Origin: Eledone cirrhosa
Lineage: Eukaryota
Length of the DNA: 64,000 nt
NCBI GenBank assembly: GCA_964016885.1
Contig: OZ024752.1
Coordinates: 30,814,001 to 30,878,000 of the forward strand
Reading direction: 5' to 3'
Part shown: in pieces, positions 1 through 64,000 of the stretch
Layout: every line of letters begins with the position of its first letter
How positions within the stretch are numbered: position 1 is the first letter of the stretch
Notes under the pieces: generated by a model
The model's database searches: none
Told to the model about the DNA's origin: nothing
Seen by the model: only the letters and a program-made list of their open reading frames with translations
Position numbers and translations under genes: made by a program

Positions 1-599
1 AATGCTGGCGGTGCTGATGTCGGTGATGGTGGTGTTAGTGGTGGTGGGGTGGTGGTGTTGGTGTCAGTGATGGTTGTGTGTGTGGTTGGGTTATTACTAC
101 TGTTTATTTGTCTGTCTGTATTTCTTTTTAAATGAATTATTTATATTGGTGTTATTCCTAATCTTGGATGTTCATCATCACCATCATCATCAACACCATC
201 ATCATCAACACCATCATCGTCATCACCATCATCATCATCATCATCACCATAATCACCATCATCATTATCATCATCATCATCATCACGAGATGCTGGCACA
301 ATGTTTCAGTCACCTGTTTCTAATCATTTTCAGGTGATATAACCTGTCTATTACTCACCTGAGCTGGGGGTATATATATATATATACATACGAACTTAAA
401 CCTACAGTCAATAGGCACCTCTTAACCCAATATACACCCTTCCCGACTCCACCTACCCCATCCTCCCACTTCTGTCCTCTGTAAAGTGGTCGTGTAGGTG
501 ACACGACAAAAAGCACCCAGTCCACACTGTAACTGTGGTTGGTATTAGGAAGGGCATCCAGGGCCATAGCTCTATGCTGCAAAGTATATTGTCTGACAC

Positions 600-1410
600 T
601 CTACCAATTCTGCCAATCCACCACCCTATAATAAAGAAATAATTGTTTCTACTTTAGGCACAAGGCCAGAAATTATCCCAATGCATTACTGGTACTTTAT
701 TTTATCGACCCCGTAAGGATGAAAGGCAAAGTTAACCTCGGCGGTATTTTGAACTCAGAATGGCAAGGGCCGTAACTCTATGCGTCAAAGCATGGCGTCC
801 GACCCTCTACCGATACTGCCAATCCACATATATCATCATTTTACGTCCGCTTTTCCCTGCTTGCAAGGGTGAGACGGGAACTGATTCTGGCTTGATTTCT
901 ACAGCTGGATGCCCTTCCTAACACCAGAATAATAATATAATAAAGAAATAATTGTTTCTACTTTTGGCACAAGGCCACCAATCATCCCAGTGTATTACTG
1001 GTACTTTATTTTATCGACCCCGTAAGGGTGAAATGCAAAGTTAACCTCAGCGGGACTTGAACTCAGACCGTAAAGAATAATAATTGTTTCTACTTTTGGC
1101 ACAAGGCCACCAATCATCCCAGTGTATTACTGGTACTTTATTTTATCGACCACGTAAGGATGAAAGGCAAAGTTAACCTCGGCGGGATTTGAACTCAGAT
1201 CGTAAAATATAATAAAGAAATAATTGTTTCTACTTTAGGCTCAAGGCCAGCAATTACTCAGTGCATTACTGGTACTTTATTTTATCGACCCCGTAAGGAT
1301 GAAAGGCAAAGTCAACCTCGGCGGGATTGGAACTCAGATCGTAAAGGGACGTAACTATGCTGGAAAGCATGGCGTCCAACCCTCTACCGATACTGCCAAT
1401 CCACCATATA
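600..1410 (-). mobile_element. Tandem cluster of 4-5 tRNA-derived SINE copies (family A), some partial
   Basis: Reverse complement of the unit seen at 44228-44412: TGGCAGTATCGG A-box-like, GTTCAAATCC B-box, body GCCTTTCATCCTTACGGGGTCGATAAAATAAAGTACCAG, (ATT)n tail. Confidence 0.85.
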
Positions 1411-1654
1411 ATAAAGAAATAATAATAATTATTATTGTTTGATATATTTTCAGGTTTAAAACAAGATGTGTTCCCTGCTTGAACATCCAAATGACACCAT
1501 GGTCTGTTGCTTTTACCACTCAGCTACTTTCTAATGACAGGTAATAAAATAAATTGAAGATTTTTGTTTCCTTTATTTTATTCTATTCAAGGGCGATGGA
1601 TTAGCAGTAATTGGTAGAGCGTCAGCTAACATGGTTTGTGGCATATAGTTACAG

Positions 1655-2235
1655 GTGTTTACGTTGTTGATGTTGCTGTTGATGTCGTTGCTGAGGTTGT
1701 TGTTGTTGTTGCTGCTGAGGTTGTTATTGTTGTTGATGTTGCTGCTGATGATGTTGTTGCTGCTGATGATGTTGTTGCTGTTGTTGATGTTGTTGTTACA
1801 ATTGTTTGCTGTTGATGATGTTGTTGTTGATGTTGCTGTTGATGTCGTTGCTGAGGTTGTTGTTGTTGTTGATGTTGCTGCTGATGATGTTGTTGTTGAT
1901 GTTGTTGTTACAATTGTTTGCTGTTGTTGATGTTGTTGTTGATGTTGCTGTTGATGTCGTTGCTGAGGTTGTTGCTGCTGTTGTTGTTGTCATCGTCGTC
2001 GTCCGTCGTTGTTGTTGCTGCTGCTGCTGCTGCTGATGATGATGATGATGTGTTATTGCTGCTGTTGCTGTTGTTGTTGTTGTTGTTGTTGTTGCTGATG
2101 CTGTTGCTGTTGTTGATGTTGTTACAACAATTGTTTGCTGTTGATGTTGTTGTTGTTGTTGCTAATGTTGTTGTTGTTGTTGCTAATGTTGTTGTTGTTG
2201 CTGCTGCTGCTGCTGATGTTGCTGATGTTGCTGCA
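1655..2235. repeat. (GTT/GCT/GAT)n trinucleotide low-complexity tract
   Basis: Directly visible; explains the poly-L/V/N/T ORFs. Confidence 0.95.
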
Positions 2236-2592
2236 TAATGCTATTTATAGCTGCTGATCGAACTTGGAGGAGAATTGTTAGGAAATGGGTGAATAGCCAG
2301 AACACAATAAAAAATGGAACTAATATAACAAATTGAAATATGATATTAACTGAACTATGAATTTTAGAAATTAATGAATCATATACATGAATGTATGTAT
2401 AGTATATTTGGCAATATCCAGTATGTTTAATTAAAAACATTTTGAAGACCATTTACTATGAGTTTTACAATAGTGACTATGTCACTTACTTATTCTCGGC
2501 AAAAGCAAAGAAGAGTGATCGACTGCCCTGTTTCTCACTCATTTCTTCCTGTTTCTCATTCATGTATACATCACTTCCTCAGAACACCAATA

Positions 2593-2634
<42 letters not shown>

Positions 2635-2740
2635 GTGGACGATATTTGTTCGCAAGATTACTGTCTAGGAAAAAAATAACACAGTAGTTTTATTATTTTA
2701 AGATATATTTATCAAACTTGGGTCAGTTTGTCTTCCACGG

Positions 2741-4114
2741 ATGGGTAGAAATAACAAAATTGCCATGGTGATATCCATCGATGAAATATGCGACAAAACC
2801 GGCCGATGTCCCAAGATAGAACATTGCCCAGAAAATCACATCTGCCATATCTGTGCGGAACCCGAAAACTCGTTCCGTAATCGCTGGGTCGAATGTGGAA
2901 CCTGTCGCATCTCTGTCTGCCTTCAATGCGCCACAGGCTTCCGGAGGATCCCAGGCCAAAAAAAGAGACATCATAATGCTATGATGGATGGAATATGGGA
3001 GATGGTCCAGCTAAAATCCTGGTCCTTTCAGTGTCTGGCCTGTGTGCCTGCCTCCACGAATGTTATTAATGTTATTGAAAAACAACAACAACAACAAAAA
3101 CCAATGACTGTGTCTTCCTCTACCATTGTTACTGAACAACGGCAAAAACCTATGACACTGGCTTCTACTGTTATTCCTGTGGGAGAACATCAGAAACAAC
3201 AACAACCCATGTCTTCCACTCCCAGTACATCTCGACACCAACAACTGGTGACTGTGTCTTCCCCTAACATTCCCGTGGAGGAACATCATCATCACCAACA
3301 ACAACAACAGCAACAACCTGCGACTGTGTCCTCCCCTGCCATTCCCGTGGAGGAACATCATCATCACCAACAACAACAACAACAACAGCAACAACCTGCG
3401 ACTGTGTCCTCCCCTGCCATTCCCGTGGAGGAACATCATCACCAACAACGACAGCAGCAGCAGCAACAACAACAACAACAACCGACCAGTACAGATTTTG
3501 CGGAACTGCAACTAATGATTTCTGCTCTGAGAAAGGAAGTTGCAGGAATAGAGGCAAGCATTCGGGTAGGACCCCACAATGAGGGGTCTTATCGGAATGC
3601 CTTGCTAAAGAATCTCCCTGTACCTCTTGCTGGAAAGACTGAAAAGACTGCGGAATCTGCTACCCATGAGGTGATTGCCATTGGGGTACCAGAGGACAAG
3701 GCCGATCTTCAGGCATTTGCTGCCAGCTCGGCCAAAGACCTAGGCTGTGTTCCCCCAAAGGGTGCCCTCCGCCTTGGTCGACCTGGTCCAAAACCCAGAC
3801 TCATCAGGCTGTCTTTCTCGGACCCCGCAGAGGCAACCTCATATCATCTGGCCTCTGCTAAAGCTGGGCGTGAAAATCGGATTACCTTCCGAACACGCCC
3901 AGGCCTACCACCCCATGTACGTCCAAAACTACGTGCTGCAGCTTCCTTGAATCGGAACTCAGCACAAGATGAAAGTTTCAGTCTGCGTGATGATGGGCAG
4001 ATCTGGAGGTTTGTCAAGGCTGGTGAAACGTGGAAGAGAGATACCAGCTGGTCTGAGTGTGATCTACCCACAATAACTGGCAATGTAAAAACTGCTACAA
4101 CTCTGGGAAACTAA
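2741..4114 (+). CDS. LINE ORF1: PHD-like zinc finger, Gln/His repeat linker, coiled coil, RRM-like domain
   Basis: CHIC...WVECGTC...CLQC...FQCLAC Cys pattern; ELQLMISALRKEVAGIE heptads; VIAIGVPE...RLGRPGPKPRLIRLSF motif typical of CR1/L2 ORF1. The start may instead be the ATG at 2765 (gccATGG). Confidence 0.88.
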   Translation: MGRNNKIAMVISIDEICDKTGRCPKIEHCPENHICHICAEPENSFRNRWVECGTCRISVCLQCATGFRRIPGQKKRHHNAMMDGIWEMVQLKSWSFQCLACVPASTNVINVIEKQQQQQKPMTVSSSTIVTEQRQKPMTLASTVIPVGEHQKQQQPMSSTPSTSRHQQLVTVSSPNIPVEEHHHHQQQQQQQPATVSSPAIPVEEHHHHQQQQQQQQQPATVSSPAIPVEEHHHQQRQQQQQQQQQQPTSTDFAELQLMISALRKEVAGIEASIRVGPHNEGSYRNALLKNLPVPLAGKTEKTAESATHEVIAIGVPEDKADLQAFAASSAKDLGCVPPKGALRLGRPGPKPRLIRLSFSDPAEATSYHLASAKAGRENRITFRTRPGLPPHVRPKLRAAASLNRNSAQDESFSLRDDGQIWRFVKAGETWKRDTSWSECDLPTITGNVKTATTLGN

Positions 4115-6936
4115 ACCAGAACAACCTGCCACCCTCTACACACCATCATAAACTGCGAGCAGGGTACAAATTGTTGTCCTTAAATGCTCGCAGTTTATGC
4201 AACAAGATACATCTGTTCGAATCCTACGTCAGAAGCATCGACCCTGACTTCATCACAGTCACGGAAACATGGGCACATTCCTTACTCTGTGATGGGGTTT
4301 TCACCATTACTGGGTACAACCTTTTCCGCAAGGACCGCATTAACCGCCGTGGTGGTGGTGTGATGGTCTACGTTCGTTCAAACTTTTCGGTAATTCCTTG
4401 CGTTGATTTGAACGAATCACAGGAAGAAGTGTTTTTCTGTGACATACGTATGACCATGTCAACACTTCTGCTTGGTGTTGTTTATCGCCCCCCAAACTAC
4501 CATCAGGACACACAGCTTTGCGATATCCTCAGAGTTGCTGCCAAGAAAACAGCCACTTATGTGTTTATTGCAGGTGACTTCAATCATCCTGAGATCGATT
4601 GGGAAACCTTTCGTTGGCCACAGGGTGCAAACGATTTCCTTGAACTAGTGCTGGACTCAAACTGGTCACAAGTAGTCACCTCTCCAACAAGAGGTGACAA
4701 CACTTTGGACCTGATCTTCACCACTACTCCTGAAGTGGTTATCAGTTGTACTACTGAGGAACCTCTAGGCGACTCTGATCATGCTATGATCATTGCCAAT
4801 CTGGCACTTGAGGGCAGCAACAAAAACCAGAGCCATCTCCAATCTGCTTGCTTTGATTGGAAGAGGGCAGATTGGAACTTGTACTGCACTGAGCTACAGC
4901 GCCCAAACTGGCATGAGATGTATAACTCTGGAGATGTGAACTCTATACTCCAGAGCATCCTGGACTCAATATGGATAGCGTGTGCAGCATCAGTGCCACG
5001 GAAGCGGAAAAATAACCACCCCAAAAGTGCAATCTGGGAAACTTCAGCAGTCCGACTTGCCAGGAAAGAACGTCGGAACGCTGAACGGGAATATAAACTG
5101 CATAGATCAGATGCCAACAGAAAAAAGCGGAATAAATCTTCTAACCATCTCAAGCAAGTGACAAAGAAGGCAGTGCTTGAATTTGAACAGTGCATCGCAA
5201 CCAATCCCGACAGTAAGGTGTTCTGGAAATATGTTCATTCAAAGCAGAGACCTCACTCTCCAGCTGGTCCTCTTCGCAATCCCCACACAAGCCAGATCAC
5301 TGACGATCCCAAGGAATGCGCAGAACTCATTGCTGAGTGCTATGCAAGTATTTTTACTGTTGAAAACCAGAATGTACCATCTCCACCATCTCTAACATCA
5401 AATTCCATAACAACTATGGAATTTACACCTGCAATGTTGCGACGTCACCTTAAGAATAAGCGCAACTATGCCTCCCCTGGTCTTGATGGTGTGACATACC
5501 TGCTTCTCAAACGTGGCGGGGATTTCCTTTTGCGCCAGCTTTCTTTTTTCTTTCAATACTGTCTCAGCAATGGTGCTACTCCAGAGCAGTGGAAAACTGC
5601 CAGTGTCATTCCCCTGTTCAAAAAGGGCAACCGCATGTCACCTGTCAACTATCGTTCAGTCAGTCTTACTAGCTGTATGGCCAAACTGATGGAATCCTGT
5701 GTCAGAGAAACACTTTGGAACTTCTGGAGCTCTCACAGCCTCATCCGGCCCTCACAGTTTGGATTTATCCCTAACTCCAGCTGCTGTGATCAGCTTATCG
5801 AGTTCCTTGAGGACATCACCCGGATCACTGACAGCGGCTCATGGGTGGATGTTGTTTACCTTGACTTTGCTAAGGCTTTTAATTCTGTGCCACACAAAAG
5901 ACTTATGGCAAAACTCTCTGCAATGGGTGTGAGGGATGATCTTTTCGACTGGCTGAAATCCTTCATTCTCAGCCGAAAGGAAGTAGTCACAGTTCTAGGA
6001 CAGCATTCTTCACCATATGAGATGTCATCTGGTGTACCACAGGGATCTGTTCTTGGTCCTCTTTTGTTTGTGGCATATATTAATGACATAGATGCCAACT
6101 TACAGAATGCCACGGTACTAAAATATGCAGATGACATCAAGCTGTACCTTGAAATCAAAAGGACTGATCCTGAAATTTACAACTCTTTCCTACAATCAGA
6201 CCTGGACACAATGCAGCAATGGATCACAGACTGGCAACTGAAGCTGGCTGTGGACAAGTGTACCACCATGCATTTTGGAAGGAAAAATCCAGCGTCCACA
6301 TACTCCCTCCACAACACTGACATCAAAAAGTCCTCTTGTGAACGTGACCTGGGCATTACTGTCAGCAACGATTTGCGTTGGACAAAGCATGTCTCTAAGA
6401 TTGTCAAGAAGGCCGAGGGTGTCTTGGCATCACTCAGCAAGACCTTTGTTAGCCGCTCTCCAGCCATCTATTTAAAACTGTATACAGCTATGGTGCGACC
6501 ACACTTGGAATTCGCATCATCAGTCTGGAACCCCTATCTTGCTCGGAACATTGACCTCCTGGAAACTGTTCAGAGACGTGCAACCAAGCGCATACCCTCC
6601 ATCAGACACCTACCATACTCTGAACGCCTTGCTTCCCTGGGCATGGATTCATTGAAGCTCCGACGTCTGGCAGTGGACTTGGTGAATACCCACAAAGTTT
6701 TTAACCATCTCGCCAACTGCAACCCTGAGCGCCTCTTTGATCTCCATGTATCTAACACACGTGGACATGCCTACAAGATAAGAAAACAGCACAGCTCCCA
6801 TGACTTTCGCAGACATTTTTTCACGCTCAGAGTTGCTGAAACATGGAACAAACTGCCTGCGTCAATTGTTAGCTGCCGAGACACTGCATCCTTTAAGACA
6901 CTCATGCTTCCCGAAATACGCCAAAACTACACCTGA
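4111..6936 (+). CDS. LINE ORF2: APE endonuclease plus reverse transcriptase (CR1 clade), no ATG start
   Basis: LNARS, TETW, GDFN, LDL, SDH endonuclease motifs; YLDFAKAF, GVPQGSVLGP, YADD RT motifs; C-terminal TRGH...FFTLRVAETWNKLP typical of CR1. The frame is open from 4063 and the first ATG is at 4363. Confidence 0.95.
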   Translation, partial: LNQNNLPPSTHHHKLRAGYKLLSLNARSLCNKIHLFESYVRSIDPDFITVTETWAHSLLCDGVFTITGYNLFRKDRINRRGGGVMVYVRSNFSVIPCVDLNESQEEVFFCDIRMTMSTLLLGVVYRPPNYHQDTQLCDILRVAAKKTATYVFIAGDFNHPEIDWETFRWPQGANDFLELVLDSNWSQVVTSPTRGDNTLDLIFTTTPEVVISCTTEEPLGDSDHAMIIANLALEGSNKNQSHLQSACFDWKRADWNLYCTELQRPNWHEMYNSGDVNSILQSILDSIWIACAASVPRKRKNNHPKSAIWETSAVRLARKERRNAEREYKLHRSDANRKKRNKSSNHLKQVTKKAVLEFEQCIATNPDSKVFWKYVHSKQRPHSPAGPLRNPHTSQITDDPKECAELIAECYASIFTVENQNVPSPPSLTSNSITTMEFTPAMLRRHLKNKRNYASPGLDGVTYLLLKRGGDFLLRQLSFFFQYCLSNGATPEQWKTASVIPLFKKGNRMSPVNYRSVSLTSCMAKLMESCVRETLWNFWSSHSLIRPSQFGFIPNSSCCDQLIEFLEDITRITDSGSWVDVVYLDFAKAFNSVPHKRLMAKLSAMGVRDDLFDWLKSFILSRKEVVTVLGQHSSPYEMSSGVPQGSVLGPLLFVAYINDIDANLQNATVLKYADDIKLYLEIKRTDPEIYNSFLQSDLDTMQQWITDWQLKLAVDKCTTMHFGRKNPASTYSLHNTDIKKSSCERDLGITVSNDLRWTKHVSKIVKKAEGVLASLSKTFVSRSPAIYLKLYTAMVRPHLEFASSVWNPYLARNIDLLETVQRRATKRIPSIRHLPYSERLASLGMDSLKLRRLAVDLVNTHKVFNHLANCNPERLFDLHVSNTRGHAYKIRKQHSSHDFRRHFFTLRVAETWNKLPASIVSCRDTASFKTLMLPEIRQNYT

Positions 6937-7233
6937 TGTGCCCCTTCCATACACATGCACACATGTGTGCACTGTTCATTTTACTGATGTTTGTGCATTG
7001 CCCTATGTACTGTACATGCACTTTTTTGATGGGTTGTGGTGCACCTGGGCACTGTGCACAATATTTCATTATTGTTATTGTTATTATATCATGACTCATA
7101 CACTGTTTATTTTCCTGACATTTGTACATTATTCTATGTACTATACATGCACCTTTGATAAGTTGTAGTGCACCTGAGCACTGTACACAATAATTTCATT
7201 ATTATTATTATTATATGACTTGTTCTTTCAATC

Positions 7234-7522
7234 TCACTCGATAAACCCGCCATTGGCTTTGATGACGGCCTCAAGGCGACCTCGGAACCGGCTATAGTCC
7301 TTCGTCACTGTCCCCCGACTTAGGTCCCTAAAGGCACTTGTGATCCTGGCCTTCAGATTGTCTTCATATTGCAGCTAGATCTGTTGGTGTCTCGTTCCAC
7401 TGCGCCCCACACAAAGAAGTCGAAGGGGTTGCAGTCAGGTGAGCTGGGAGGCCAGATATCAGGTGAAGTGTGGTCGACAAAGTTCTCTGACAGCCAGGCT
7501 TGGGTCTTTCGGCTGGTATGGC
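7234..7522 (-). pseudogene. Tc1/mariner (maT/DD37D-like) transposase C-terminal fragment
   Basis: Minus strand translates to ...PDIWPPSSPDCNPFDFFVWGAVE...RLEAVIKANGGFIE*, with a frameshift. Confidence 0.85.
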
Positions 7523-7524
7523 AA

Positions 7525-7868
7525 AATAAAACACCAGTAATACACTGGGGTTGATTTCATCGACTTTCCCCTCCCCTTCAAATTGCTGGCCTTGTGCCTA
7601 AAGTAGAAACAATTATTATTATTATTGTTATCATCATCATCATCATCATCGTCAGTCAGTGAATTAGCTGTATTGGTAGAGCATTGGACAATATGCTTTG
7701 CAGCATATTGTTATGTTTAAGTTCAAATCCCTCTGAGGTTAGCTTTACAGGGTCAATAAAATAAAGTACCAGTAATGCACTGGGGTCAATTTAATCTACT
7801 TTTCCCCCCCTCTCCCTTCAAAATTGCTGGCCTTGTGCCTAAATCAGAAACCATCATTATTATTATTG
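7525..7868 (+). mobile_element. Two family A SINE copies (one partial)
   Basis: GTTCAAATCC, AATAAAGTACCAG, GGCCTTGTGCCTAAA and ATT tails. Confidence 0.8.
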
Positions 7869-8276
7869 AAGTTGGAAACCTCAGTTAAGTTACACCATCA
7901 ATCTATAAGTAGTCGATAGGCAAATAGGATGTGATAAGAAAAAACTAAACAAAACACAAAACAACAACAAAAAACATTATTTCTTGCTCCCATTCTTTTT
8001 ACTATAGTTATAGCAACAACACCTCTTGTCAGAAATTTGATTCCTCTTATTTTTATATAAATTCCTTTTGTACCAATTTTTAGCATAAGTGTCTGTTACA
8101 TATTAGTGATAAGGAAAAGATGATTTTTTTTCTTTTTATTATTTAAAAAAAAACTTTGGTGAACGATGATTGAACCAATAACTTTATTATGTTCTTTTTT
8201 TTGTATATTCCATAGGTTTTTGACAAATCCAAGGTAATTTTTGTTGCCTTACCGTTCCTGCCTTCAAAGCACTGCC

Positions 8277-9521
8277 ATGGGAAGTTGTTATAGTCATCAC
8301 AGTTCCTCACTGAAAATTTCTCAGCTTAACAATCGAGACTCGTTTGAACATTTGTTTAAAACAAACAGCGGGGAACTGGTGTGGTCCTGTTCTTACACAA
8401 AATGGTTACAAGGGGTTAAAAATATTAGCGGCTTTACCGACAATACAAACTTTAGCAGTTCAAGAGATCCACATCGTCGGAATGGTATACTTGTTAAACC
8501 TGATAACATGGATGGTCAACATTTCAGTGTTAAATTACCATCAATGTTTGAAGCTGTGGTCTCCAACAAAAATTCTACATGTACAAACTCTGTGGTTATC
8601 AATGGCCTGAATCCATTTACCACTGCTAGTACCACCATGCCAGTCCGCTGCTGGGATTCTTTGCCTGTTATGTTCAAAGAAGCTTGTATTATTAGTTACC
8701 ATGACAACTTAGCTGTACTTCAACTGAATCCATCCCGAGAAGACTTAATGGCTGTATTTTATGTATTGGATTTATCTCATCAGCTGGCATTGGCCGACTT
8801 CAGCATTGCCTACTATCTTCGGCGCTGGTATGAATGTTATATATCTCCCAAAAAGAAAAGGATTCTATTACGACCAGATCACACAACTCGAGTTCTTGTT
8901 ATGCCAGATAATTACTTTCTTCGGAAAATGAGAGTTCACCCATCAAATGAGATTATTATAAGTACCGTGTCACCATCATTGCGTGCTAAGGTGCTCACTT
9001 TTAATGCCCAGGCAGGTGACAATTGTATCGTAGTCAGTTGGTGTCGGTGTATCCAGGTACAACACATCGAATCTGGAGAAATTATAAAATCTGTTGAGGG
9101 ACTTTTATTACGAGCAGGTATTCAACAAATTCGTTCCAGTCAGTCTGGAGACTTCCTTGCTGTACGTTGTGTCCACCCTGTCCACACAAAAGAATACAAA
9201 GTAAATGTTGTTGGAGTTATAGACTATCACAAGCTTGAATTGCTGATGACTATCGATGTTAAAGGTTGTTACTGGCCATTTTCAGATGTAGTCAATCTAC
9301 AAGTGTTTCCTCGTTTTTCACCCAGTGAAGCTTGCATTGCTGTTATGAAAAATTTACCTTACAAACGGCAAGTGTTCACATATAAACTGCCTATTGTTCA
9401 CCTCAACTTACAATATTTATGTCGCCGAAGGATTCTACATTTAGTTTCATTAACGGATGTCAAACATTTACCTCTCCCAAGTCGGCTTATTGACTACCTA
9501 AAATCTTATATTGATGTATGA
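8277..9521 (+). CDS. SOCS-box protein (414 aa), putative Elongin BC-Cullin5 substrate adaptor with N-terminal acylation motif
   Basis: Non-repetitive long ORF. gccATGG Kozak is the first ATG after an in-frame TAA (8235-8237). Splice acceptor (polypyrimidine...TAG) ends at 8215. The C-terminus NLQYLCRRRI (BC box) ... LPLPSRLIDYL (Cul5 box) fits a SOCS box. Confidence 0.85.
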   Translation: MGSCYSHHSSSLKISQLNNRDSFEHLFKTNSGELVWSCSYTKWLQGVKNISGFTDNTNFSSSRDPHRRNGILVKPDNMDGQHFSVKLPSMFEAVVSNKNSTCTNSVVINGLNPFTTASTTMPVRCWDSLPVMFKEACIISYHDNLAVLQLNPSREDLMAVFYVLDLSHQLALADFSIAYYLRRWYECYISPKKKRILLRPDHTTRVLVMPDNYFLRKMRVHPSNEIIISTVSPSLRAKVLTFNAQAGDNCIVVSWCRCIQVQHIESGEIIKSVEGLLLRAGIQQIRSSQSGDFLAVRCVHPVHTKEYKVNVVGVIDYHKLELLMTIDVKGCYWPFSDVVNLQVFPRFSPSEACIAVMKNLPYKRQVFTYKLPIVHLNLQYLCRRRILHLVSLTDVKHLPLPSRLIDYLKSYIDV

Positions 9522-9749
9522 GGAAGACTTTTGCCCAACAAGGTTGGTTCATGAAATCCTTTTTTTCCTTTTGTTTTTCTTTTTTTGCCTTTTTTCTTTT
9601 TCTCTATGTTTGAAGCAGTAGACCAGAAAAGTGTAGTTTGTTTGAATTTTAAATTTTTGAATTAGGAAATTGTTCTGGTTTCCAATTTCTTTACCGAAGC
9701 CCACAGGAGAACTTGAACTCAGTGCTGCAGGTTATTGAAATGTTCAATA

Positions 9750-9951
9750 TTAACCTTTTAGCATTTAAACCAGCCATGTCTGGCCAGAATTCTCTCACCT
9801 CTTTCTGTTCAAAATGGCTTTAACTGGCCACTCATACTGATGTTAAAGTATTGTTTTCAAAATAAATAATATCAAAATCTCATAGATTCGATATTATGTG
9901 ATGTAAAGCCTTTACTGTAAATGTAGAGTAATGTAAATGCTAAAAAGTTAA
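9750..9951 (+). mobile_element. piggyBac-type MITE
   Basis: TTAA flanks and CC(C)TTTAGCATTTA terminal inverted repeats; same family as 11273, 12054, 41778, 61319, 61567. Confidence 0.85.
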
Positions 9952-10097
9952 AGTGTTGTAGTTTGCTTGAATCATTGTGGAATATGAAATACAAATACAA
10001 CTAGGAAATAAGGTTATTTGGAAGTGTGACAATGTGTGTGAGATATAAGTGCCAAGGTAATAAGAATTTGAGAAAATAGAACAAAAGAACTGAGATA

Positions 10098-10549
10098 CAT
10101 GTAAAATTCTGTTATATCGAATACCATTATAACAAATTTTTCAGTATTGTTGTGCAAGAGTACAATGAACCCTGGCGAGAATGGGCTGGATCACTACATA
10201 TAAATAGTAGCGGCCTGAGTAAGTGGGAAGTTGGTACTAGTTCCACAGTTCGTGTGTTGATAGTCAAAGTTGCAGTTCAAGTTAACAGTTCGAGTTAGCG
10301 TGTTGGATTGTTGGTTCTTAAAAGATTGTTGTGCCGTTACATGTGGTTATTGCCATTTGTTTCGATTATATTGTTACTACACTGTTGCAGTGTATTCGTT
10401 TATCCATAAGGACATACCAAGTATAACAAAATTATTTTCAATTCCCGGCCCCATGCCTGATGTGTTAGGTCGATCTCGTTATAAAGAATTTTTTATTACA
10501 ACAAATTTTTTTTTATATCCCGTAATTTCGTTTTAATGGAATTTCACTG
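10098..10549. mobile_element. Tigger/pogo-type MITE interrupted by a solo LTR
   Basis: TA flanks. The right end reads TACAGTGAAATTCCATTAAAACGAA on the minus strand; the left end CATGTAAAATTCTGTTATATCGAA is a degenerate match. Confidence 0.7.
10148..10419 (+). mobile_element. Solo LTR (272 bp)
   Basis: TGTTGTG...CATACCA termini, 5-bp TSD AGTAT (10143-10147 and 10420-10424), internal TATAAATA. Second copy at 40608-41167. Confidence 0.8.
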
Positions 10550-11272
10550 TATATCATTCAAACATTATTTGATGTTGTTTGTATTACTTGCAGCTGTCAT
10601 TAGGGTTTATTTATGTGTTAGTACCTGAATTTATATGCTCTCAAGTTAAATGGTATCATCTGACAGCCTGATTTTTTTTTTGTTTTTTGTTGTTGTTGTT
10701 TTTTATTTTCCTGACTTTCTTTTTTTTATAATGAAGGAGAATTATGTCCGAAACATCAAACATTTCTTTCCTTTATTCATTCAGCATCAATGTAGGGATA
10801 TGTTGATGGAGGGTAGGGGAAGGGACATGGTGATGGAGAGTAGAAGAGGGGACATGGTGATGGAGGGTAGAAGAGGGGACTGGTGGTGGAGGGGTGTAGG
10901 AGAGGGTACATGGTGGTGGTGGAGGGTAGGAGAGGGTACATTGTGGTGGAGAACTGTAGAACAGAGTGGTTGTACCTGAAAAGAGGGAACATATTACTTT
11001 TCAAAGAATGTATTTAATGTCATGTGCATCTTCTTGAGTCTTCTTCTCTCATAAAGCAATACTTTGTAACAGAATATTATGTCTAAAAAAAAACCCTCTC
11101 ATTGCTTTGGTAATTCTCAGTAAACTAGTTCATGATTTCCTTAATCTTTGTGACACAAGATACTGACAAATTCAATTGTAAGAATTCTTTCTGGTATCAC
11201 TTATTCTACAATAGGGTCTTCAGGCCCATTTTAGATGCCTAGTTCAGCTAACATCTGTAGCAGTTGAGCAGA

Positions 11273-11501
11273 TTAACCTTTTAGCAGTTAAACTGGCCAT
11301 ATCCGGGCAGAATTCTTTCACCACTTTCTGTTCAAACTGGCTGTAACTATCCACTCATATTGATGTTAAGGTATTGTTCTCAAAATGAATAATATCAAAA
11401 CCTTGTTGATTCGATATTGTGTGAGATAATTATGTGAAATAATATGTTTGCCACGAAAATATAATAGTAAATATAGACTAATGTAAATGCTAAAGGGTTA
11501 A
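11273..11501 (+). mobile_element. piggyBac-type MITE
   Basis: TTAA-CCTTTTAGC ... GCTAAAGGG-TTAA. Confidence 0.88.
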
Positions 11502-12053
11502 TCTTGGTGACACATGATACAGAGGAATTCAATAGTAAGAATTGTTTCTGGGTATCACTTATTCTACAATTAGGTCTTCAGGTTCATTTTAGATGTCTAG
11601 TTCAGCAAAACATATGCAACATATGCAGTAGATTCAGATAAAATTTTACTCTCAGATTTCTCTAAATTCCTCCAAATGTTCCACATTGACATAATATCTG
11701 TCTACATTACATAACTTCAATACATTCACATGCTATATGTATAGACTTCATTATGTCTTTTCCTCTCTATCTATATCATTCTGTTAGGTTTCTCTTCTTA
11801 TTATTCACAGCTGTTAACATAGTTTTGTTATACACTTACAAGATTGCTGAAATTCAGGAGTGTTTTGGCAATTATGTCTTCATAACATTACCAAAACTAT
11901 TTTGTGAACTCTTTCTTTCGCTTGACACAGTTGACACAAATGGTAGTGCAGTAGTAGAATAGATGCATTGTGGTATTAGGTTACAGCCCTATATTATCAA
12001 CTACCTTGCTAGGATGTTAATATAAATTATACTAGACATTATAAGCCTCCATT

Positions 12054-12277
12054 TGAACCCTTTAACAGTTTCATTACTCTATATTTACTATCGTATTTTC
12101 ACAGTAAGGGCTTTACCTCTCATAATTATCTCATAATATTGAATCTATGATATTTTGATATTTATTTTGAGTATAATACCTTAATGTCAGTATGAGCGGC
12201 CGGTTACAGCCAGTTTGAACAAAAAAAGGTGAGAGGATTCTGGCCAGATATGGCCAGTTTAAATGCTAAAGGGTTAA
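12054..12277 (-). mobile_element. piggyBac-type MITE
   Basis: Same family in reverse orientation; ends GCTAAAGGG-TTAA. Confidence 0.85.
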
Positions 12278-12384
12278 GATAGGATGGCTGAAACCAGCAA
12301 AAGAATAAAAGAATATATGACAGGCTTTTGACCACTTTCTGTCTACTAAAATTCATTCATAACACATTGGTCAATTTGTGGCTA

Positions 12385-12630
12385 GTATCACTCACTCTCA
12401 TCCCATCCTCATATCTGAGGGTCAAGGGTCATGGTCTTATGGACCAGCACTCTCCATCTTTTCCTGTCTCTTGCCATTGCCATACATTCTGTCAAACTCC
12501 TTTCTGTCCATTCCTTAATATCATCCGTCCATCTCCTTTTCTGCTGTCCCTTGACCCTTTTCCTCTGTATTCTTCCCTCAAGGATGTGGGTCATCAAATT
12601 TTGGCCCCTGATGATATGACCAAAATACTA
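12385..12630 (-). pseudogene. RTE-clade LINE 3' fragment
   Basis: YFGHIIR...ILEGRIQRKRVKGQQKRRWTDDIKEW...ARDRKRWR, the RTE C-terminal pattern, followed by a short repeat tail. Confidence 0.8.
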
Positions 12631-12799
12631 GTACCTATACTAGTGGCTATAGGTACTTAGTTGGATCAACATAGAATTAAGTAGTTATGGAGCAAACTCC
12701 TTAATGACAACCATAATACTTTCATGGACTTTGAAGCTGATTAGGACAGTTTTTTGATAGTATTAAACAGATGAGGCAAATTCATCTCTTTCTGAATAA

Positions 12800-13445
12800 C
12801 AGTTTTTCTCTCCCTTACTTTCTCTTCCTCCCTTCTCTCTTCCTCCCTTCTCTCTTCCTCTCTTTCTCTCTTGCTCTCTTTTTCTCTCTCCCTTGCTTTC
12901 TCTTTTTATTCTCTCTCTCTCTCTCTCTTCCTCCTTTCTCTGTTGCTCTCTATTTCTCTTGATCTCTCTCTCTTGCTTTCTCTTTTCCTTGCTCTCTCTT
13001 TTTCTTGTTCTCTCCCTTGCTTTCTCTTTTTCTTCTCTCTCTCTCTTCCTCTTCCGTTCTCCCCCCCCCCATCACCACATATTCCTGATTTTCTGGCCTA
13101 CTGCCAATTCAAGAAATTATTAATAACTACAAGGTACTTATTACCATCAACCTTAATTGTGTGTGTTGTGTGTTATATTTGTAACTAGATATAGTCACAG
13201 TTAAAGTACTCAACACCATAACATGTGTGTCCATACGGTTGTTTTTCATCTCTGTTTGTCTCTTTCTCTTCTTTTCACTAATTGATTCAATATATAATCA
13301 ATGAAATTCTCTTCCCTCTCTCTCTCTCTCTATCTATCTATCTCTCTCTCTCCTTCTCTCTTTCCCCCCTCTCTCCCCATCTCTTTACCCTCTTTCTCCC
13401 TCTCTCTCTCCCCCCTTTCTCCCTCTCTCTCCCCTTTCCTCCCTC
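12800..13445. repeat. CT-rich low-complexity tracts
   Basis: Directly visible (12800-13070 and 13310-13445). Confidence 0.9.
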
Positions 13446-13839
13446 TGTACTGAGAAGGACATTCAACACACAAAATCAGATTCTAGTTTACCCATTGTTG
13501 TTGTTGTTATAGAAGCTCACAGATCTTTCAAAGGAGTTAGTTATTTAGAAAAACTACCAGGTGTTGTGACCAGTAGATAATATCAGCATTTGGAAAGAAC
13601 AATGGAAACATTGTTTCCCTGGTCCGAACTGACAAGTTCCACTTCACTCTGTAAGCAAATGAGGTATGGGATCTTGTCTATCGAACACTGACTCTCACTC
13701 TCTCTCTCTACAAATCCCACCCTACCATCTGAAGAAAAGGAAAGGGCACATCGTGTAATGTAGTTCTGGGAGCAATATCCTTGCAAATGAAAATATGAAA
13801 AAGATGTGATGGTCATATTGGAATGTCATTGATCTGCAA

Positions 13840-14050
13840 AGGCATGTGGCTGAAAGGTTAGAGAATTGGATTCACAATCGTGGGATTGTGATTTCAATTC
13901 CTGGACCGAGCAATGCGTTATGTCCTTGAGCAAGACACTTTACTTCATGTTGCTCCTTCTACCTGGAGTTGCGACTAATAGATAGTATTAGCAATTGGAA
14001 AGACCAACGGAAACATTGTTTACTCGGTCCGATTTGACGAAAGTCGATCG
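13840..14050 (+). mobile_element. tRNA-derived CORE-type SINE (degenerate)
   Basis: tRNA-like head followed by TGTCCTTGAGCAAGACACTT, which resembles the CORE domain. Confidence 0.7.
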
Positions 14051-14119
14051 ACTGTTGAATTTGATCTGTTTAATGTCATTGACCTGTTTAATCAACCTTG
14101 ATCTGATCATTAATCTATA

Positions 14120-14596
14120 CTAGCAGAAAAACCAGCCCATGGGTGGTTTTCTGCTAGCATGTGTAATGTGTATATTGATATTAAACGCAAGTATATATGC
14201 ATGTAGATATGATACATCAAATAAAATCATAATTGACAATATACACAGAAATTTAACAAAGCCTATGTTACACTGTCTTCTGTAATCACTAACGTAATCC
14301 ATGATACATTTAAAAAAAGACGATATTATATATAAACTGCATTAGGAGAAAATTATCGACGGAAATATATGCGATGTTGACATAAGTGTTGACATTTGAA
14401 AATTTTAAAGAAGTGAATTTTAAAGATCATTAAATAAGCTATAAAATATATTTAATCAACAGCCACGAAATTTAGCACATAAATTATATAATATTCATTC
14501 ATTATTTAATCAAAGTAATCCAACTTATTTTACAAACGGGATAAAACAATATATCCTGGACGCAATCCCACACTCCTTTCTTTATTATAGTTAAGA
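14120..14596 (-). mobile_element. Non-autonomous Helitron
   Basis: Minus strand: 5' A|TCTTAACTATAATAAAG, subterminal palindrome (14120-14157), 3' CTAG|T; no TSD. Confidence 0.78.
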
Positions 14597-14839
14597 TTAT
14601 CAATGTTCACCTGATATATAATATCAATCAGTCTTGATCTGGTGTCTAAGCAGCAGCAACAACAACAACAATAACAACTACTACTACCAGAGAAATGAAA
14701 AGCTAAGAAAACACCAGCGGGATTTGAACTTAAACTATAAAGTTACACAACTAAATACCACAAGGCATTTAGGTTATCACATCTTTCCTACCATTTCTTC
14801 TGCTCCAGTCTTTGTAGAAACTAATTGGATTCCAGAGTT

Positions 14840-15990
14840 GAATTCCATAATTACCATTAGTAGATTCCATTATTAGCATAGGTAGATTCCATTATTACCA
14901 TAGGTAGGTCCCAGAAGCATAGAGTTACGTCCCTTTATGATCTGAGTTCAAATCCCGCCGAGGATAACTTTGCCTTTCATCCTTACGGGGTCGATAAAAT
15001 AAAGTACCAGTAATGTACTGGGTAATTGCTGGCCTTGTGCCTAAAATAGAAACAATTATTACCATAGGTAGATTCCATAATTACCATTAGTATATTCCAT
15101 TATTACCATAGGTAGATTCAGTAGATTCCATTAAAACCCGCCGCGGTTACCTTTCGTCCTTACGGGGTTTATAAAATAAAGTACCAGTAATGCACTAGGA
15201 TCGATTTAATTGACTTTCCCCTCCCCTTAAAATTGCTGGCTTTGTGCTTAAAGTAGATTCCATTATTACTATAGGTGGATTGGCAGTATCGGTAGAGGGT
15301 CGGATGCCATGCTTTGACGCATAGAGTTACGGCCCTTGCCATTCTGAGTTCAAATCCCGAGGTTAACTTTGCCTTTCATCCTCACGGGGTCGATAAAATA
15401 AAGTACCAGTAATGCACTGGGTAATTGCTGGCCTTGTGCCAAAAGTAGAAACAATTATTGCTATAGGTAGATTCCATTATTACTATAGGTAGATTCCATT
15501 ATTACTATAGGTAGATTCCTTATTACTAGGCAGCAGATTGGCAGTATTGGTAGAGCTTCAGACAACATTGCTTTGCGGCACAGAGTTGCAGCTCTTTACA
15601 TTCGGAGTTCAAATCCAGCCGAGGTTAGCTTTGCTTTTCATCTTTGCTGGGTCGATAAAATAAAGTACCAGTAATACCCTAGGGTCGATTTAATCGACTT
15701 TCTTCTCCCCCAAAATTGCTGACCTTGTACTTAATCAGAAACCATTATTACTGTACCAGTAATGCACTGGATAATTGCTGGCCTTGTGCCTAACGTAGAA
15801 ACAATTATTACTAGGCAGTAGATCCCATTATTACCATAGGTAGATTCCATTATTACCATAGGTAATAATGGTTTACTTTGCCTTTCATCCTTACGGGGTC
15901 GATAAAATAAAGTACCAGTAATACACTGGGTAATTGCTGGCCTTGTGCCAAAAGTAGAAATAATTATTACCATAGGTAGATTCCATTCAG
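14840..15990 (+). mobile_element. Array of family A SINE copies interleaved with a ~22-bp ATTACCATAGGTAGATTCCATT minisatellite
   Basis: About 6 SINE bodies separated by copies of the 22-mer. Confidence 0.85.
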
Positions 15991-16751
15991 TCCATTGTTT
16001 AGTTCTGTCCTCATTTTACAGTTGAATTATTTATCAAGAGGAAGGAATATCTAACTATAAACTCCACCCTATTATTAAATACATCTGTTTAAAACCATCC
16101 CATCAACTAATTAGCTAACGAGGAAGCCTCTACATCGTTACTTTATCTGTTAGAAATAGCAGCCAAATCTTCCACAAATCACACCATAACACTGATGTAA
16201 AGAAATGAAAAATACATTGAATAATGTAGTCCTAGATATATTTGTATCAGACTAGAAGCTTGAACTCCTTTAATAGAAAGGCATGTTCATTCTAGGCTGA
16301 CCTGGGGGTTAAACATTCAAGGGAGGTAAATCCCTTATTTGGGACATGACACACTGTGACATGTTCTCCACCCCCAACCTAGTCACTTCTGCGCCACAAA
16401 CTCCAGTACCCGCAGCCTGCAGTGCCGAGGACAGGAAGATAAGTAAATACCTTGTTGACAGGTCTTCTGGATCAGAGACGACCTGGGGCTAAACAACAAC
16501 AACAACAATCATCCCATCGATCGATGCTAGCACTGAAAAATTGATGTAAAAAACAATAAAAATAGTAAAAACAAATATAAAAAAAATGGTCAAAAGTCCT
16601 AAGTTCTGTCTATGGATAATGGTAATTGCAGTAATCGTGATTGTCTATATCTAGATAAACACAGCTTGCCTAAATATTACCTTTTATCTTCTCCAGAACT
16701 AAGACATCTTGCTGATAAATCATTTCTTAATGAATATTCATTAAGAGGAAA

Positions 16752-16809
<58 letters not shown>

Positions 16810-17047
16810 TGTGCGAGAGAGAGTGAGAGCATAGATTACATAGGAAAAAATATGTAAGTCTTCTGTGAATAAAGAGAAATAAGGAAGGAGGAGGAGAAGG
16901 TGAAGTAAAGATTGAGAGATATGTTAAGGTGAACAGGTTGAAAAATTATAGAGACAGTAATGTCTGTTTGTGTGTGAGAGAGAGAGGGGGGCATTGAATT
17001 ACAGTGAATTTGATAGAGTTATATATATATATATATACACATATATC

Positions 17048-17112
<65 letters not shown>

Positions 17113-17257
17113 ACTTACATGCATACATATACATATATATATATGTACACATATCTACATACATATATAGATATATATATATACACATATATCTATATAT
17201 ATACACATACATGCATACATATATATATATATATATCCACGCTAGCTTGGTTATATA

Positions 17258-18154
17258 TCATAATCTATAAAGCTCAGTGTGTGGTCATGCTCCTTCGTTA
17301 TAGAAATCTACGATATAGAATTTCTTCAATTGAAATTTACAATTCAGTATTCGAAATAGCTTCGATTGCGTCTTGACGCAGATAATTTTTTCAATTTCAT
17401 CCACAATTACGCAAAAAATAGATAAAACTCAATATTTTACGATTTTTCTCTCTCATTTAAACTGCTGAACTCTTTCTACTACCATTCAAAATCTATACAA
17501 CTTCATACTTTCTGCTACTTTCTCTTTCCAAGCTTGATGGTGATACTGTCCGTTCACACCACTCCCTACTGTCTTAAATTTAGAAAACACATATCCTCTA
17601 TGAGGTTACTAAACCTGCTAGAAACAGCAGCTAACTCTCCCCCATATCACACCCCTCCCTACTGTCTTAAATTTAGAAAACATATCTTCTATGAGGTCAC
17701 TAAACCTGCTAGAAACAGCAGCTAACTCTCCCCCATATCACACCACTCCATACTGTCTTAAATTTAGAAAACACATATCCTCTATGAGGTCACTAAACCT
17801 GCTAGAAACAACAGCTAACTCTCCCTCATATCACAACCCTCCCTACTGTCTTAAATTTAGAAAACACACAGACAACCATGCAGAACAACTCCATCGCAGC
17901 TCTGTTGTTCGGCTGGCATCGTCTACGCGCGTGTTGCGCAAGTACTGTGAAACAATAAATTGCAACACTTTTTTGCACAGAGATAATATCCATAGGCGAA
18001 ACTACAATTGTCACTGCTGGCGCAGCTCATGCTTCCAGGTCTGCAATTCAATCACCCAGTGCCTGGCAGATAAAAAAGTGCTGCCATAAAATGGGTGGTG
18101 CAACCTAACTTTGGTAACTTAATGACCCCGAGCAACGCCGGGCTTTAATGCTAG
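17258..18154 (+). mobile_element. Non-autonomous Helitron containing an inserted ~90-bp tandem repeat
   Basis: 3' hairpin CCCGAGCAACGCCGGG (18127-18142) followed by CTAG|T (18151-18154). The 5' TC...TATAAAG position is approximate. Confidence 0.72.
17553..17868. repeat. ~90-bp tandem repeat (about 3.5 copies)
   Basis: Unit ...CTGCTAGAAACAGCAGCTAACTCTCCCCATATCACAC...TACTGTCTTAAATTTAGAAAAC; single related copies near 16140 and 51850. Confidence 0.9.
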
Positions 18155-18300
18155 TATATATATAAATGTTGTTGGCGTTAGGAAGGACACCCAGTAGTAG
18201 GAACCTAGCCAGAAACAGTCCTATATGAGTAAGACATGGTCACCTAACTCAAGCTAGCGTGGGTAATGGACGGTAAACGATGATGATGATATATATATAT

Positions 18301-18520
18301 GACCACTGGATAAAGAAGTGCCAAGAAATCCCAGTAGAAGGAAGACGCAGTAGATGAAGACCACGAAAAACATGGGCGGAGGTGGTGAGAGGTGATCTCA
18401 GATTGCTGAAGCTCACGGAGGAGATGATGAAGGACCGTGATGAATGGAGAGATGCTGTACTGAATAGGACCCGTCCCACCCTTGCAAGCAGGGAAAAGCG
18501 GATGTATGATGATGATGATG
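18301..18520 (+). pseudogene. RTE LINE (family 2) 3' fragment
   Basis: Matches the 3' end of the 56.3-59.3 kb element, ending CCCTTGCAAGCAGGGAAAAGCGGA(TGA)n. Confidence 0.88.
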
Positions 18521-18525
18521 AATGA

Positions 18526-18601
<76 letters not shown>

Positions 18602-18905
18602 AAAAAGTAAACAGAAATAACAAAGCAAAATGACACAGTACAATGGCTGGTAATGTGTTGGGTCAGTACAGGCCAAGTCAGCTACTCTCCTCTTAAACAG
18701 GCCACAGGGTCACCACAACCTACTCACATATGTTTTATTTTGACCAGGTTATAACATGAAGATGGGGCTATGAAAGTCTTGAAACATTAGTAAACTTGTG
18801 GATGTAGGAGCAAATATAAAAAACTAATAAATAAAACTTTATAAAAAGGATTGAACTTCATCACAGTCATGGTTTTAATATAACATATTTGAAAGAAAAG
18901 CTGAT

Positions 18906-18947
<42 letters not shown>

Positions 18948-18955
<8 letters not shown>

Positions 18956-19185
18956 AACAATACAGTATAATTACCTCATTACCAGAGGTTTCCCGAATAA
19001 GATGAATACAAGAAACGTCCGTAAATTGCCTTGTCTGACGAATGAATGCGAACGTTTCTTGTATTCGTCTTATTCGGGAAACCTCTGGTAATGAGGTAAT
19101 TATACTGTATTGTTTATTATACATTAAATATTTAGCATCTTCATTCCTCTGACTTTTTCAATTTTCAACGGAAACTTCAATACTT
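18948..19185 (+). mobile_element. Penelope-like remnant with inverted partial pLTR, in (TA)n
   Basis: ~70-bp inverted arms 18948-19017 and 19051-19121, an embedded hammerhead motif, and TA runs on both sides. Confidence 0.7.
19024..19101 (+). ncRNA. Type I hammerhead ribozyme motif
   Basis: Stem I AATTGCCTTGT/ATGAGGTAATT (11 bp with GU pairs), core CTGACGA (19035), GAAA (19078), stem III ACC-tct-GGT, GUA cleavage site. The stem II closing pair is imperfect. Confidence 0.65.
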
Positions 19186-19304
19186 ATATATATATTATAA
19201 ATTTCCGGTTGGTTGATTGGTTGGTTCGATAACCGGAAGGTTGTTTATATATTGTCTTGTAGATGGTTTGGGACAGAACAAAGGAGAGACACAATAAAAA
19301 CCTA

Positions 19305-19347
19305 GTCACTGAGGAGGTCACAGAATGTGTGACGAAAGAGCTTTGAC
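19305..19347 (+). ncRNA. Minimal type I hammerhead ribozyme motif in a second Penelope-like remnant (19193-19450)
   Basis: GTCA-CTGAGGA-G-GTCACA gaatg TGTGAC-GAAA-GagC-TT-TGAC; inverted arms at about 19193 and 19358-19384. Confidence 0.7.
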
Positions 19348-19647
19348 AATATATAATCAACCAACCAGCCGGAAATTTATAATAAATTGAAGTGAAAACC
19401 AACATGTGCATGTGTTTTTATTGGCAACATGGCCCTCCCTAAGTATAACAATATATATATCCATATGTGGTTGATGGCTGAGAGAAAGGAGTGCTCAATA
19501 TCAATGTAGAGTTTTAATATTCAATAATATCAAGGTTAAAATATGAGTCTTGTTACTCTGGAGTTTCTCCTGTGATAAACAGGCAAAATTCCAGTGTAAC
19601 AAGACTCACTTTTTAGCCTTGATATTATTTAGTATATATATTATATG

Positions 19648-19905
19648 TGAAGGCGCATGGCTTGGTGGTTAAAGCATTGGGCTTCCAATTGAAAGGTTGT
19701 GAGTTCAATTCTCGGACCGGGTGATGTGTTGTTTCCTTGAGCAAGACACTTTATTTCACATTGCTCCAGTTTACTCAGCTGTAGAAATGAGTACCGGCCT
19801 GCCTGCCCAGCCAGTGGGATGGCTTTATCTTATGGCTAAAACAGCATGCCGTGCTGTGACCAGCGGCGCCGATTGCCGCCCGACAGACTGGTCGGTCAAG
19901 AGGTG
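19648..19905 (+). mobile_element. tRNA-derived CORE-type SINE
   Basis: TGGCTTGGTGG A-box, GTTCAATTC B-box, CCTTGAGCAAGACACTT...CAGCTGTAGAAATG CORE-like body. Confidence 0.8.
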
Positions 19906-19938
<33 letters not shown>

Positions 19939-20259
19939 CACACAGATTTATGGGAGAAGGAGTGAAAGAGGCATGGCACCATATGTTAATAATGTATTAT
20001 TTATTGATTTAATAGTTTCTTAAGAGAGAGTTGGGGAGAGAGGAGAGAGTGTGGAGAGAGAGATTGGAAGAGAAAGTGAGAAAGAGAGGGAATCTGTTTT
20101 CTTTTGTTTCATATTACTTTACTTTATTATTCTTTTTTATCTGTTTTCTTTCAAGAAGGAATATTTAAATCTTATAAGTACACTGGTCTGTTGTGTTTTA
20201 TTGCTATTGCTGTGGTTGTTATCAAAACCACCACCACTATCACCACCATCATGATCACT

Positions 20260-23200
20260 ACTGTTGTGATGGCTGTGGTGATGGTGGTAGTGGTGATGGT
20301 GATAGTAGTAAGTGTTGGTGTGGTGGTGGTGGTGGTGAGGGGTGATGGCCATGATAGCAGTGGGTGTTGGTGTGGTGGTGGTGGGGGGATGGCAGTGATA
20401 TCAGTGTGTGTGTGTGGGGGGGGGGGTGATAGCAGTGAGTGTTGGGGTGATGGTGGTGATAGCAGTGAGATTTATGGTGTGGTGGTGGTGGTGGTGGTGG
20501 TGGTGATGGTGTGGCGGTGGTGGTGGTGGTGGTGATGGTGATGGCAGTGGTAGCAGTGAGTGTTGGTGTGGTGGTGGTGGTGGAGTAAATGTTGATGGTG
20601 ATAGTGGTGGTGATAGCGGTGGTAGCAGTGAGTGTTGGTGGTGGTGATGGTGATGGCAGTGGTAGCAGTGAGTGGTGGTGATGGTGTGGCGGTGGTGGTG
20701 GTGGTGATGGTGTGGTGGTGGTGATGGTGTGGGCAGTGGTAGCAGTGAGTGTTGGTGATGGTGTGGCGGTGGTGGTGGTGGTGATGGTGTGGTGGTGGTG
20801 ATGGTGATGGCAGTGGTAGCAGTGAGTGTTGGTGATGGTGTGGCGGTGGTGGTGGTGGTGATGGTGTGGTGGTGGTGATGGTGATGGCAGTGGTAGCAGT
20901 GAGTGTTGGTGGTGGTGATGGTGTGGTGGTGGTGATGGTGATGGCAGTGGTAGCAGTGAGTGTTGGTGGTGGTGATGGTGTGGTGGTGGTGATGGTGATG
21001 GCAGTGAGTGGTGGTGATGGTGTGGCGGTGATGGTGTGGCGGCGGTGGTGGTGGTGATGGTGTGGCGGTGGTGGTGATGGTGGTGATGGTGATGGCAGTG
21101 GTAGCAGTGAGTGGTGGTGGTGGTGATGGTGATGGCAGTGGTCGCAGTGAGTGGTGGTGATGGTGTGGCGGTGGTGTGGCGGTGGTGGTGGTGGTGATAG
21201 CAGTGGTAGCAGTGAGTGATGGTGGTGGCAGTGGTAGCAGTGAGTGTTGGTGGTGATGGTGGTGGTGATGGCAGTGGTGGTGATGGTGGTGATGATGGTG
21301 ATGGTGATGGTGATGGCAGTGGTAGCAGTGAGTGGTGGTGGTGGTGGTGGTGATGATGGTGGTGGTGGTGGTGATAGCAGTGGTAGCAGTGAGTGGTGGT
21401 GATGGTGGTGGTGATGGTGTGGCAGTGGTAGCAGTGAGTGGTGGTGGTGGTGGTGGTGGTGATGGCAGTGGTAGCAGTGAGTGGTGGTGGTGGTGATGAT
21501 GGTGGTGGTGGTGGTGGTGGTGATGGCAGTGGTAGCAGTGAATGGTGGTGGTGGTGATGATGGTGGTGGTGGTGGTGGTGGTGGTGGTGGTGATGGCAGT
21601 GGTAGCAGTGAGTGGTGGTGGTGGTGGTGATGATGGTGGTGGTGGTGGTGATGGCAGTGGTAGCAGTGAGTGGTGGTGGTGGTGGTGGTGGTGGTGGTGG
21701 TGGTGGTGGCAGTGGTAGCAGTGAGTGGTGGTGGTGGTGGTGATGATGGTGGTGGTGGTGGTGGTGGTGGTGGTGGTGATGGCAGTGGTAGCAGTGAGTG
21801 GTGGTGATGATGGTGGTGGTGGTGATGGCAGTGGTAGCAGTGAGTGGTGGTGGTGGTGGTGGTGGTGGTGGTGGTGATGGCAGTGGTAGCAGTGAGTGGT
21901 GGTGGTGGTGGTGATGGTGGTGGTGGTGGTGGTGGTGGTGGTGGTGATGATGGTGGTGGTGGTGATGGCAGTGGTAGCAGTGAGTGGTGGTGGTGGTGGT
22001 GATGATGGTGGTGGTGGTGGTGGTGGTGGTGGTGGTGGTGGCAGTGGTAGCAGTGAGTGGTGGTGGTGGTGGTGGTGGTGGTGGTGGTGATGGCAGTGGT
22101 AGCAGTGAGTGGTGGTGGTGGTGGTGATGATGGTGGTGGTGGTGGTGGTGATGGCAGTGGTAGCAGTGAGTGGTGGTGGTGGTGGTGATGGTGGTGGTGG
22201 TGGTGGTGATGATGGTGGTGGTGGTGGCAGTGGTAGCAGTGAGTGGTGGTGGTGGTGATGGCAGTGGTAGCAGTGAGTGGTGGTGGTGGTGGTGGTGGTG
22301 GTGGTGGTGGTGGTGGTGATGGCAGTGGTAGCAGTGAGTGGTGGTGGTGGTGGTGATGATGGTGGTGGTGGTGGTGATGGCAGTGGTAGCAGTGAGTGGT
22401 GGTGGTGGTGGTGATGATGGTGGTGGTGGTGGTGGTGGTGATGGCAGTGGTAGCAGTGAGTGGTGGTGGTGGTGGTGGTGGTGGTGGTGGTGATGGCAGT
22501 GGTAGCAGTGAGTGGTGGTGGTGGTGGTGGTGGTGGTGGTGGTGGTGATGGTGTGGCAGTGGTAGCAGTGAGTGGTGGTGGTGGTGGTGATGATGGTGGT
22601 GGTGGTGGTGATGGCAGTGGTAGCAGTGAGTGGTGGTGGTGGTGGTGATGATGGTGGTGGTGGTGGTGGTGGTGGTGGTGGTGATGGCAGTGGTAGCAGT
22701 GAGTGGTGGTGGTGGTGGTGGTGATGGTGTGGCAGTGGTAGCAGTGAGTGGTGGTGGTGGTGGTGGTGATGATGGTGGTGGTGGTGATGATGGCAGTGGT
22801 AGCAGTGAGTGGTGGTGGTGGTGGTGGTGATGATGGTGGTGGTGGTGGTGATGGCAGTGGTAGCAGTGAGTGGTGGTGGTGGTGGTGGTGGTGGTGGTGG
22901 TGGTGATGGCAGTGGTGGTGGTGGTGGTGGTGGTGGTGGTGATGGTGTGGCAGTGGTAGCAGTGAGTGGTGGTGGTGGTGGTGATGATGGTGGTGGTGGT
23001 GGTGATGGCAGTGGTAGCAGTGAGTGGTGGTGGTGGTGGTGATGATGGTGGTGGTGGTGGTGGTGGTGGTGGTGATGGCAGTGGTAGCAGTGAGTGGTGG
23101 TGGTGGTGGTGGTGGTGGTGGTGGTGGTGATGGTGTGGCAGTGGTAGCAGTGAGTGGTGGTGGTGGTGGTGATGATGGTGGTGGTGGTGGTGGTGGTGGT

Positions 23201-24814
23201 GATGGCAGTGGTAGCAGTGAGTGGTGGTGGTGGTGGTGATGATGGTGGTGGTGGTGGTGGTGGTGGTGGTGATGGCAGTGGTAGCAGTGAGTGGTGGTGG
23301 TGGTGGTGGTGGTGGTGGTGGTGGTGGTGGTGGTGATGGTGTGGCAGTGGTAGCAGTGAGTGGTGGTGGTGGTGGTGATGATGGTGGTGGTGGTGGTGAT
23401 GATGGCAGTGGTAGCAGTGAGTGGTGGTGGTGGTGGTGGTGATGATGGTGGTGGTGGTGGTGATGGCAGTGGTAGCAGTGAGTGGTGGTGGTGGTGGTGG
23501 TGGTGGTGGTGGTGGTGGTGATGGCAGTGGTAGCAGTGAGTGGTGGTGGTGGTGGTGGTGGTGGTGGTGGTGGTGATGGTGTGGCAGTGGTAGCAGTGAG
23601 TGGTGGTGGTGGTGGTGATGATGGTGGTGGTGGTGGTGGTGGTGGTGATGGCAGTGGTAGCAGTGAGTGGTGGTGGTGGTGGTGATGATGGTGGTGGTGG
23701 TGGTGGTGGTGGTGGTGATGGCAGTGGTAGCAGTGAGTGGTGGTGGTGGTGGTGGTGGTGGTGGTGGTGGTGGTGATGGTGTGGCAGTGGTAGCAGTGAG
23801 TGGTGGTGGTGGTGGTGGTGGTGGTGGTGATGGCAGTGGTAGCAGTGAGTGGTGGTGGTGGTGGTGATGATGGTGGTGGTGGTGGTGGTGGTGGTGGTGA
23901 TGGCAGTGGTAACAGTGAGTGGTGGTGGTGGTGGTGGTGGTGATGGCAGTGGTAGCAGTGAGTGGTGGTGGTGGTGGTGGTGGTGGTGGTGGTGGTGGTG
24001 GTGGTGATGGCAGTGGTAGCAGTGAGTGGTGGTGATGGTGGTGGTGGTGGTGGTGGTGATGGCAGTGGTAGCAGTGAGTGGTGGTGGTGGTGGTGATGAT
24101 GGTGGTGGTGGTGGTGGTGGTGGTGATGGTGGTGGTGGTGGTGATGGCAGTGGTAGCAGTGAGTGGTGGTGGTGGTGGTGATGATGGTGGTGGTGGTGGT
24201 GATGGCAGTGGTAGCAGTGAGTGGTGGTGGTGGTGGTGGTGGTGGTGATGATGGTGGTGGTGGTGGTGATGGCAGTGGTAGCAGTGAGTGGTGGTGGTGG
24301 TGGTGATGGTGGTGGTGGTGGTGGTGATGGCAGTGGTAGCAGTGAGTGGTGGTGGTGGTGGTGATGATGGTGGTGGTGGTGGTGATGGCAGTGGTAGCAG
24401 TGAGTGGTGGTGGTGGTGGTGATGATGGTGGTGGTGGTGGTGATGGCAGTGGTAGCAGTGAGTGGTGGTGGTGGTGGTGGTGGTGGTGATGATGGTGGTG
24501 GTGGTGGTGATGGCAGTGGTAGCAGTGAGTGGTGGTGATGATGGTGGTGGTGGTGGTGATGGCAGTGGTAGCAGTGAGTGTTGGTGGGTGGTGATGGTGG
24601 TGGGGATGTTAGTAGTGGTGGTGATGGAGGAGGTAGTGGTGAGTGAATGTTGAGTGTTGGCATTCCTTGTGGTAATGGTTGTTGTTGTTGTTGTTGGGAT
24701 GGTGTTGATAATGGTAGGAATGTCAGTGGAGGGGTGGTGGTGGTGGTGGTGGTGGTGGTGGTGGTGGTGGTGGTGGTAAAACATCAGGGATGGTAATGTT
24801 GGTGGTATTGGTGA

Positions 24815-24845
<31 letters not shown>

Positions 24846-24860
24846 TGTAGTGTTTATAGT
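20260..24860. repeat. Compound (GGT)n array punctuated by GATGGCAGTGGTAGCAGTGAGT
   Basis: Directly visible; variable-length GGT runs between a constant ~22-bp motif. Confidence 0.97.
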
Positions 24861-24889
24861 GAGAATAATTGTTTGTGGTGATGGTGCAT

Positions 24890-25295
24890 ATGTGAGTTTG
24901 TGTGTGTGTTTGTGTGTGTGTGTGAGTTTGTGTGTTTGTGTGTGTGTGTTTGTGTGTTTGTGTGTGTGTTTGTGTGTGAATTTGTGTGTGAATTTGTGTT
25001 TGTGTGTATTTGTGTGTGAGTTTGTGTTTGTGTGTGTGTGAGTTTGTGTGTGTGTGTTTGTGTGTGAGTTTGTGTGTTTGTGTTTGTGTGTGTGTTTGTT
25101 TGTGTGTGTGTGTGCGTGTGAGCTTGTTTGTATGTGTGTGTGTGTGTGTGTTTTGTGTGCGTGTGTTTGTTTGTGTGTGTGTGTGTGTTTGTTTGTGTGT
25201 GTGTGTGTGTTTGAGCTTGTGTGTGTGTGTTTTGTGTGCGTGTGTTTGTATTGTGTGCGTGTGTTTGTTTGTGTGTGTGTGTATGTGTGTGTGTG
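24890..25295. repeat. Degenerate (GT)n microsatellite
   Basis: Directly visible. Confidence 0.97.
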
Positions 25296-25554
25296 CTGGT
25301 TGTAGCGATGTTGTTTACTTCCTTGATCAAAAGATATTCCAGTTGTGACCATCCTGTCTTTGTCCCTTTCTATAGAAAACCCAGCCTCACATTATCCCAA
25401 TGTGTCCTATGAGGGAGATTTTCCAGCTATGTCTAGCAGGTTCAGTGACCATATAGAGGCTCCCTGATGTTGGTAGTACCAGAGGTGTGGTGATGCTGAT
25501 GGTTGTGATGTTTATAGATGGGGATAATTAGGGAAGTAGCATGAGGGATGGTGT

Positions 25555-28500
25555 GGTAGTAGTGGTGGTAGTACTGGTAGTGTTAGTAGTATTGGAGGTA
25601 GTACTGGTAGTGTTATTAGTAGTGGTGGTAGTACTGGTAGTGTTAGTAGTATTGGTGGTAGTACTGGTAGTGTTAGTAGTATTGGAGGTAGTACTGGTAG
25701 TGTTAGAAGTATTGGAGGTAGTACTGGTAGTGTTAGTAGTATTGGAGGTAGTACTGGTAGTGTTAGTAGTATTGGAGGTAGTACTGGTAGTGTTAGTAGT
25801 ATTGGAGGTAGTACTGGTAGTGTTATTAGTAGTGGTGGTAGTACTGGTAGTGTTAGTAGTATTGGAGGTAGTACTGGTAGTGTTAGTAGTATTGGAGGTA
25901 GTACTGGTAGTGTTAGTAGTATTGGAGGTAGTACTGGTAGTGTTAGTAGTATTGGAGGTAGTACTGGTAGTGTTAGTAGTATTGGAGGTAGTACTGGTAG
26001 TGTTATTAGTATTGGTAGTGTTAGTAGTATTGGAGGTAGTACTGGTAGTGTTAGTAGTATTGGAGGTAGTACTGGTAGTGTTATTAGTAGTGGTGGTAGT
26101 ACTGGTAGTGTTAGTAGTATTGGAGGTAGTATTGGAGGTAGTACTGGTAGTGTTATTAGTATTGGTAGTGTTAGTAGTATTGGAGGTAGTACTGGTAGTG
26201 TTAGTAGTATTGGAGGTAGTACTGGTAGTGTTAGTAGTATTGGAGGTAGTACTGGTAGTGTTAGTAGTATTGGAGGTAGTACTGGTAGTGTTAGTAGTAT
26301 TGGAGGTAGTACTGGTAGTGTTAGTAGTAGTGATGGTAGTGTTAGTAGTATTGGAGGTAGTACTGGTAGTGTTAGTAGTAGTGGTGGTAGTACTGGTAGT
26401 GTTATTAGTATTGGAGGTAGTACTGGTAGTGTTAGTAGTATTGGAGGTAGTACTGGTAGTGTTAGAAGTATTGGAGGTAGTACTGGTAGTGTTAGAAGTA
26501 TTGGAGGTAGTACTGGTAGTGTTAGTAGTAGTGGAGGTAGTACTGGTAGTGTTAGAAGTATTGGAGGTAGTACTGGTAGTGTTATTAGTAGTGGTGGTAG
26601 TACTGGTAGTGTTAGTAGTATTGGTGGTAGTACTGGTAGTGTTAGTAGTATTGGAGGTAGTACTGGTAGTGTTAGTAGTATTGGAGGTAGTACTGGTAGT
26701 GTTAGTAGTATTGGAGGTAGTACTGGTAGTGTTAGAAGTATTGGAGGTAGTACTGGTAGTGTTAGTAGTAGTGGAGGTAGTACTGGTAGTGTTAGTAGTA
26801 TTGGAGGTAGTACTGGTAGTGTTAGTAGTATTGGAGGTAGTACTGGTAGTGTTAGAAGTGTTGGAGGTAGTACTGGTAGTGTTAGTAGTATTGGAGGTAG
26901 TACTGGTAGTGTTATTAGTATTGGAGGTAGTACTGGTAGTGTTAGTAGTATTGGAGGTAGTACTGGTAGTGTTAGAAGTGTTGGAGGTAGTACTGGTAGT
27001 GTTAGTAGTAGTGGAGGTAGTACTGGTAGTGTTAGAAGTGTTGGAGGTAGTACTGGTAGTGTTAGTAGTATTGGAGGTAGTACTGGTAGTGTTAGAAGTG
27101 TTGGAGGTAGTACTGGTAGTGTTAGTAGTAGTGGTGGTAGTACTGGTAGTGTTAGTAGTATTGGAGGTAGTACTGGTAGTGTTAGTAGTATTGGAGATAG
27201 TACTGGTAGTGTTAGTAGTATTGGAGGTAGTACTGGTAGTGTTAGTAGTATTGGAGGTAGTACTGGTAGTGTTAGTAGTATTGGAGGTAGTACTGGTAGT
27301 GTTAGTAGTATTGGAGGTAGTACTGGTAGTGTTAGTAGTATTGGAGGTAGTACTGGTAGTGTTAGTAGTATTGGAGGTAGTACTGGTAGTGTTAGAAGTG
27401 TTGGAGGTAGTACTGGTAGTGTTAGTAGTAGTGGTGGTAGTACTGGTAGTGTTAGTAGTATTGGAGGTAGTACTGGTAGTGTTAGTAGTATTGGAGGTAG
27501 TACTGGTAGTGTTAGTAGTATTGGAGGTAGTACTGGTAGTGTTAGTAGTATTGGAGGTAGTACTGGTAGTGTTAGTAGTATTGGAGGTAGTACTGGTAGT
27601 GTTAGTAGTATTGGAGGTAGTACTGGTAGTGTTAGTAGTATTGGAGGTAGTACTGGTAGTGTTAGTAGTATTGGAGGTAGTACTGGTAGTGTTATTAGTA
27701 TTGGAGGTAGTGCTGGTAGTGTTAGTAGTAGTGGAGGTAGTATTGGTAGTGTTAGTAGTATTGGAGGTAGTACTGGTAGTGTTAGTAGTATTGGAGGTAG
27801 TACTGGTAGTGTTAGTAGTAGTGGTGGTAGTACTGGTAGTGTTAGTAGTATTGGAGGTAGTACTGGTAGTGTTAGTAGTATTGGAGGTAGTACTGGTAGT
27901 GTTATTAGTATTGGAGGTAGTACTGGTAGTGTTAGTAGTATTGGAGGTAGTACTGGTAGTGTTAGTAGTATTGGAGGTAGTACTGGTAGTGTTAGAAGTG
28001 TTGGAGGTAGTACTGGTAGTGTTAGTAGTAGTGGAGGTAGTACTGGTAGTGTTAGTAGTATTGGAGGTAGTACTGGTAGTGTTAGTAGTATTGGAGGTAG
28101 TACTGGTAGTGTTAGAAGTGTTGGAGGTAGTACTGGTAGTGTTAGAAGTGTTGGAGGTAGTACTGGTAGTGTTAGAAGTGTTGGAGGTAGTACTGGTAGT
28201 GTTAGTAGTATTGGAGGTAGTACTGGTAGTGTTAGTAGTATTGGAGGTAGTACTGGTAGTGTTAGTAGTATTGGATGTAGTACTGGTAGTGTTAGTAGTA
28301 GTGGTGGTAGTACTGGTAGTGTTAGTAGTAGTGGTGGTAGTACTGGTAGTGTTAGTAGTATTGGAGGTAGTACTGGTAGTGTTAGTAGTATTGGAGGTAG
28401 TACTGGTAGTGTTAGTAGTATTGGAGGTAGTACTGGTAGTGTTAGTAGTATTGGAGGTAGTACTGGTAGTGTTAGTAGTATTGGAGGTAGTACTGGTAGT

Positions 28501-29660
28501 GTTAGTAGTATTGGAGGTAGTACTGGTAGTGTTAGTAGTATTGGAGGTAGTACTGGTAGTGTTAGTAGTATTGGAGGTAGTACTGGTAGTGTTAGTAGTA
28601 TTGGAGGTAGTACTGGTAGTGTTAGTAGTATTGGAGGTAGTACTGGTAGTGTTAGTAGTATTGGTCGTGTTAGAAGTATTGGAGGTAGTACTGGTAGTGT
28701 TAGAAGTATTGGAGGTAGTACTGGTAGTGTTAGTAGTATTGGAGGTAGTACTGGTAGTGTTAGTAGTATTGGAGGTAGTACTGGTAGTGTTAGTAGTATT
28801 GGATGTAGTACTGGTAGTGTTAGTAGTAGTGGTGGTAGTACTGGTAGTGTTAGTAGTAGTGGTGGTAGTACTGGTAGTGTTAGTAGTATTGGAGGTAGTA
28901 CTGGTAGTGTTAGTAGTATTGGAGGTAGTACTGGTAGTGTTAGTAGTATTGGAGGTAGTACTGGTAGTGTTAGTAGTATTGGAGGTAGTACTGGTAGTGT
29001 TAGTAGTATTGGAGGTAGTACTGGTAGTGTTAGTAGTATTGGAGGTAGTACTGGTAGTGTTAGTAGTATTGGAGGTAGTACTGGTAGTGTTAGTAGTATT
29101 GGAGGTAGTACTGGTAGTGTTAGTAGTATTGGAGGTAGTACTGGTAGTGTTAGTAGTATTGGAGGTAGTACTGGTAGTGTTAGTAGTATTGGAGGTAGTA
29201 CTGGTAGTGTTAGTAGTATTGGAGGTAGTACTGGTAGTGTTATTAGTATTGGTAGTGTTAGTAGTATTGGAGGTAGTACTGGTAGTGTTATTAGTATTGG
29301 AGGTAGTACTGGTAGTGTTAGTAGTATTGGAGGTAGTACTGGTAGTGTTAGTAGTATTGGAGGTAGTACTGGTAGTGTTAGTAGTATTGGAGGTAGTACT
29401 GGTAGTGTTAGTAGTAGTGGAGGTAGTACTGGTAGTGTTAGTAGTATTGGAGGTAGTACTGGTAGTGTTAGTAGTATTGGAGGTAGTACTGGTAGTGTTA
29501 GTAGTATTGGAGGTAGTACTGGTAGTGTTAGTAGTATTGGAGGTAGTACTGGTAGTGTTAGTAGTATTGGATGTAGTACTGGTAGTGTTAGTAGTATTGG
29601 AGGTAGTACTGGTAGTGTTAGTAGTAGTGGAGGTAGTACTGGTAGTGTTAGTAGTATTGG
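25555..29660. repeat. 30-bp minisatellite GTAGTACTGGTAGTGTTAGTAGTATTGGAG (~135 copies)
   Basis: Near-perfect 30-bp period over 4.1 kb. Confidence 0.98.
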
Positions 29661-30142
29661 TGATTGCATGTGTACTGGTGGTGTGTGGTGTTTGGTAGTA
29701 TTGGTGGTGGTGTTTGGTAGTATTGGTGGTGGTGGTATGTGGTGTTTGGTAGTATTGGTGGTGGTGTGTGGTGGTGTGTGGTGTTTGGTAGTATTGGTGG
29801 TGGTGGTGGTGTTTGGTAGTATCGGTGGTGGTGGTGTGTGGTGTGTGGTGTTTGGTAGTATTGGTGGTGGTGTTTGGTAGTATTGGTGGTGGTGGTGGTT
29901 GGTGATATGGCATTAGAGGTGGCTTATGTAAAGATATATATACATATTGATTTATTTGTTCAAACTGGTTTTTCAAATCAATATATTTCTGTCAAGACTC
30001 ATTTCTACATTATATCAGATTCGCCCCTCCCCCCAATTCTACATTATATCAGCCTCCCTGCCCACCCCCTACAGTCTCTTAAAAGGTAGGATGAAATTTC
30101 ACAAGCAAAGATATAGAAATATGTTGGGTATTATATATATAT

Positions 30143-30446
30143 GAAGGCGCTGGCTTAGTGGTTAGAGCATTGGGCTTACAATTGAGAGGTTGTGAGTTTG
30201 ATCTTTGGACTGGGTGATGCATTATGTCCTTGAGCAAGACACTCTATTTCACGTTGCGACGTCACAGGTGCGAAGTTGTATCAGCCATTGCCTTTCCCTT
30301 GGACAACATCGCTGACATGGAGAGGGGAGACTGGTATGCATGGGTGACTGCTGGTCTTCCTAAAACAATCCTTGCCCAGGCTTGTGCTTCGGAGGGAAAC
30401 TTTCTGGGTGCTAAACCATGATCATTAATGACTGATGGGACGGGCT

Positions 30447-30447
<1 letters not shown>
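30143..30447 (+). mobile_element. tRNA-derived CORE-type SINE with a different 3' half
   Basis: TGGCTTAGTGG A-box and TGTCCTTGAGCAAGACAC. Confidence 0.75.
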
Positions 30448-30483
<36 letters not shown>

Positions 30484-30649
30484 TTGTGTGTGTGTATATG
30501 TATTTAAGCTGACCTTGCTCAATTGCACCTCTCAAAGGTGATGACATAAGACCGAGATCTCTGGCGTTATGCAGTAATACAGAAGACCCAACTTCCCTCG
30601 GGCGCAGGCCAAAGCTGCTGAAGCATATATACAAAAATTTCATAAGATA

Positions 30650-31020
30650 CATACAGTGTATGTAGTGGGGCTTACATAAAAAAAAATGTAGAGGAGATTA
30701 TAGGCAGATGCAAAGGGGAAGAAAACACTAAGAGCAGATGTAAAATAGATTGCCTCAATTGCCCTGGAGGGCTCCTTGGAATTTGATAGTTTTTGTTACT
30801 TAGGTGACCTAATCAGCTATGTGTTTTGGGGGGGATGCTCTAAAAGTGTTGTCATCAGAATAAGGAAGGACTGAAAGAAGTTTAGGGAGCTAGTACTAGA
30901 AGTTTAGGGAGCTTGTACCAGAATTTTAGGGAGCTGGTATCTCAGCTAACAACAAACAGTTTCTCCGTTAGGGTGAACCACAATACTACATGGCAGTATG
31001 ACCTGGGCCTTGAATGCAAA
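30650..31020 (+). pseudogene. Highly degraded RTE RT-region fragment
   Basis: Remnants FCYLGDLIS, GGCSKSVVIRIR, KKFREL, LHGSMTWALNA match the RTE at 46.3-49.6 kb. Confidence 0.65.
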
Positions 31021-31764
31021 TCTTGCTAAGTTTAGCTTTGCTTTTCATCCTTACGTAGTTGATAAAATAAAGTACCAAAATTGCTGGCCTTGTGCCTAAT
31101 GATTCTGTCCCATTAATCTAAGATTAACATCATATCAAATTAGTTTGAAATCTCATTAAGGATCCAAGATTAAAATTTATAAATAGATTCTAATTGTTAC
31201 AAAGTATGATATTTCATGATGATGGTGGTGGTGGTGGTGGTGGTGGTGGTGGTGGTGGTGGTCGGGGTGTTCATGGTAGTGGTGGTAATAATGATGTTGA
31301 AGGTGGTGTGTGTGTGTGTGGGGGGGTGGGGGTGAGAATGATGATGGTGGTGTTGGTGGTGGTTGTGATAGTGGTGGTAATGGTGGTGGTGATTATGATG
31401 ATGATGGGGTGGTGGGAGGTGATGATGATGATGAGGGGGAGGAGGGTTGATGGTGGTGGTTGTAATGATGATGATCACAATGATGATGGTACTGATGATA
31501 CTGATGGTGATTGTGATGATGATGATGATTATGATGATGATGATGATGATTTCATAGAGATGTAGAAAACTAAATATAAGATCTTGCACAATCAATACTT
31601 TGAACTTTTAATTGCTTCATTTGAGTAGTTTAGGAAATTCTTCTATTATTTTATTATTTATTTAATTATTTAATTATTTAATTATTTATTTATTTATTTA
31701 TTTTATTATTTCATTATTTCATTATTTATTTATTTTATTATTTATTTATTTATTTGATTATTTC

Positions 31765-32110
31765 ATCATCATCATCAATATCATTTCATTTTACATCCGC
31801 TTTTCCCTGCTTGCAAGGGTGGGACGGGAACTGATGCTGGCTTGATTTCTACAGCTGGATGCCCTTCCTAACACCAACCTCATTTACAGTGAGTGCTGGG
31901 TGCTTTTTTGCCGTGGCACCTCCACAACCACTTTGCAGTGGAATGATATGGACCCCTGTCCCTATCATCTCATTTCTACAGCTGAGTAAACTGGAGCAAT
32001 GTGAAATAAAGTGTCTTGCTCAAGGAAAGAACACATCACCCGGTCTGAGAATTGAACTCACAATCTTTCGATTGCAAGGCCAATGCTCTAACCATTAAGC
32101 CATGTGCCTA
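31765..32110 (-). mobile_element. Composite SINE (family B): tRNA head, CORE-like body, RTE-derived tail
   Basis: Reverse complement of the 55497-55820 copy. Confidence 0.88.
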
Positions 32111-32131
32111 CATTTATTTATTTATTTATCT

Positions 32132-32868
32132 AACCTGGAGATCACGGTTCCGATGCAGTGGGCATGTGGTTGAGGTGTCTCGGGAAGGAGTCGCTGGACA
32201 GATTTTGTGGGCGAAACCAACAGGTAGGAGGCCCAGGGGTAGACTCTCAGCAAGATGGCTGGATAACATCCATGAGCTTGTTGATCATGCTTGGGGATCC
32301 AGTTGAATCAGTTGGAGACGATTGCTTCTAACAGGACCTGCTGGAAGGGATGTTTAAGGACTCTGTCCCTCAAGGCCCTCTCAAGGACCTGCTGGAAGGA
32401 ATGTTTAAGGACTCTGTCCCTCAAGGCCCTCTCAAGGACCTGCTGGAAGGAATGTTTAAGGACTCTGTCCCTCAAGGCCCTCTCAAGGACCTGCTGGAAG
32501 GGATGTTTAAGGACTCTGTCCCTCAAGGCCCTCTCAAGGACCTGCTGGAAGGGATGTTTAAGGACTCTGTCCCTCAAGGCCCTCTCAAGGACCTGCTGGA
32601 AGGAATGTTTAAGGACTCTGTCCCTCAAGGCCCTCTCAAGGACCTGCTGGAAGGGATGTTTAAGGACTCTGTCCCTCAAGGCCCTCTCAAGGACCTGCTG
32701 GAAGGAATGTTTAAGGACTCTGTCCCTCAAGGCCCTCTCAAGGACCTGCTGGAAGGGATGTTTAAGGACTCTGTCCCTCAAGGCCCTCTCAAGGACCTGC
32801 TGGAAGGAATGTTTAAGGACTCTGTCCCTCAAGGCCCTCTCAGGAATAAGTGGGTGAAGAAGAAGATG
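32132..32868 (+). mobile_element. RTE-clade LINE 3' fragment whose end is amplified into a 51-bp tandem repeat (10 copies, 32333-32845)
   Basis: GHVV...ILWAKPTGRRPRGR...RWLDNI motif, then 10 x AGGACCTGCTGGAAGG(G/A)ATGTTTAAGGACTCTGTCCCTCAAGGCCCTCTCA, then a (GAA)n tail. Confidence 0.85.
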
Positions 32869-32890
32869 ATTTATTTATTTATTATTTACT

Positions 32891-33213
32891 AATGTGGGTG
32901 AATGTGGCGAGAATAACCCATGTGAATGGGTCTGCGCTTGTAGACTGGTTAATTTGAGAGGTAGAGAGGTGCCCTTGAAGCATCAGGTGGTTCTGGATTG
33001 GCAGGGTACCTGAGTCGCTCCAGGGTGATTCGCTTCCCACCCTCTATTAGGGAATTTAAATTTGTTACATTTTTATCTATATTTTTATATATGTTCATTG
33101 TTGATTGTTTTTGTTATTGTGTATTTTCACTCAATTTTATTGTAACCCCCTCCCCATGTCCCTGTCTTTGTATTGTCCTCTATATGTCGGCCCTTGTGGC
33201 CAATAAATGAAAC
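32891..33213 (+). mobile_element. L1/Tx1-like LINE 3' end
   Basis: WVNVARITHVNGSAL resembles the C-terminus of the 33443 element; T-rich UTR ending CCTTGTGGCCAATAAA. Confidence 0.55.
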
Positions 33214-33442
33214 CATTATTTATTTTATTATTATTTATTTATTTTATTATTTATTTATTTATTTTATTTATTTATTTATTTTATTTATTTATTTATTTAT
33301 TTATTTAATTATTTATTGTATATTTTATTATTATATTTCATATAACATAAAGTACCAGTAATGCTCTGGGATAATTGCTGGCCTTATGCCAAAAGTAGAA
33401 ACAATTATTATATTTCATATATTTTATTATTATTTATGGCTT

Positions 33443-33977
33443 TATGTCGCATGTAGGATGGATCCGGCTGTCAGCTGAGTCCATCGTGAGGATTGCCCCG
33501 CTGCCTTCCTTTAGCCGGGAAGGGCAGGCAGATTTTATCTGGCTGGTGGCCATGGTGAAAGAGGTCATGTGGTGAACGCGATTGAAAGGATTGAAGATGA
33601 GCACTTACCTCTTCAGTGATGCCCTGATTAACTTTTTCAAATTTCATTTGAAAAGGAAAATCAGGGTGGAGAGGGAAGTGCTCTCTTCCCAGCATTTTGT
33701 TGAAAGATGGGTGAGAGAGGCAAGAATGGCCCGAGTGAATGAGCCTGCTCTGAGTATGCGCCTGTAAATTGGAGGTGGAAAACTGGGAGAGCACACTTTT
33801 TTAATGGGCTTTCTCCACAAGTGTCCCTCAGAAGACTCCCCCCTATTGGGGAATTTTTCTTTGTTTCTTTTTTTTGTCATTTCCTTTGTTATTGTTTTTT
33901 CTTTACACACAAAATGCCCATTTGTACCGTCCTTAATGTTATACTTTATGTCAACCCTTGTGGTTAATAAAGAAAGC
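33443..33977 (+). mobile_element. L1/Tx1-like LINE 3' fragment
   Basis: ...LVAMVKEVMW*TRLK...FKFHLKRKIRVER...FVERW, a Tx1-type ORF2 C-terminus; 3' UTR ends CCTTGTGGTTAATAAA. Confidence 0.65.
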
Positions 33978-34475
33978 ATTATTTATATATTTTATTATTT
34001 GTTTTATTATTATTTATTTATTTTATTATTTAATTATTTGTTATATATTTTATTATTATTTATTTAGTTATTTATTCTAATTATTTATTTATTTAATTTA
34101 TTTAATTATTCATTTATGTTTTATTATTATTTATATATTTAATTATTTATTTTAATTATTTAATTATTTATTTATATGTTTTATTATTTGTTTATTTTAT
34201 TATTTTATTATATATTTATTTATTTATGTATTTATTTGTTTATTTAATTGAATTATTTATTTTATTATTTATATTTTTTATTTTATTGTTTATTTATTTA
34301 TTTATTTATTTATTTAATCATATAATTATTTAATTATTTCTTTCTTTATTTATTTAATTATTGAAGTTCTTACTCTTGAAATGGCTGACTAAATTTTGTT
34401 AACTGCTGACAATTACATGGATCATAATTCTTTAATCAATTCCATCCTGCTACGATTGATATGATTTGGAAATAT

Positions 34476-34662
34476 TGGGTTGGCAGTATCGGTAGAGGGT
34501 CGGATGCCATGCTTTGACGCATAGAGTTACGGCCCTTGCCATTCTAAGTTCAAATCCCACCGAGGTTAACTTTGCCTTTCATCCTTGCGGGGTCGATAAA
34601 ATAAAGTACCAGTAATGCACTGGGATAATTGCTGGCCTTGTGCCAAAAGTAGAAACAATTAT
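34476..34662 (+). mobile_element. Family A tRNA-derived SINE
   Basis: Complete unit with A/B boxes and ATT tail. Confidence 0.9.
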
Positions 34663-35449
34663 TGAACATGTAACTACTATAGTACTGTATTTGTGTTGTT
34701 GTTGTTGTTCTCCAGATATATAACTACTGTAATACATTAGCTTGACTGTATGTCTGAGTTACGTCTCTGTATGTAGACTACAGATTTCTAGAAAAATATC
34801 ACATGATCTACATGACATGCGCAATGTGTCCAAACATGGAAGAGCCAAACTCCCACTGTCATCGCCTCTATCTCTCTCGTCCTCCTCATCTCTCTGTATT
34901 ATGAGCAAATGGGGTCCCACGTGCTGGCCACCCCACAGCCCCGGCAGACAGAATGGAGAAGGTGTTTTCCTGGAGGATGGTAAGGGAGATGTGCTGGAAG
35001 AGCCATTGTTGTTGTTGTTGTTGTTGTTTAGCTCCAGGTAAACCCAGATTAAGTCACAGGTATGGTCAAATACCTGAGAAGTTCATTTTGCACTCATAAT
35101 GTTCTGAGTGTGATCTCACTGAGTGACACCTTGAGCAAGTATTTTCTCTCATAGCCTCAGATTGCTGTAAGTTTTATGAGGGAAATTGGTCAGGTGGAAA
35201 TTTTACAGTAGACTGATCAATGTTATTTTGTTTTTATTGGATTAGTCTGTAAGAAGGGGCTCTGCCCATAGCCTTCACAAGTCAAAGGACTGTGCCCATA
35301 ACTTTCACAAGTCAAGGGACTGTGTCCATAGCCTTCACAAGTCAAGGGACTGTGTTCATAGCCTTCACAAGTCCTCCAAGACCAGTGAGGTTGACATGAT
35401 CAACACTTCTCTTGAACAGTTGCTAGTCAATCGTTGCAGATAAACAAAA

Positions 35450-37410
35450 CAACACACTCTATATAACTCTAACATTCTATGTAACTCTACCACACTCTAT
35501 ATAACACTAACACTCTATATAATTCTACCACACTCTATATAACTCTACCATACTCTATATAACACTAACACTATATAATTCCACCACACTCTATGTAACT
35601 CTACCACACTCTATATAACACTAACATTCTATATAATTCTACCACACTCTATATAACTCTAACATTCTAGTAACTCTACCACACTCTATATAACACTAAC
35701 ACTCTATATAATTCTACCACACTCTATATAACTCTAACATTCTAGTAACTCTACCACACTCTATATAACACTAACACTCTATATAACTCTACCACACTCT
35801 ATATAACACTAACATTCTAGTAACTCTACCACACTATATAACACTAACATTCTATATAACTCTACCACACTCTAGATAACTCTAACATTCAATGTAATTC
35901 TACCACACTCTATATAACACTAACACTCTATATAACACTAACACTCTATATAATTCTATCACACTCTATATAACACTAACATTCTATGTAACTCTACCAC
36001 ACTCTATATAACTCTAACACTATATAATTCTACCACACTCTATATAACTCTACCACACTCTATATAACACTAACACTATATAATTCCACCACACTCTATA
36101 TAACTCTACCACACTCTATATAACACTAACACTATATAATTCTACCACACTCTATATAACTCTAACATTCTATGTAACTCTACCACACTCTATATAACAC
36201 TAACATTCTATATAATTCTACCACACTCTATATAACTCTAACATTCTAGTAACTCTACCACACTCTATATAACACTAACACTCTATATAATTCTACCACA
36301 CTCTATATAACTCTACCATTCTAGTAACTCTACCACACTCTATATAACACTAACACTCTATATAACTCTACCACACTCTATATAACACTAACATTCTAGT
36401 AACTCTACCACACTCTATATAACACTAACACTCTATATAACTCTACCACACTCTATATAACACTAACATTCTAGTAACTCTACCACACTCTATATAACAC
36501 TAACATTCTATATAACTCTACCACACTCTATATAACTCTACCACACTCTAGATAACTCTAACATTCTATATAACTCTACCACACTCTATATAACACTAAC
36601 ATTCTATGTAACTCTACCACACTCTATATAACACTAACATTCTATATAACTCTACCACACTCTATATAACACCGAGATTCTATATAATTCTACCTCACTC
36701 TATATAACACTAACACTCTATATAATTCTACCACACTCTATATAACACTAACACTATATAATTCTAACACACTCTATATAACTCTAACATTCTATATAAT
36801 TCTACCACACTCTATATAACTCTAACATTCTATATAACTCTACCACACTCTATGTAACACTAAGATTCTATATAATTCTACCACACTCTATATAACACTA
36901 ACACTCTATATAATTCTAACACACTCTATATAACTCTAACATTCTATATAATTCTACCACACTCTATATAACACTAACACTATATAATTCTAACACACTC
37001 TATATAACACTAACACCCTATATAATTCTAACACACTCTATGTAACTCTAACATTCTATGTAACAGTAACACTCTATATAACACTAACACTCTATATAAC
37101 ACTAACATTCTAGTAACTCTACCACACTCTATATACAACACTAACACTCTATATATATCTTCTTGGTTGTCCATCATAAACGATGATGACATCTTCTTTA
37201 TTTTAGTTCCTGTCTGCTGTGGGCACAAAGGTGGCTGTGGAGGCCGATCCTTGACAGTGGGGGCAGGGGAAGAGACCGAAGTCACTTGGGGAAGCTGTTG
37301 ATGCCTTTCACTAACACACTCTATATAACACTAAAACTCTACATGACTTTAACACTCTCTATATAACACTCTATATAACTCTAACACACTCTATTAACTC
37401 TAAAACATTA
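35450..37410. repeat. ~19-20-bp minisatellite (AACTCTACCACACTCTATAT / AACACTAACATTCTATAT variants)
   Basis: Directly visible; interrupted at 37154-37310. Confidence 0.95.
37154..37310 (-). pseudogene. RTE LINE 3' end with C-terminal C2H2 zinc-finger remnant
   Basis: Minus strand FPCPHC[deletion]SRIGLHSHLCAHSRQELK*, then ...GGACAACCAAGAAGA tail. Confidence 0.75.
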
Positions 37411-37517
37411 TAATAACTCTCACATGTAAAAGCATAATTAACACAGATATCTGTTTGTCTTCTTCATAAATTCTAGTCTTGAAACTGATGTAAAAATTAA
37501 CACATTTATTGATTCTT

Positions 37518-38060
37518 GTTTAGTAGTCTAAATGTAAAAGATAGATTTTATGATATTTACAGTTGATATTATTTAGTAGTCCAAATGTAAAACATAGATT
37601 TTATGATATTTACAGTTGATATTATTTAGTAGTCCAAATGTAAAACATAGATTTTATGATATTTACAGTTGATATTATTTAGTAGTCCAAATGTAAAAGA
37701 TAGATTTTATGATATTTACAGTTGATATTATTTAGTAGTCCAAATGTAAAACATAGATTTTATGATATTTACAGTTGATATTATTTAGTAGTCCAAATGT
37801 AAAACATAGATTTTATGATATTTACATTTGATATTATTTAGTAGTCCAAATGTAAAACATAGATTTTATGATATTTACATTTGATATTATTTAGTAGTCC
37901 AAATGTAAAACATAGATTTTATGATATTTACAGTTGATATTATTTAGTAGTCCAAATGTAAAACATAGATTTTATGATATTTACATTTGATATTATTTAG
38001 TAGTCCAAATGTAAAACATAGATTTTATGATATTTACATTTGGTATTATTTAGTAGTCCA
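37518..38060. repeat. 53-bp tandem repeat (~10 copies; two more at 38280-38380 after a SINE)
   Basis: Unit ATTTAGTAGTCCAAATGTAAAACATAGATTTTATGATATTTACAGTTGATATT. Confidence 0.95.
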
Positions 38061-38810
38061 GGGTGTTATATTGGCAGTATTGGTAGAATGTCGGATAACT
38101 TCCTTTGTGACACAGGGTTACGAACCTTTACGTTCTGAGTTCAAATCCTGCTGAGGTTAGCTTTGCCTTTCATTCTTACAGAGTCGACAAAATAAAATAC
38201 CAGTAACACACTGGGGTCAATTTAATTTACTTTTTCCCCGCCATCCAATATTGCTAGCCTTGTGCCTAAATTAGAAACAATTATTTAGTAGTCCAAATGT
38301 GAAACAGATTTTATATTTACATTTGGTATTATTTAGTAGTTCAGATGTAAACCATACATTTTATGATATTTACAGTTGTTATTTCAGTTTTTTAATATAT
38401 TTTTTTTAAATTTTGGCATTTTGTAAAGACATTAACACATTTTTTTTTTATAAAAAATAAGTTGGTCACATCAGCTGGTTCTCTGTTTATGACCTTTACC
38501 GAACCCCTCTCCCCTCACCTGACTGTTGAGGTTAATGCTACCCCTATATCCAGCCTGAATATACATGAAAATGTTTTTGTGGAGAGGAAACTAGGAGTAA
38601 AATCTGGAATACTTGCTACAGAATGAAATCTGCTAAATGCACCCAGTTCCCACAATCCACCACCATTTGATGACGATTGTAATGTAATTACGACAGAGAA
38701 ATACGTGCAGATGCAGTGTATGATACAAATAAAATACATTATACAGAAATGGAGGAGGAAATTAGAAAAAATTGCAGCAGAGTTATACTGAACTCGGTGG
38801 TAAAAATAAG

Positions 38811-39155
38811 CATCATCATCATCATTTCATTTTACGTCCACTTTTTCCCTGCTTGCAAGGGTGGGACGGGAACTGATGCTGGCTTGATTTCTACAGCTGG
38901 ATGCCCTTCCTAATACCAACCTCATTTACAGTGAGTGCTGGGTGCTTTTTTGCCGTGGCACCTCCACGACCACTTTTGCAGTGGAATAATATGGACCCCA
39001 GTCCCTATCATCTCATTTCTACAGCTGAGTAAACTGGAGCAATGTGAAATAAAGTGCCTTGCTCAAGGAAAGAACACATCACCCGGTCTGAGAATTGAAC
39101 TCACAACCTTTCGATTGCAAGGCCAATGCTCTAACCACTAAGCCATGTGCCTCCA
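38811..39155 (-). mobile_element. Family B composite SINE
   Basis: Near-identical to the 31765 and 55497 copies. Confidence 0.9.
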
Positions 39156-39185
39156 TAATATATATATAATATATATATATGAGCC

Positions 39186-39245
<60 letters not shown>

Positions 39246-39248
<3 letters not shown>

Positions 39249-40045
39249 TGAAAAATAGAACCAACCACTGCTAACTACATCATAACTTTATATCTTCTTC
39301 ACCTACAATTATCTGTTTTTCGTATTTGAAAACGTATTATTTTATACTATCTATCTATCTAAGGTGGGTAAAATTCCCGAGATCCATGGACGAGTTCTCT
39401 CCAGCGGTCTCTGTCCCTCATTATCGCTGCCATATCCTGCATCTCCAACAGACCAGTGTCTGTCCTTAGGGCATCAACATATGTTAACCTTGGTCTTCCT
39501 CTTCTAGTGTGTCCATGTAGGGGCTCCCAAAGGGGCTCTTCATTGCTGTAGTGGAGTCTGTGCTGCTGTATGGGTCTGAGACTTGGACACTGACCAAGAG
39601 ACTCACTCAGATGGTGGATGGGTGCTACACGAGAATGCTGAGGATGGCTCTGAACATTAATCAGTATACACTGAGGATGAAAAACTCAGAGCTGTATGGG
39701 AGCATCCCAAAAGTCAGCTCAAAAGTGACACAGAGGAGACTGAGGTTAGCTGGACATGCTCACCGACATCCAGAGTTGACATTTTATACTATATATATAT
39801 ATATATATAAGAAAAAGTATGACCCCGACGGCAGAGCTCAAGCTATTTCTGGACTAAATTCAGTCCAGAAATAACCGTCGAAACGGCTTGAGCTCTGCCG
39901 TCGGGGTCATACTTTTTCCTATATATATATATATATATATATAGTATAAAATAATACGTTTTCAAATATGAAAAACAGATAATTGTAGGTGAAGAAGATA
40001 TGGTGTAGTGTTTGGTTCTATTTTTCAAAGTATATATATATATAT

Positions 40046-40139
<94 letters not shown>

Positions 40140-40218
40140 CCCACTCTACTACCCTAAGTATTGAGTACTCTGGTGCGTTATGGTCCATTTGGTTCCTTAC
40201 CACAATTCCTTTGTTATA
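39246..40218 (+). mobile_element. Fold-back Penelope-like remnant (same family as 55261-55461)
   Basis: Inverted arms 39246-39350 plus 39793-39843 versus 39885-40030, central hairpin 39844-39873, CGAAAC at 39879. The tail 40137-40218 is shared with 55385-55461. Confidence 0.7.
39351..39780 (-). mobile_element. 5'-inverted RTE-like LINE insertion with a 12-bp TSD
   Basis: Minus strand 39351-39530: WEPLHGHTRRGRP...DRDRWREL with (TAGA)n tail. Plus strand 39531-39780: VESVLLYGSETW...LAGHAHRHPEL. TSD ATTTTATACTAT at 39339-39350 and 39781-39792. Confidence 0.88.
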
Positions 40219-40414
40219 TAATGAAGTATAGTTTCAATGTAGTAAATTAGATGTGTGTACTGAAGGTAAATGGCTTAGTAGTTAGAGCACTGGATTTGCA
40301 ATTGTGGGATAGCAAGTTCCATTCCTGGTCTGTGTGCTATGTCCTTGAGCAAGACACATTGCTCTTTCTGCCAGCAGTTACAACCAGTAGAAAGTATCAG
40401 CTATGGAAAGATTG

Positions 40415-40640
40415 TTTCCTTAGTCTGTGTTATGTCCTTATGGATAAATGAATACACTGCTTCCTTAGTCTGTGTTATGTCCTTATGGATAAATGAATAC
40501 ACTGCTTCCTTAGTCTGTGTTATGTCCTTATGGATAAATGAATACACTGCTTCCTTAGTCTGTGTTATGTCCTTATGGATAAATGAATACACTGCTTCCT
40601 TAGTCTGTGTTATGTCCTTATGGATAAATGAATACACTGC
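40415..40640. repeat. 45-bp tandem repeat (5 copies) spanning an LTR end and its flank
   Basis: Unit CTTCCTTAGTCTGTGTTATGTCCTTATGGATAAATGAATACACTG. Confidence 0.92.
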
Positions 40641-41167
40641 AACGGTGGAATAGCAATATAATCAAAACAAACGGAAGGTAACCACACGTAATAGCACAAC
40701 AATCTTTTAAGAACCAACAATCCAACACGCTAACTCGAACTGTGAACTTGAACTCCAGCTTTGACTATCAACACACGAACTGTGGAACTAGTACCGACTT
40801 GCCCACTTATTCAGGCCGCTACTATTTATATATAGTAGTCCAGCCCATTCTTTTTTCACGCTCAGAGTTGCTGAAGCATGGAACAAACTACCTGCATCAG
40901 TTATTAGCTGTCGAGACACTGCATCCTTTAAAACCAGCATGCTTCATGAGATACGGCAACACTACACCTAATATTCCCCCTCCATACACACATGTATATC
41001 ATGACTCATACACTATTCACTTCCCTGACATTTGTATATTATTCTATGTACTATACATGCACCTTTGGTGAGTTGTAGTGCACCTGAGCACTGTATACAA
41101 TAATTTCATTATTATGATCATTATTCATTATTATTCTTGCCAGGGGGCATTGTACTCTCATACAACA
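40608..41167 (-). mobile_element. Solo LTR (family of 10148-10419) interrupted by a CR1 3' fragment
   Basis: TGTT...AACA termini; TSD GTCTG/GTCTA with one mismatch. Confidence 0.78.
40853..41132 (+). mobile_element. 5'-truncated CR1 copy related to the 2.7-7.2 kb element
   Basis: Matches 6817-7214, including the hairpin and ATT tail; ATTCTT is repeated at both junctions. Confidence 0.9.
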
Positions 41168-41552
41168 GTCTAATTTGACAAGTTTCATTTCACTCTATAA
41201 GCAAGTAAGGTCTGGGATCTAGCGAATTGTCCTCAGAAGAAGAGAGTGTACTGAAGATAGAAAACTAGTTGTATTGAACTGGGCCTCATGTTAGATTTAG
41301 TACACATGAATACACTGAATGATGGTCTTTGTAATAGTGACATACTTTAGATACACTGAATACAAAAGTTATAATACTAACATATTTTAGGTGTACTGAA
41401 CAACAAAAGTCATATTTCCTTTCTTTATAAATCTGAAGCTTGGGGCACTAAAAAATATAATTCTTGTACAGATTTTTGCTTGACAAACAACATTTAAAAA
41501 TCCAGATTTGATTTGTTGTTGTTGATTTGGCCTTATGTCTTTGTGTATTTTG

Positions 41553-42063
41553 TGGAGGTGTGTGGCCTAGTGGTAAGGGTGATTGACTTCTTATGATCAT
41601 AATACTGTGGGTTTGATTCCTGGACTGGGTTGTGTGTTGTGTTCTTGAGCAAAACACTTCATTTCATGTTGCTCCAGTATACTCAGCTGAAAATGAGTAC
41701 CAGCAATAGCTGGGGAGCTACACTTGCGATGGACTGGCGTCGTCCTGTCTAGGAGTAAGTCTTGTATTCACAGTCGCTTAACCCTTTAGCGTTTAAACCG
41801 GCCATAACAGGCCAGAATTATCTCACATCTTTCTGTTCAAACAAGCTGTAACTGGCTGCTCATACTTATGTTAATGTATTGTTCTCAAAATAGATAATAT
41901 AAAAATCTTGTAGATTCAACATTACGTGAGATAATTATGTGAAATGAAGTGTTTACTGTGAAAATACTATGGTAAATATGGAGTAATGTAAATACTAAAG
42001 GGTTAACACCACAGAAACCAGAATAATCACTGGTATGATGAGCCTCTGAGATCGAGACAGACG
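41553..42063 (+). mobile_element. CORE/V-type SINE interrupted by a piggyBac-type MITE (41778-42006)
   Basis: TGGCCTAGTGG A-box and CTTGAGCAAAACACTT body; the MITE has TTAA flanks. Confidence 0.8.
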
Positions 42064-42478
42064 ATATATAACCCTGCAAAGGTCTGGTGATGCAGTGGTG
42101 GTGGTGACGGCGCTGGTGGTTAGCAGTGACGGCGGTAGCAGTGGCAATGGTGGTGATGTACATGTTTTACCTAATAAAGCAATCGCGACAATAAACTTTC
42201 TCCTTTTGTTGTATTAAGCAGTGTTGTTATATAAGAAACTACATCTGCACTGATTAATGTCTATATGAAACAAGTCTTCTCATTTTGATGGTTTATCTTC
42301 CTAATGAATACTGTCTATTTATTAGCCAGTGATCTTTTATTAACTATTGACTATTGACTAATCAGTTTATATTAGAACATTAATTGATAACTCATTTGCT
42401 CTGCTGGTATAGAAGAACAAAACCAAAATATAATATATAATAGTAGAGAATCAACACACATACAATATACACACACAC

Positions 42479-42479
<1 letters not shown>

Positions 42480-42509
<30 letters not shown>

Positions 42510-43705
42510 CGTGCGCATATATATATATATATTTATATATATATATATGTATAGATTTATATATATATATGTGTATATATTTATGTATATATATATATGT
42601 GTGTGTATATATTTATGTATATATATATATATGTGTGTGTATATATTTATGTATATATTTATGTATATATATGTGTATATATGTATGTGTATATATTTAT
42701 GTATATATGTATATGTGTATATATTTATATATGTATATATATATGTGTATATATTTATATATATATATATATGTGTGTATATATTTATGTATATATATAT
42801 ATGTATATATATATGTGTATATATATGTGTATATATTTATGCATATATATATGGATATATATGTGTATATATTTATATATATGTATGTGTATATGTATGT
42901 ATATGTATATATATATGTGTATATGTATATATATATATGTGTCTATATTTATATATATATGTATGTATATGTATGTATATGTATATATATATGTGTATAT
43001 GTATATATATATGTGTATATGTATATATAGGTGTGTATATGTATATATATATGTGTATATGTATATATGTATATATATATATATGTGTGTATATGTATAT
43101 ATGTATATATATACCTAATACAGTCAGTAGGCATCTCCAACACCCCCCCCCCCCCCCCCCCACCCCACCCCACCCCATCCACACCGCCCCTTTCAATGTA
43201 AAGTTATGTTGGTGCCACAACATCCAGGCCGAAACAAATGAGATTGTGTAGGTGTCACGATAAAAAACACACAGTCGACGCTGTAAATGTGGCCGTGTAG
43301 GCAACACGGTAAAAACCTCCCAGCCCCACACTGTAAATGTGGTTGGTGTTAGGAAGGGCATCCAGCTGTAGAAAACCCGCCAGACAGTCCACGCTGTAAT
43401 GTGGCCGTGTAGGCAACACGGTAAAAACCTCCCAGCCCCACACTGTAAATGTGGTTGGTGTTAGGAAGGGCATCCAGCTGTAGAAAACCCGCCAGACAGT
43501 CCTATGCGAGCAAGACAATCACTCTTGCCTCAAGTGGGAAAACCCCCGTCCAAACCCATGCAAGCGTGGAACACGGACGTTAAACGTTGATGATGATGAT
43601 ATGTGTATATGTATATATGTATGTATATATATGTATATATGTATGTATATATAAGTATGTATGTATGTATATATATGTATATATATATATATGTATGTAT
43701 ATATA

Positions 43706-43741
<36 letters not shown>

Positions 43742-43779
43742 TATATATGTATATATATATATGTATATATGTATGTATA

Positions 43780-43867
<88 letters not shown>

Positions 43868-43869
43868 TA

Positions 43870-43958
<89 letters not shown>

Positions 43959-44031
43959 ATATATGTATATATATATATATATGTATGTATATATATGTAT
44001 ATATATATATATATGTATGTATATATATGTA

Positions 44032-44065
<34 letters not shown>

Positions 44066-44085
44066 TATATATATATATATATATA
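42480..44085. repeat. (TA/TG)n compound microsatellite containing an RTE family 1 3'-UTR copy (43113-43600)
   Basis: Directly visible; the insert matches 59560-59960 and has an internal ~110-bp duplication. Confidence 0.92.
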
Positions 44086-44227
44086 TGAGCAAGAAATCAT
44101 CAAACTACAAAAAAACTCTCAACGAAATGCAATATATATATATGAGTAGAAAATTATCAAACATGAGCAAAATAAAAAAAATATTTAAATGACCTCTAAG
44201 TGAATAATTAAACTATCGTCTTTCCGG

Positions 44228-44412
44228 TGAATTGGCAGTATCGGTAGAGGGTCGGACGCCATGCTTTGACGCATAGAGTTACGGCCCTTGCCATTCTGAG
44301 TTCAAATCCCGCCGAGGTTAACTTTGCCTTTCATCCTTACGGGGTCGATAAAATAAAGTACCAGTAATACACTGGGAATTGCTGGCCTTGTGCCAAAAGT
44401 AGAAACAATTAT
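44228..44412 (+). mobile_element. Family A tRNA-derived SINE (clean copy)
   Basis: TGGCAGTATCGG...GTTCAAATCCCGCC...AATAAAGTACCAG...AATTATT. Confidence 0.9.
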
Positions 44413-44792
44413 TGTTACGTATATTTGTATAATATACAGTCTCATGTCTAGAAATTTCTGAGAACTTATATCATCATCATTGTTTAACGTCCATCTTCCA
44501 CGCTAGCATGGGTTATATATATGTATATATATATGTATATGTATACATATATACAGTCTTTTGTCTTGGAGTTACTATGTATATATATGTATATATATAA
44601 GAACAAAGGGGAGGTGTTACATCAAGAATTTATTGATCAGTCATAGTTACAATTGTTTCATAAACAGTCAGCTCATGATCAAGGTTAATATTCCAGACCA
44701 GATTCTATCACAACAAAATCCACATCAGATCTGTGGACAAACCAGCTGGTTACAAACCTCACCAGTTTTCTACGGATTTACTGAACCTTCTG

Positions 44793-44838
<46 letters not shown>

Positions 44839-44903
44839 ATCTAAAGACATTTTTTCCAATTCCACCCTGCCCGTCCCTTCAATCTATCTTATTTCTCATT
44901 CTT

Positions 44904-44939
44904 TCTTCTGATGAAGGACTAGCATCTGAAATGTTAAGA
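44904..44939 (+). ncRNA. Degenerate minimal hammerhead motif (Penelope-like remnant)
   Basis: TCTT-CTGATGA-A-GGA ctagca TCT-GAAA-TG-TT-AAGA; same family as 55087-55122. Confidence 0.6.
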
Positions 44940-45036
44940 CCTTCTTCCTGCTATTTCAAACATTAACCTAATATATTCCTTCCATATACTGTACTGATTG
45001 TGTTGTTATTTCTGTTTATCTTTTACATATATATAT

Positions 45037-45840
45037 ATATTTATTAAAATAACAGATTAAAGTTTAAGCAAAGAATCGCTGCTTTCACCCTTAACGGGAT
45101 CTTCTGAAACTAACAAAGTCAATCTGTAAACGCAGAACTGGATATTTCAAAAAACGTTGCAACCGGAAGAAGACAGGAAGACGATACTTTGGTTCGTGGA
45201 AACGTTCGCTGGCAAAAAACGGGAAAAAACGAATAATACATCATTAATAGGAGCGGTGAAAAACAATTACGCGCAAAGACAGAACCACGTTTATGGTATA
45301 AAAGAGGTCGTAGACTAGGAGATTCATTTGGTCTCCTAGTTAGAATTTTAGTCTACGACTTCTGCTATACCATTTACGTGGTTTTGTCTTTGCGTGCTAT
45401 TGTTTTCCATGCTCCACATATGACTTATTATCTTCGTTTTTTTGTTCATTGCCAGAGAACGTCTCTATGCACCACCTAAGAGAACATTAGTCTACGACCT
45501 CTTTTATACCATAAACGTGGTTCTGTCTTTGCGCGTAATTGTTTTTCACCGCTCCTATTAATGACGTATTATTCGTTTTTTCCCGTTCTTTGCCAGGGAA
45601 CGTTTCCACGAACCAAAGTATCGTCTTCCTGTCTTCTTCCGGTTGCAACGTTTTTTGAAATATCCAGTTCTGCGTTTACAGATTGACTTTGTTAGTTTCA
45701 GAAGATCCCGTTAAGGGTGAAAGCAGCGATTCTTTGCTTAAACTTTAATCTGTTATTTTAATAAATATTTGCTCTACGGTTCTTATATATTTGATATATA
45801 TTTTCCTTATCGAGCCCTCTTTGGATTTTAGTCTTCAATT
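45037..45840 (+). mobile_element. Penelope-like fold-back element with 281-bp inverted arms
   Basis: Arms 45037-45317 and 45488-45768 are nearly identical. The left arm abuts (TA)n and the right arm continues into a unique tail. Confidence 0.7.
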
Positions 45841-45856
45841 TTATTATTATTACTAT

Positions 45857-48800
45857 ATCATCATCATCATCATCATCAACGTTTAACGTCCGTGTTCCAC
45901 GCTTGCATGGGTTTGGACGGGGGTATTCCCACTTGAGGCAAGAGTGATTGTCTTGCTCGCATAGGACTGTCTGGCAGGTTTTCTACAGTTGGATGCCCTT
46001 CCTAACACCAACCACATTTACAGTGTGGGGCTGGGAGGTTTTTACCGTGTTGCCTACACGGCCACATTACAGCGTGGACTGTGTGTTTTTTTGTCGTGAC
46101 ACCTACACGATCTCATTTGTTTCGGCCTGGATGGCGCGGCACCAACATAACTTTACATAGAACGGGGTGGTGTGGATGGAGTGGGGGTGGGGGTGGTGGG
46201 ACGGGGTTTATTTTGTTAGCGATGCCTACTGGCTGTAGTAGGTTTTACTATGTATTTAGGTAAGGCGGGTCTTCTCTGTTACTGAGTACCGCCAAAGGTC
46301 TCGGTCCAGTGACATTGTCTTGGAGAGGTGTAAGTGTGTGAGGTCGGAGTTTATCAGCTCGTCCCAGGTTTTTCTAGGTCTGCCTATTCCGTGGCTACCG
46401 TCTATCTTTATTGCCCTGCACTTTGTTATACAGCTATCGACTTTCATGCGCATCACATGTCCATACCAACGTAGCCTTCTCTCGAGTAAACAACATCTGA
46501 TCCCTCTTATTTCTAATTTTGTCCTTAGTTCGTTTATGCTTTGCCGTTCACGTATATTACTATTACACATCCATCGGAGCATGCAAGCTTCGTTCCTCTC
46601 TAGTCTGCGTATATCCTCTGCACACAATGCCCAGGTCTCACTGCCATGCAACATTGCTGTTCGTATGCAGGCATCATACAACCTGCCTTTCATTTTTAGG
46701 GAGAACCCTTTAGCAGCTAATAGTGGTATAAGCTCTCTGAACTTTTTCCATCCAGTTCTGACTCTAGCTACTGTACTTTCAGAGCACCCTCCCCCACTGC
46801 TGATTTTGTCACCCAGGTAACGGAAGCTGTCCACTATTTCTATAGAGCCCTCTGAGCAGTTGTAAGAGCTAGTATTTTGTGGGCACTTGCTGCTACTTAT
46901 TGCACCAGAGCACCGGCCACATGTAAAATCTATGTTCTTAGTTAGCTTACCTGTGATCCCACTACATCTTTTATGCACCCATACTTTGCATTGGGGACAT
47001 AAAATGGAGTTTCTACATACGCCTTTCCTACACACTGAGCATGGCCATTTCCCGGAAGGGACCGCCGCCTTATTTTCTTTCCTACAAACTAGAACTTTAG
47101 TCTTAGCCAGGTTAATTTTAAGGCCTTTTGATTCTAGGCCGTGCTTCCATGTTTGGAATTTCTTCTCTAGCTCGGCCATTGATTCAGCTATGAGTGTCAG
47201 GTCGTCTGCGTATAGGAGTTCCCATGGGCAGCCGGTCTTGAACTCCTCTGTTATAGCCTGAAGGGCAATAATAAATAGTAGGGGGCTGAGAACAGAGCCC
47301 TGATGGACGCCAACTTTTACGCTAAACTCTTCACTATATTCGTTGTTAATTCTAACCTTGCTGACTGTTTCTTTATACATGGCTTGTATAGCTCTCACAA
47401 GCCATTCGTCGACACCTAGTTTTCTAAGGGCCCACCAGATAATGGAACGGGGGGACTCTGTCGAAGGCTTTCTCCAAGTCGACAAAAGCTAAGTATAGGG
47501 GTTTACCTTTAGCTAGGTACTTCTCCTGTAGTTGTCGTACGATGAAAAGAGCGTCTGTGGTACTTTTGCCTGACACAAACTCGAACTGCATTTCATCTAG
47601 GTCAATTCTCTCTCTGATTAGTTGCGCTATTACTTTTTCCGTGACCTTCATGACCTGGTCGATTAATTTAATGCCTCTATAGTTACTCCTATCTAGGGCA
47701 TCTCCTTTACCCTTATAACAGTTAACGATGATGCTGCTATGCCAGTCCTTCGGAACAACCCCATTCTGTACGACTTGGTTAACTATGCGGGTGACCATGG
47801 TGTGTCCCACCGTGCCAGATGCCTTCAGCATCTCAGCAACTATTTCCTATCTAGGGCATCTCCTTTACCCTTATAACAGTTAACGATGATGCTGCTATGC
47901 CAGTCCTTCGGAACAACCCCATTCTGTACGACTTGGTTAACTATCCGGGTGACCATAGTGTGTCCCACCGTGCCAGATGCCTTCAGCATCTCAGCAACTA
48001 TTTCCGAAGGCCCAGCTGCCTTACCCGTCTTCATATCCTTGATTGCCTTACTTATTATACTACCCTCGACTAACACTGCTGGTCCCTCTATTGGGTCGAT
48101 GTGGGGGAGACTGTCTTTCTCCCATTTATTCTCCTCATTTAGTAGCCTTTCATAGTGACACTTCCAAGCTACCTTCTTATCAGCATCGGTGATGGCAAGT
48201 ACGCCGTCATCATTAAGTACACACTTCTCCCCGACAATATCACGGTTTTCCTTGACACATTGCCTAGCAATCCTGAACACCTCACGTTTTTGGTCCTCGC
48301 GTTGTAGAACATGCTTGAACTTTCTTTCCTCTGCTTCCCTTCTTGCGAAGTACACTTGTCTCCTAGCTTCCCTCCTGGCCACTTGATAGTCTTCTCTACT
48401 TCCCCCATCCCGCCATACTTTCCAAGCCTGCTTTTTGGCCTTAATTGACCCCTCCACCTTACTGTTCCACCACCATGTTACTCTCCTCCTGCCTACAGAC
48501 CTGCTCCAGCCACAGACTTCGTCTGTCGCCATCAGCAGGTTTGCTTTCAGAAATTCCCACTGTCCCTCTATATTGTCCGACTCTAAATGCTCTTCCTTAC
48601 TGTCGAAAGCATCAAGTAATATGCTTTGAAATTTATTTCTGGCTGTGGGGTCCTTTAGCTTCCATATTTTTCTCCTGAGGATAGTCCTCTTCTGCTGTCG
48701 AGTACGTCTCGTCCTGACTATGAGGTCGCTAATTATCAGTCTATGTTGGGAGGTGCATTCTTCATGGGGGAGAGATTTAGTGTTTACAACAGACACTCCG

Positions 48801-49600
48801 TCACGTCTTCTGGTAAGGATATAATCTACCTGGCTTGTGTGTTCCCCGGATCTATAGGTGATCAGGTGATTGTCACGTTTTTTGAAGTTAGTGTTACAGA
48901 TAGTTAGGTTATTTGCGTCACAGAATTCCAGGATTCTGGAGCCTTCCTCATTTCTAGTACCAAACCCATAGCCTCCATGGATTTCGTCGTAGCCATCACA
49001 ATGTTGTCCAACGTGACCATTTAGGTCACCTGCAATAATTATATAGTCACTGTCGGTTATTTGGGAGGTAGTGAGCATCAGTGTCTCATAGAATCTGTCT
49101 TTTATAGTGCCGGGCAGTCCGGATTGGGGTGCGTACGCAGATATTACTGTCACCGTAGTTCTATTGAGGACAAGTCTTATTTTAATTATTCTGTCGTTCA
49201 CTCTATTTACGTCTATTATCTTATCTGCCCACTTTTCTGCTACCATGATTCCTACTCCACCCAGCCCATCGTCGTTTCCCACCCAGAAAAGCTTATAACA
49301 TCGTTTTTTACCCTCAATGAATCTAGCAGACCCACCCCTCCGCCTGGTCTCTTGAATACAACAAACATCGACCTCCTTACGTTCAAGCATTTCTACAACC
49401 TCGTTAGCGCGACCCTTTAAGGTGCCTACATTTATGGTACCAACTCTGAAGTTTTGGATTGCGTTTGGAGGGTGGGGGCGGGGGGAGATGGGGTTATGTT
49501 AGCCGTCCGCGGTCGAAACAAAGAGGAGTGCTCGCATTCTCGTCCACGAGGTGAATTTGTCTTTATCTTTGGCATTGTCGCTGAACGTCCAGATTTTTCT
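45857..49600 (-). mobile_element. Near-full-length RTE-clade LINE (family 1): APE, RT with PHD-like insert, long 3' UTR, (GAT)n tail
   Basis: FRVGTINVGTL, CIQET, GDLNGHVG, SQH endonuclease motifs; FVDLEKAFDRVP, QGSVLSP, YADD RT motifs. Disrupted by a 158-bp tandem duplication and two apparent homopolymer frameshifts. Confidence 0.93.
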
Positions 49601-49606
49601 CTCTCT

Positions 49607-49650
<44 letters not shown>

Positions 49651-49899
49651 ATAATACAATGTTGTCTTGGAATTTCTGAGAACAAGGTATATATATAATA
49701 CAGTTTCGTGTCTAGGAGTTACTGTGGACAAGATATAAGGAACAGTTGGTAGAATGGAACTTTAAAGTGTCTGATGTTGTCTAGAAATGTTAGTAAAATC
49801 TTTTTATGGGTCAACTTGGTTTTACTTTCTTCTTGGTCGAGTTAATCAACTTCATCATCCTATCCTTGAATGTGTAGGTTTGTGTCAATGTCATAAATA

Positions 49900-50335
49900 A
49901 GGGAGTAAGGTGAAGTGGTTGAGAGGGTAGTGTCTGACTAAAACCCCTTAAATAATGGAGTAAGGTGGAGTAGTAGAGATGGTAGTGTCTGACTAAAACC
50001 CCTTAAATATGGGAGAAAGGTGTAGTAGAGATGGTAGTGTCTGACTAAAACCCCTTAAATAAGGGAGTAAGGTGGAGTAGTTGAGATGGTAGTGTCTGAC
50101 TAAAACCCCTTAAATATGGGAGTAAGGTGGAGTGGTAGAGATGGTAGTGTCTTACTAAAAACCCTTAAATAAGGGAGTAAGGTGGAGTAGTTGAGATGGT
50201 AGTGTCTGACTAAAACTCCTTAAATATGGGAGAAAGGGGCAGTGGTAGCAATGGTAGCATTCCATTAAAACCCTTATAATAAGGGGCAGTGGTAGCGATG
50301 GTAGTATCTGACTAAAACCCCTTAAATAAAGGAGA
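49900..50335. repeat. ~55-bp tandem repeat (~7 copies)
   Basis: Unit GGGAGTAAGGTGGAGTAGTTGAGATGGTAGTGTCTGACTAAAACCCCTTAAATA. Confidence 0.9.
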
Positions 50336-51057
50336 ATGCGCATCACACGTCCGTACCAATGCAGTCATTTCTCTTGCAGACCACTTGCATGCTATATATA
50401 TCATATATTATATATATTTGTGTGTGTTATTGTATACACACATGCATATATATACATACATCCTTACTCATCTCATCAACACACTCACAAATACCCTTCC
50501 ATTCATATTTATTCTTCACCAACAACAACAGCATGTAGTAGTAGTAGTAGTAGTAGTAATGTTTAGAAACTATTTCTCCCGACTGTTTGATATATTGACT
50601 TATCCGATGTTAATACATTAGTTATGTCATATTTCATTAAGTGCTCATGTCTCTTTGATCTATTTTTTTTTTAAATAATTTTTTTTTTTTTTTTTTGTAT
50701 GTTCCCCTTTTCCCCTTTTCTCCCATTATCTTCATCACAGAATCATTAACAATATCTCATGGTACTTTCTATAGTAATAACATTCATTCACTGATTTCCA
50801 TGTCTTGTTTGGCAGAATAAATTTTTTGGTGTTTCTGGTGTTTTTGTCCTACTACAGCTGTATCAGCGAAAACCCCATGTGTAAATACTCTGCATACATG
50901 CAGCATAGAAATAGCTGTTTGCTTTAATAAATCATTTCTCATCTTGTAAAGTTGATTGATTAGTTAGTTATTGTTTTCTTTCTTTCGTTCTCTATTGATT
51001 TCCTTCGTTGTCGTCACAAGGCCCAGAACATGTGTACTGAAGTAGATAGAAATTAGA

Positions 51058-51169
51058 ATGTTACGCTGAAAACACCGGTTCTCGTCTGATCACCGAAGTT
51101 AAGCAAGGTCGAGCCTAGTTAGTACTTAGATGGGAGACCGCTTGGGAAACCTAGGTGCTGTAAGCATTT
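51058..51169 (+). pseudogene. 5S rRNA pseudogene (about 10 nt missing at the 5' end)
   Basis: ACGCTGAAAACACCGGTTCTCGTCTGATCACCGAAGTTAAGC...TTAGTACTTAGATGGGAGACCGCTTGGGAA...GTGCTGTAAGC matches the metazoan 5S consensus; isolated copy. Confidence 0.92.
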
Positions 51170-51249
51170 CCTTTTCACACACTGTAAATAAAATACCAGT
51201 AATGCACTGGGGTCGATATAATTGACTGGCCTTGTGCTTAAATCAGAAA

Positions 51250-51700
51250 CCATAATTACCAGGCAGTAGATTCCATTATTACCATAGGTAGATTCCATAA
51301 TTACCATAGGTAGATTCCATTATTACCAGGCAGTAGATTCCATAATTACCAGGCAGTAGATTCCATAATTACCAGGCAGTAGATTCCATTATTACCAGGC
51401 AGTAGATTCCATTATTACCATCAGTAGATTCCATAATTACCAGGCAGTAGGTTCCATTATTACCATAGGTAGATTCCATTATTACCATCAGTAGATTCCA
51501 TTATTACCATCAGTAGATTCCATTATTACCATCAGTAGATTCCATTATTACCATCAGTAGATTCCATTATTACCATCAGTAGATTCCATTATTACCATCA
51601 GTAGATTCCATTATTACCATAGGTAGATTCCATTATTACCATCAGTAGATTCCATTATTACCATAGGTAGATTCCATTATTACCAGACAGTAGATTCCAT
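51250..51700. repeat. 22-bp minisatellite ATTACCATCAGTAGATTCCATT (~20 copies)
   Basis: Directly visible; same motif as 14840-15990. Confidence 0.95.
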
Positions 51701-53255
51701 TCAGTCCATTGTTTGGTTCTGTCCTCATTCTACAGTTGAATTGTTTATCAATATCTAACTATAAACCCCACCCTATTATTAAATACTTCTGTTTAAAACC
51801 ATCCCATCAACTAATTATCTAATGAGGGGAAACTATGCAGTCATTCAGACTGCTAGAAACAGCAGCCATATCTATCTCAAATTGCTCCAAATTGTTTTTT
51901 GAAAACAAAACTAAACAAAAAGTAAGGACATCGGATGATAATGTAGTTCTCGATATACTTGTGTCTGAAAATATTGGATGTTGTGGATGGCCTTGGCTGG
52001 AATGCCTTTGATCATAATTCTGCTCAATTTGATCTGATATGTGACTTAATCTTTAGCACACTAGGAATGTTTATGAATTGCTTCCCTTGACACTGTATTA
52101 TGTATTCAGGGGAGATTACTCTATTGGTGACATAATGCACCTGTAGTGTCCAGAAGAACAATTGTAGTGATTTCTCATGACTGATGGAAGAGTCCAATTT
52201 GTTGTGAGAAACATGGATATATATAAAGCAAGGATGTATATTAAACAGGGGTGTATATAAAGCAATGATGTATAATTATTAAAATGAACCTGAGTTTATT
52301 TCTATTACATATTAGGCACCACGGAAAAAAGCACCCAGCACTCACTGTAAATGAGGTTGGTGTTAGGAAGGGCACCCAGCTGTAGAAATCAAGCCAAAAT
52401 CAGTTCCTGTATGAGCAAGACAAGGTCATCCAACCAGACACTGCCCACAACAGGACAACCCGTCTAACCCATGCTAGCGTGGAAGAACGGACGTAAAACG
52501 GTGATGATGATGATGATTATATTGCTTCTTACAGGATTTAAAGTGGTTGTTGATATTATCCTATATTTATTGCTTTGTTGGTGATGGTGATGATGGTGAT
52601 GGTGGTGTTGGTGTTGGTGGTGATGATGATGATGGTGGTGATGGTGCTGTGGTGATGGTGGTGTTGGTGGTGATGGTGATGGTGGGGGTGATGGTGGTGG
52701 TGATGGGCGGCGGTGGTGATGGTCGTGATGGCAATGGTGGTGATGGTGGAATTTTAATAAAGCCATAAAGTACTAAGTGATGTATGTATAACAACATAGG
52801 CAGGTGAATGAGTTGTCTGAAACAAAGAGATGAAAAATTGATTTTATTTCCCTCCTCTCTTTCTAGGCCAGTGATTCCCTAATGATGCATCACAACACAC
52901 TGACGTTGTGAGATTCAGCTAGATATGATGGCGCGGAAATAATAAATCTGCAGTTTTAAAAATACCCCCTCAAAAACGTGAAATATATTTTTTTAAAAAA
53001 CCGACTCATGTTTTTACATTGATAAATATGTTTCATGATTTATTTAGTGGTTATAGTAGAAAACAACTGGGACCTTGGGCAAGTGATTTCTACTAGAGCC
53101 CAAGGTCAACTAATGCCTTCTGAGTGAATTTGGTGGAGGGAAACTATAATAAAAGTTAGTGTATATGTGTGTGTAGGTCTGCATATATGTGTGTGTGTGT
53201 GTGTGTCTATCTGTGTCTGTGTGTGTCTTTGTTTCTGTGTGTGTGTTTGTTTCTT

Positions 53256-54125
53256 TCACTGTAAAGTGGTCATGTAGGTATCATGACAAAAAGCACCCAG
53301 TTCACACTGTAAAGTGGTCATGTAGGTGTCACGACAAAAAGCACCCAGTTCACACTGTAAAGTGGTCATGTAGGTATCACGACAACAAGCACCCAGTTCA
53401 CACTGTAAAGTGGTCGTGTAGATGTCACGACAAAAAGCACCCAGTTCACACTGTAAAGTGGTCATGTAGGTGTCGGGACAAAAAGCACCCAGTTCACACT
53501 GTAAAGTGGTCATGTAGGTGTCACGACAAAAAGCACCCAGTTCACACTGTAAAGTGGTCATGTAGGTATCACGACAAAAAGCACCCAGTTCACACTGTAA
53601 AGTGGTCATGTAGGTATCACAACAAAAAGCACCCAATTCACACTGTAAAGTGGTCATGTAGGTGTCACGACGAAAAGCACCCAGTTCACACTGTAAAGTG
53701 GTCATGTAGATGTCACGACAAAAAGCACTGTTCACACCGTAAAGAGGTCATGTAGGTGTCAGGACAAAAAGCACTGTCCACACTGTAGAGTGGTCATGTA
53801 GGTGTCACAACAAAAAGCACCCAGTTCACACTGTAAAGTGGTCATGTAGGTGCCAAAACAAAAAGACAAAAAGCACTGTCCACACTGTAGAGTGGTCATG
53901 TAGGTGTCATGACAAAAAGCACCCAGTTCACACTGTAAAGTGGTCATGTAGGTGTCACGACAAAAAGCACCCAGTCCACACTGCAAAGTGGTCATGTAGG
54001 TGTCACAACAAAAAGCACCCAGTCCACACTGTAAAGTGGTCATGTAGGTGTCACAACAAAAAGCACCCAGTCCACACTGTAAAGTAGTCATGTAGGTGTC
54101 ACAACAAAAAGCACCCAGCATACAC
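53256..54125 (+). repeat. 48-bp tandem repeat (~18 copies) derived from a SINE/RTE-tail module, ending in an RTE-type tail at ~54293
   Basis: Unit CACTGTAAAGTGGTCATGTAGGTGTCACGACAAAAAGCACCCAGTTCA; single copies at about 480-530 and in the RTE family 1 3' UTR. Confidence 0.92.
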
Positions 54126-54754
54126 TGCAAATATGGTTTGCGTTAGGAAGGGCATCCAGCCATAGAAACTGAGCCAGAAACAGTTCTGTGTGAGCAAGAC
54201 ACGGTCACCGAACCCAACTTGCCTCAAAGGAACACTCTGTCTAACCCATGCTAGCGTGGAAAAATGCACATTAAAGAGCAATGTTGATGATGATTTGCTC
54301 TTAATGGTAGTGAAGTTTTATTTATGAAGGATCAAGAATACATCCTGATATTAATAGTACTTCTTTGTAACTGTTTTTTCTTCTGGTTTATAATTCATGA
54401 TACACAACTCCTCAGTAGTCAAAAAAAATTCAGCATCATCTAAATTTTGTTCCATGTGTAATGCACATTTAGGGGCTCTTGGTGACATTGGATGCTTTTA
54501 CTGTGGTGACTGAGCTTTGGTTCCTGGGTCATACCTTTATACTTTTACATCTGTACACCCACATCCCATCTCCAGTTATCCCTGTATTCAGGTACTCTGG
54601 ATCCTTGTTGGCACTATCAGCACCTCTGACATATGGTGCCTGACATTAACTGATGGATTCGGTGAGCTTGCCAAAAACTATGCATGCGTATAAATGAATG
54701 CAGCTTCACTCTGCACTTTTTGTCTCCCTAATGTTATTACTTCCCACATGAAAA

Positions 54755-54791
54755 AAAGTAAAGTTGGATACTTTTTCAACAGACCTCATAT
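54755..54791 (-). mobile_element. mariner-like terminal inverted repeat remnant
   Basis: Minus strand TATGAGGTCTGTTGAAAAAGTATCCAAC resembles mariner TIRs. Confidence 0.5.
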
Positions 54792-55086
54792 ATCTATCTG
54801 TCTCTCTCTCTCTCTCTCAGAACACTGATTGAGTTTCACTTCAAATATATTAATCAGTTAATTAATTATTAATTAACGAATCACCTAATTGATTAATTAG
54901 TCAAAGTCCTCTCATCACAGTCATGACTTTATCAATTATTACATGGAATATGTGTAGACAAAGAAGACACACTAAGGGCAATAGACATTGATAAGGTCAC
55001 AGGTTGTGACAAAAAGACTAATTAGGTGAGTGGTTAATTTATCAACTGATTGATGGATTAATTATTCAGTTAATATAATTGAAGCG

Positions 55087-55122
55087 TCTTAACGTTTCAG
55101 ACACTAGTCCTTCATCAGAAGA
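55087..55122 (-). ncRNA. Minimal type I hammerhead ribozyme motif in a Penelope-like remnant (54835-55240)
   Basis: Minus strand TCTT-CTGATGA-A-GGAC tagt GTCT-GAAACGTT-AAGA with palindromic AACGTT; degenerate inverted arms at 54837-55086. Confidence 0.72.
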
Positions 55123-55260
55123 TAGAGTTAGACATATAGAAGATAAATAGAAAGTAAAGAGTGATAAGAGGAAGGAACGAGGGAAAAATGAGAAAAAAAT
55201 AAATTGGGGAGAAACAAAAACACATGCATATTTAGTCGGCCATCTTATATATATATATAT

Positions 55261-55459
55261 ATAGGAACGAGTAGGACCCCGACGGCTGAGCTCAAGCCGT
55301 TTCGACGGCTAATTCTGGACTAATTCCAGAATTAGCCGTCAAAACGGTTTGAGCTCAGCCGTCAGGGTCCTACTCGTTCCTATTACCCACTCTACTACTC
55401 TAAGTATTGAGTACTTTGGTGCGTTATGGTCCACCTGGTTCCTTACCACATTTCCTTCG

Positions 55460-55461
<2 letters not shown>
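55261..55461 (+). mobile_element. Fold-back Penelope-like remnant in (TA)n
   Basis: ~59-bp inverted arms around a CTAAT loop, then a unique tail shared with 40137-40218. Confidence 0.72.
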
Positions 55462-55496
<35 letters not shown>

Positions 55497-55820
55497 GGAG
55501 GCACATGGCTTAGTGGTTAGAGCATTGGCCTTGCAATCGAAAGGTTGTGAGTTCAATTTTCAGACCGGGTGATGTGTTGTTTCCTTGAGCAAGACACTTT
55601 ATTTCACATTGCTCCAGTTTACTCAGCTGTAGAAATGAGATCATTCCACTGCAAAGTGGTTGTGGAGGTGCCACGGCAAAAATGCACTCAGCACTCACTG
55701 TAAATGAGGTTGGTGTTAGGAAGGGCATCCAGCTGTAGAAATCAAGCCAGAATCAGTTCCCGTCCCACCCCTTTCAAGCAGGGAAAAGTGGACGTAAAAT
55801 GATGATGATGATGATGATGA
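55497..55820 (+). mobile_element. Family B composite SINE (tRNA, CORE-like, RTE 5'-like motif, RTE family 2 tail)
   Basis: A/B boxes, CCTTGAGCAAGACAC, GTTGGTGTTAGGAAGGGCATCCAGC, CCGTCCCACCC...GCAGGGAAAAG-GGACGTAAAA(TGA)n. Confidence 0.9.
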
Positions 55821-55838
55821 TATATATATATATATACT

Positions 55839-56240
55839 TGGGGAGGCTCATATTGTTGTAATAATATTGCCAGAAATAATAACAGAACACACTCACTGTT
55901 TGGTTGGTTTTCACTTCTATATCTTTTATATCTCCATAGTTAATTCATTTGGCCATCAATGTTTATCACTGACTGACCAACGGTCAAAAATACAGATATA
56001 AATACATATATATAGTCTAACAAATTTCTTTCGTTGCACATCTGCAACATCATCAGTGGTACTATTATCATGTTTCCCCTGCTGTATTGTATGTATTGTA
56101 CTGTCTACGCCATTTTTATTTTTTGGCCAAATGAATTAACTATGGAGATATAAAAGATACAGAAGCGAAAACCAACCAAACAGTGAGTGTGTTCTGTTAT
56201 TATTTCTGGCAATATTATTACAACAATATGACCCTCCCCA
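55839..56240 (-). mobile_element. Penelope-like remnant with ~116-bp inverted arms and a hammerhead-like core
   Basis: Arms 55839-55955 and 56124-56240. The spacer reads CTGATGA-T-GTTGCA gatg TGCAAC-GAAA on the minus strand (56029-56056). Confidence 0.65.
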
Positions 56241-56305
56241 TGTATAACAATATTTGTTTTGACACACGATTTCATATCAAAAACCTTGCAAAACAAATTC
56301 AACGC

Positions 56306-56343
<38 letters not shown>

Positions 56344-59300
56344 CTTTACGTCCGCTTTTCCCTGCTTGCAAGGGTGGGATGGGTCTTATTCAGCACAGCA
56401 TCTCTCCACTTATCACGGTCCTTCGTCATCTCCACCATGAGCTTTAGCGATCTGAGATCTGTTCTCACCACCTCCGCCCATGTTTTTCGTGGTCTACCTC
56501 TACCACGTCTTCCTTCAACTGGCATTTCCTGGCACTTCTTCACCCATTGGTCATCCTCCATGCGCATCACATGTCCATACCACCGTAGTCTCCTCTCTCG
56601 CACACTACATTCTATCCCTCACAGACACAGTTTCTCTCTCAACACATCCGTGCTGGGTCGTTCACGCACATTGACATTGCACATCCATCCAGCCGTCACA
56701 TATCCTCTGCAGTTGCTGCCCAAGTCTCACTACCATGCAGCATCGCGCTCCTCACACAGGCATCATATAACCGGCCTTTCGTACGCAGGGAGAAACCCTT
56801 CTTCGTCAGCAGAGGAAGCAGCTCCCTAAACTTCTTCCAACCCGTCCTTATTCTAGATACTATGGCCTCGGAACAACCCCCCTCGCATGCTAATCTGATC
56901 TCCTAGGTATCCACCACTTCTATAGCACCCGCCTGCATTTGAAAAATGTGTCTATCAATGTGACTTCTACTGTCTAATTTTCCCGTACATCTACTGCATA
57001 CGTATTTCTCCCTACCTGTTAGTTTGCCTGCTAACCCACTACATCTCTTGTGTACCCAGGATCTGCATTGTGTGCATTTTATAGAATTTATGCCAGTTCC
57101 TTTTCTGCATATCGAACATGGCCATTTCCCTGACGGAATCAGAGTTTTGACCTCTTTTCTACTCATCAACACTTTTGTCTTAGCTAGGTTCACTCTCAGT
57201 CCTCTTGCTTCCAACTGCTATTTCCTTAGCCAGAATTTATTCTCTAGCTCCTCTACTGATTCTGCTATAAGAACCAGATCGTCAGCATTGAGAAGTTCCC
57301 ATGGACAGCCAGTCTTAAACTCCTCTGTTATGGCTTGGAGGACTATAATGAACAAGAGCGGGCTGAGGACCGAACCTTGATTTACTACTACTTGTATCTG
57401 AAATTTCTCACTAAATTCCATTCCTACCCTGACTTTACAGACAGCACCTCTGTACAAAGTTTGCACTGTCCTCACAAGCCATTCCTCAACACCTAGTTTC
57501 CTTAGAGATCACCAGATGACAGATCGGGGTACCCTATCAAAGGCCTTCTCTAGGTCAACAAAAGCTAAGTATAGTGGCTTATTTTTCTCTAAAAACCTCT
57601 CTTGTAATTGTCTCACCAAGAAGAGGGCATCTGTTGTACTCTTCCCAGGCACAAAACCAAACTGCATCACATCTAGTTTGACCCTTTCTCTAATTAGTTG
57701 TGCTAATATCCTTTCTGCCACTTTCATAACCTGATCCATCAGTTTTATACCCCTATAATTGCTCCTCTCCAGAGCATCCCCTTTACCTTTGTAGCAATTT
57801 ATGAGAATACTGCTGCACCAGTCTTTGGGTATGACACCACCATATATAGCCTGATGCGTGCAACCAGTTTAGTGCCTACATCCCCTGATGCCTTCAGCAT
57901 CTCAGCAACTATCCCCGACGGTCCAGCAACCTTACCATTGTTCATTTCCTTAATAGCCTCTTAGACCCTATATTCGTCAATCTCAATAGCTGGTCCCTCT
58001 GTCGGATCTACTGAGAGCAATTTCTCTCTCTCCCATTCGTTCTCCACATTCATCAGTCTCTTATAATGACATGTCCAGGCCTCCTTTTTCTGATCATTCG
58101 TGACACTAAGTACACTGGCATCATTCCGGACACATTTATCTCCAACAACATCATAATTTGCATTGACACACTGCCTTGCAATGTGGAACACCACACACCT
58201 CTGATCTTCCCGTCGCAGAACATTGGCAAACCTCCTACTCTCAGCCTACCTGCGTGCTAAGTACACCTGATGTCTAGCTTCTCTCTTAGCGGCTGTATAT
58301 CCTTCTCTACTCCCACCCTTTTCCCAAGCTTTCCATGCTAGTCTTTTGTCTCTAATGGCCCTATCTAATGTGCTGTTCCACCACCAGGTCACTCTGTCTG
58401 GTTGGAGCTCTGCTCCAGCCACAAGTTTCATCAGTAGCCTGCAGTAAGTTGTCACGTAAGAAATTCCAGTTATTATCGATGTCATACGACTCTAAATCAT
58501 CTTCTTTTTCGTCATGCACATCTTGAAGAGCTTTCCTAAATTTGTATTTTAGTGAAAGATCTTTTAGCTTCCAGACCTTTCTTCTCCACACCTTCCTGTA
58601 TGTTTCATTCCATCCCTTGCTTACTGAGATATCACCAACGACTAACCTATGCTGTGGGGTACATTCTTCCCCAGGATATGCCTTGGTATTTGACACCATC
58701 TGCCTGTCCCGCTGCCTAACTAGTAAGAAGTCAATCTGGCTTATGTGCTCACCAGATTTGTAGGTTATTAGGTGATTGGCAGGTTTCTGGAAGTTAGTGT
58801 TGCAAATAGTCAGTGTACTTGCATCACAAAATTCAAGAAGTCTCACTCCTTCTTCATTTCTTGAGCCGTAACCGTGCCCACCATGTACTCCAGTGTAACC
58901 ATCCTGGAGCTGTCCAACATGACCATTGAAGTCCCCTGCTAGCATAACGATGTCTCCATCCTCTGTCATTGCGGCTGTTTGTAAAAGTTGCTCGTAAAAG
59001 CAGTCTTTCTCTTCTTTGCCTAGGCCTGCTTGGGGAGCATAGGCAGAGATGATTGTCAGTAGTCTCCTGCCTACAACTAATCTAAGCTTAATTATTCAAT
59101 TATTAACTCGAACTACCTCTATTGTCTTATTGATCCATCTCTCAGCCAGGAAAATGCCTACTTCCCCTAACCCATCATCCTTACCTACCCAGAAAAGCTT
59201 ATAGCTAAGATGTTTGCCTGCGACTAGTCTCGCAGAGGCACCTCTTGCACACATCCACATGCCTTCTCTCCAGCATCTCCGCTATTTCACCAGATCTACC

Positions 59301-59345
59301 TGTGAGAGTGCCAACATTAAGTGTTGCAACTCTGAGATGCGACAT
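56306..59345 (-). mobile_element. Near-full-length degraded RTE-clade LINE (family 2) with PHD-like insert
   Basis: LRVATLNVGTL, GDFNGHVG, FVDLEKAFDRVP, QGSVLSP, NADD, WPCSICRK...WVHKRC...YVCSRC, LRWYGHV; many stops and frameshifts; (GAT)n tail directly after the ORF. Confidence 0.92.
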
Positions 59346-59413
59346 CTTCATATCTTTGTTGTTCCTATATATTTGTTGCTGTGCTCATAATTGTAATTAT
59401 ATATATATATATA

Positions 59414-59962
59414 ATAGACGGTAGTCACGGAATAGGCAGACCTAGAAAAACCTGGGACGAGCTGATAAACTCCGACATCACACACTTACACCTCTCCAAG
59501 ACAATGTCACTGGACCGAGACCTTTGGCGGTACTCAGTAACAGAGAAGACCCGCCTTACCTAAATATATAGTAAAACCTACTCCAGCCAGTAGGCATCTC
59601 TAACAAAATACACCCCGTCCCACCACCCCCACCCCCACCCGATCCACACCACCCCGTTCTATGTAAAGTTATGTTGGTGCCGCGCCTTCGAGGCCGAAAC
59701 AAATGAGATCGTGTAGGTGTCACGACAAAAAAACACACAGTCCACGCTGTAATGTGGCCGTGTAGGCAACACGGTAAAAACCTCCCAGACCCACACTGTA
59801 AATGTGGTTGGTGTTAGGAAGGGCATCCAACTGTAGAAAACCTGCCAGACAGTCCTATGCGAGCAAGACAATCACTCTTGCCTCAAGTGGGACTACCCCC
59901 GTCCAAACCCATGCAAGCGTGGAACACGGACGTTAAACGTTGATGATGATGATGATGATGAT
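59414..59962 (+). mobile_element. 5'-truncated RTE family 1 copy
   Basis: Near-identical to the reverse complement of 45857-46405. Confidence 0.92.
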
Positions 59963-60179
59963 ATATGTCTAAACCCATGCTAGCGTGGAAGATAGACGTT
60001 AAATGATGCTGATGATGATATATACACACACACACACACACCAAAGTTTGTTTCAAATTATATTGTGTGAAGTTTAATTTAACTAAAAACAAAAATAGAA
60101 ATAAAACTTGCTTCACAGAATTGACTTCTTTCTTTAGTTATCCAATTATGTTGATATACTAGCTTCATTATACTATTAG

Positions 60180-60810
60180 AATAATCCTTTCATTACCATA
60201 TTTCTAATGAAAGACAACACCTATGTCATTAACCCTTTCATTACTATATTTCTAATGAAAGACACTACCTATGTTGTTTAACCCTTTCATTACTGTATTT
60301 CTAATGAAAGACACTACCTATGTTGTTTAACCCTTTCATTACCGTATTTCTAATGAAAGACACTACCTATGTTGTTTAACCCTTTCATTACCGTATTTCT
60401 AATGAAAGACACTACCTATGTTGTTTAACCCTTTCATTACTGTATTTCTAATGAAAGACACTACCTATGTTGTTTAACCCTTTCATTACCGTATTTCTAA
60501 TGAAAGACACTACCTATGTTGTTTAACCCTTTCATTACTGTATTTCTAATGAAAGACACTACCTATGTCATTAACCCTTTCATTGCCATATTTCTCATAA
60601 AATACACTATTTGTCATTAACCCTTTCGCTACATTAGTTCTAATGAAAGACACTACCTATGTCTTTAACCCTCTCATTATTATATTTCTTATGAATGACA
60701 TTGTCGATGTCATTAACCCTTTCATCATCATATTTCTAAAGAAAGACACTGTCTATATTTAATCCTTTCATTAAACATATTTCTATTGAAAAACACTGTC
60801 TATGTCATTG
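60180..60810. repeat. 49-bp tandem repeat (~13 copies) beginning TTAACCCTTT
   Basis: Unit TTAACCCTTTCATTACTGTATTTCTAATGAAAGACACTACCTATGTTGT; homogeneous centre with diverged edges. Confidence 0.92.
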
Positions 60811-61318
60811 GACCAGGACTAGGGATGTTTGGAACATAACTTAACAAAGGTTCTTACATAAAATAATGAAATATAAACACTTTAAACTAAATATAAACAC
60901 TTTAAACTAAACAGTTTTGTATCATAGAAGTTCCTCCGCAAGATCAGAACGTCGGTGGCCTGTCTGAGGAAAAAGCTCCATGAGGTAGGGTGGCTGTTGC
61001 AGCGGGTTGCGCTGTCTTTGCCCCCGGGAATGCTTTTGTGGTCTTGTCTGCGGGTCACAGTCCCTTTACCACCACACTCTAGGTCCAGAGTCCAATAATC
61101 CTTCCCCTCCCCCTCCCCATTTTTCTGTGACACTAGAGTCCTTGCCATTCACTCCCTTTCCCATTTTTTCTATCTTTTTCTCTTTTTTCTCTATATTTTC
61201 CTATTTTACATTCCATTCTTCTCAATCTAAATTTTCTTTTTTTCTATTTCTATTAAACTGTATTTACATGATATATTCCATAAATATATTCCATAAATAA
61301 TGTTTGGTATCAAAAAGT

Positions 61319-61784
61319 TTAACCCTTTAGCATTTACATTCTATATTTACTTTTATATTTTCATGGTAAAAGCTTTATCTCACATAATTATCTCATATAA
61401 TATCGAATCTACAAGATTGTGATGTTACTTATTTTGAGAACAATACCTTAACATCAGTATGAGCGGCCGGTTACAGCTAGTTTGAACAGAAAGAGGTGAG
61501 AAAATTCTGGCCAGATATGGCTGGTTTAAATGCTAAAGGGTTGAATATTGTATTTTGTTTGTTGTTTTAACCCTTGAGCATTTACATTACTCTATATATA
61601 CTATTATATTTTCATGGTAAAGGCTTTACCTCGCATAATTATCTCACATAATATCAAATCTATAAGATTTTGAAAATATTTATTTTGAGAACAATACCTT
61701 AACATCAGTTTGAACAACCGGTTGCAGCCAATTTCAACAGAAAGAGGTAAAGAATTTTGGCTGGTTTGAACATTAAAGGGTTAA
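61319..61784 (-). mobile_element. Two adjacent piggyBac-type MITEs (61319-61544 and 61567-61784)
   Basis: TTAA-CCCTT...AAAGGG-TT(A/G)A termini. Confidence 0.87.
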
Positions 61785-62176
61785 GGGTCAAAAGAGAGGG
61801 GAATTTTTATTCAATTCTGTTATACTTAAGAGAAATTTAATATCTATTTTATTTTATTTTTATCTGACCCTTTAGTCATTCTATATTTTCTTTTTCTTTT
61901 TAGATTCCTTTTGGAACATTGCACATCAGTAAGGCCAAGAAATCCATGGACACAATTCCTTTTCTGTATTAAAGCAAAATCTATAACTCTTTAACGATTT
62001 TAGTTATCATAAAAATATTTTAAAAATTAAAAAAAAACAGTAAAAAGAACAAAGTCGAACAAAACAACAACAACAAAAAAATGGATGTAAAAAATAGAAA
62101 GAAAGAAAGAAGGAAAGAAAGTAATTCAGCATTAAGCTAACAGGTTGTATTTGATACACACAGATATATACATGTG

Positions 62177-62247
<71 letters not shown>

Positions 62248-62255
62248 ATATATAT

Positions 62256-62302
<47 letters not shown>

Positions 62303-62355
62303 TACATATGTATCATATATATATATGTGTATGTATGTATATGTATGTGTGTGTA

Positions 62356-62415
<60 letters not shown>

Positions 62416-62977
62416 GTTAATGCATAGAAAAAAATGTGATATTTTGTAAATAAGAAGTGTGGGTTTTTTTGTTTTTTTTTATATAACAGTTTATTAAATA
62501 GAGGAGTTTGACTATTTAATATTGTTGTGATGATGATGATGGCATTAACGGTGTTGATGATGATGATGATGGCATTAACGGTGTTGATGATGATGATGAT
62601 GATAATGATAATAAATGTGATGATGATGATGATGATGACGGTGATGATGATGGTGATGGTGATGATGATGATGGTGATGGTGATGACGATGACGATGATG
62701 GTGATGATAATAACGACGGCAATAAATGTGATGATGATGATGATGACTGCAATAATGGCGACACTGTGGTGAAGTAATAAGTTCTATGACAATTGTATCT
62801 GTCACTTAGTTTCAAACTCCATGTTTCCAACTCAATGTTTTGCTTATGTTGTTACAGCTTGTTGGTAAAGGCTTGAACATCACAACACATGTTCCCTAAC
62901 CCTCTTCTCCCTATTCTTATAAATCTAAAAACCCTTAGCCTAAGTAAAATTTGTTATTATTATTATTATTATTTAAA

Positions 62978-64000
62978 GGGCGGTGGATTGGCAGTATCGG
63001 TAGAGGGTCGGACACCATGCTTTGATGCATAGAGTTACGGCCCTTGCCATTCTGAGTTCAAATCCCGCCGAGGTTAACTTTGCCTTTCATCCTTATGGGG
63101 TCGATAAAATAAAGTACCAGTAATACACTGGGGTAATTGCTGGCCTTGTGCCTGAAGTAGAAATAATTATTATTATTTAAAAGCGGTGGATTGGCAGTAT
63201 CGGTAGAGGGTCGGACACCATGCTTTGATGCAAAGAGTTACGGCCCTTTATGGTCCGAGGTTAACTTTGCCTTTCATCCATACGGGGTCGATAAAATAAA
63301 GTACCGGTAATGTACTGAGTAATTGCTGGCCTTGTGCCAAAAGTAGAAACAATTATTATTATTTAAAGCATTGGACATGCTTAGCGGCACAGAGTTATGG
63401 CTCTTTATATTCTGAGTTCAAATCCCGCTGAGGTTAACTTTACCTTTCATCCTTATAGGGTCGATAAAATAAAGTACCAGTCACACACTGGGGTTGATTT
63501 AATCGACTTTCCCCTCCCTCAGAAACCATTATTATTATTTAATGTTGGATTAGGGTAGTGGATTGGCAGTATCGGTAGTGCGGCAGACACCCTGCTTTGC
63601 AGCATAGAGTTACGGCCCTTTCCGGTCTCAGTTCAAATCCAGCCGAGGTTAGCTTTGCTTTTCATCCTTACAGGGTTGATAAAATAAAGTACCAGTAACA
63701 TACTGGAGTCGATTTAATTGACTCCCCCCCCCCCAAAAAAAAATTGCTGGCCTTGTGCCTAGACCTGAAACCCTTATTATTATTAGGTGGGGGGGGGGGC
63801 AGTATCGGTAGAGAGTCGGACACCATGCTTTGTAGCATAGAGTTACGGCCCTTTACGGTCCGAGTGCAAATCCCGCCGAGGTTAGCTTTGCCTTTCATCC
63901 TTACAGGGTCGATAAAATAAAGTACCAGTAACATACTGGAGTCGATTTAATCGACTTTCCCCTCCTCCAAAATTGCTGGCCTTGTGCCTAGATCTGAAAC
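62978..64000 (+). mobile_element. Head-to-tail array of 5 family A SINEs
   Basis: Repeated complete units separated by (ATT)n tails. Confidence 0.9.

Follow-up and report, generated by a model that had tools for sequence, protein, structure and literature searches.

SRV-1 and PEG10 use exactly the heptamer G_GGA_AAC as slippery site. The same heptamer is named among the most shifty ones in a passage of PMC5009743, and a section of PMC3542737 gives the definition of -1 sites. In the retroviral and retroelement-derived ones a sequence of the form X_XXY_YYZ lies at the end of a structural, RNA-binding ORF, and the enzyme ORF follows in the -1 frame without a start of its own.

How the ORF2 of LINEs comes to be translated is described as an important problem that is still open (PMC3894237). 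L1 and SART1, the studied cases, are two-ORF LINEs with a low ORF2 output and both give a free ORF2p, the former by means of an inter-ORF spacer and AUG-independent initiation, the latter via a UAAUG stop-start (PMC3894237). A preliminary description of the locus analyzed here had set these elements apart from frameshifting ones. To take frameshift-free LINEs as the rule is too strong: a passage in a review states that a -1 frameshift is required for the ORF2 of TRE5-A and TRE3-A, APE-type non-LTR elements of Dictyostelium (PMC5911963), although the lineage and host are different and the passage gives neither a shift site nor an experiment. For Paramecium, part of a study of consensus sequences suggests +1 frameshifting or re-initiation for the ORF2 of non-LTR groups 1 and 2, and readthrough for group 3 (PMC5405496). 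These groups resemble the +1 and UGA-C classes of related loci reported below, but they form a separate ciliate clade, and the part concerned contains no -1 class and gives no motif. Recoding just before the APE domain is also known from the 2A-like StopGo peptides of CR1, L2 and Crack elements, which the relevant passages propose to lower ORF2p output (PMC3708506, PMC3894237); these are peptide-driven, act in frame, occur mostly in elements without an ORF1, and separate proteins rather than fusing them. Our literature search returned no report of frameshifting for CR1, and found it suggested for LINEs of Dictyostelium and Paramecium.

Anatomy of the element

The window, a stretch of 64,000 nt from Eledone cirrhosa (contig OZ024752.1, positions 30,814,001 to 30,878,000), carries a full-length CR1-type LINE on its forward strand. 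CR1 elements have an ORF1 of the PHD/RRM or the esterase type, and their 3' end consists of short tandem repeats instead of poly(A). ORF1 (457 aa, 2741..4114; stop-to-stop 2702-4114, first ATG at 2741) encodes, in this order, a Cys-rich N-terminal domain, a Gln/His-rich repeat linker, a coiled coil, an RRM and a C-terminal domain. A Pfam search of ORF1 gave no match. The Cys-rich domain was recognized as PHD-like by eye only, and the coiled coil and RRM were assigned through the fold match of the AlphaFold model (mean pLDDT 69) to L1 ORF1p: the chains of the human L1 ORF1p trimer are its best structural match (E 4.5e-5, TM-score to target 0.34), and the model matches RRM domains too.

The only Pfam families found in ORF2 are those of the APE endonuclease (Exo_endo_phos, 4.7e-15) and the reverse transcriptase (RVT_1, 4.7e-35), and RNase H is absent, as is characteristic of the CR1 clade. 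The 3' UTR (6937..7090, + strand) ends, likewise in line with that clade, in short repeats of the ATT/GTT type (about 7064-7090) and not in poly(A). Its last 115 nt are present again at 7101-7214, and no target-site duplication of at least 8 nt was found at the element. In a FastTree phylogeny of 59 rows, devoid of curated clade references and outgroup, the 7 rows of the window's lineage come together with support 100, and their sister (89) is a group (96) that includes the stork protein P0050 and the turtle protein P0102, which we take to be CR1 proteins; both this tree and a quick tree of 44 rows came with long-branch warnings.

Both ORFs are intact and overlap by 52 nt (4063..4114, + strand), with ORF2 in the -1 frame. 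As had been claimed beforehand, ORF1 ends in CTG GGA AAC TAA, so that G_GGA_AAC (4105..4111) stands in X_XXY_YYZ phase immediately 5' of the stop codon (4112..4114) and constitutes the predicted -1 shift site. The preliminary account of ORF2 is equally borne out: its frame is open from 4063 to 6936, that is, from the heptamer into the APE and RT domains, and its first in-frame ATG (4363, residue 101 of the frame) lies inside the endonuclease, past the NARS and TETW motifs. Entered by a -1 shift, ORF2 would comprise 941 aa (4111..6936, + strand), and the predicted ORF1-ORF2 fusion would count 457 + 941 = 1,398 aa, which agrees with the gag-pol-like product of about 1,400 aa that had been proposed.

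Conservation of the shift site

Within the window, on both strands, 9 of the 7,242 stop triplets (0.12%) follow one of five efficient heptamers. The conservation of the heptamer, on which the earlier proposal depended, was found among the relatives at two levels. At the level of protein, where codons are unseen, 60 ORF1 homologues were collected as representatives of clusters at 50% identity, of which the 52 with a complete C-terminal W motif were kept and 8 dropped. The rest of their tails is unalignable, and all 52 contain GN (42), KN (5) or EN (5), the last being a common dipeptide, which weakens its share of this result. Shuffling within tails gave a mean of 7.1 GN and a maximum of 18 in 2,000 rounds. 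Moreover, the residue in front of GN is in no case (0/42) one that lacks a codon ending in G, where residues lacking such a codon make up 20.8% of the tails (P 5.5e-5); similarly, all residues in front of KN have codons that can end in A.

At the level of DNA, an efficient heptamer was present in phase in 20 of the 24 clusters with a -1 overlap (window included), against 0.33 expected from ORF1 bodies, though half of these sites (10/20) are G_GAA_AAC, a class added after inspection of the data, and the strictly canonical count is 10/24. The two wrong phases of the same clusters contained none (0 and 0), nor did the clusters with a +1 overlap (0/14), whereas 4 of the 24 lack a heptamer; the overlap type could not be classified for 43 of the 93 clusters. 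The layout of the present element, a heptamer plus stop in the -1 phase, recurs in 8 other clusters, and an ATG before NARS is absent from 19 of the 24 clusters, in agreement with the expectation that the family has no start codon ahead of the endonuclease. In a blind test over 92 clusters other than the window, the open stretch ahead of the endonuclease (5,146 codons) contained XXXAAAC in a ratio of 15:2:3 over the phases, as compared to 17 in phase in the 34,837 codons of ORF2 bodies. The ORF2 frame opens a median of 5 codons before the heptamer and is open for a median of 39 codons after it, and of the sites within 330 nt of NARS the frame is open through to NARS for 31/33 in phase versus 9/15 out of phase. 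The third-frame stop rate was dropped as a null for this openness, because codon bias inflates it. A held-out set yielded only one new positive family (L114) and one negative (L135), and a scan of viral contigs found nothing. Because the elements compared are related and not statistically independent, their significance is overstated by Poisson and product probabilities.

Among the close relatives, L005, with 55% identity in the endonuclease, carries G_GGA_AAC and a stop at -75 nt relative to NARS, compared to -78 in the window, and GN terminates the ORF1 protein P0123 (64% identical). By ORF2 the closest relative is P0003 (61%), which is represented by protein only; a Met is predicted 59 residues ahead of its NARS, and the stretch between them gives no G-K-L reading. 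Two contigs of run X1, one with a single difference and one with 78, span the junction gap-free, and none of the eight indels listed lies at it; the frame offset is thus not private to the window copy. Among the 40 of 324 variants that were listed, none falls within 4097-4131. Taken on the sequence comparisons, the site is conserved beyond what protein constraint explains.

Signals of other recoding types were found in the sister lineages, namely an in-frame UGA-C in 12/12 and a +1-type UUU-C in 11/14. L021, for instance, has UGA-CUA and L072 has UUU-CGU, while L029 is one of the loci with G_GAA_AAC.

Structure of the downstream RNA

The preliminary description had also pointed to pairings behind the site. 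The complementary pieces do exist (4120-4124 with 4171-4175; 4125-4129 and 4131-4135 with 4159-4165), but the region 4112-4180 folds at the level of shuffled sequence (-9.9 kcal/mol, z -0.68, 53/200 shuffles as good), and these stems are not supported as a stimulator. A stronger hairpin had been missed, and it competes with them: folding energy predicts a 15-bp perfect stem with an inner stem at 4147..4199 on the + strand (-29.3 kcal/mol, z -5.6, 0/200 shuffles as good; of 147 windows along the element, only one has a lower z). Its conservation is doubtful and, starting 35 nt after the heptamer, it is too far away for a classic stimulator. At the usual 5-9 nt 3' of the heptamer no stimulator was found, and the stems that begin in the first 20 nt have no more than 5 bp. 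The geometry would allow 4120-4124 to form a pseudoknot with the loop of the hairpin, though it appears weak. When 4115-4146 was compared with the remainder of the element for long-range pairing, the best matches were G-rich patches, which had no null to be set against and were left unused. Over the whole set an excess of 3' structure is absent (mean z -0.63 for 29 shift sites versus -0.40 for 19 controls). Several U_UUA_AAC and U_UUU_UUA loci, as well as L005, have a hairpin that starts about 5-12 nt downstream.

Discussion

The slippery site is in phase, ORF2 lacks a start codon that could be used, and such a signal is kept in the distant relatives examined; hence the enzyme that copies the element is likely to be produced as a fusion. 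We consider it highly probable, judging from sequence, that programmed -1 frameshifting yields the predicted protein. As in the production of retroviral Gag-Pol, a minority of ribosomes would slip back one base at G_GGA_AAC by tandem tRNA slippage (GGA-AAC to GGG-AAA), while most would terminate at 4112 and give ORF1p. The shift rate would then set a low ratio of ORF2p to ORF1p, and the fused coiled coil of ORF1 would bring the enzyme into ORF1p trimers on its own RNA. In comparison with the retroviral and PEG10 sites, the present one belongs to a non-LTR element with an APE endonuclease, lacks a protease that could cut the fusion, and has no stimulator at the usual distance.

ORF2 might instead be made as a separate protein, by termination and reinitiation at a non-AUG codon past the ORF1 stop, a mode put forward for mammalian L1. 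The passages concerned favour AUG-independent initiation in the case of L1 (PMC5009743, PMC1965478), and in SART1 a structure 3' of the stop-start has an effect on how ORF2 is initiated (PMC3894237). In the window, in-frame CTG (4126, 4153) and TTG (4171, 4174) codons lie between stop and endonuclease, and the strong hairpin 21 nt after the CTG at 4126 could aid initiation. Yet reinitiation leaves a heptamer conserved in one phase unexplained, and within the G_GAA_AAC/G_GGA_AAC clade the ORF1 stop comes 19-47 codons after the site, from which the ORF2 frame is already open; we therefore regard it as unlikely. Still less probable is that GN, KN and EN are a conserved protein motif of the ORF1p C-terminus with the slippery appearance as a by-product. 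The evidence from the 52 homologues is indeed confined to protein, but the distance of the motif from the C-terminus varies between 0 and 18 residues in tails that are 5-42 aa long, the preceding residue obeys the codon rule, all 20 DNA sites consist of slippery codons while 2.05 would be expected from synonymous choice, and other lineages have LN or FL.

That the window copy has decayed, through loss of an upstream ATG or a one-base change that split a single ORF, finds some room in the fact that the window holds only one full-length copy. This seems most improbable in view of the two intact ORFs, the gap-free contigs, the same layout in L005 and P0123 and the general lack of an ATG before NARS. 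We give as little credence to a joining of the frames at the level of RNA, and rejected its three forms. The stretch 4063-4185 contains three AG dinucleotides, none with a pyrimidine tract, and the junction has no long homopolymer; editing of the stop would merely lengthen the 0 frame by about 22 codons, and no such route would select for X_XXY_YYZ.

Frameshifting at G_GGA_AAC may be one instance of something wider. On balance we favour the view that in CR1-type LINEs with two ORFs the endonuclease/RT is generally produced as an ORF1-ORF2 fusion, and that different lineages have changed over between three routes to it: -1 slippage (at four or five heptamers, and probably ancestral in the branch to which the bird and turtle elements belong), a +1 shift of the influenza PA-X type at UUU-C, and UGA-C readthrough. 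If this is true, such LINEs have a real Gag-Pol-like polyprotein. In practical terms, annotation of ORF2 from its first ATG cuts off part of the endonuclease, and the related loci make up an extensive natural collection of -1, +1 and readthrough signals of animal origin, among them the little-known G_GAA_AAC site. Where L1 and SART1 have provided the examples of a free ORF2p, the conserved shift site of the CR1-type elements offers a target of seven bases, and the predicted fusion could explain both the low dose of the enzyme and its delivery to its own RNA.

Organization of the element and its junction

The CR1-type LINE extends from about position 2631 to 7090 on the forward strand of the window. 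ORF1 (+ strand; ATG at 2741, stop at 4112-4114) ends with the codons CTG GGA AAC TAA, so that the heptamer G_GGA_AAC (4105-4111) indeed stands in X_XXY_YYZ phase, as put forward in the preliminary description. The two related observations made there also hold: ORF2 (+ strand) is open in the -1 frame from 4063, up to 6936, and in translation its first ATG (4363) lies 3' of the endonuclease motifs NARS and TETW. A Pfam search assigned ORF2 to endonuclease and RT families and gave no hit in ORF1, and a structure model search gave human L1 ORF1p as the best match for the predicted ORF1 structure. The one ORF1 homologue with a named source, at 59% identity, is from Octopus vulgaris, which makes a cephalopod host probable. 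Within ORF1 a 72-78-nt repeat, present about three times (3235-3470), encodes a Gln/His-rich linker that varies among homologues.

Elsewhere in the window the family is represented by one 3' fragment only (40851-41125). A second LINE (46256-49498, - strand), which we take to be RTE-like, encodes an endonuclease, an RT and, within the post-RT region, a PHD-type finger; it is interrupted by a 158-nt tandem duplication (47687-48005), and a further fragment lies at about 57233-59095. The 427-codon open frame at 8238-9521 (+ strand), with a C-terminal SOCS box, probably represents an exon of a host gene. Open frames of 1,400-1,500 codons in several phases are explained by two very long simple arrays, one TGG-based (20475-24777) and one with a 30-nt unit in 136 copies (25556-29660).

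Conservation of the heptamer

The presence of G_GGA_AAC before the ORF1 stop is a real, conserved feature. A profile-free search with the final 203 residues of ORF1 yielded 60 cluster representatives, 52 of which had a complete C-terminal tryptophan motif and were retained (8 were dropped). Beyond this motif the tails are of low complexity and 5-42 residues long, and at the protein level all 52 carry GN (42), KN (5) or EN (5); after shuffling within tails, 7.1 tails on average and 18 at most still contained GN, versus the 42 observed. GN is preceded by S, Q, A, P, T, V or E, and residues whose codons never end in G (N, D, H, Y, F, C, I) occupy that position in 0 of 42 tails versus 20.8% of tail residues (P 5.5e-5). 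This pattern, read from protein and not from codons, is the footprint that would be expected of G_GGA_AAC. In the DNA of the related locus L005, on the branch shared with protein P0004 and identical at 127 of 230 endonuclease residues, G_GGA_AAC is followed by TAG. Contigs that differ by 1 and by 78 changes also span the junction without gaps, in a listing of 40 of 324 variants. A counter-case is the protein P0003 (ORF2 61% identical), where a Met is predicted 59 residues ahead of NARS and a G-K-L stretch was looked for and not found.

A degenerate endonuclease-start motif retrieved 103 metagenome loci from about 6 of the 64 parts of the collection; these loci and the window fall into 93 clusters at an identity of 85%. 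Over the open stretch ahead of NARS, XXXAAAC is distributed over the phases as 15:2:3 (ORF1 not assigned), and XXXAAAC + stop within 450 nt as 8:1:2, all 8 being open to NARS. By geometry alone, 24 clusters have a -1 overlap, 14 a +1 overlap and 12 are in frame, with 43 unclassifiable. One of five heptamers occurs in phase in 20 of the 24 -1-overlap clusters, where 0.33 would be expected, and the two wrong phases have none, nominal P values being too small since the elements are related to one another. Together with the 52 of 52 tails and the L005 DNA, this bears out the heptamer conservation for which a check had been proposed. The 20 sites comprise 10 canonical heptamers and 10 G_GAA_AAC, which joined the set only after the data were inspected; synonymous codon choice would yield 2.05 of the 20. 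In one clade G_GAA_AAC and G_GGA_AAC interchange at one position, and the preceding codon (Val, Pro, Thr, Ala or Gly) ends in G every time. In other viruses GGA is accepted as XXX (PMC3542737, PMC5009743), and the string G_GAA_AAC had no match in the portion of PMC5009743 searched. The ORF2 frame starts at a median of 5 codons upstream of the site.

With motifs fixed beforehand, a held-out set of 36 loci (L104-L139; 19 clusters) was drawn from eukaryotic-type DNA inside prokaryote assemblies. Slippery sites were found in 3 of its 4 -1-overlap clusters, two being families already seen; the new families are L114, positive (G_GGA_AAC + TGA), and L135, negative. U_UUA_AAC + TAG is intact in 9 of 10 junction-reaching copies of one multi-copy family. 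These animal-type LINEs lie on 36 prokaryote-assembly contigs, of which a single Metamycoplasmataceae MAG contributes 13, and this placement points to host-DNA contamination.

RNA structure 3' of the heptamer

The stems suggested earlier for the region behind the heptamer do exist as 5-bp pieces; their folding into a stable structure is not upheld, 4112-4180 being at shuffle level (z -0.68). A strong hairpin at 4147-4199 (z -5.6, second lowest among the 147 windows of the element) starts 35 nt past the heptamer, compared with a usual distance of 5-9 nt according to part of PMC3542737 and of 11-15 nt for protein-assisted shifts in a section of PMC5009743. A near-fixed change at 4157 in sequencing run X8 disrupts one of its pairs, barring a partner change outside the 40 of 324 variants listed; a change at 4151 retains pairing as G-U, and a loose end in run X1 diverges along much of the 5' arm. 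The mean z over the 90 nt 3' of 29 candidate sites is -0.63 versus -0.40 in 19 control windows. Since the stems are at shuffle level, the hairpin is 35 nt off and the 29 sites resemble the controls, no stimulator is picked out.

Two linear elements were observed. The octamer GTGGTAGG, about 12 nt past the heptamer, is kept in 13 of 14 listed sites of one clade (L016, L017, L029, L033, L047, L059, L061, L073, L075, L081, L084, L090, L101; absent from L031) and may serve as a linear stimulator or reflect a dual-frame constraint. In L025, L027, L032, L096, L118, L137 and L138, U_UUA_AAC + TAG is followed by 4-6 consecutive G at a near-fixed spacing of about 10 nt past the heptamer, a possible stimulator.

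Other junction classes and their phylogeny

TGA followed by C is found in 12 of 12 in-frame clusters versus 6 of 38 overlap-class clusters (Fisher P 1.5e-7), and in 4 of 5 held-out in-frame clusters, the fifth having TAG-G. These single-TGA junctions, with ORF1 and ORF2 in one frame and the C often CT, lie 9-63 codons 5' of NARS (L006, L010, L019, L021, L023, L026, L028, L051, L071, L080, L095, L100; held-out L109, L122, L126, L139). They form a candidate class of stop-codon readthrough; UGA-CUA is listed as a leaky, type II readthrough context in part of PMC3542737.

In the +1 class, in-frame TTT-C near the ORF1 end occurs in 11 of 14 clusters (1.6 expected) and TTT-CG in 5 (0.25 expected). 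It resembles the influenza PA-X signal UCC_UUU_CGU and the amalgavirus signal UUU_CGN, as described in parts of PMC5009743 and PMC5052127. A PA-X-type shift at this signal, often TCT/CCC TTT CGT shortly 5' of the ORF1 stop, is a candidate mechanism for the loci that have it (L002, L003, L012, L022, L039, L041, L049, L057, L065, L067, L072, L092, L132), and 8 of the 14 clusters may use initiation instead because they also have an upstream in-frame ATG. Among held-out +1 overlaps TTT-CGT is present in 1 of 3, the other two being damaged copies of U_UUA_AAC families. The -1 overlaps, too, show a mild excess of TTT-C (in 7 of 24 versus 1.8 expected), mostly adjoining the heptamer. 2A-like NPGP motifs, known from some CR1/Crack/L2 elements (in part of PMC3708506), occur within long open frames ahead of the endonuclease in loci L008 and L116 and proteins P0092, P0097, P0104 and P0122.

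In two unrooted trees with long-branch warnings (quick IQ-TREE, 44 rows; FastTree, 59 rows) the lineage of the window is sister to users of U_UUA_AAC, U_UUU_UUA or G_GAA_AAC plus the stork and turtle proteins (P0050, P0102), with support of 86-89, not starred in either tree. The +1 and UGA-C elements are intermixed in another branch (support 98), with well-supported sister pairs L012 with L026 and L051 with L132. The junction label changes at least 7 times on the FastTree tree.

Translation of ORF2

The conserved junction signal is predicted to act as a retroviral gag-pol site does, where the step from signal to shifting draws on retroviral and viral precedent. Tandem slippage on G_GGA_AAC would bring a minority of ribosomes into ORF2, and very probably yields an ORF1-ORF2 fusion with a predicted length of 457 + 941 = 1,398 residues. 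It is improbable that ORF2 is instead translated via non-AUG reinitiation: CTG and TTG codons are present in this copy, but such a route leaves unexplained both the phase-specific heptamer and the fact that, in the G_GAA_AAC clade, the frame is already open 5' of the ORF1 stop.

No report of frameshifting in CR1 elements was found in the full-text literature within reach, outside of which lie most subscription papers, including those of the 1990s on chicken and turtle CR1, which may comment on the ORF overlap. For other elements, the parts seen of the respective papers hold that HeT-A uses a frameshift, TART an unknown route and L1 unusual initiation (PMC5009743), that TRE5-A and TRE3-A require a -1 frameshift (PMC5911963), and that +1 shifting or readthrough is suggested for Paramecium elements (PMC5405496). 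LINE ORF2 initiation is treated as an open question in PMC3894237, where the routes named in the part consulted omit frameshifting. A gag-pol-like -1 site in CR1-type LINEs would be a new form of a known type of signal.
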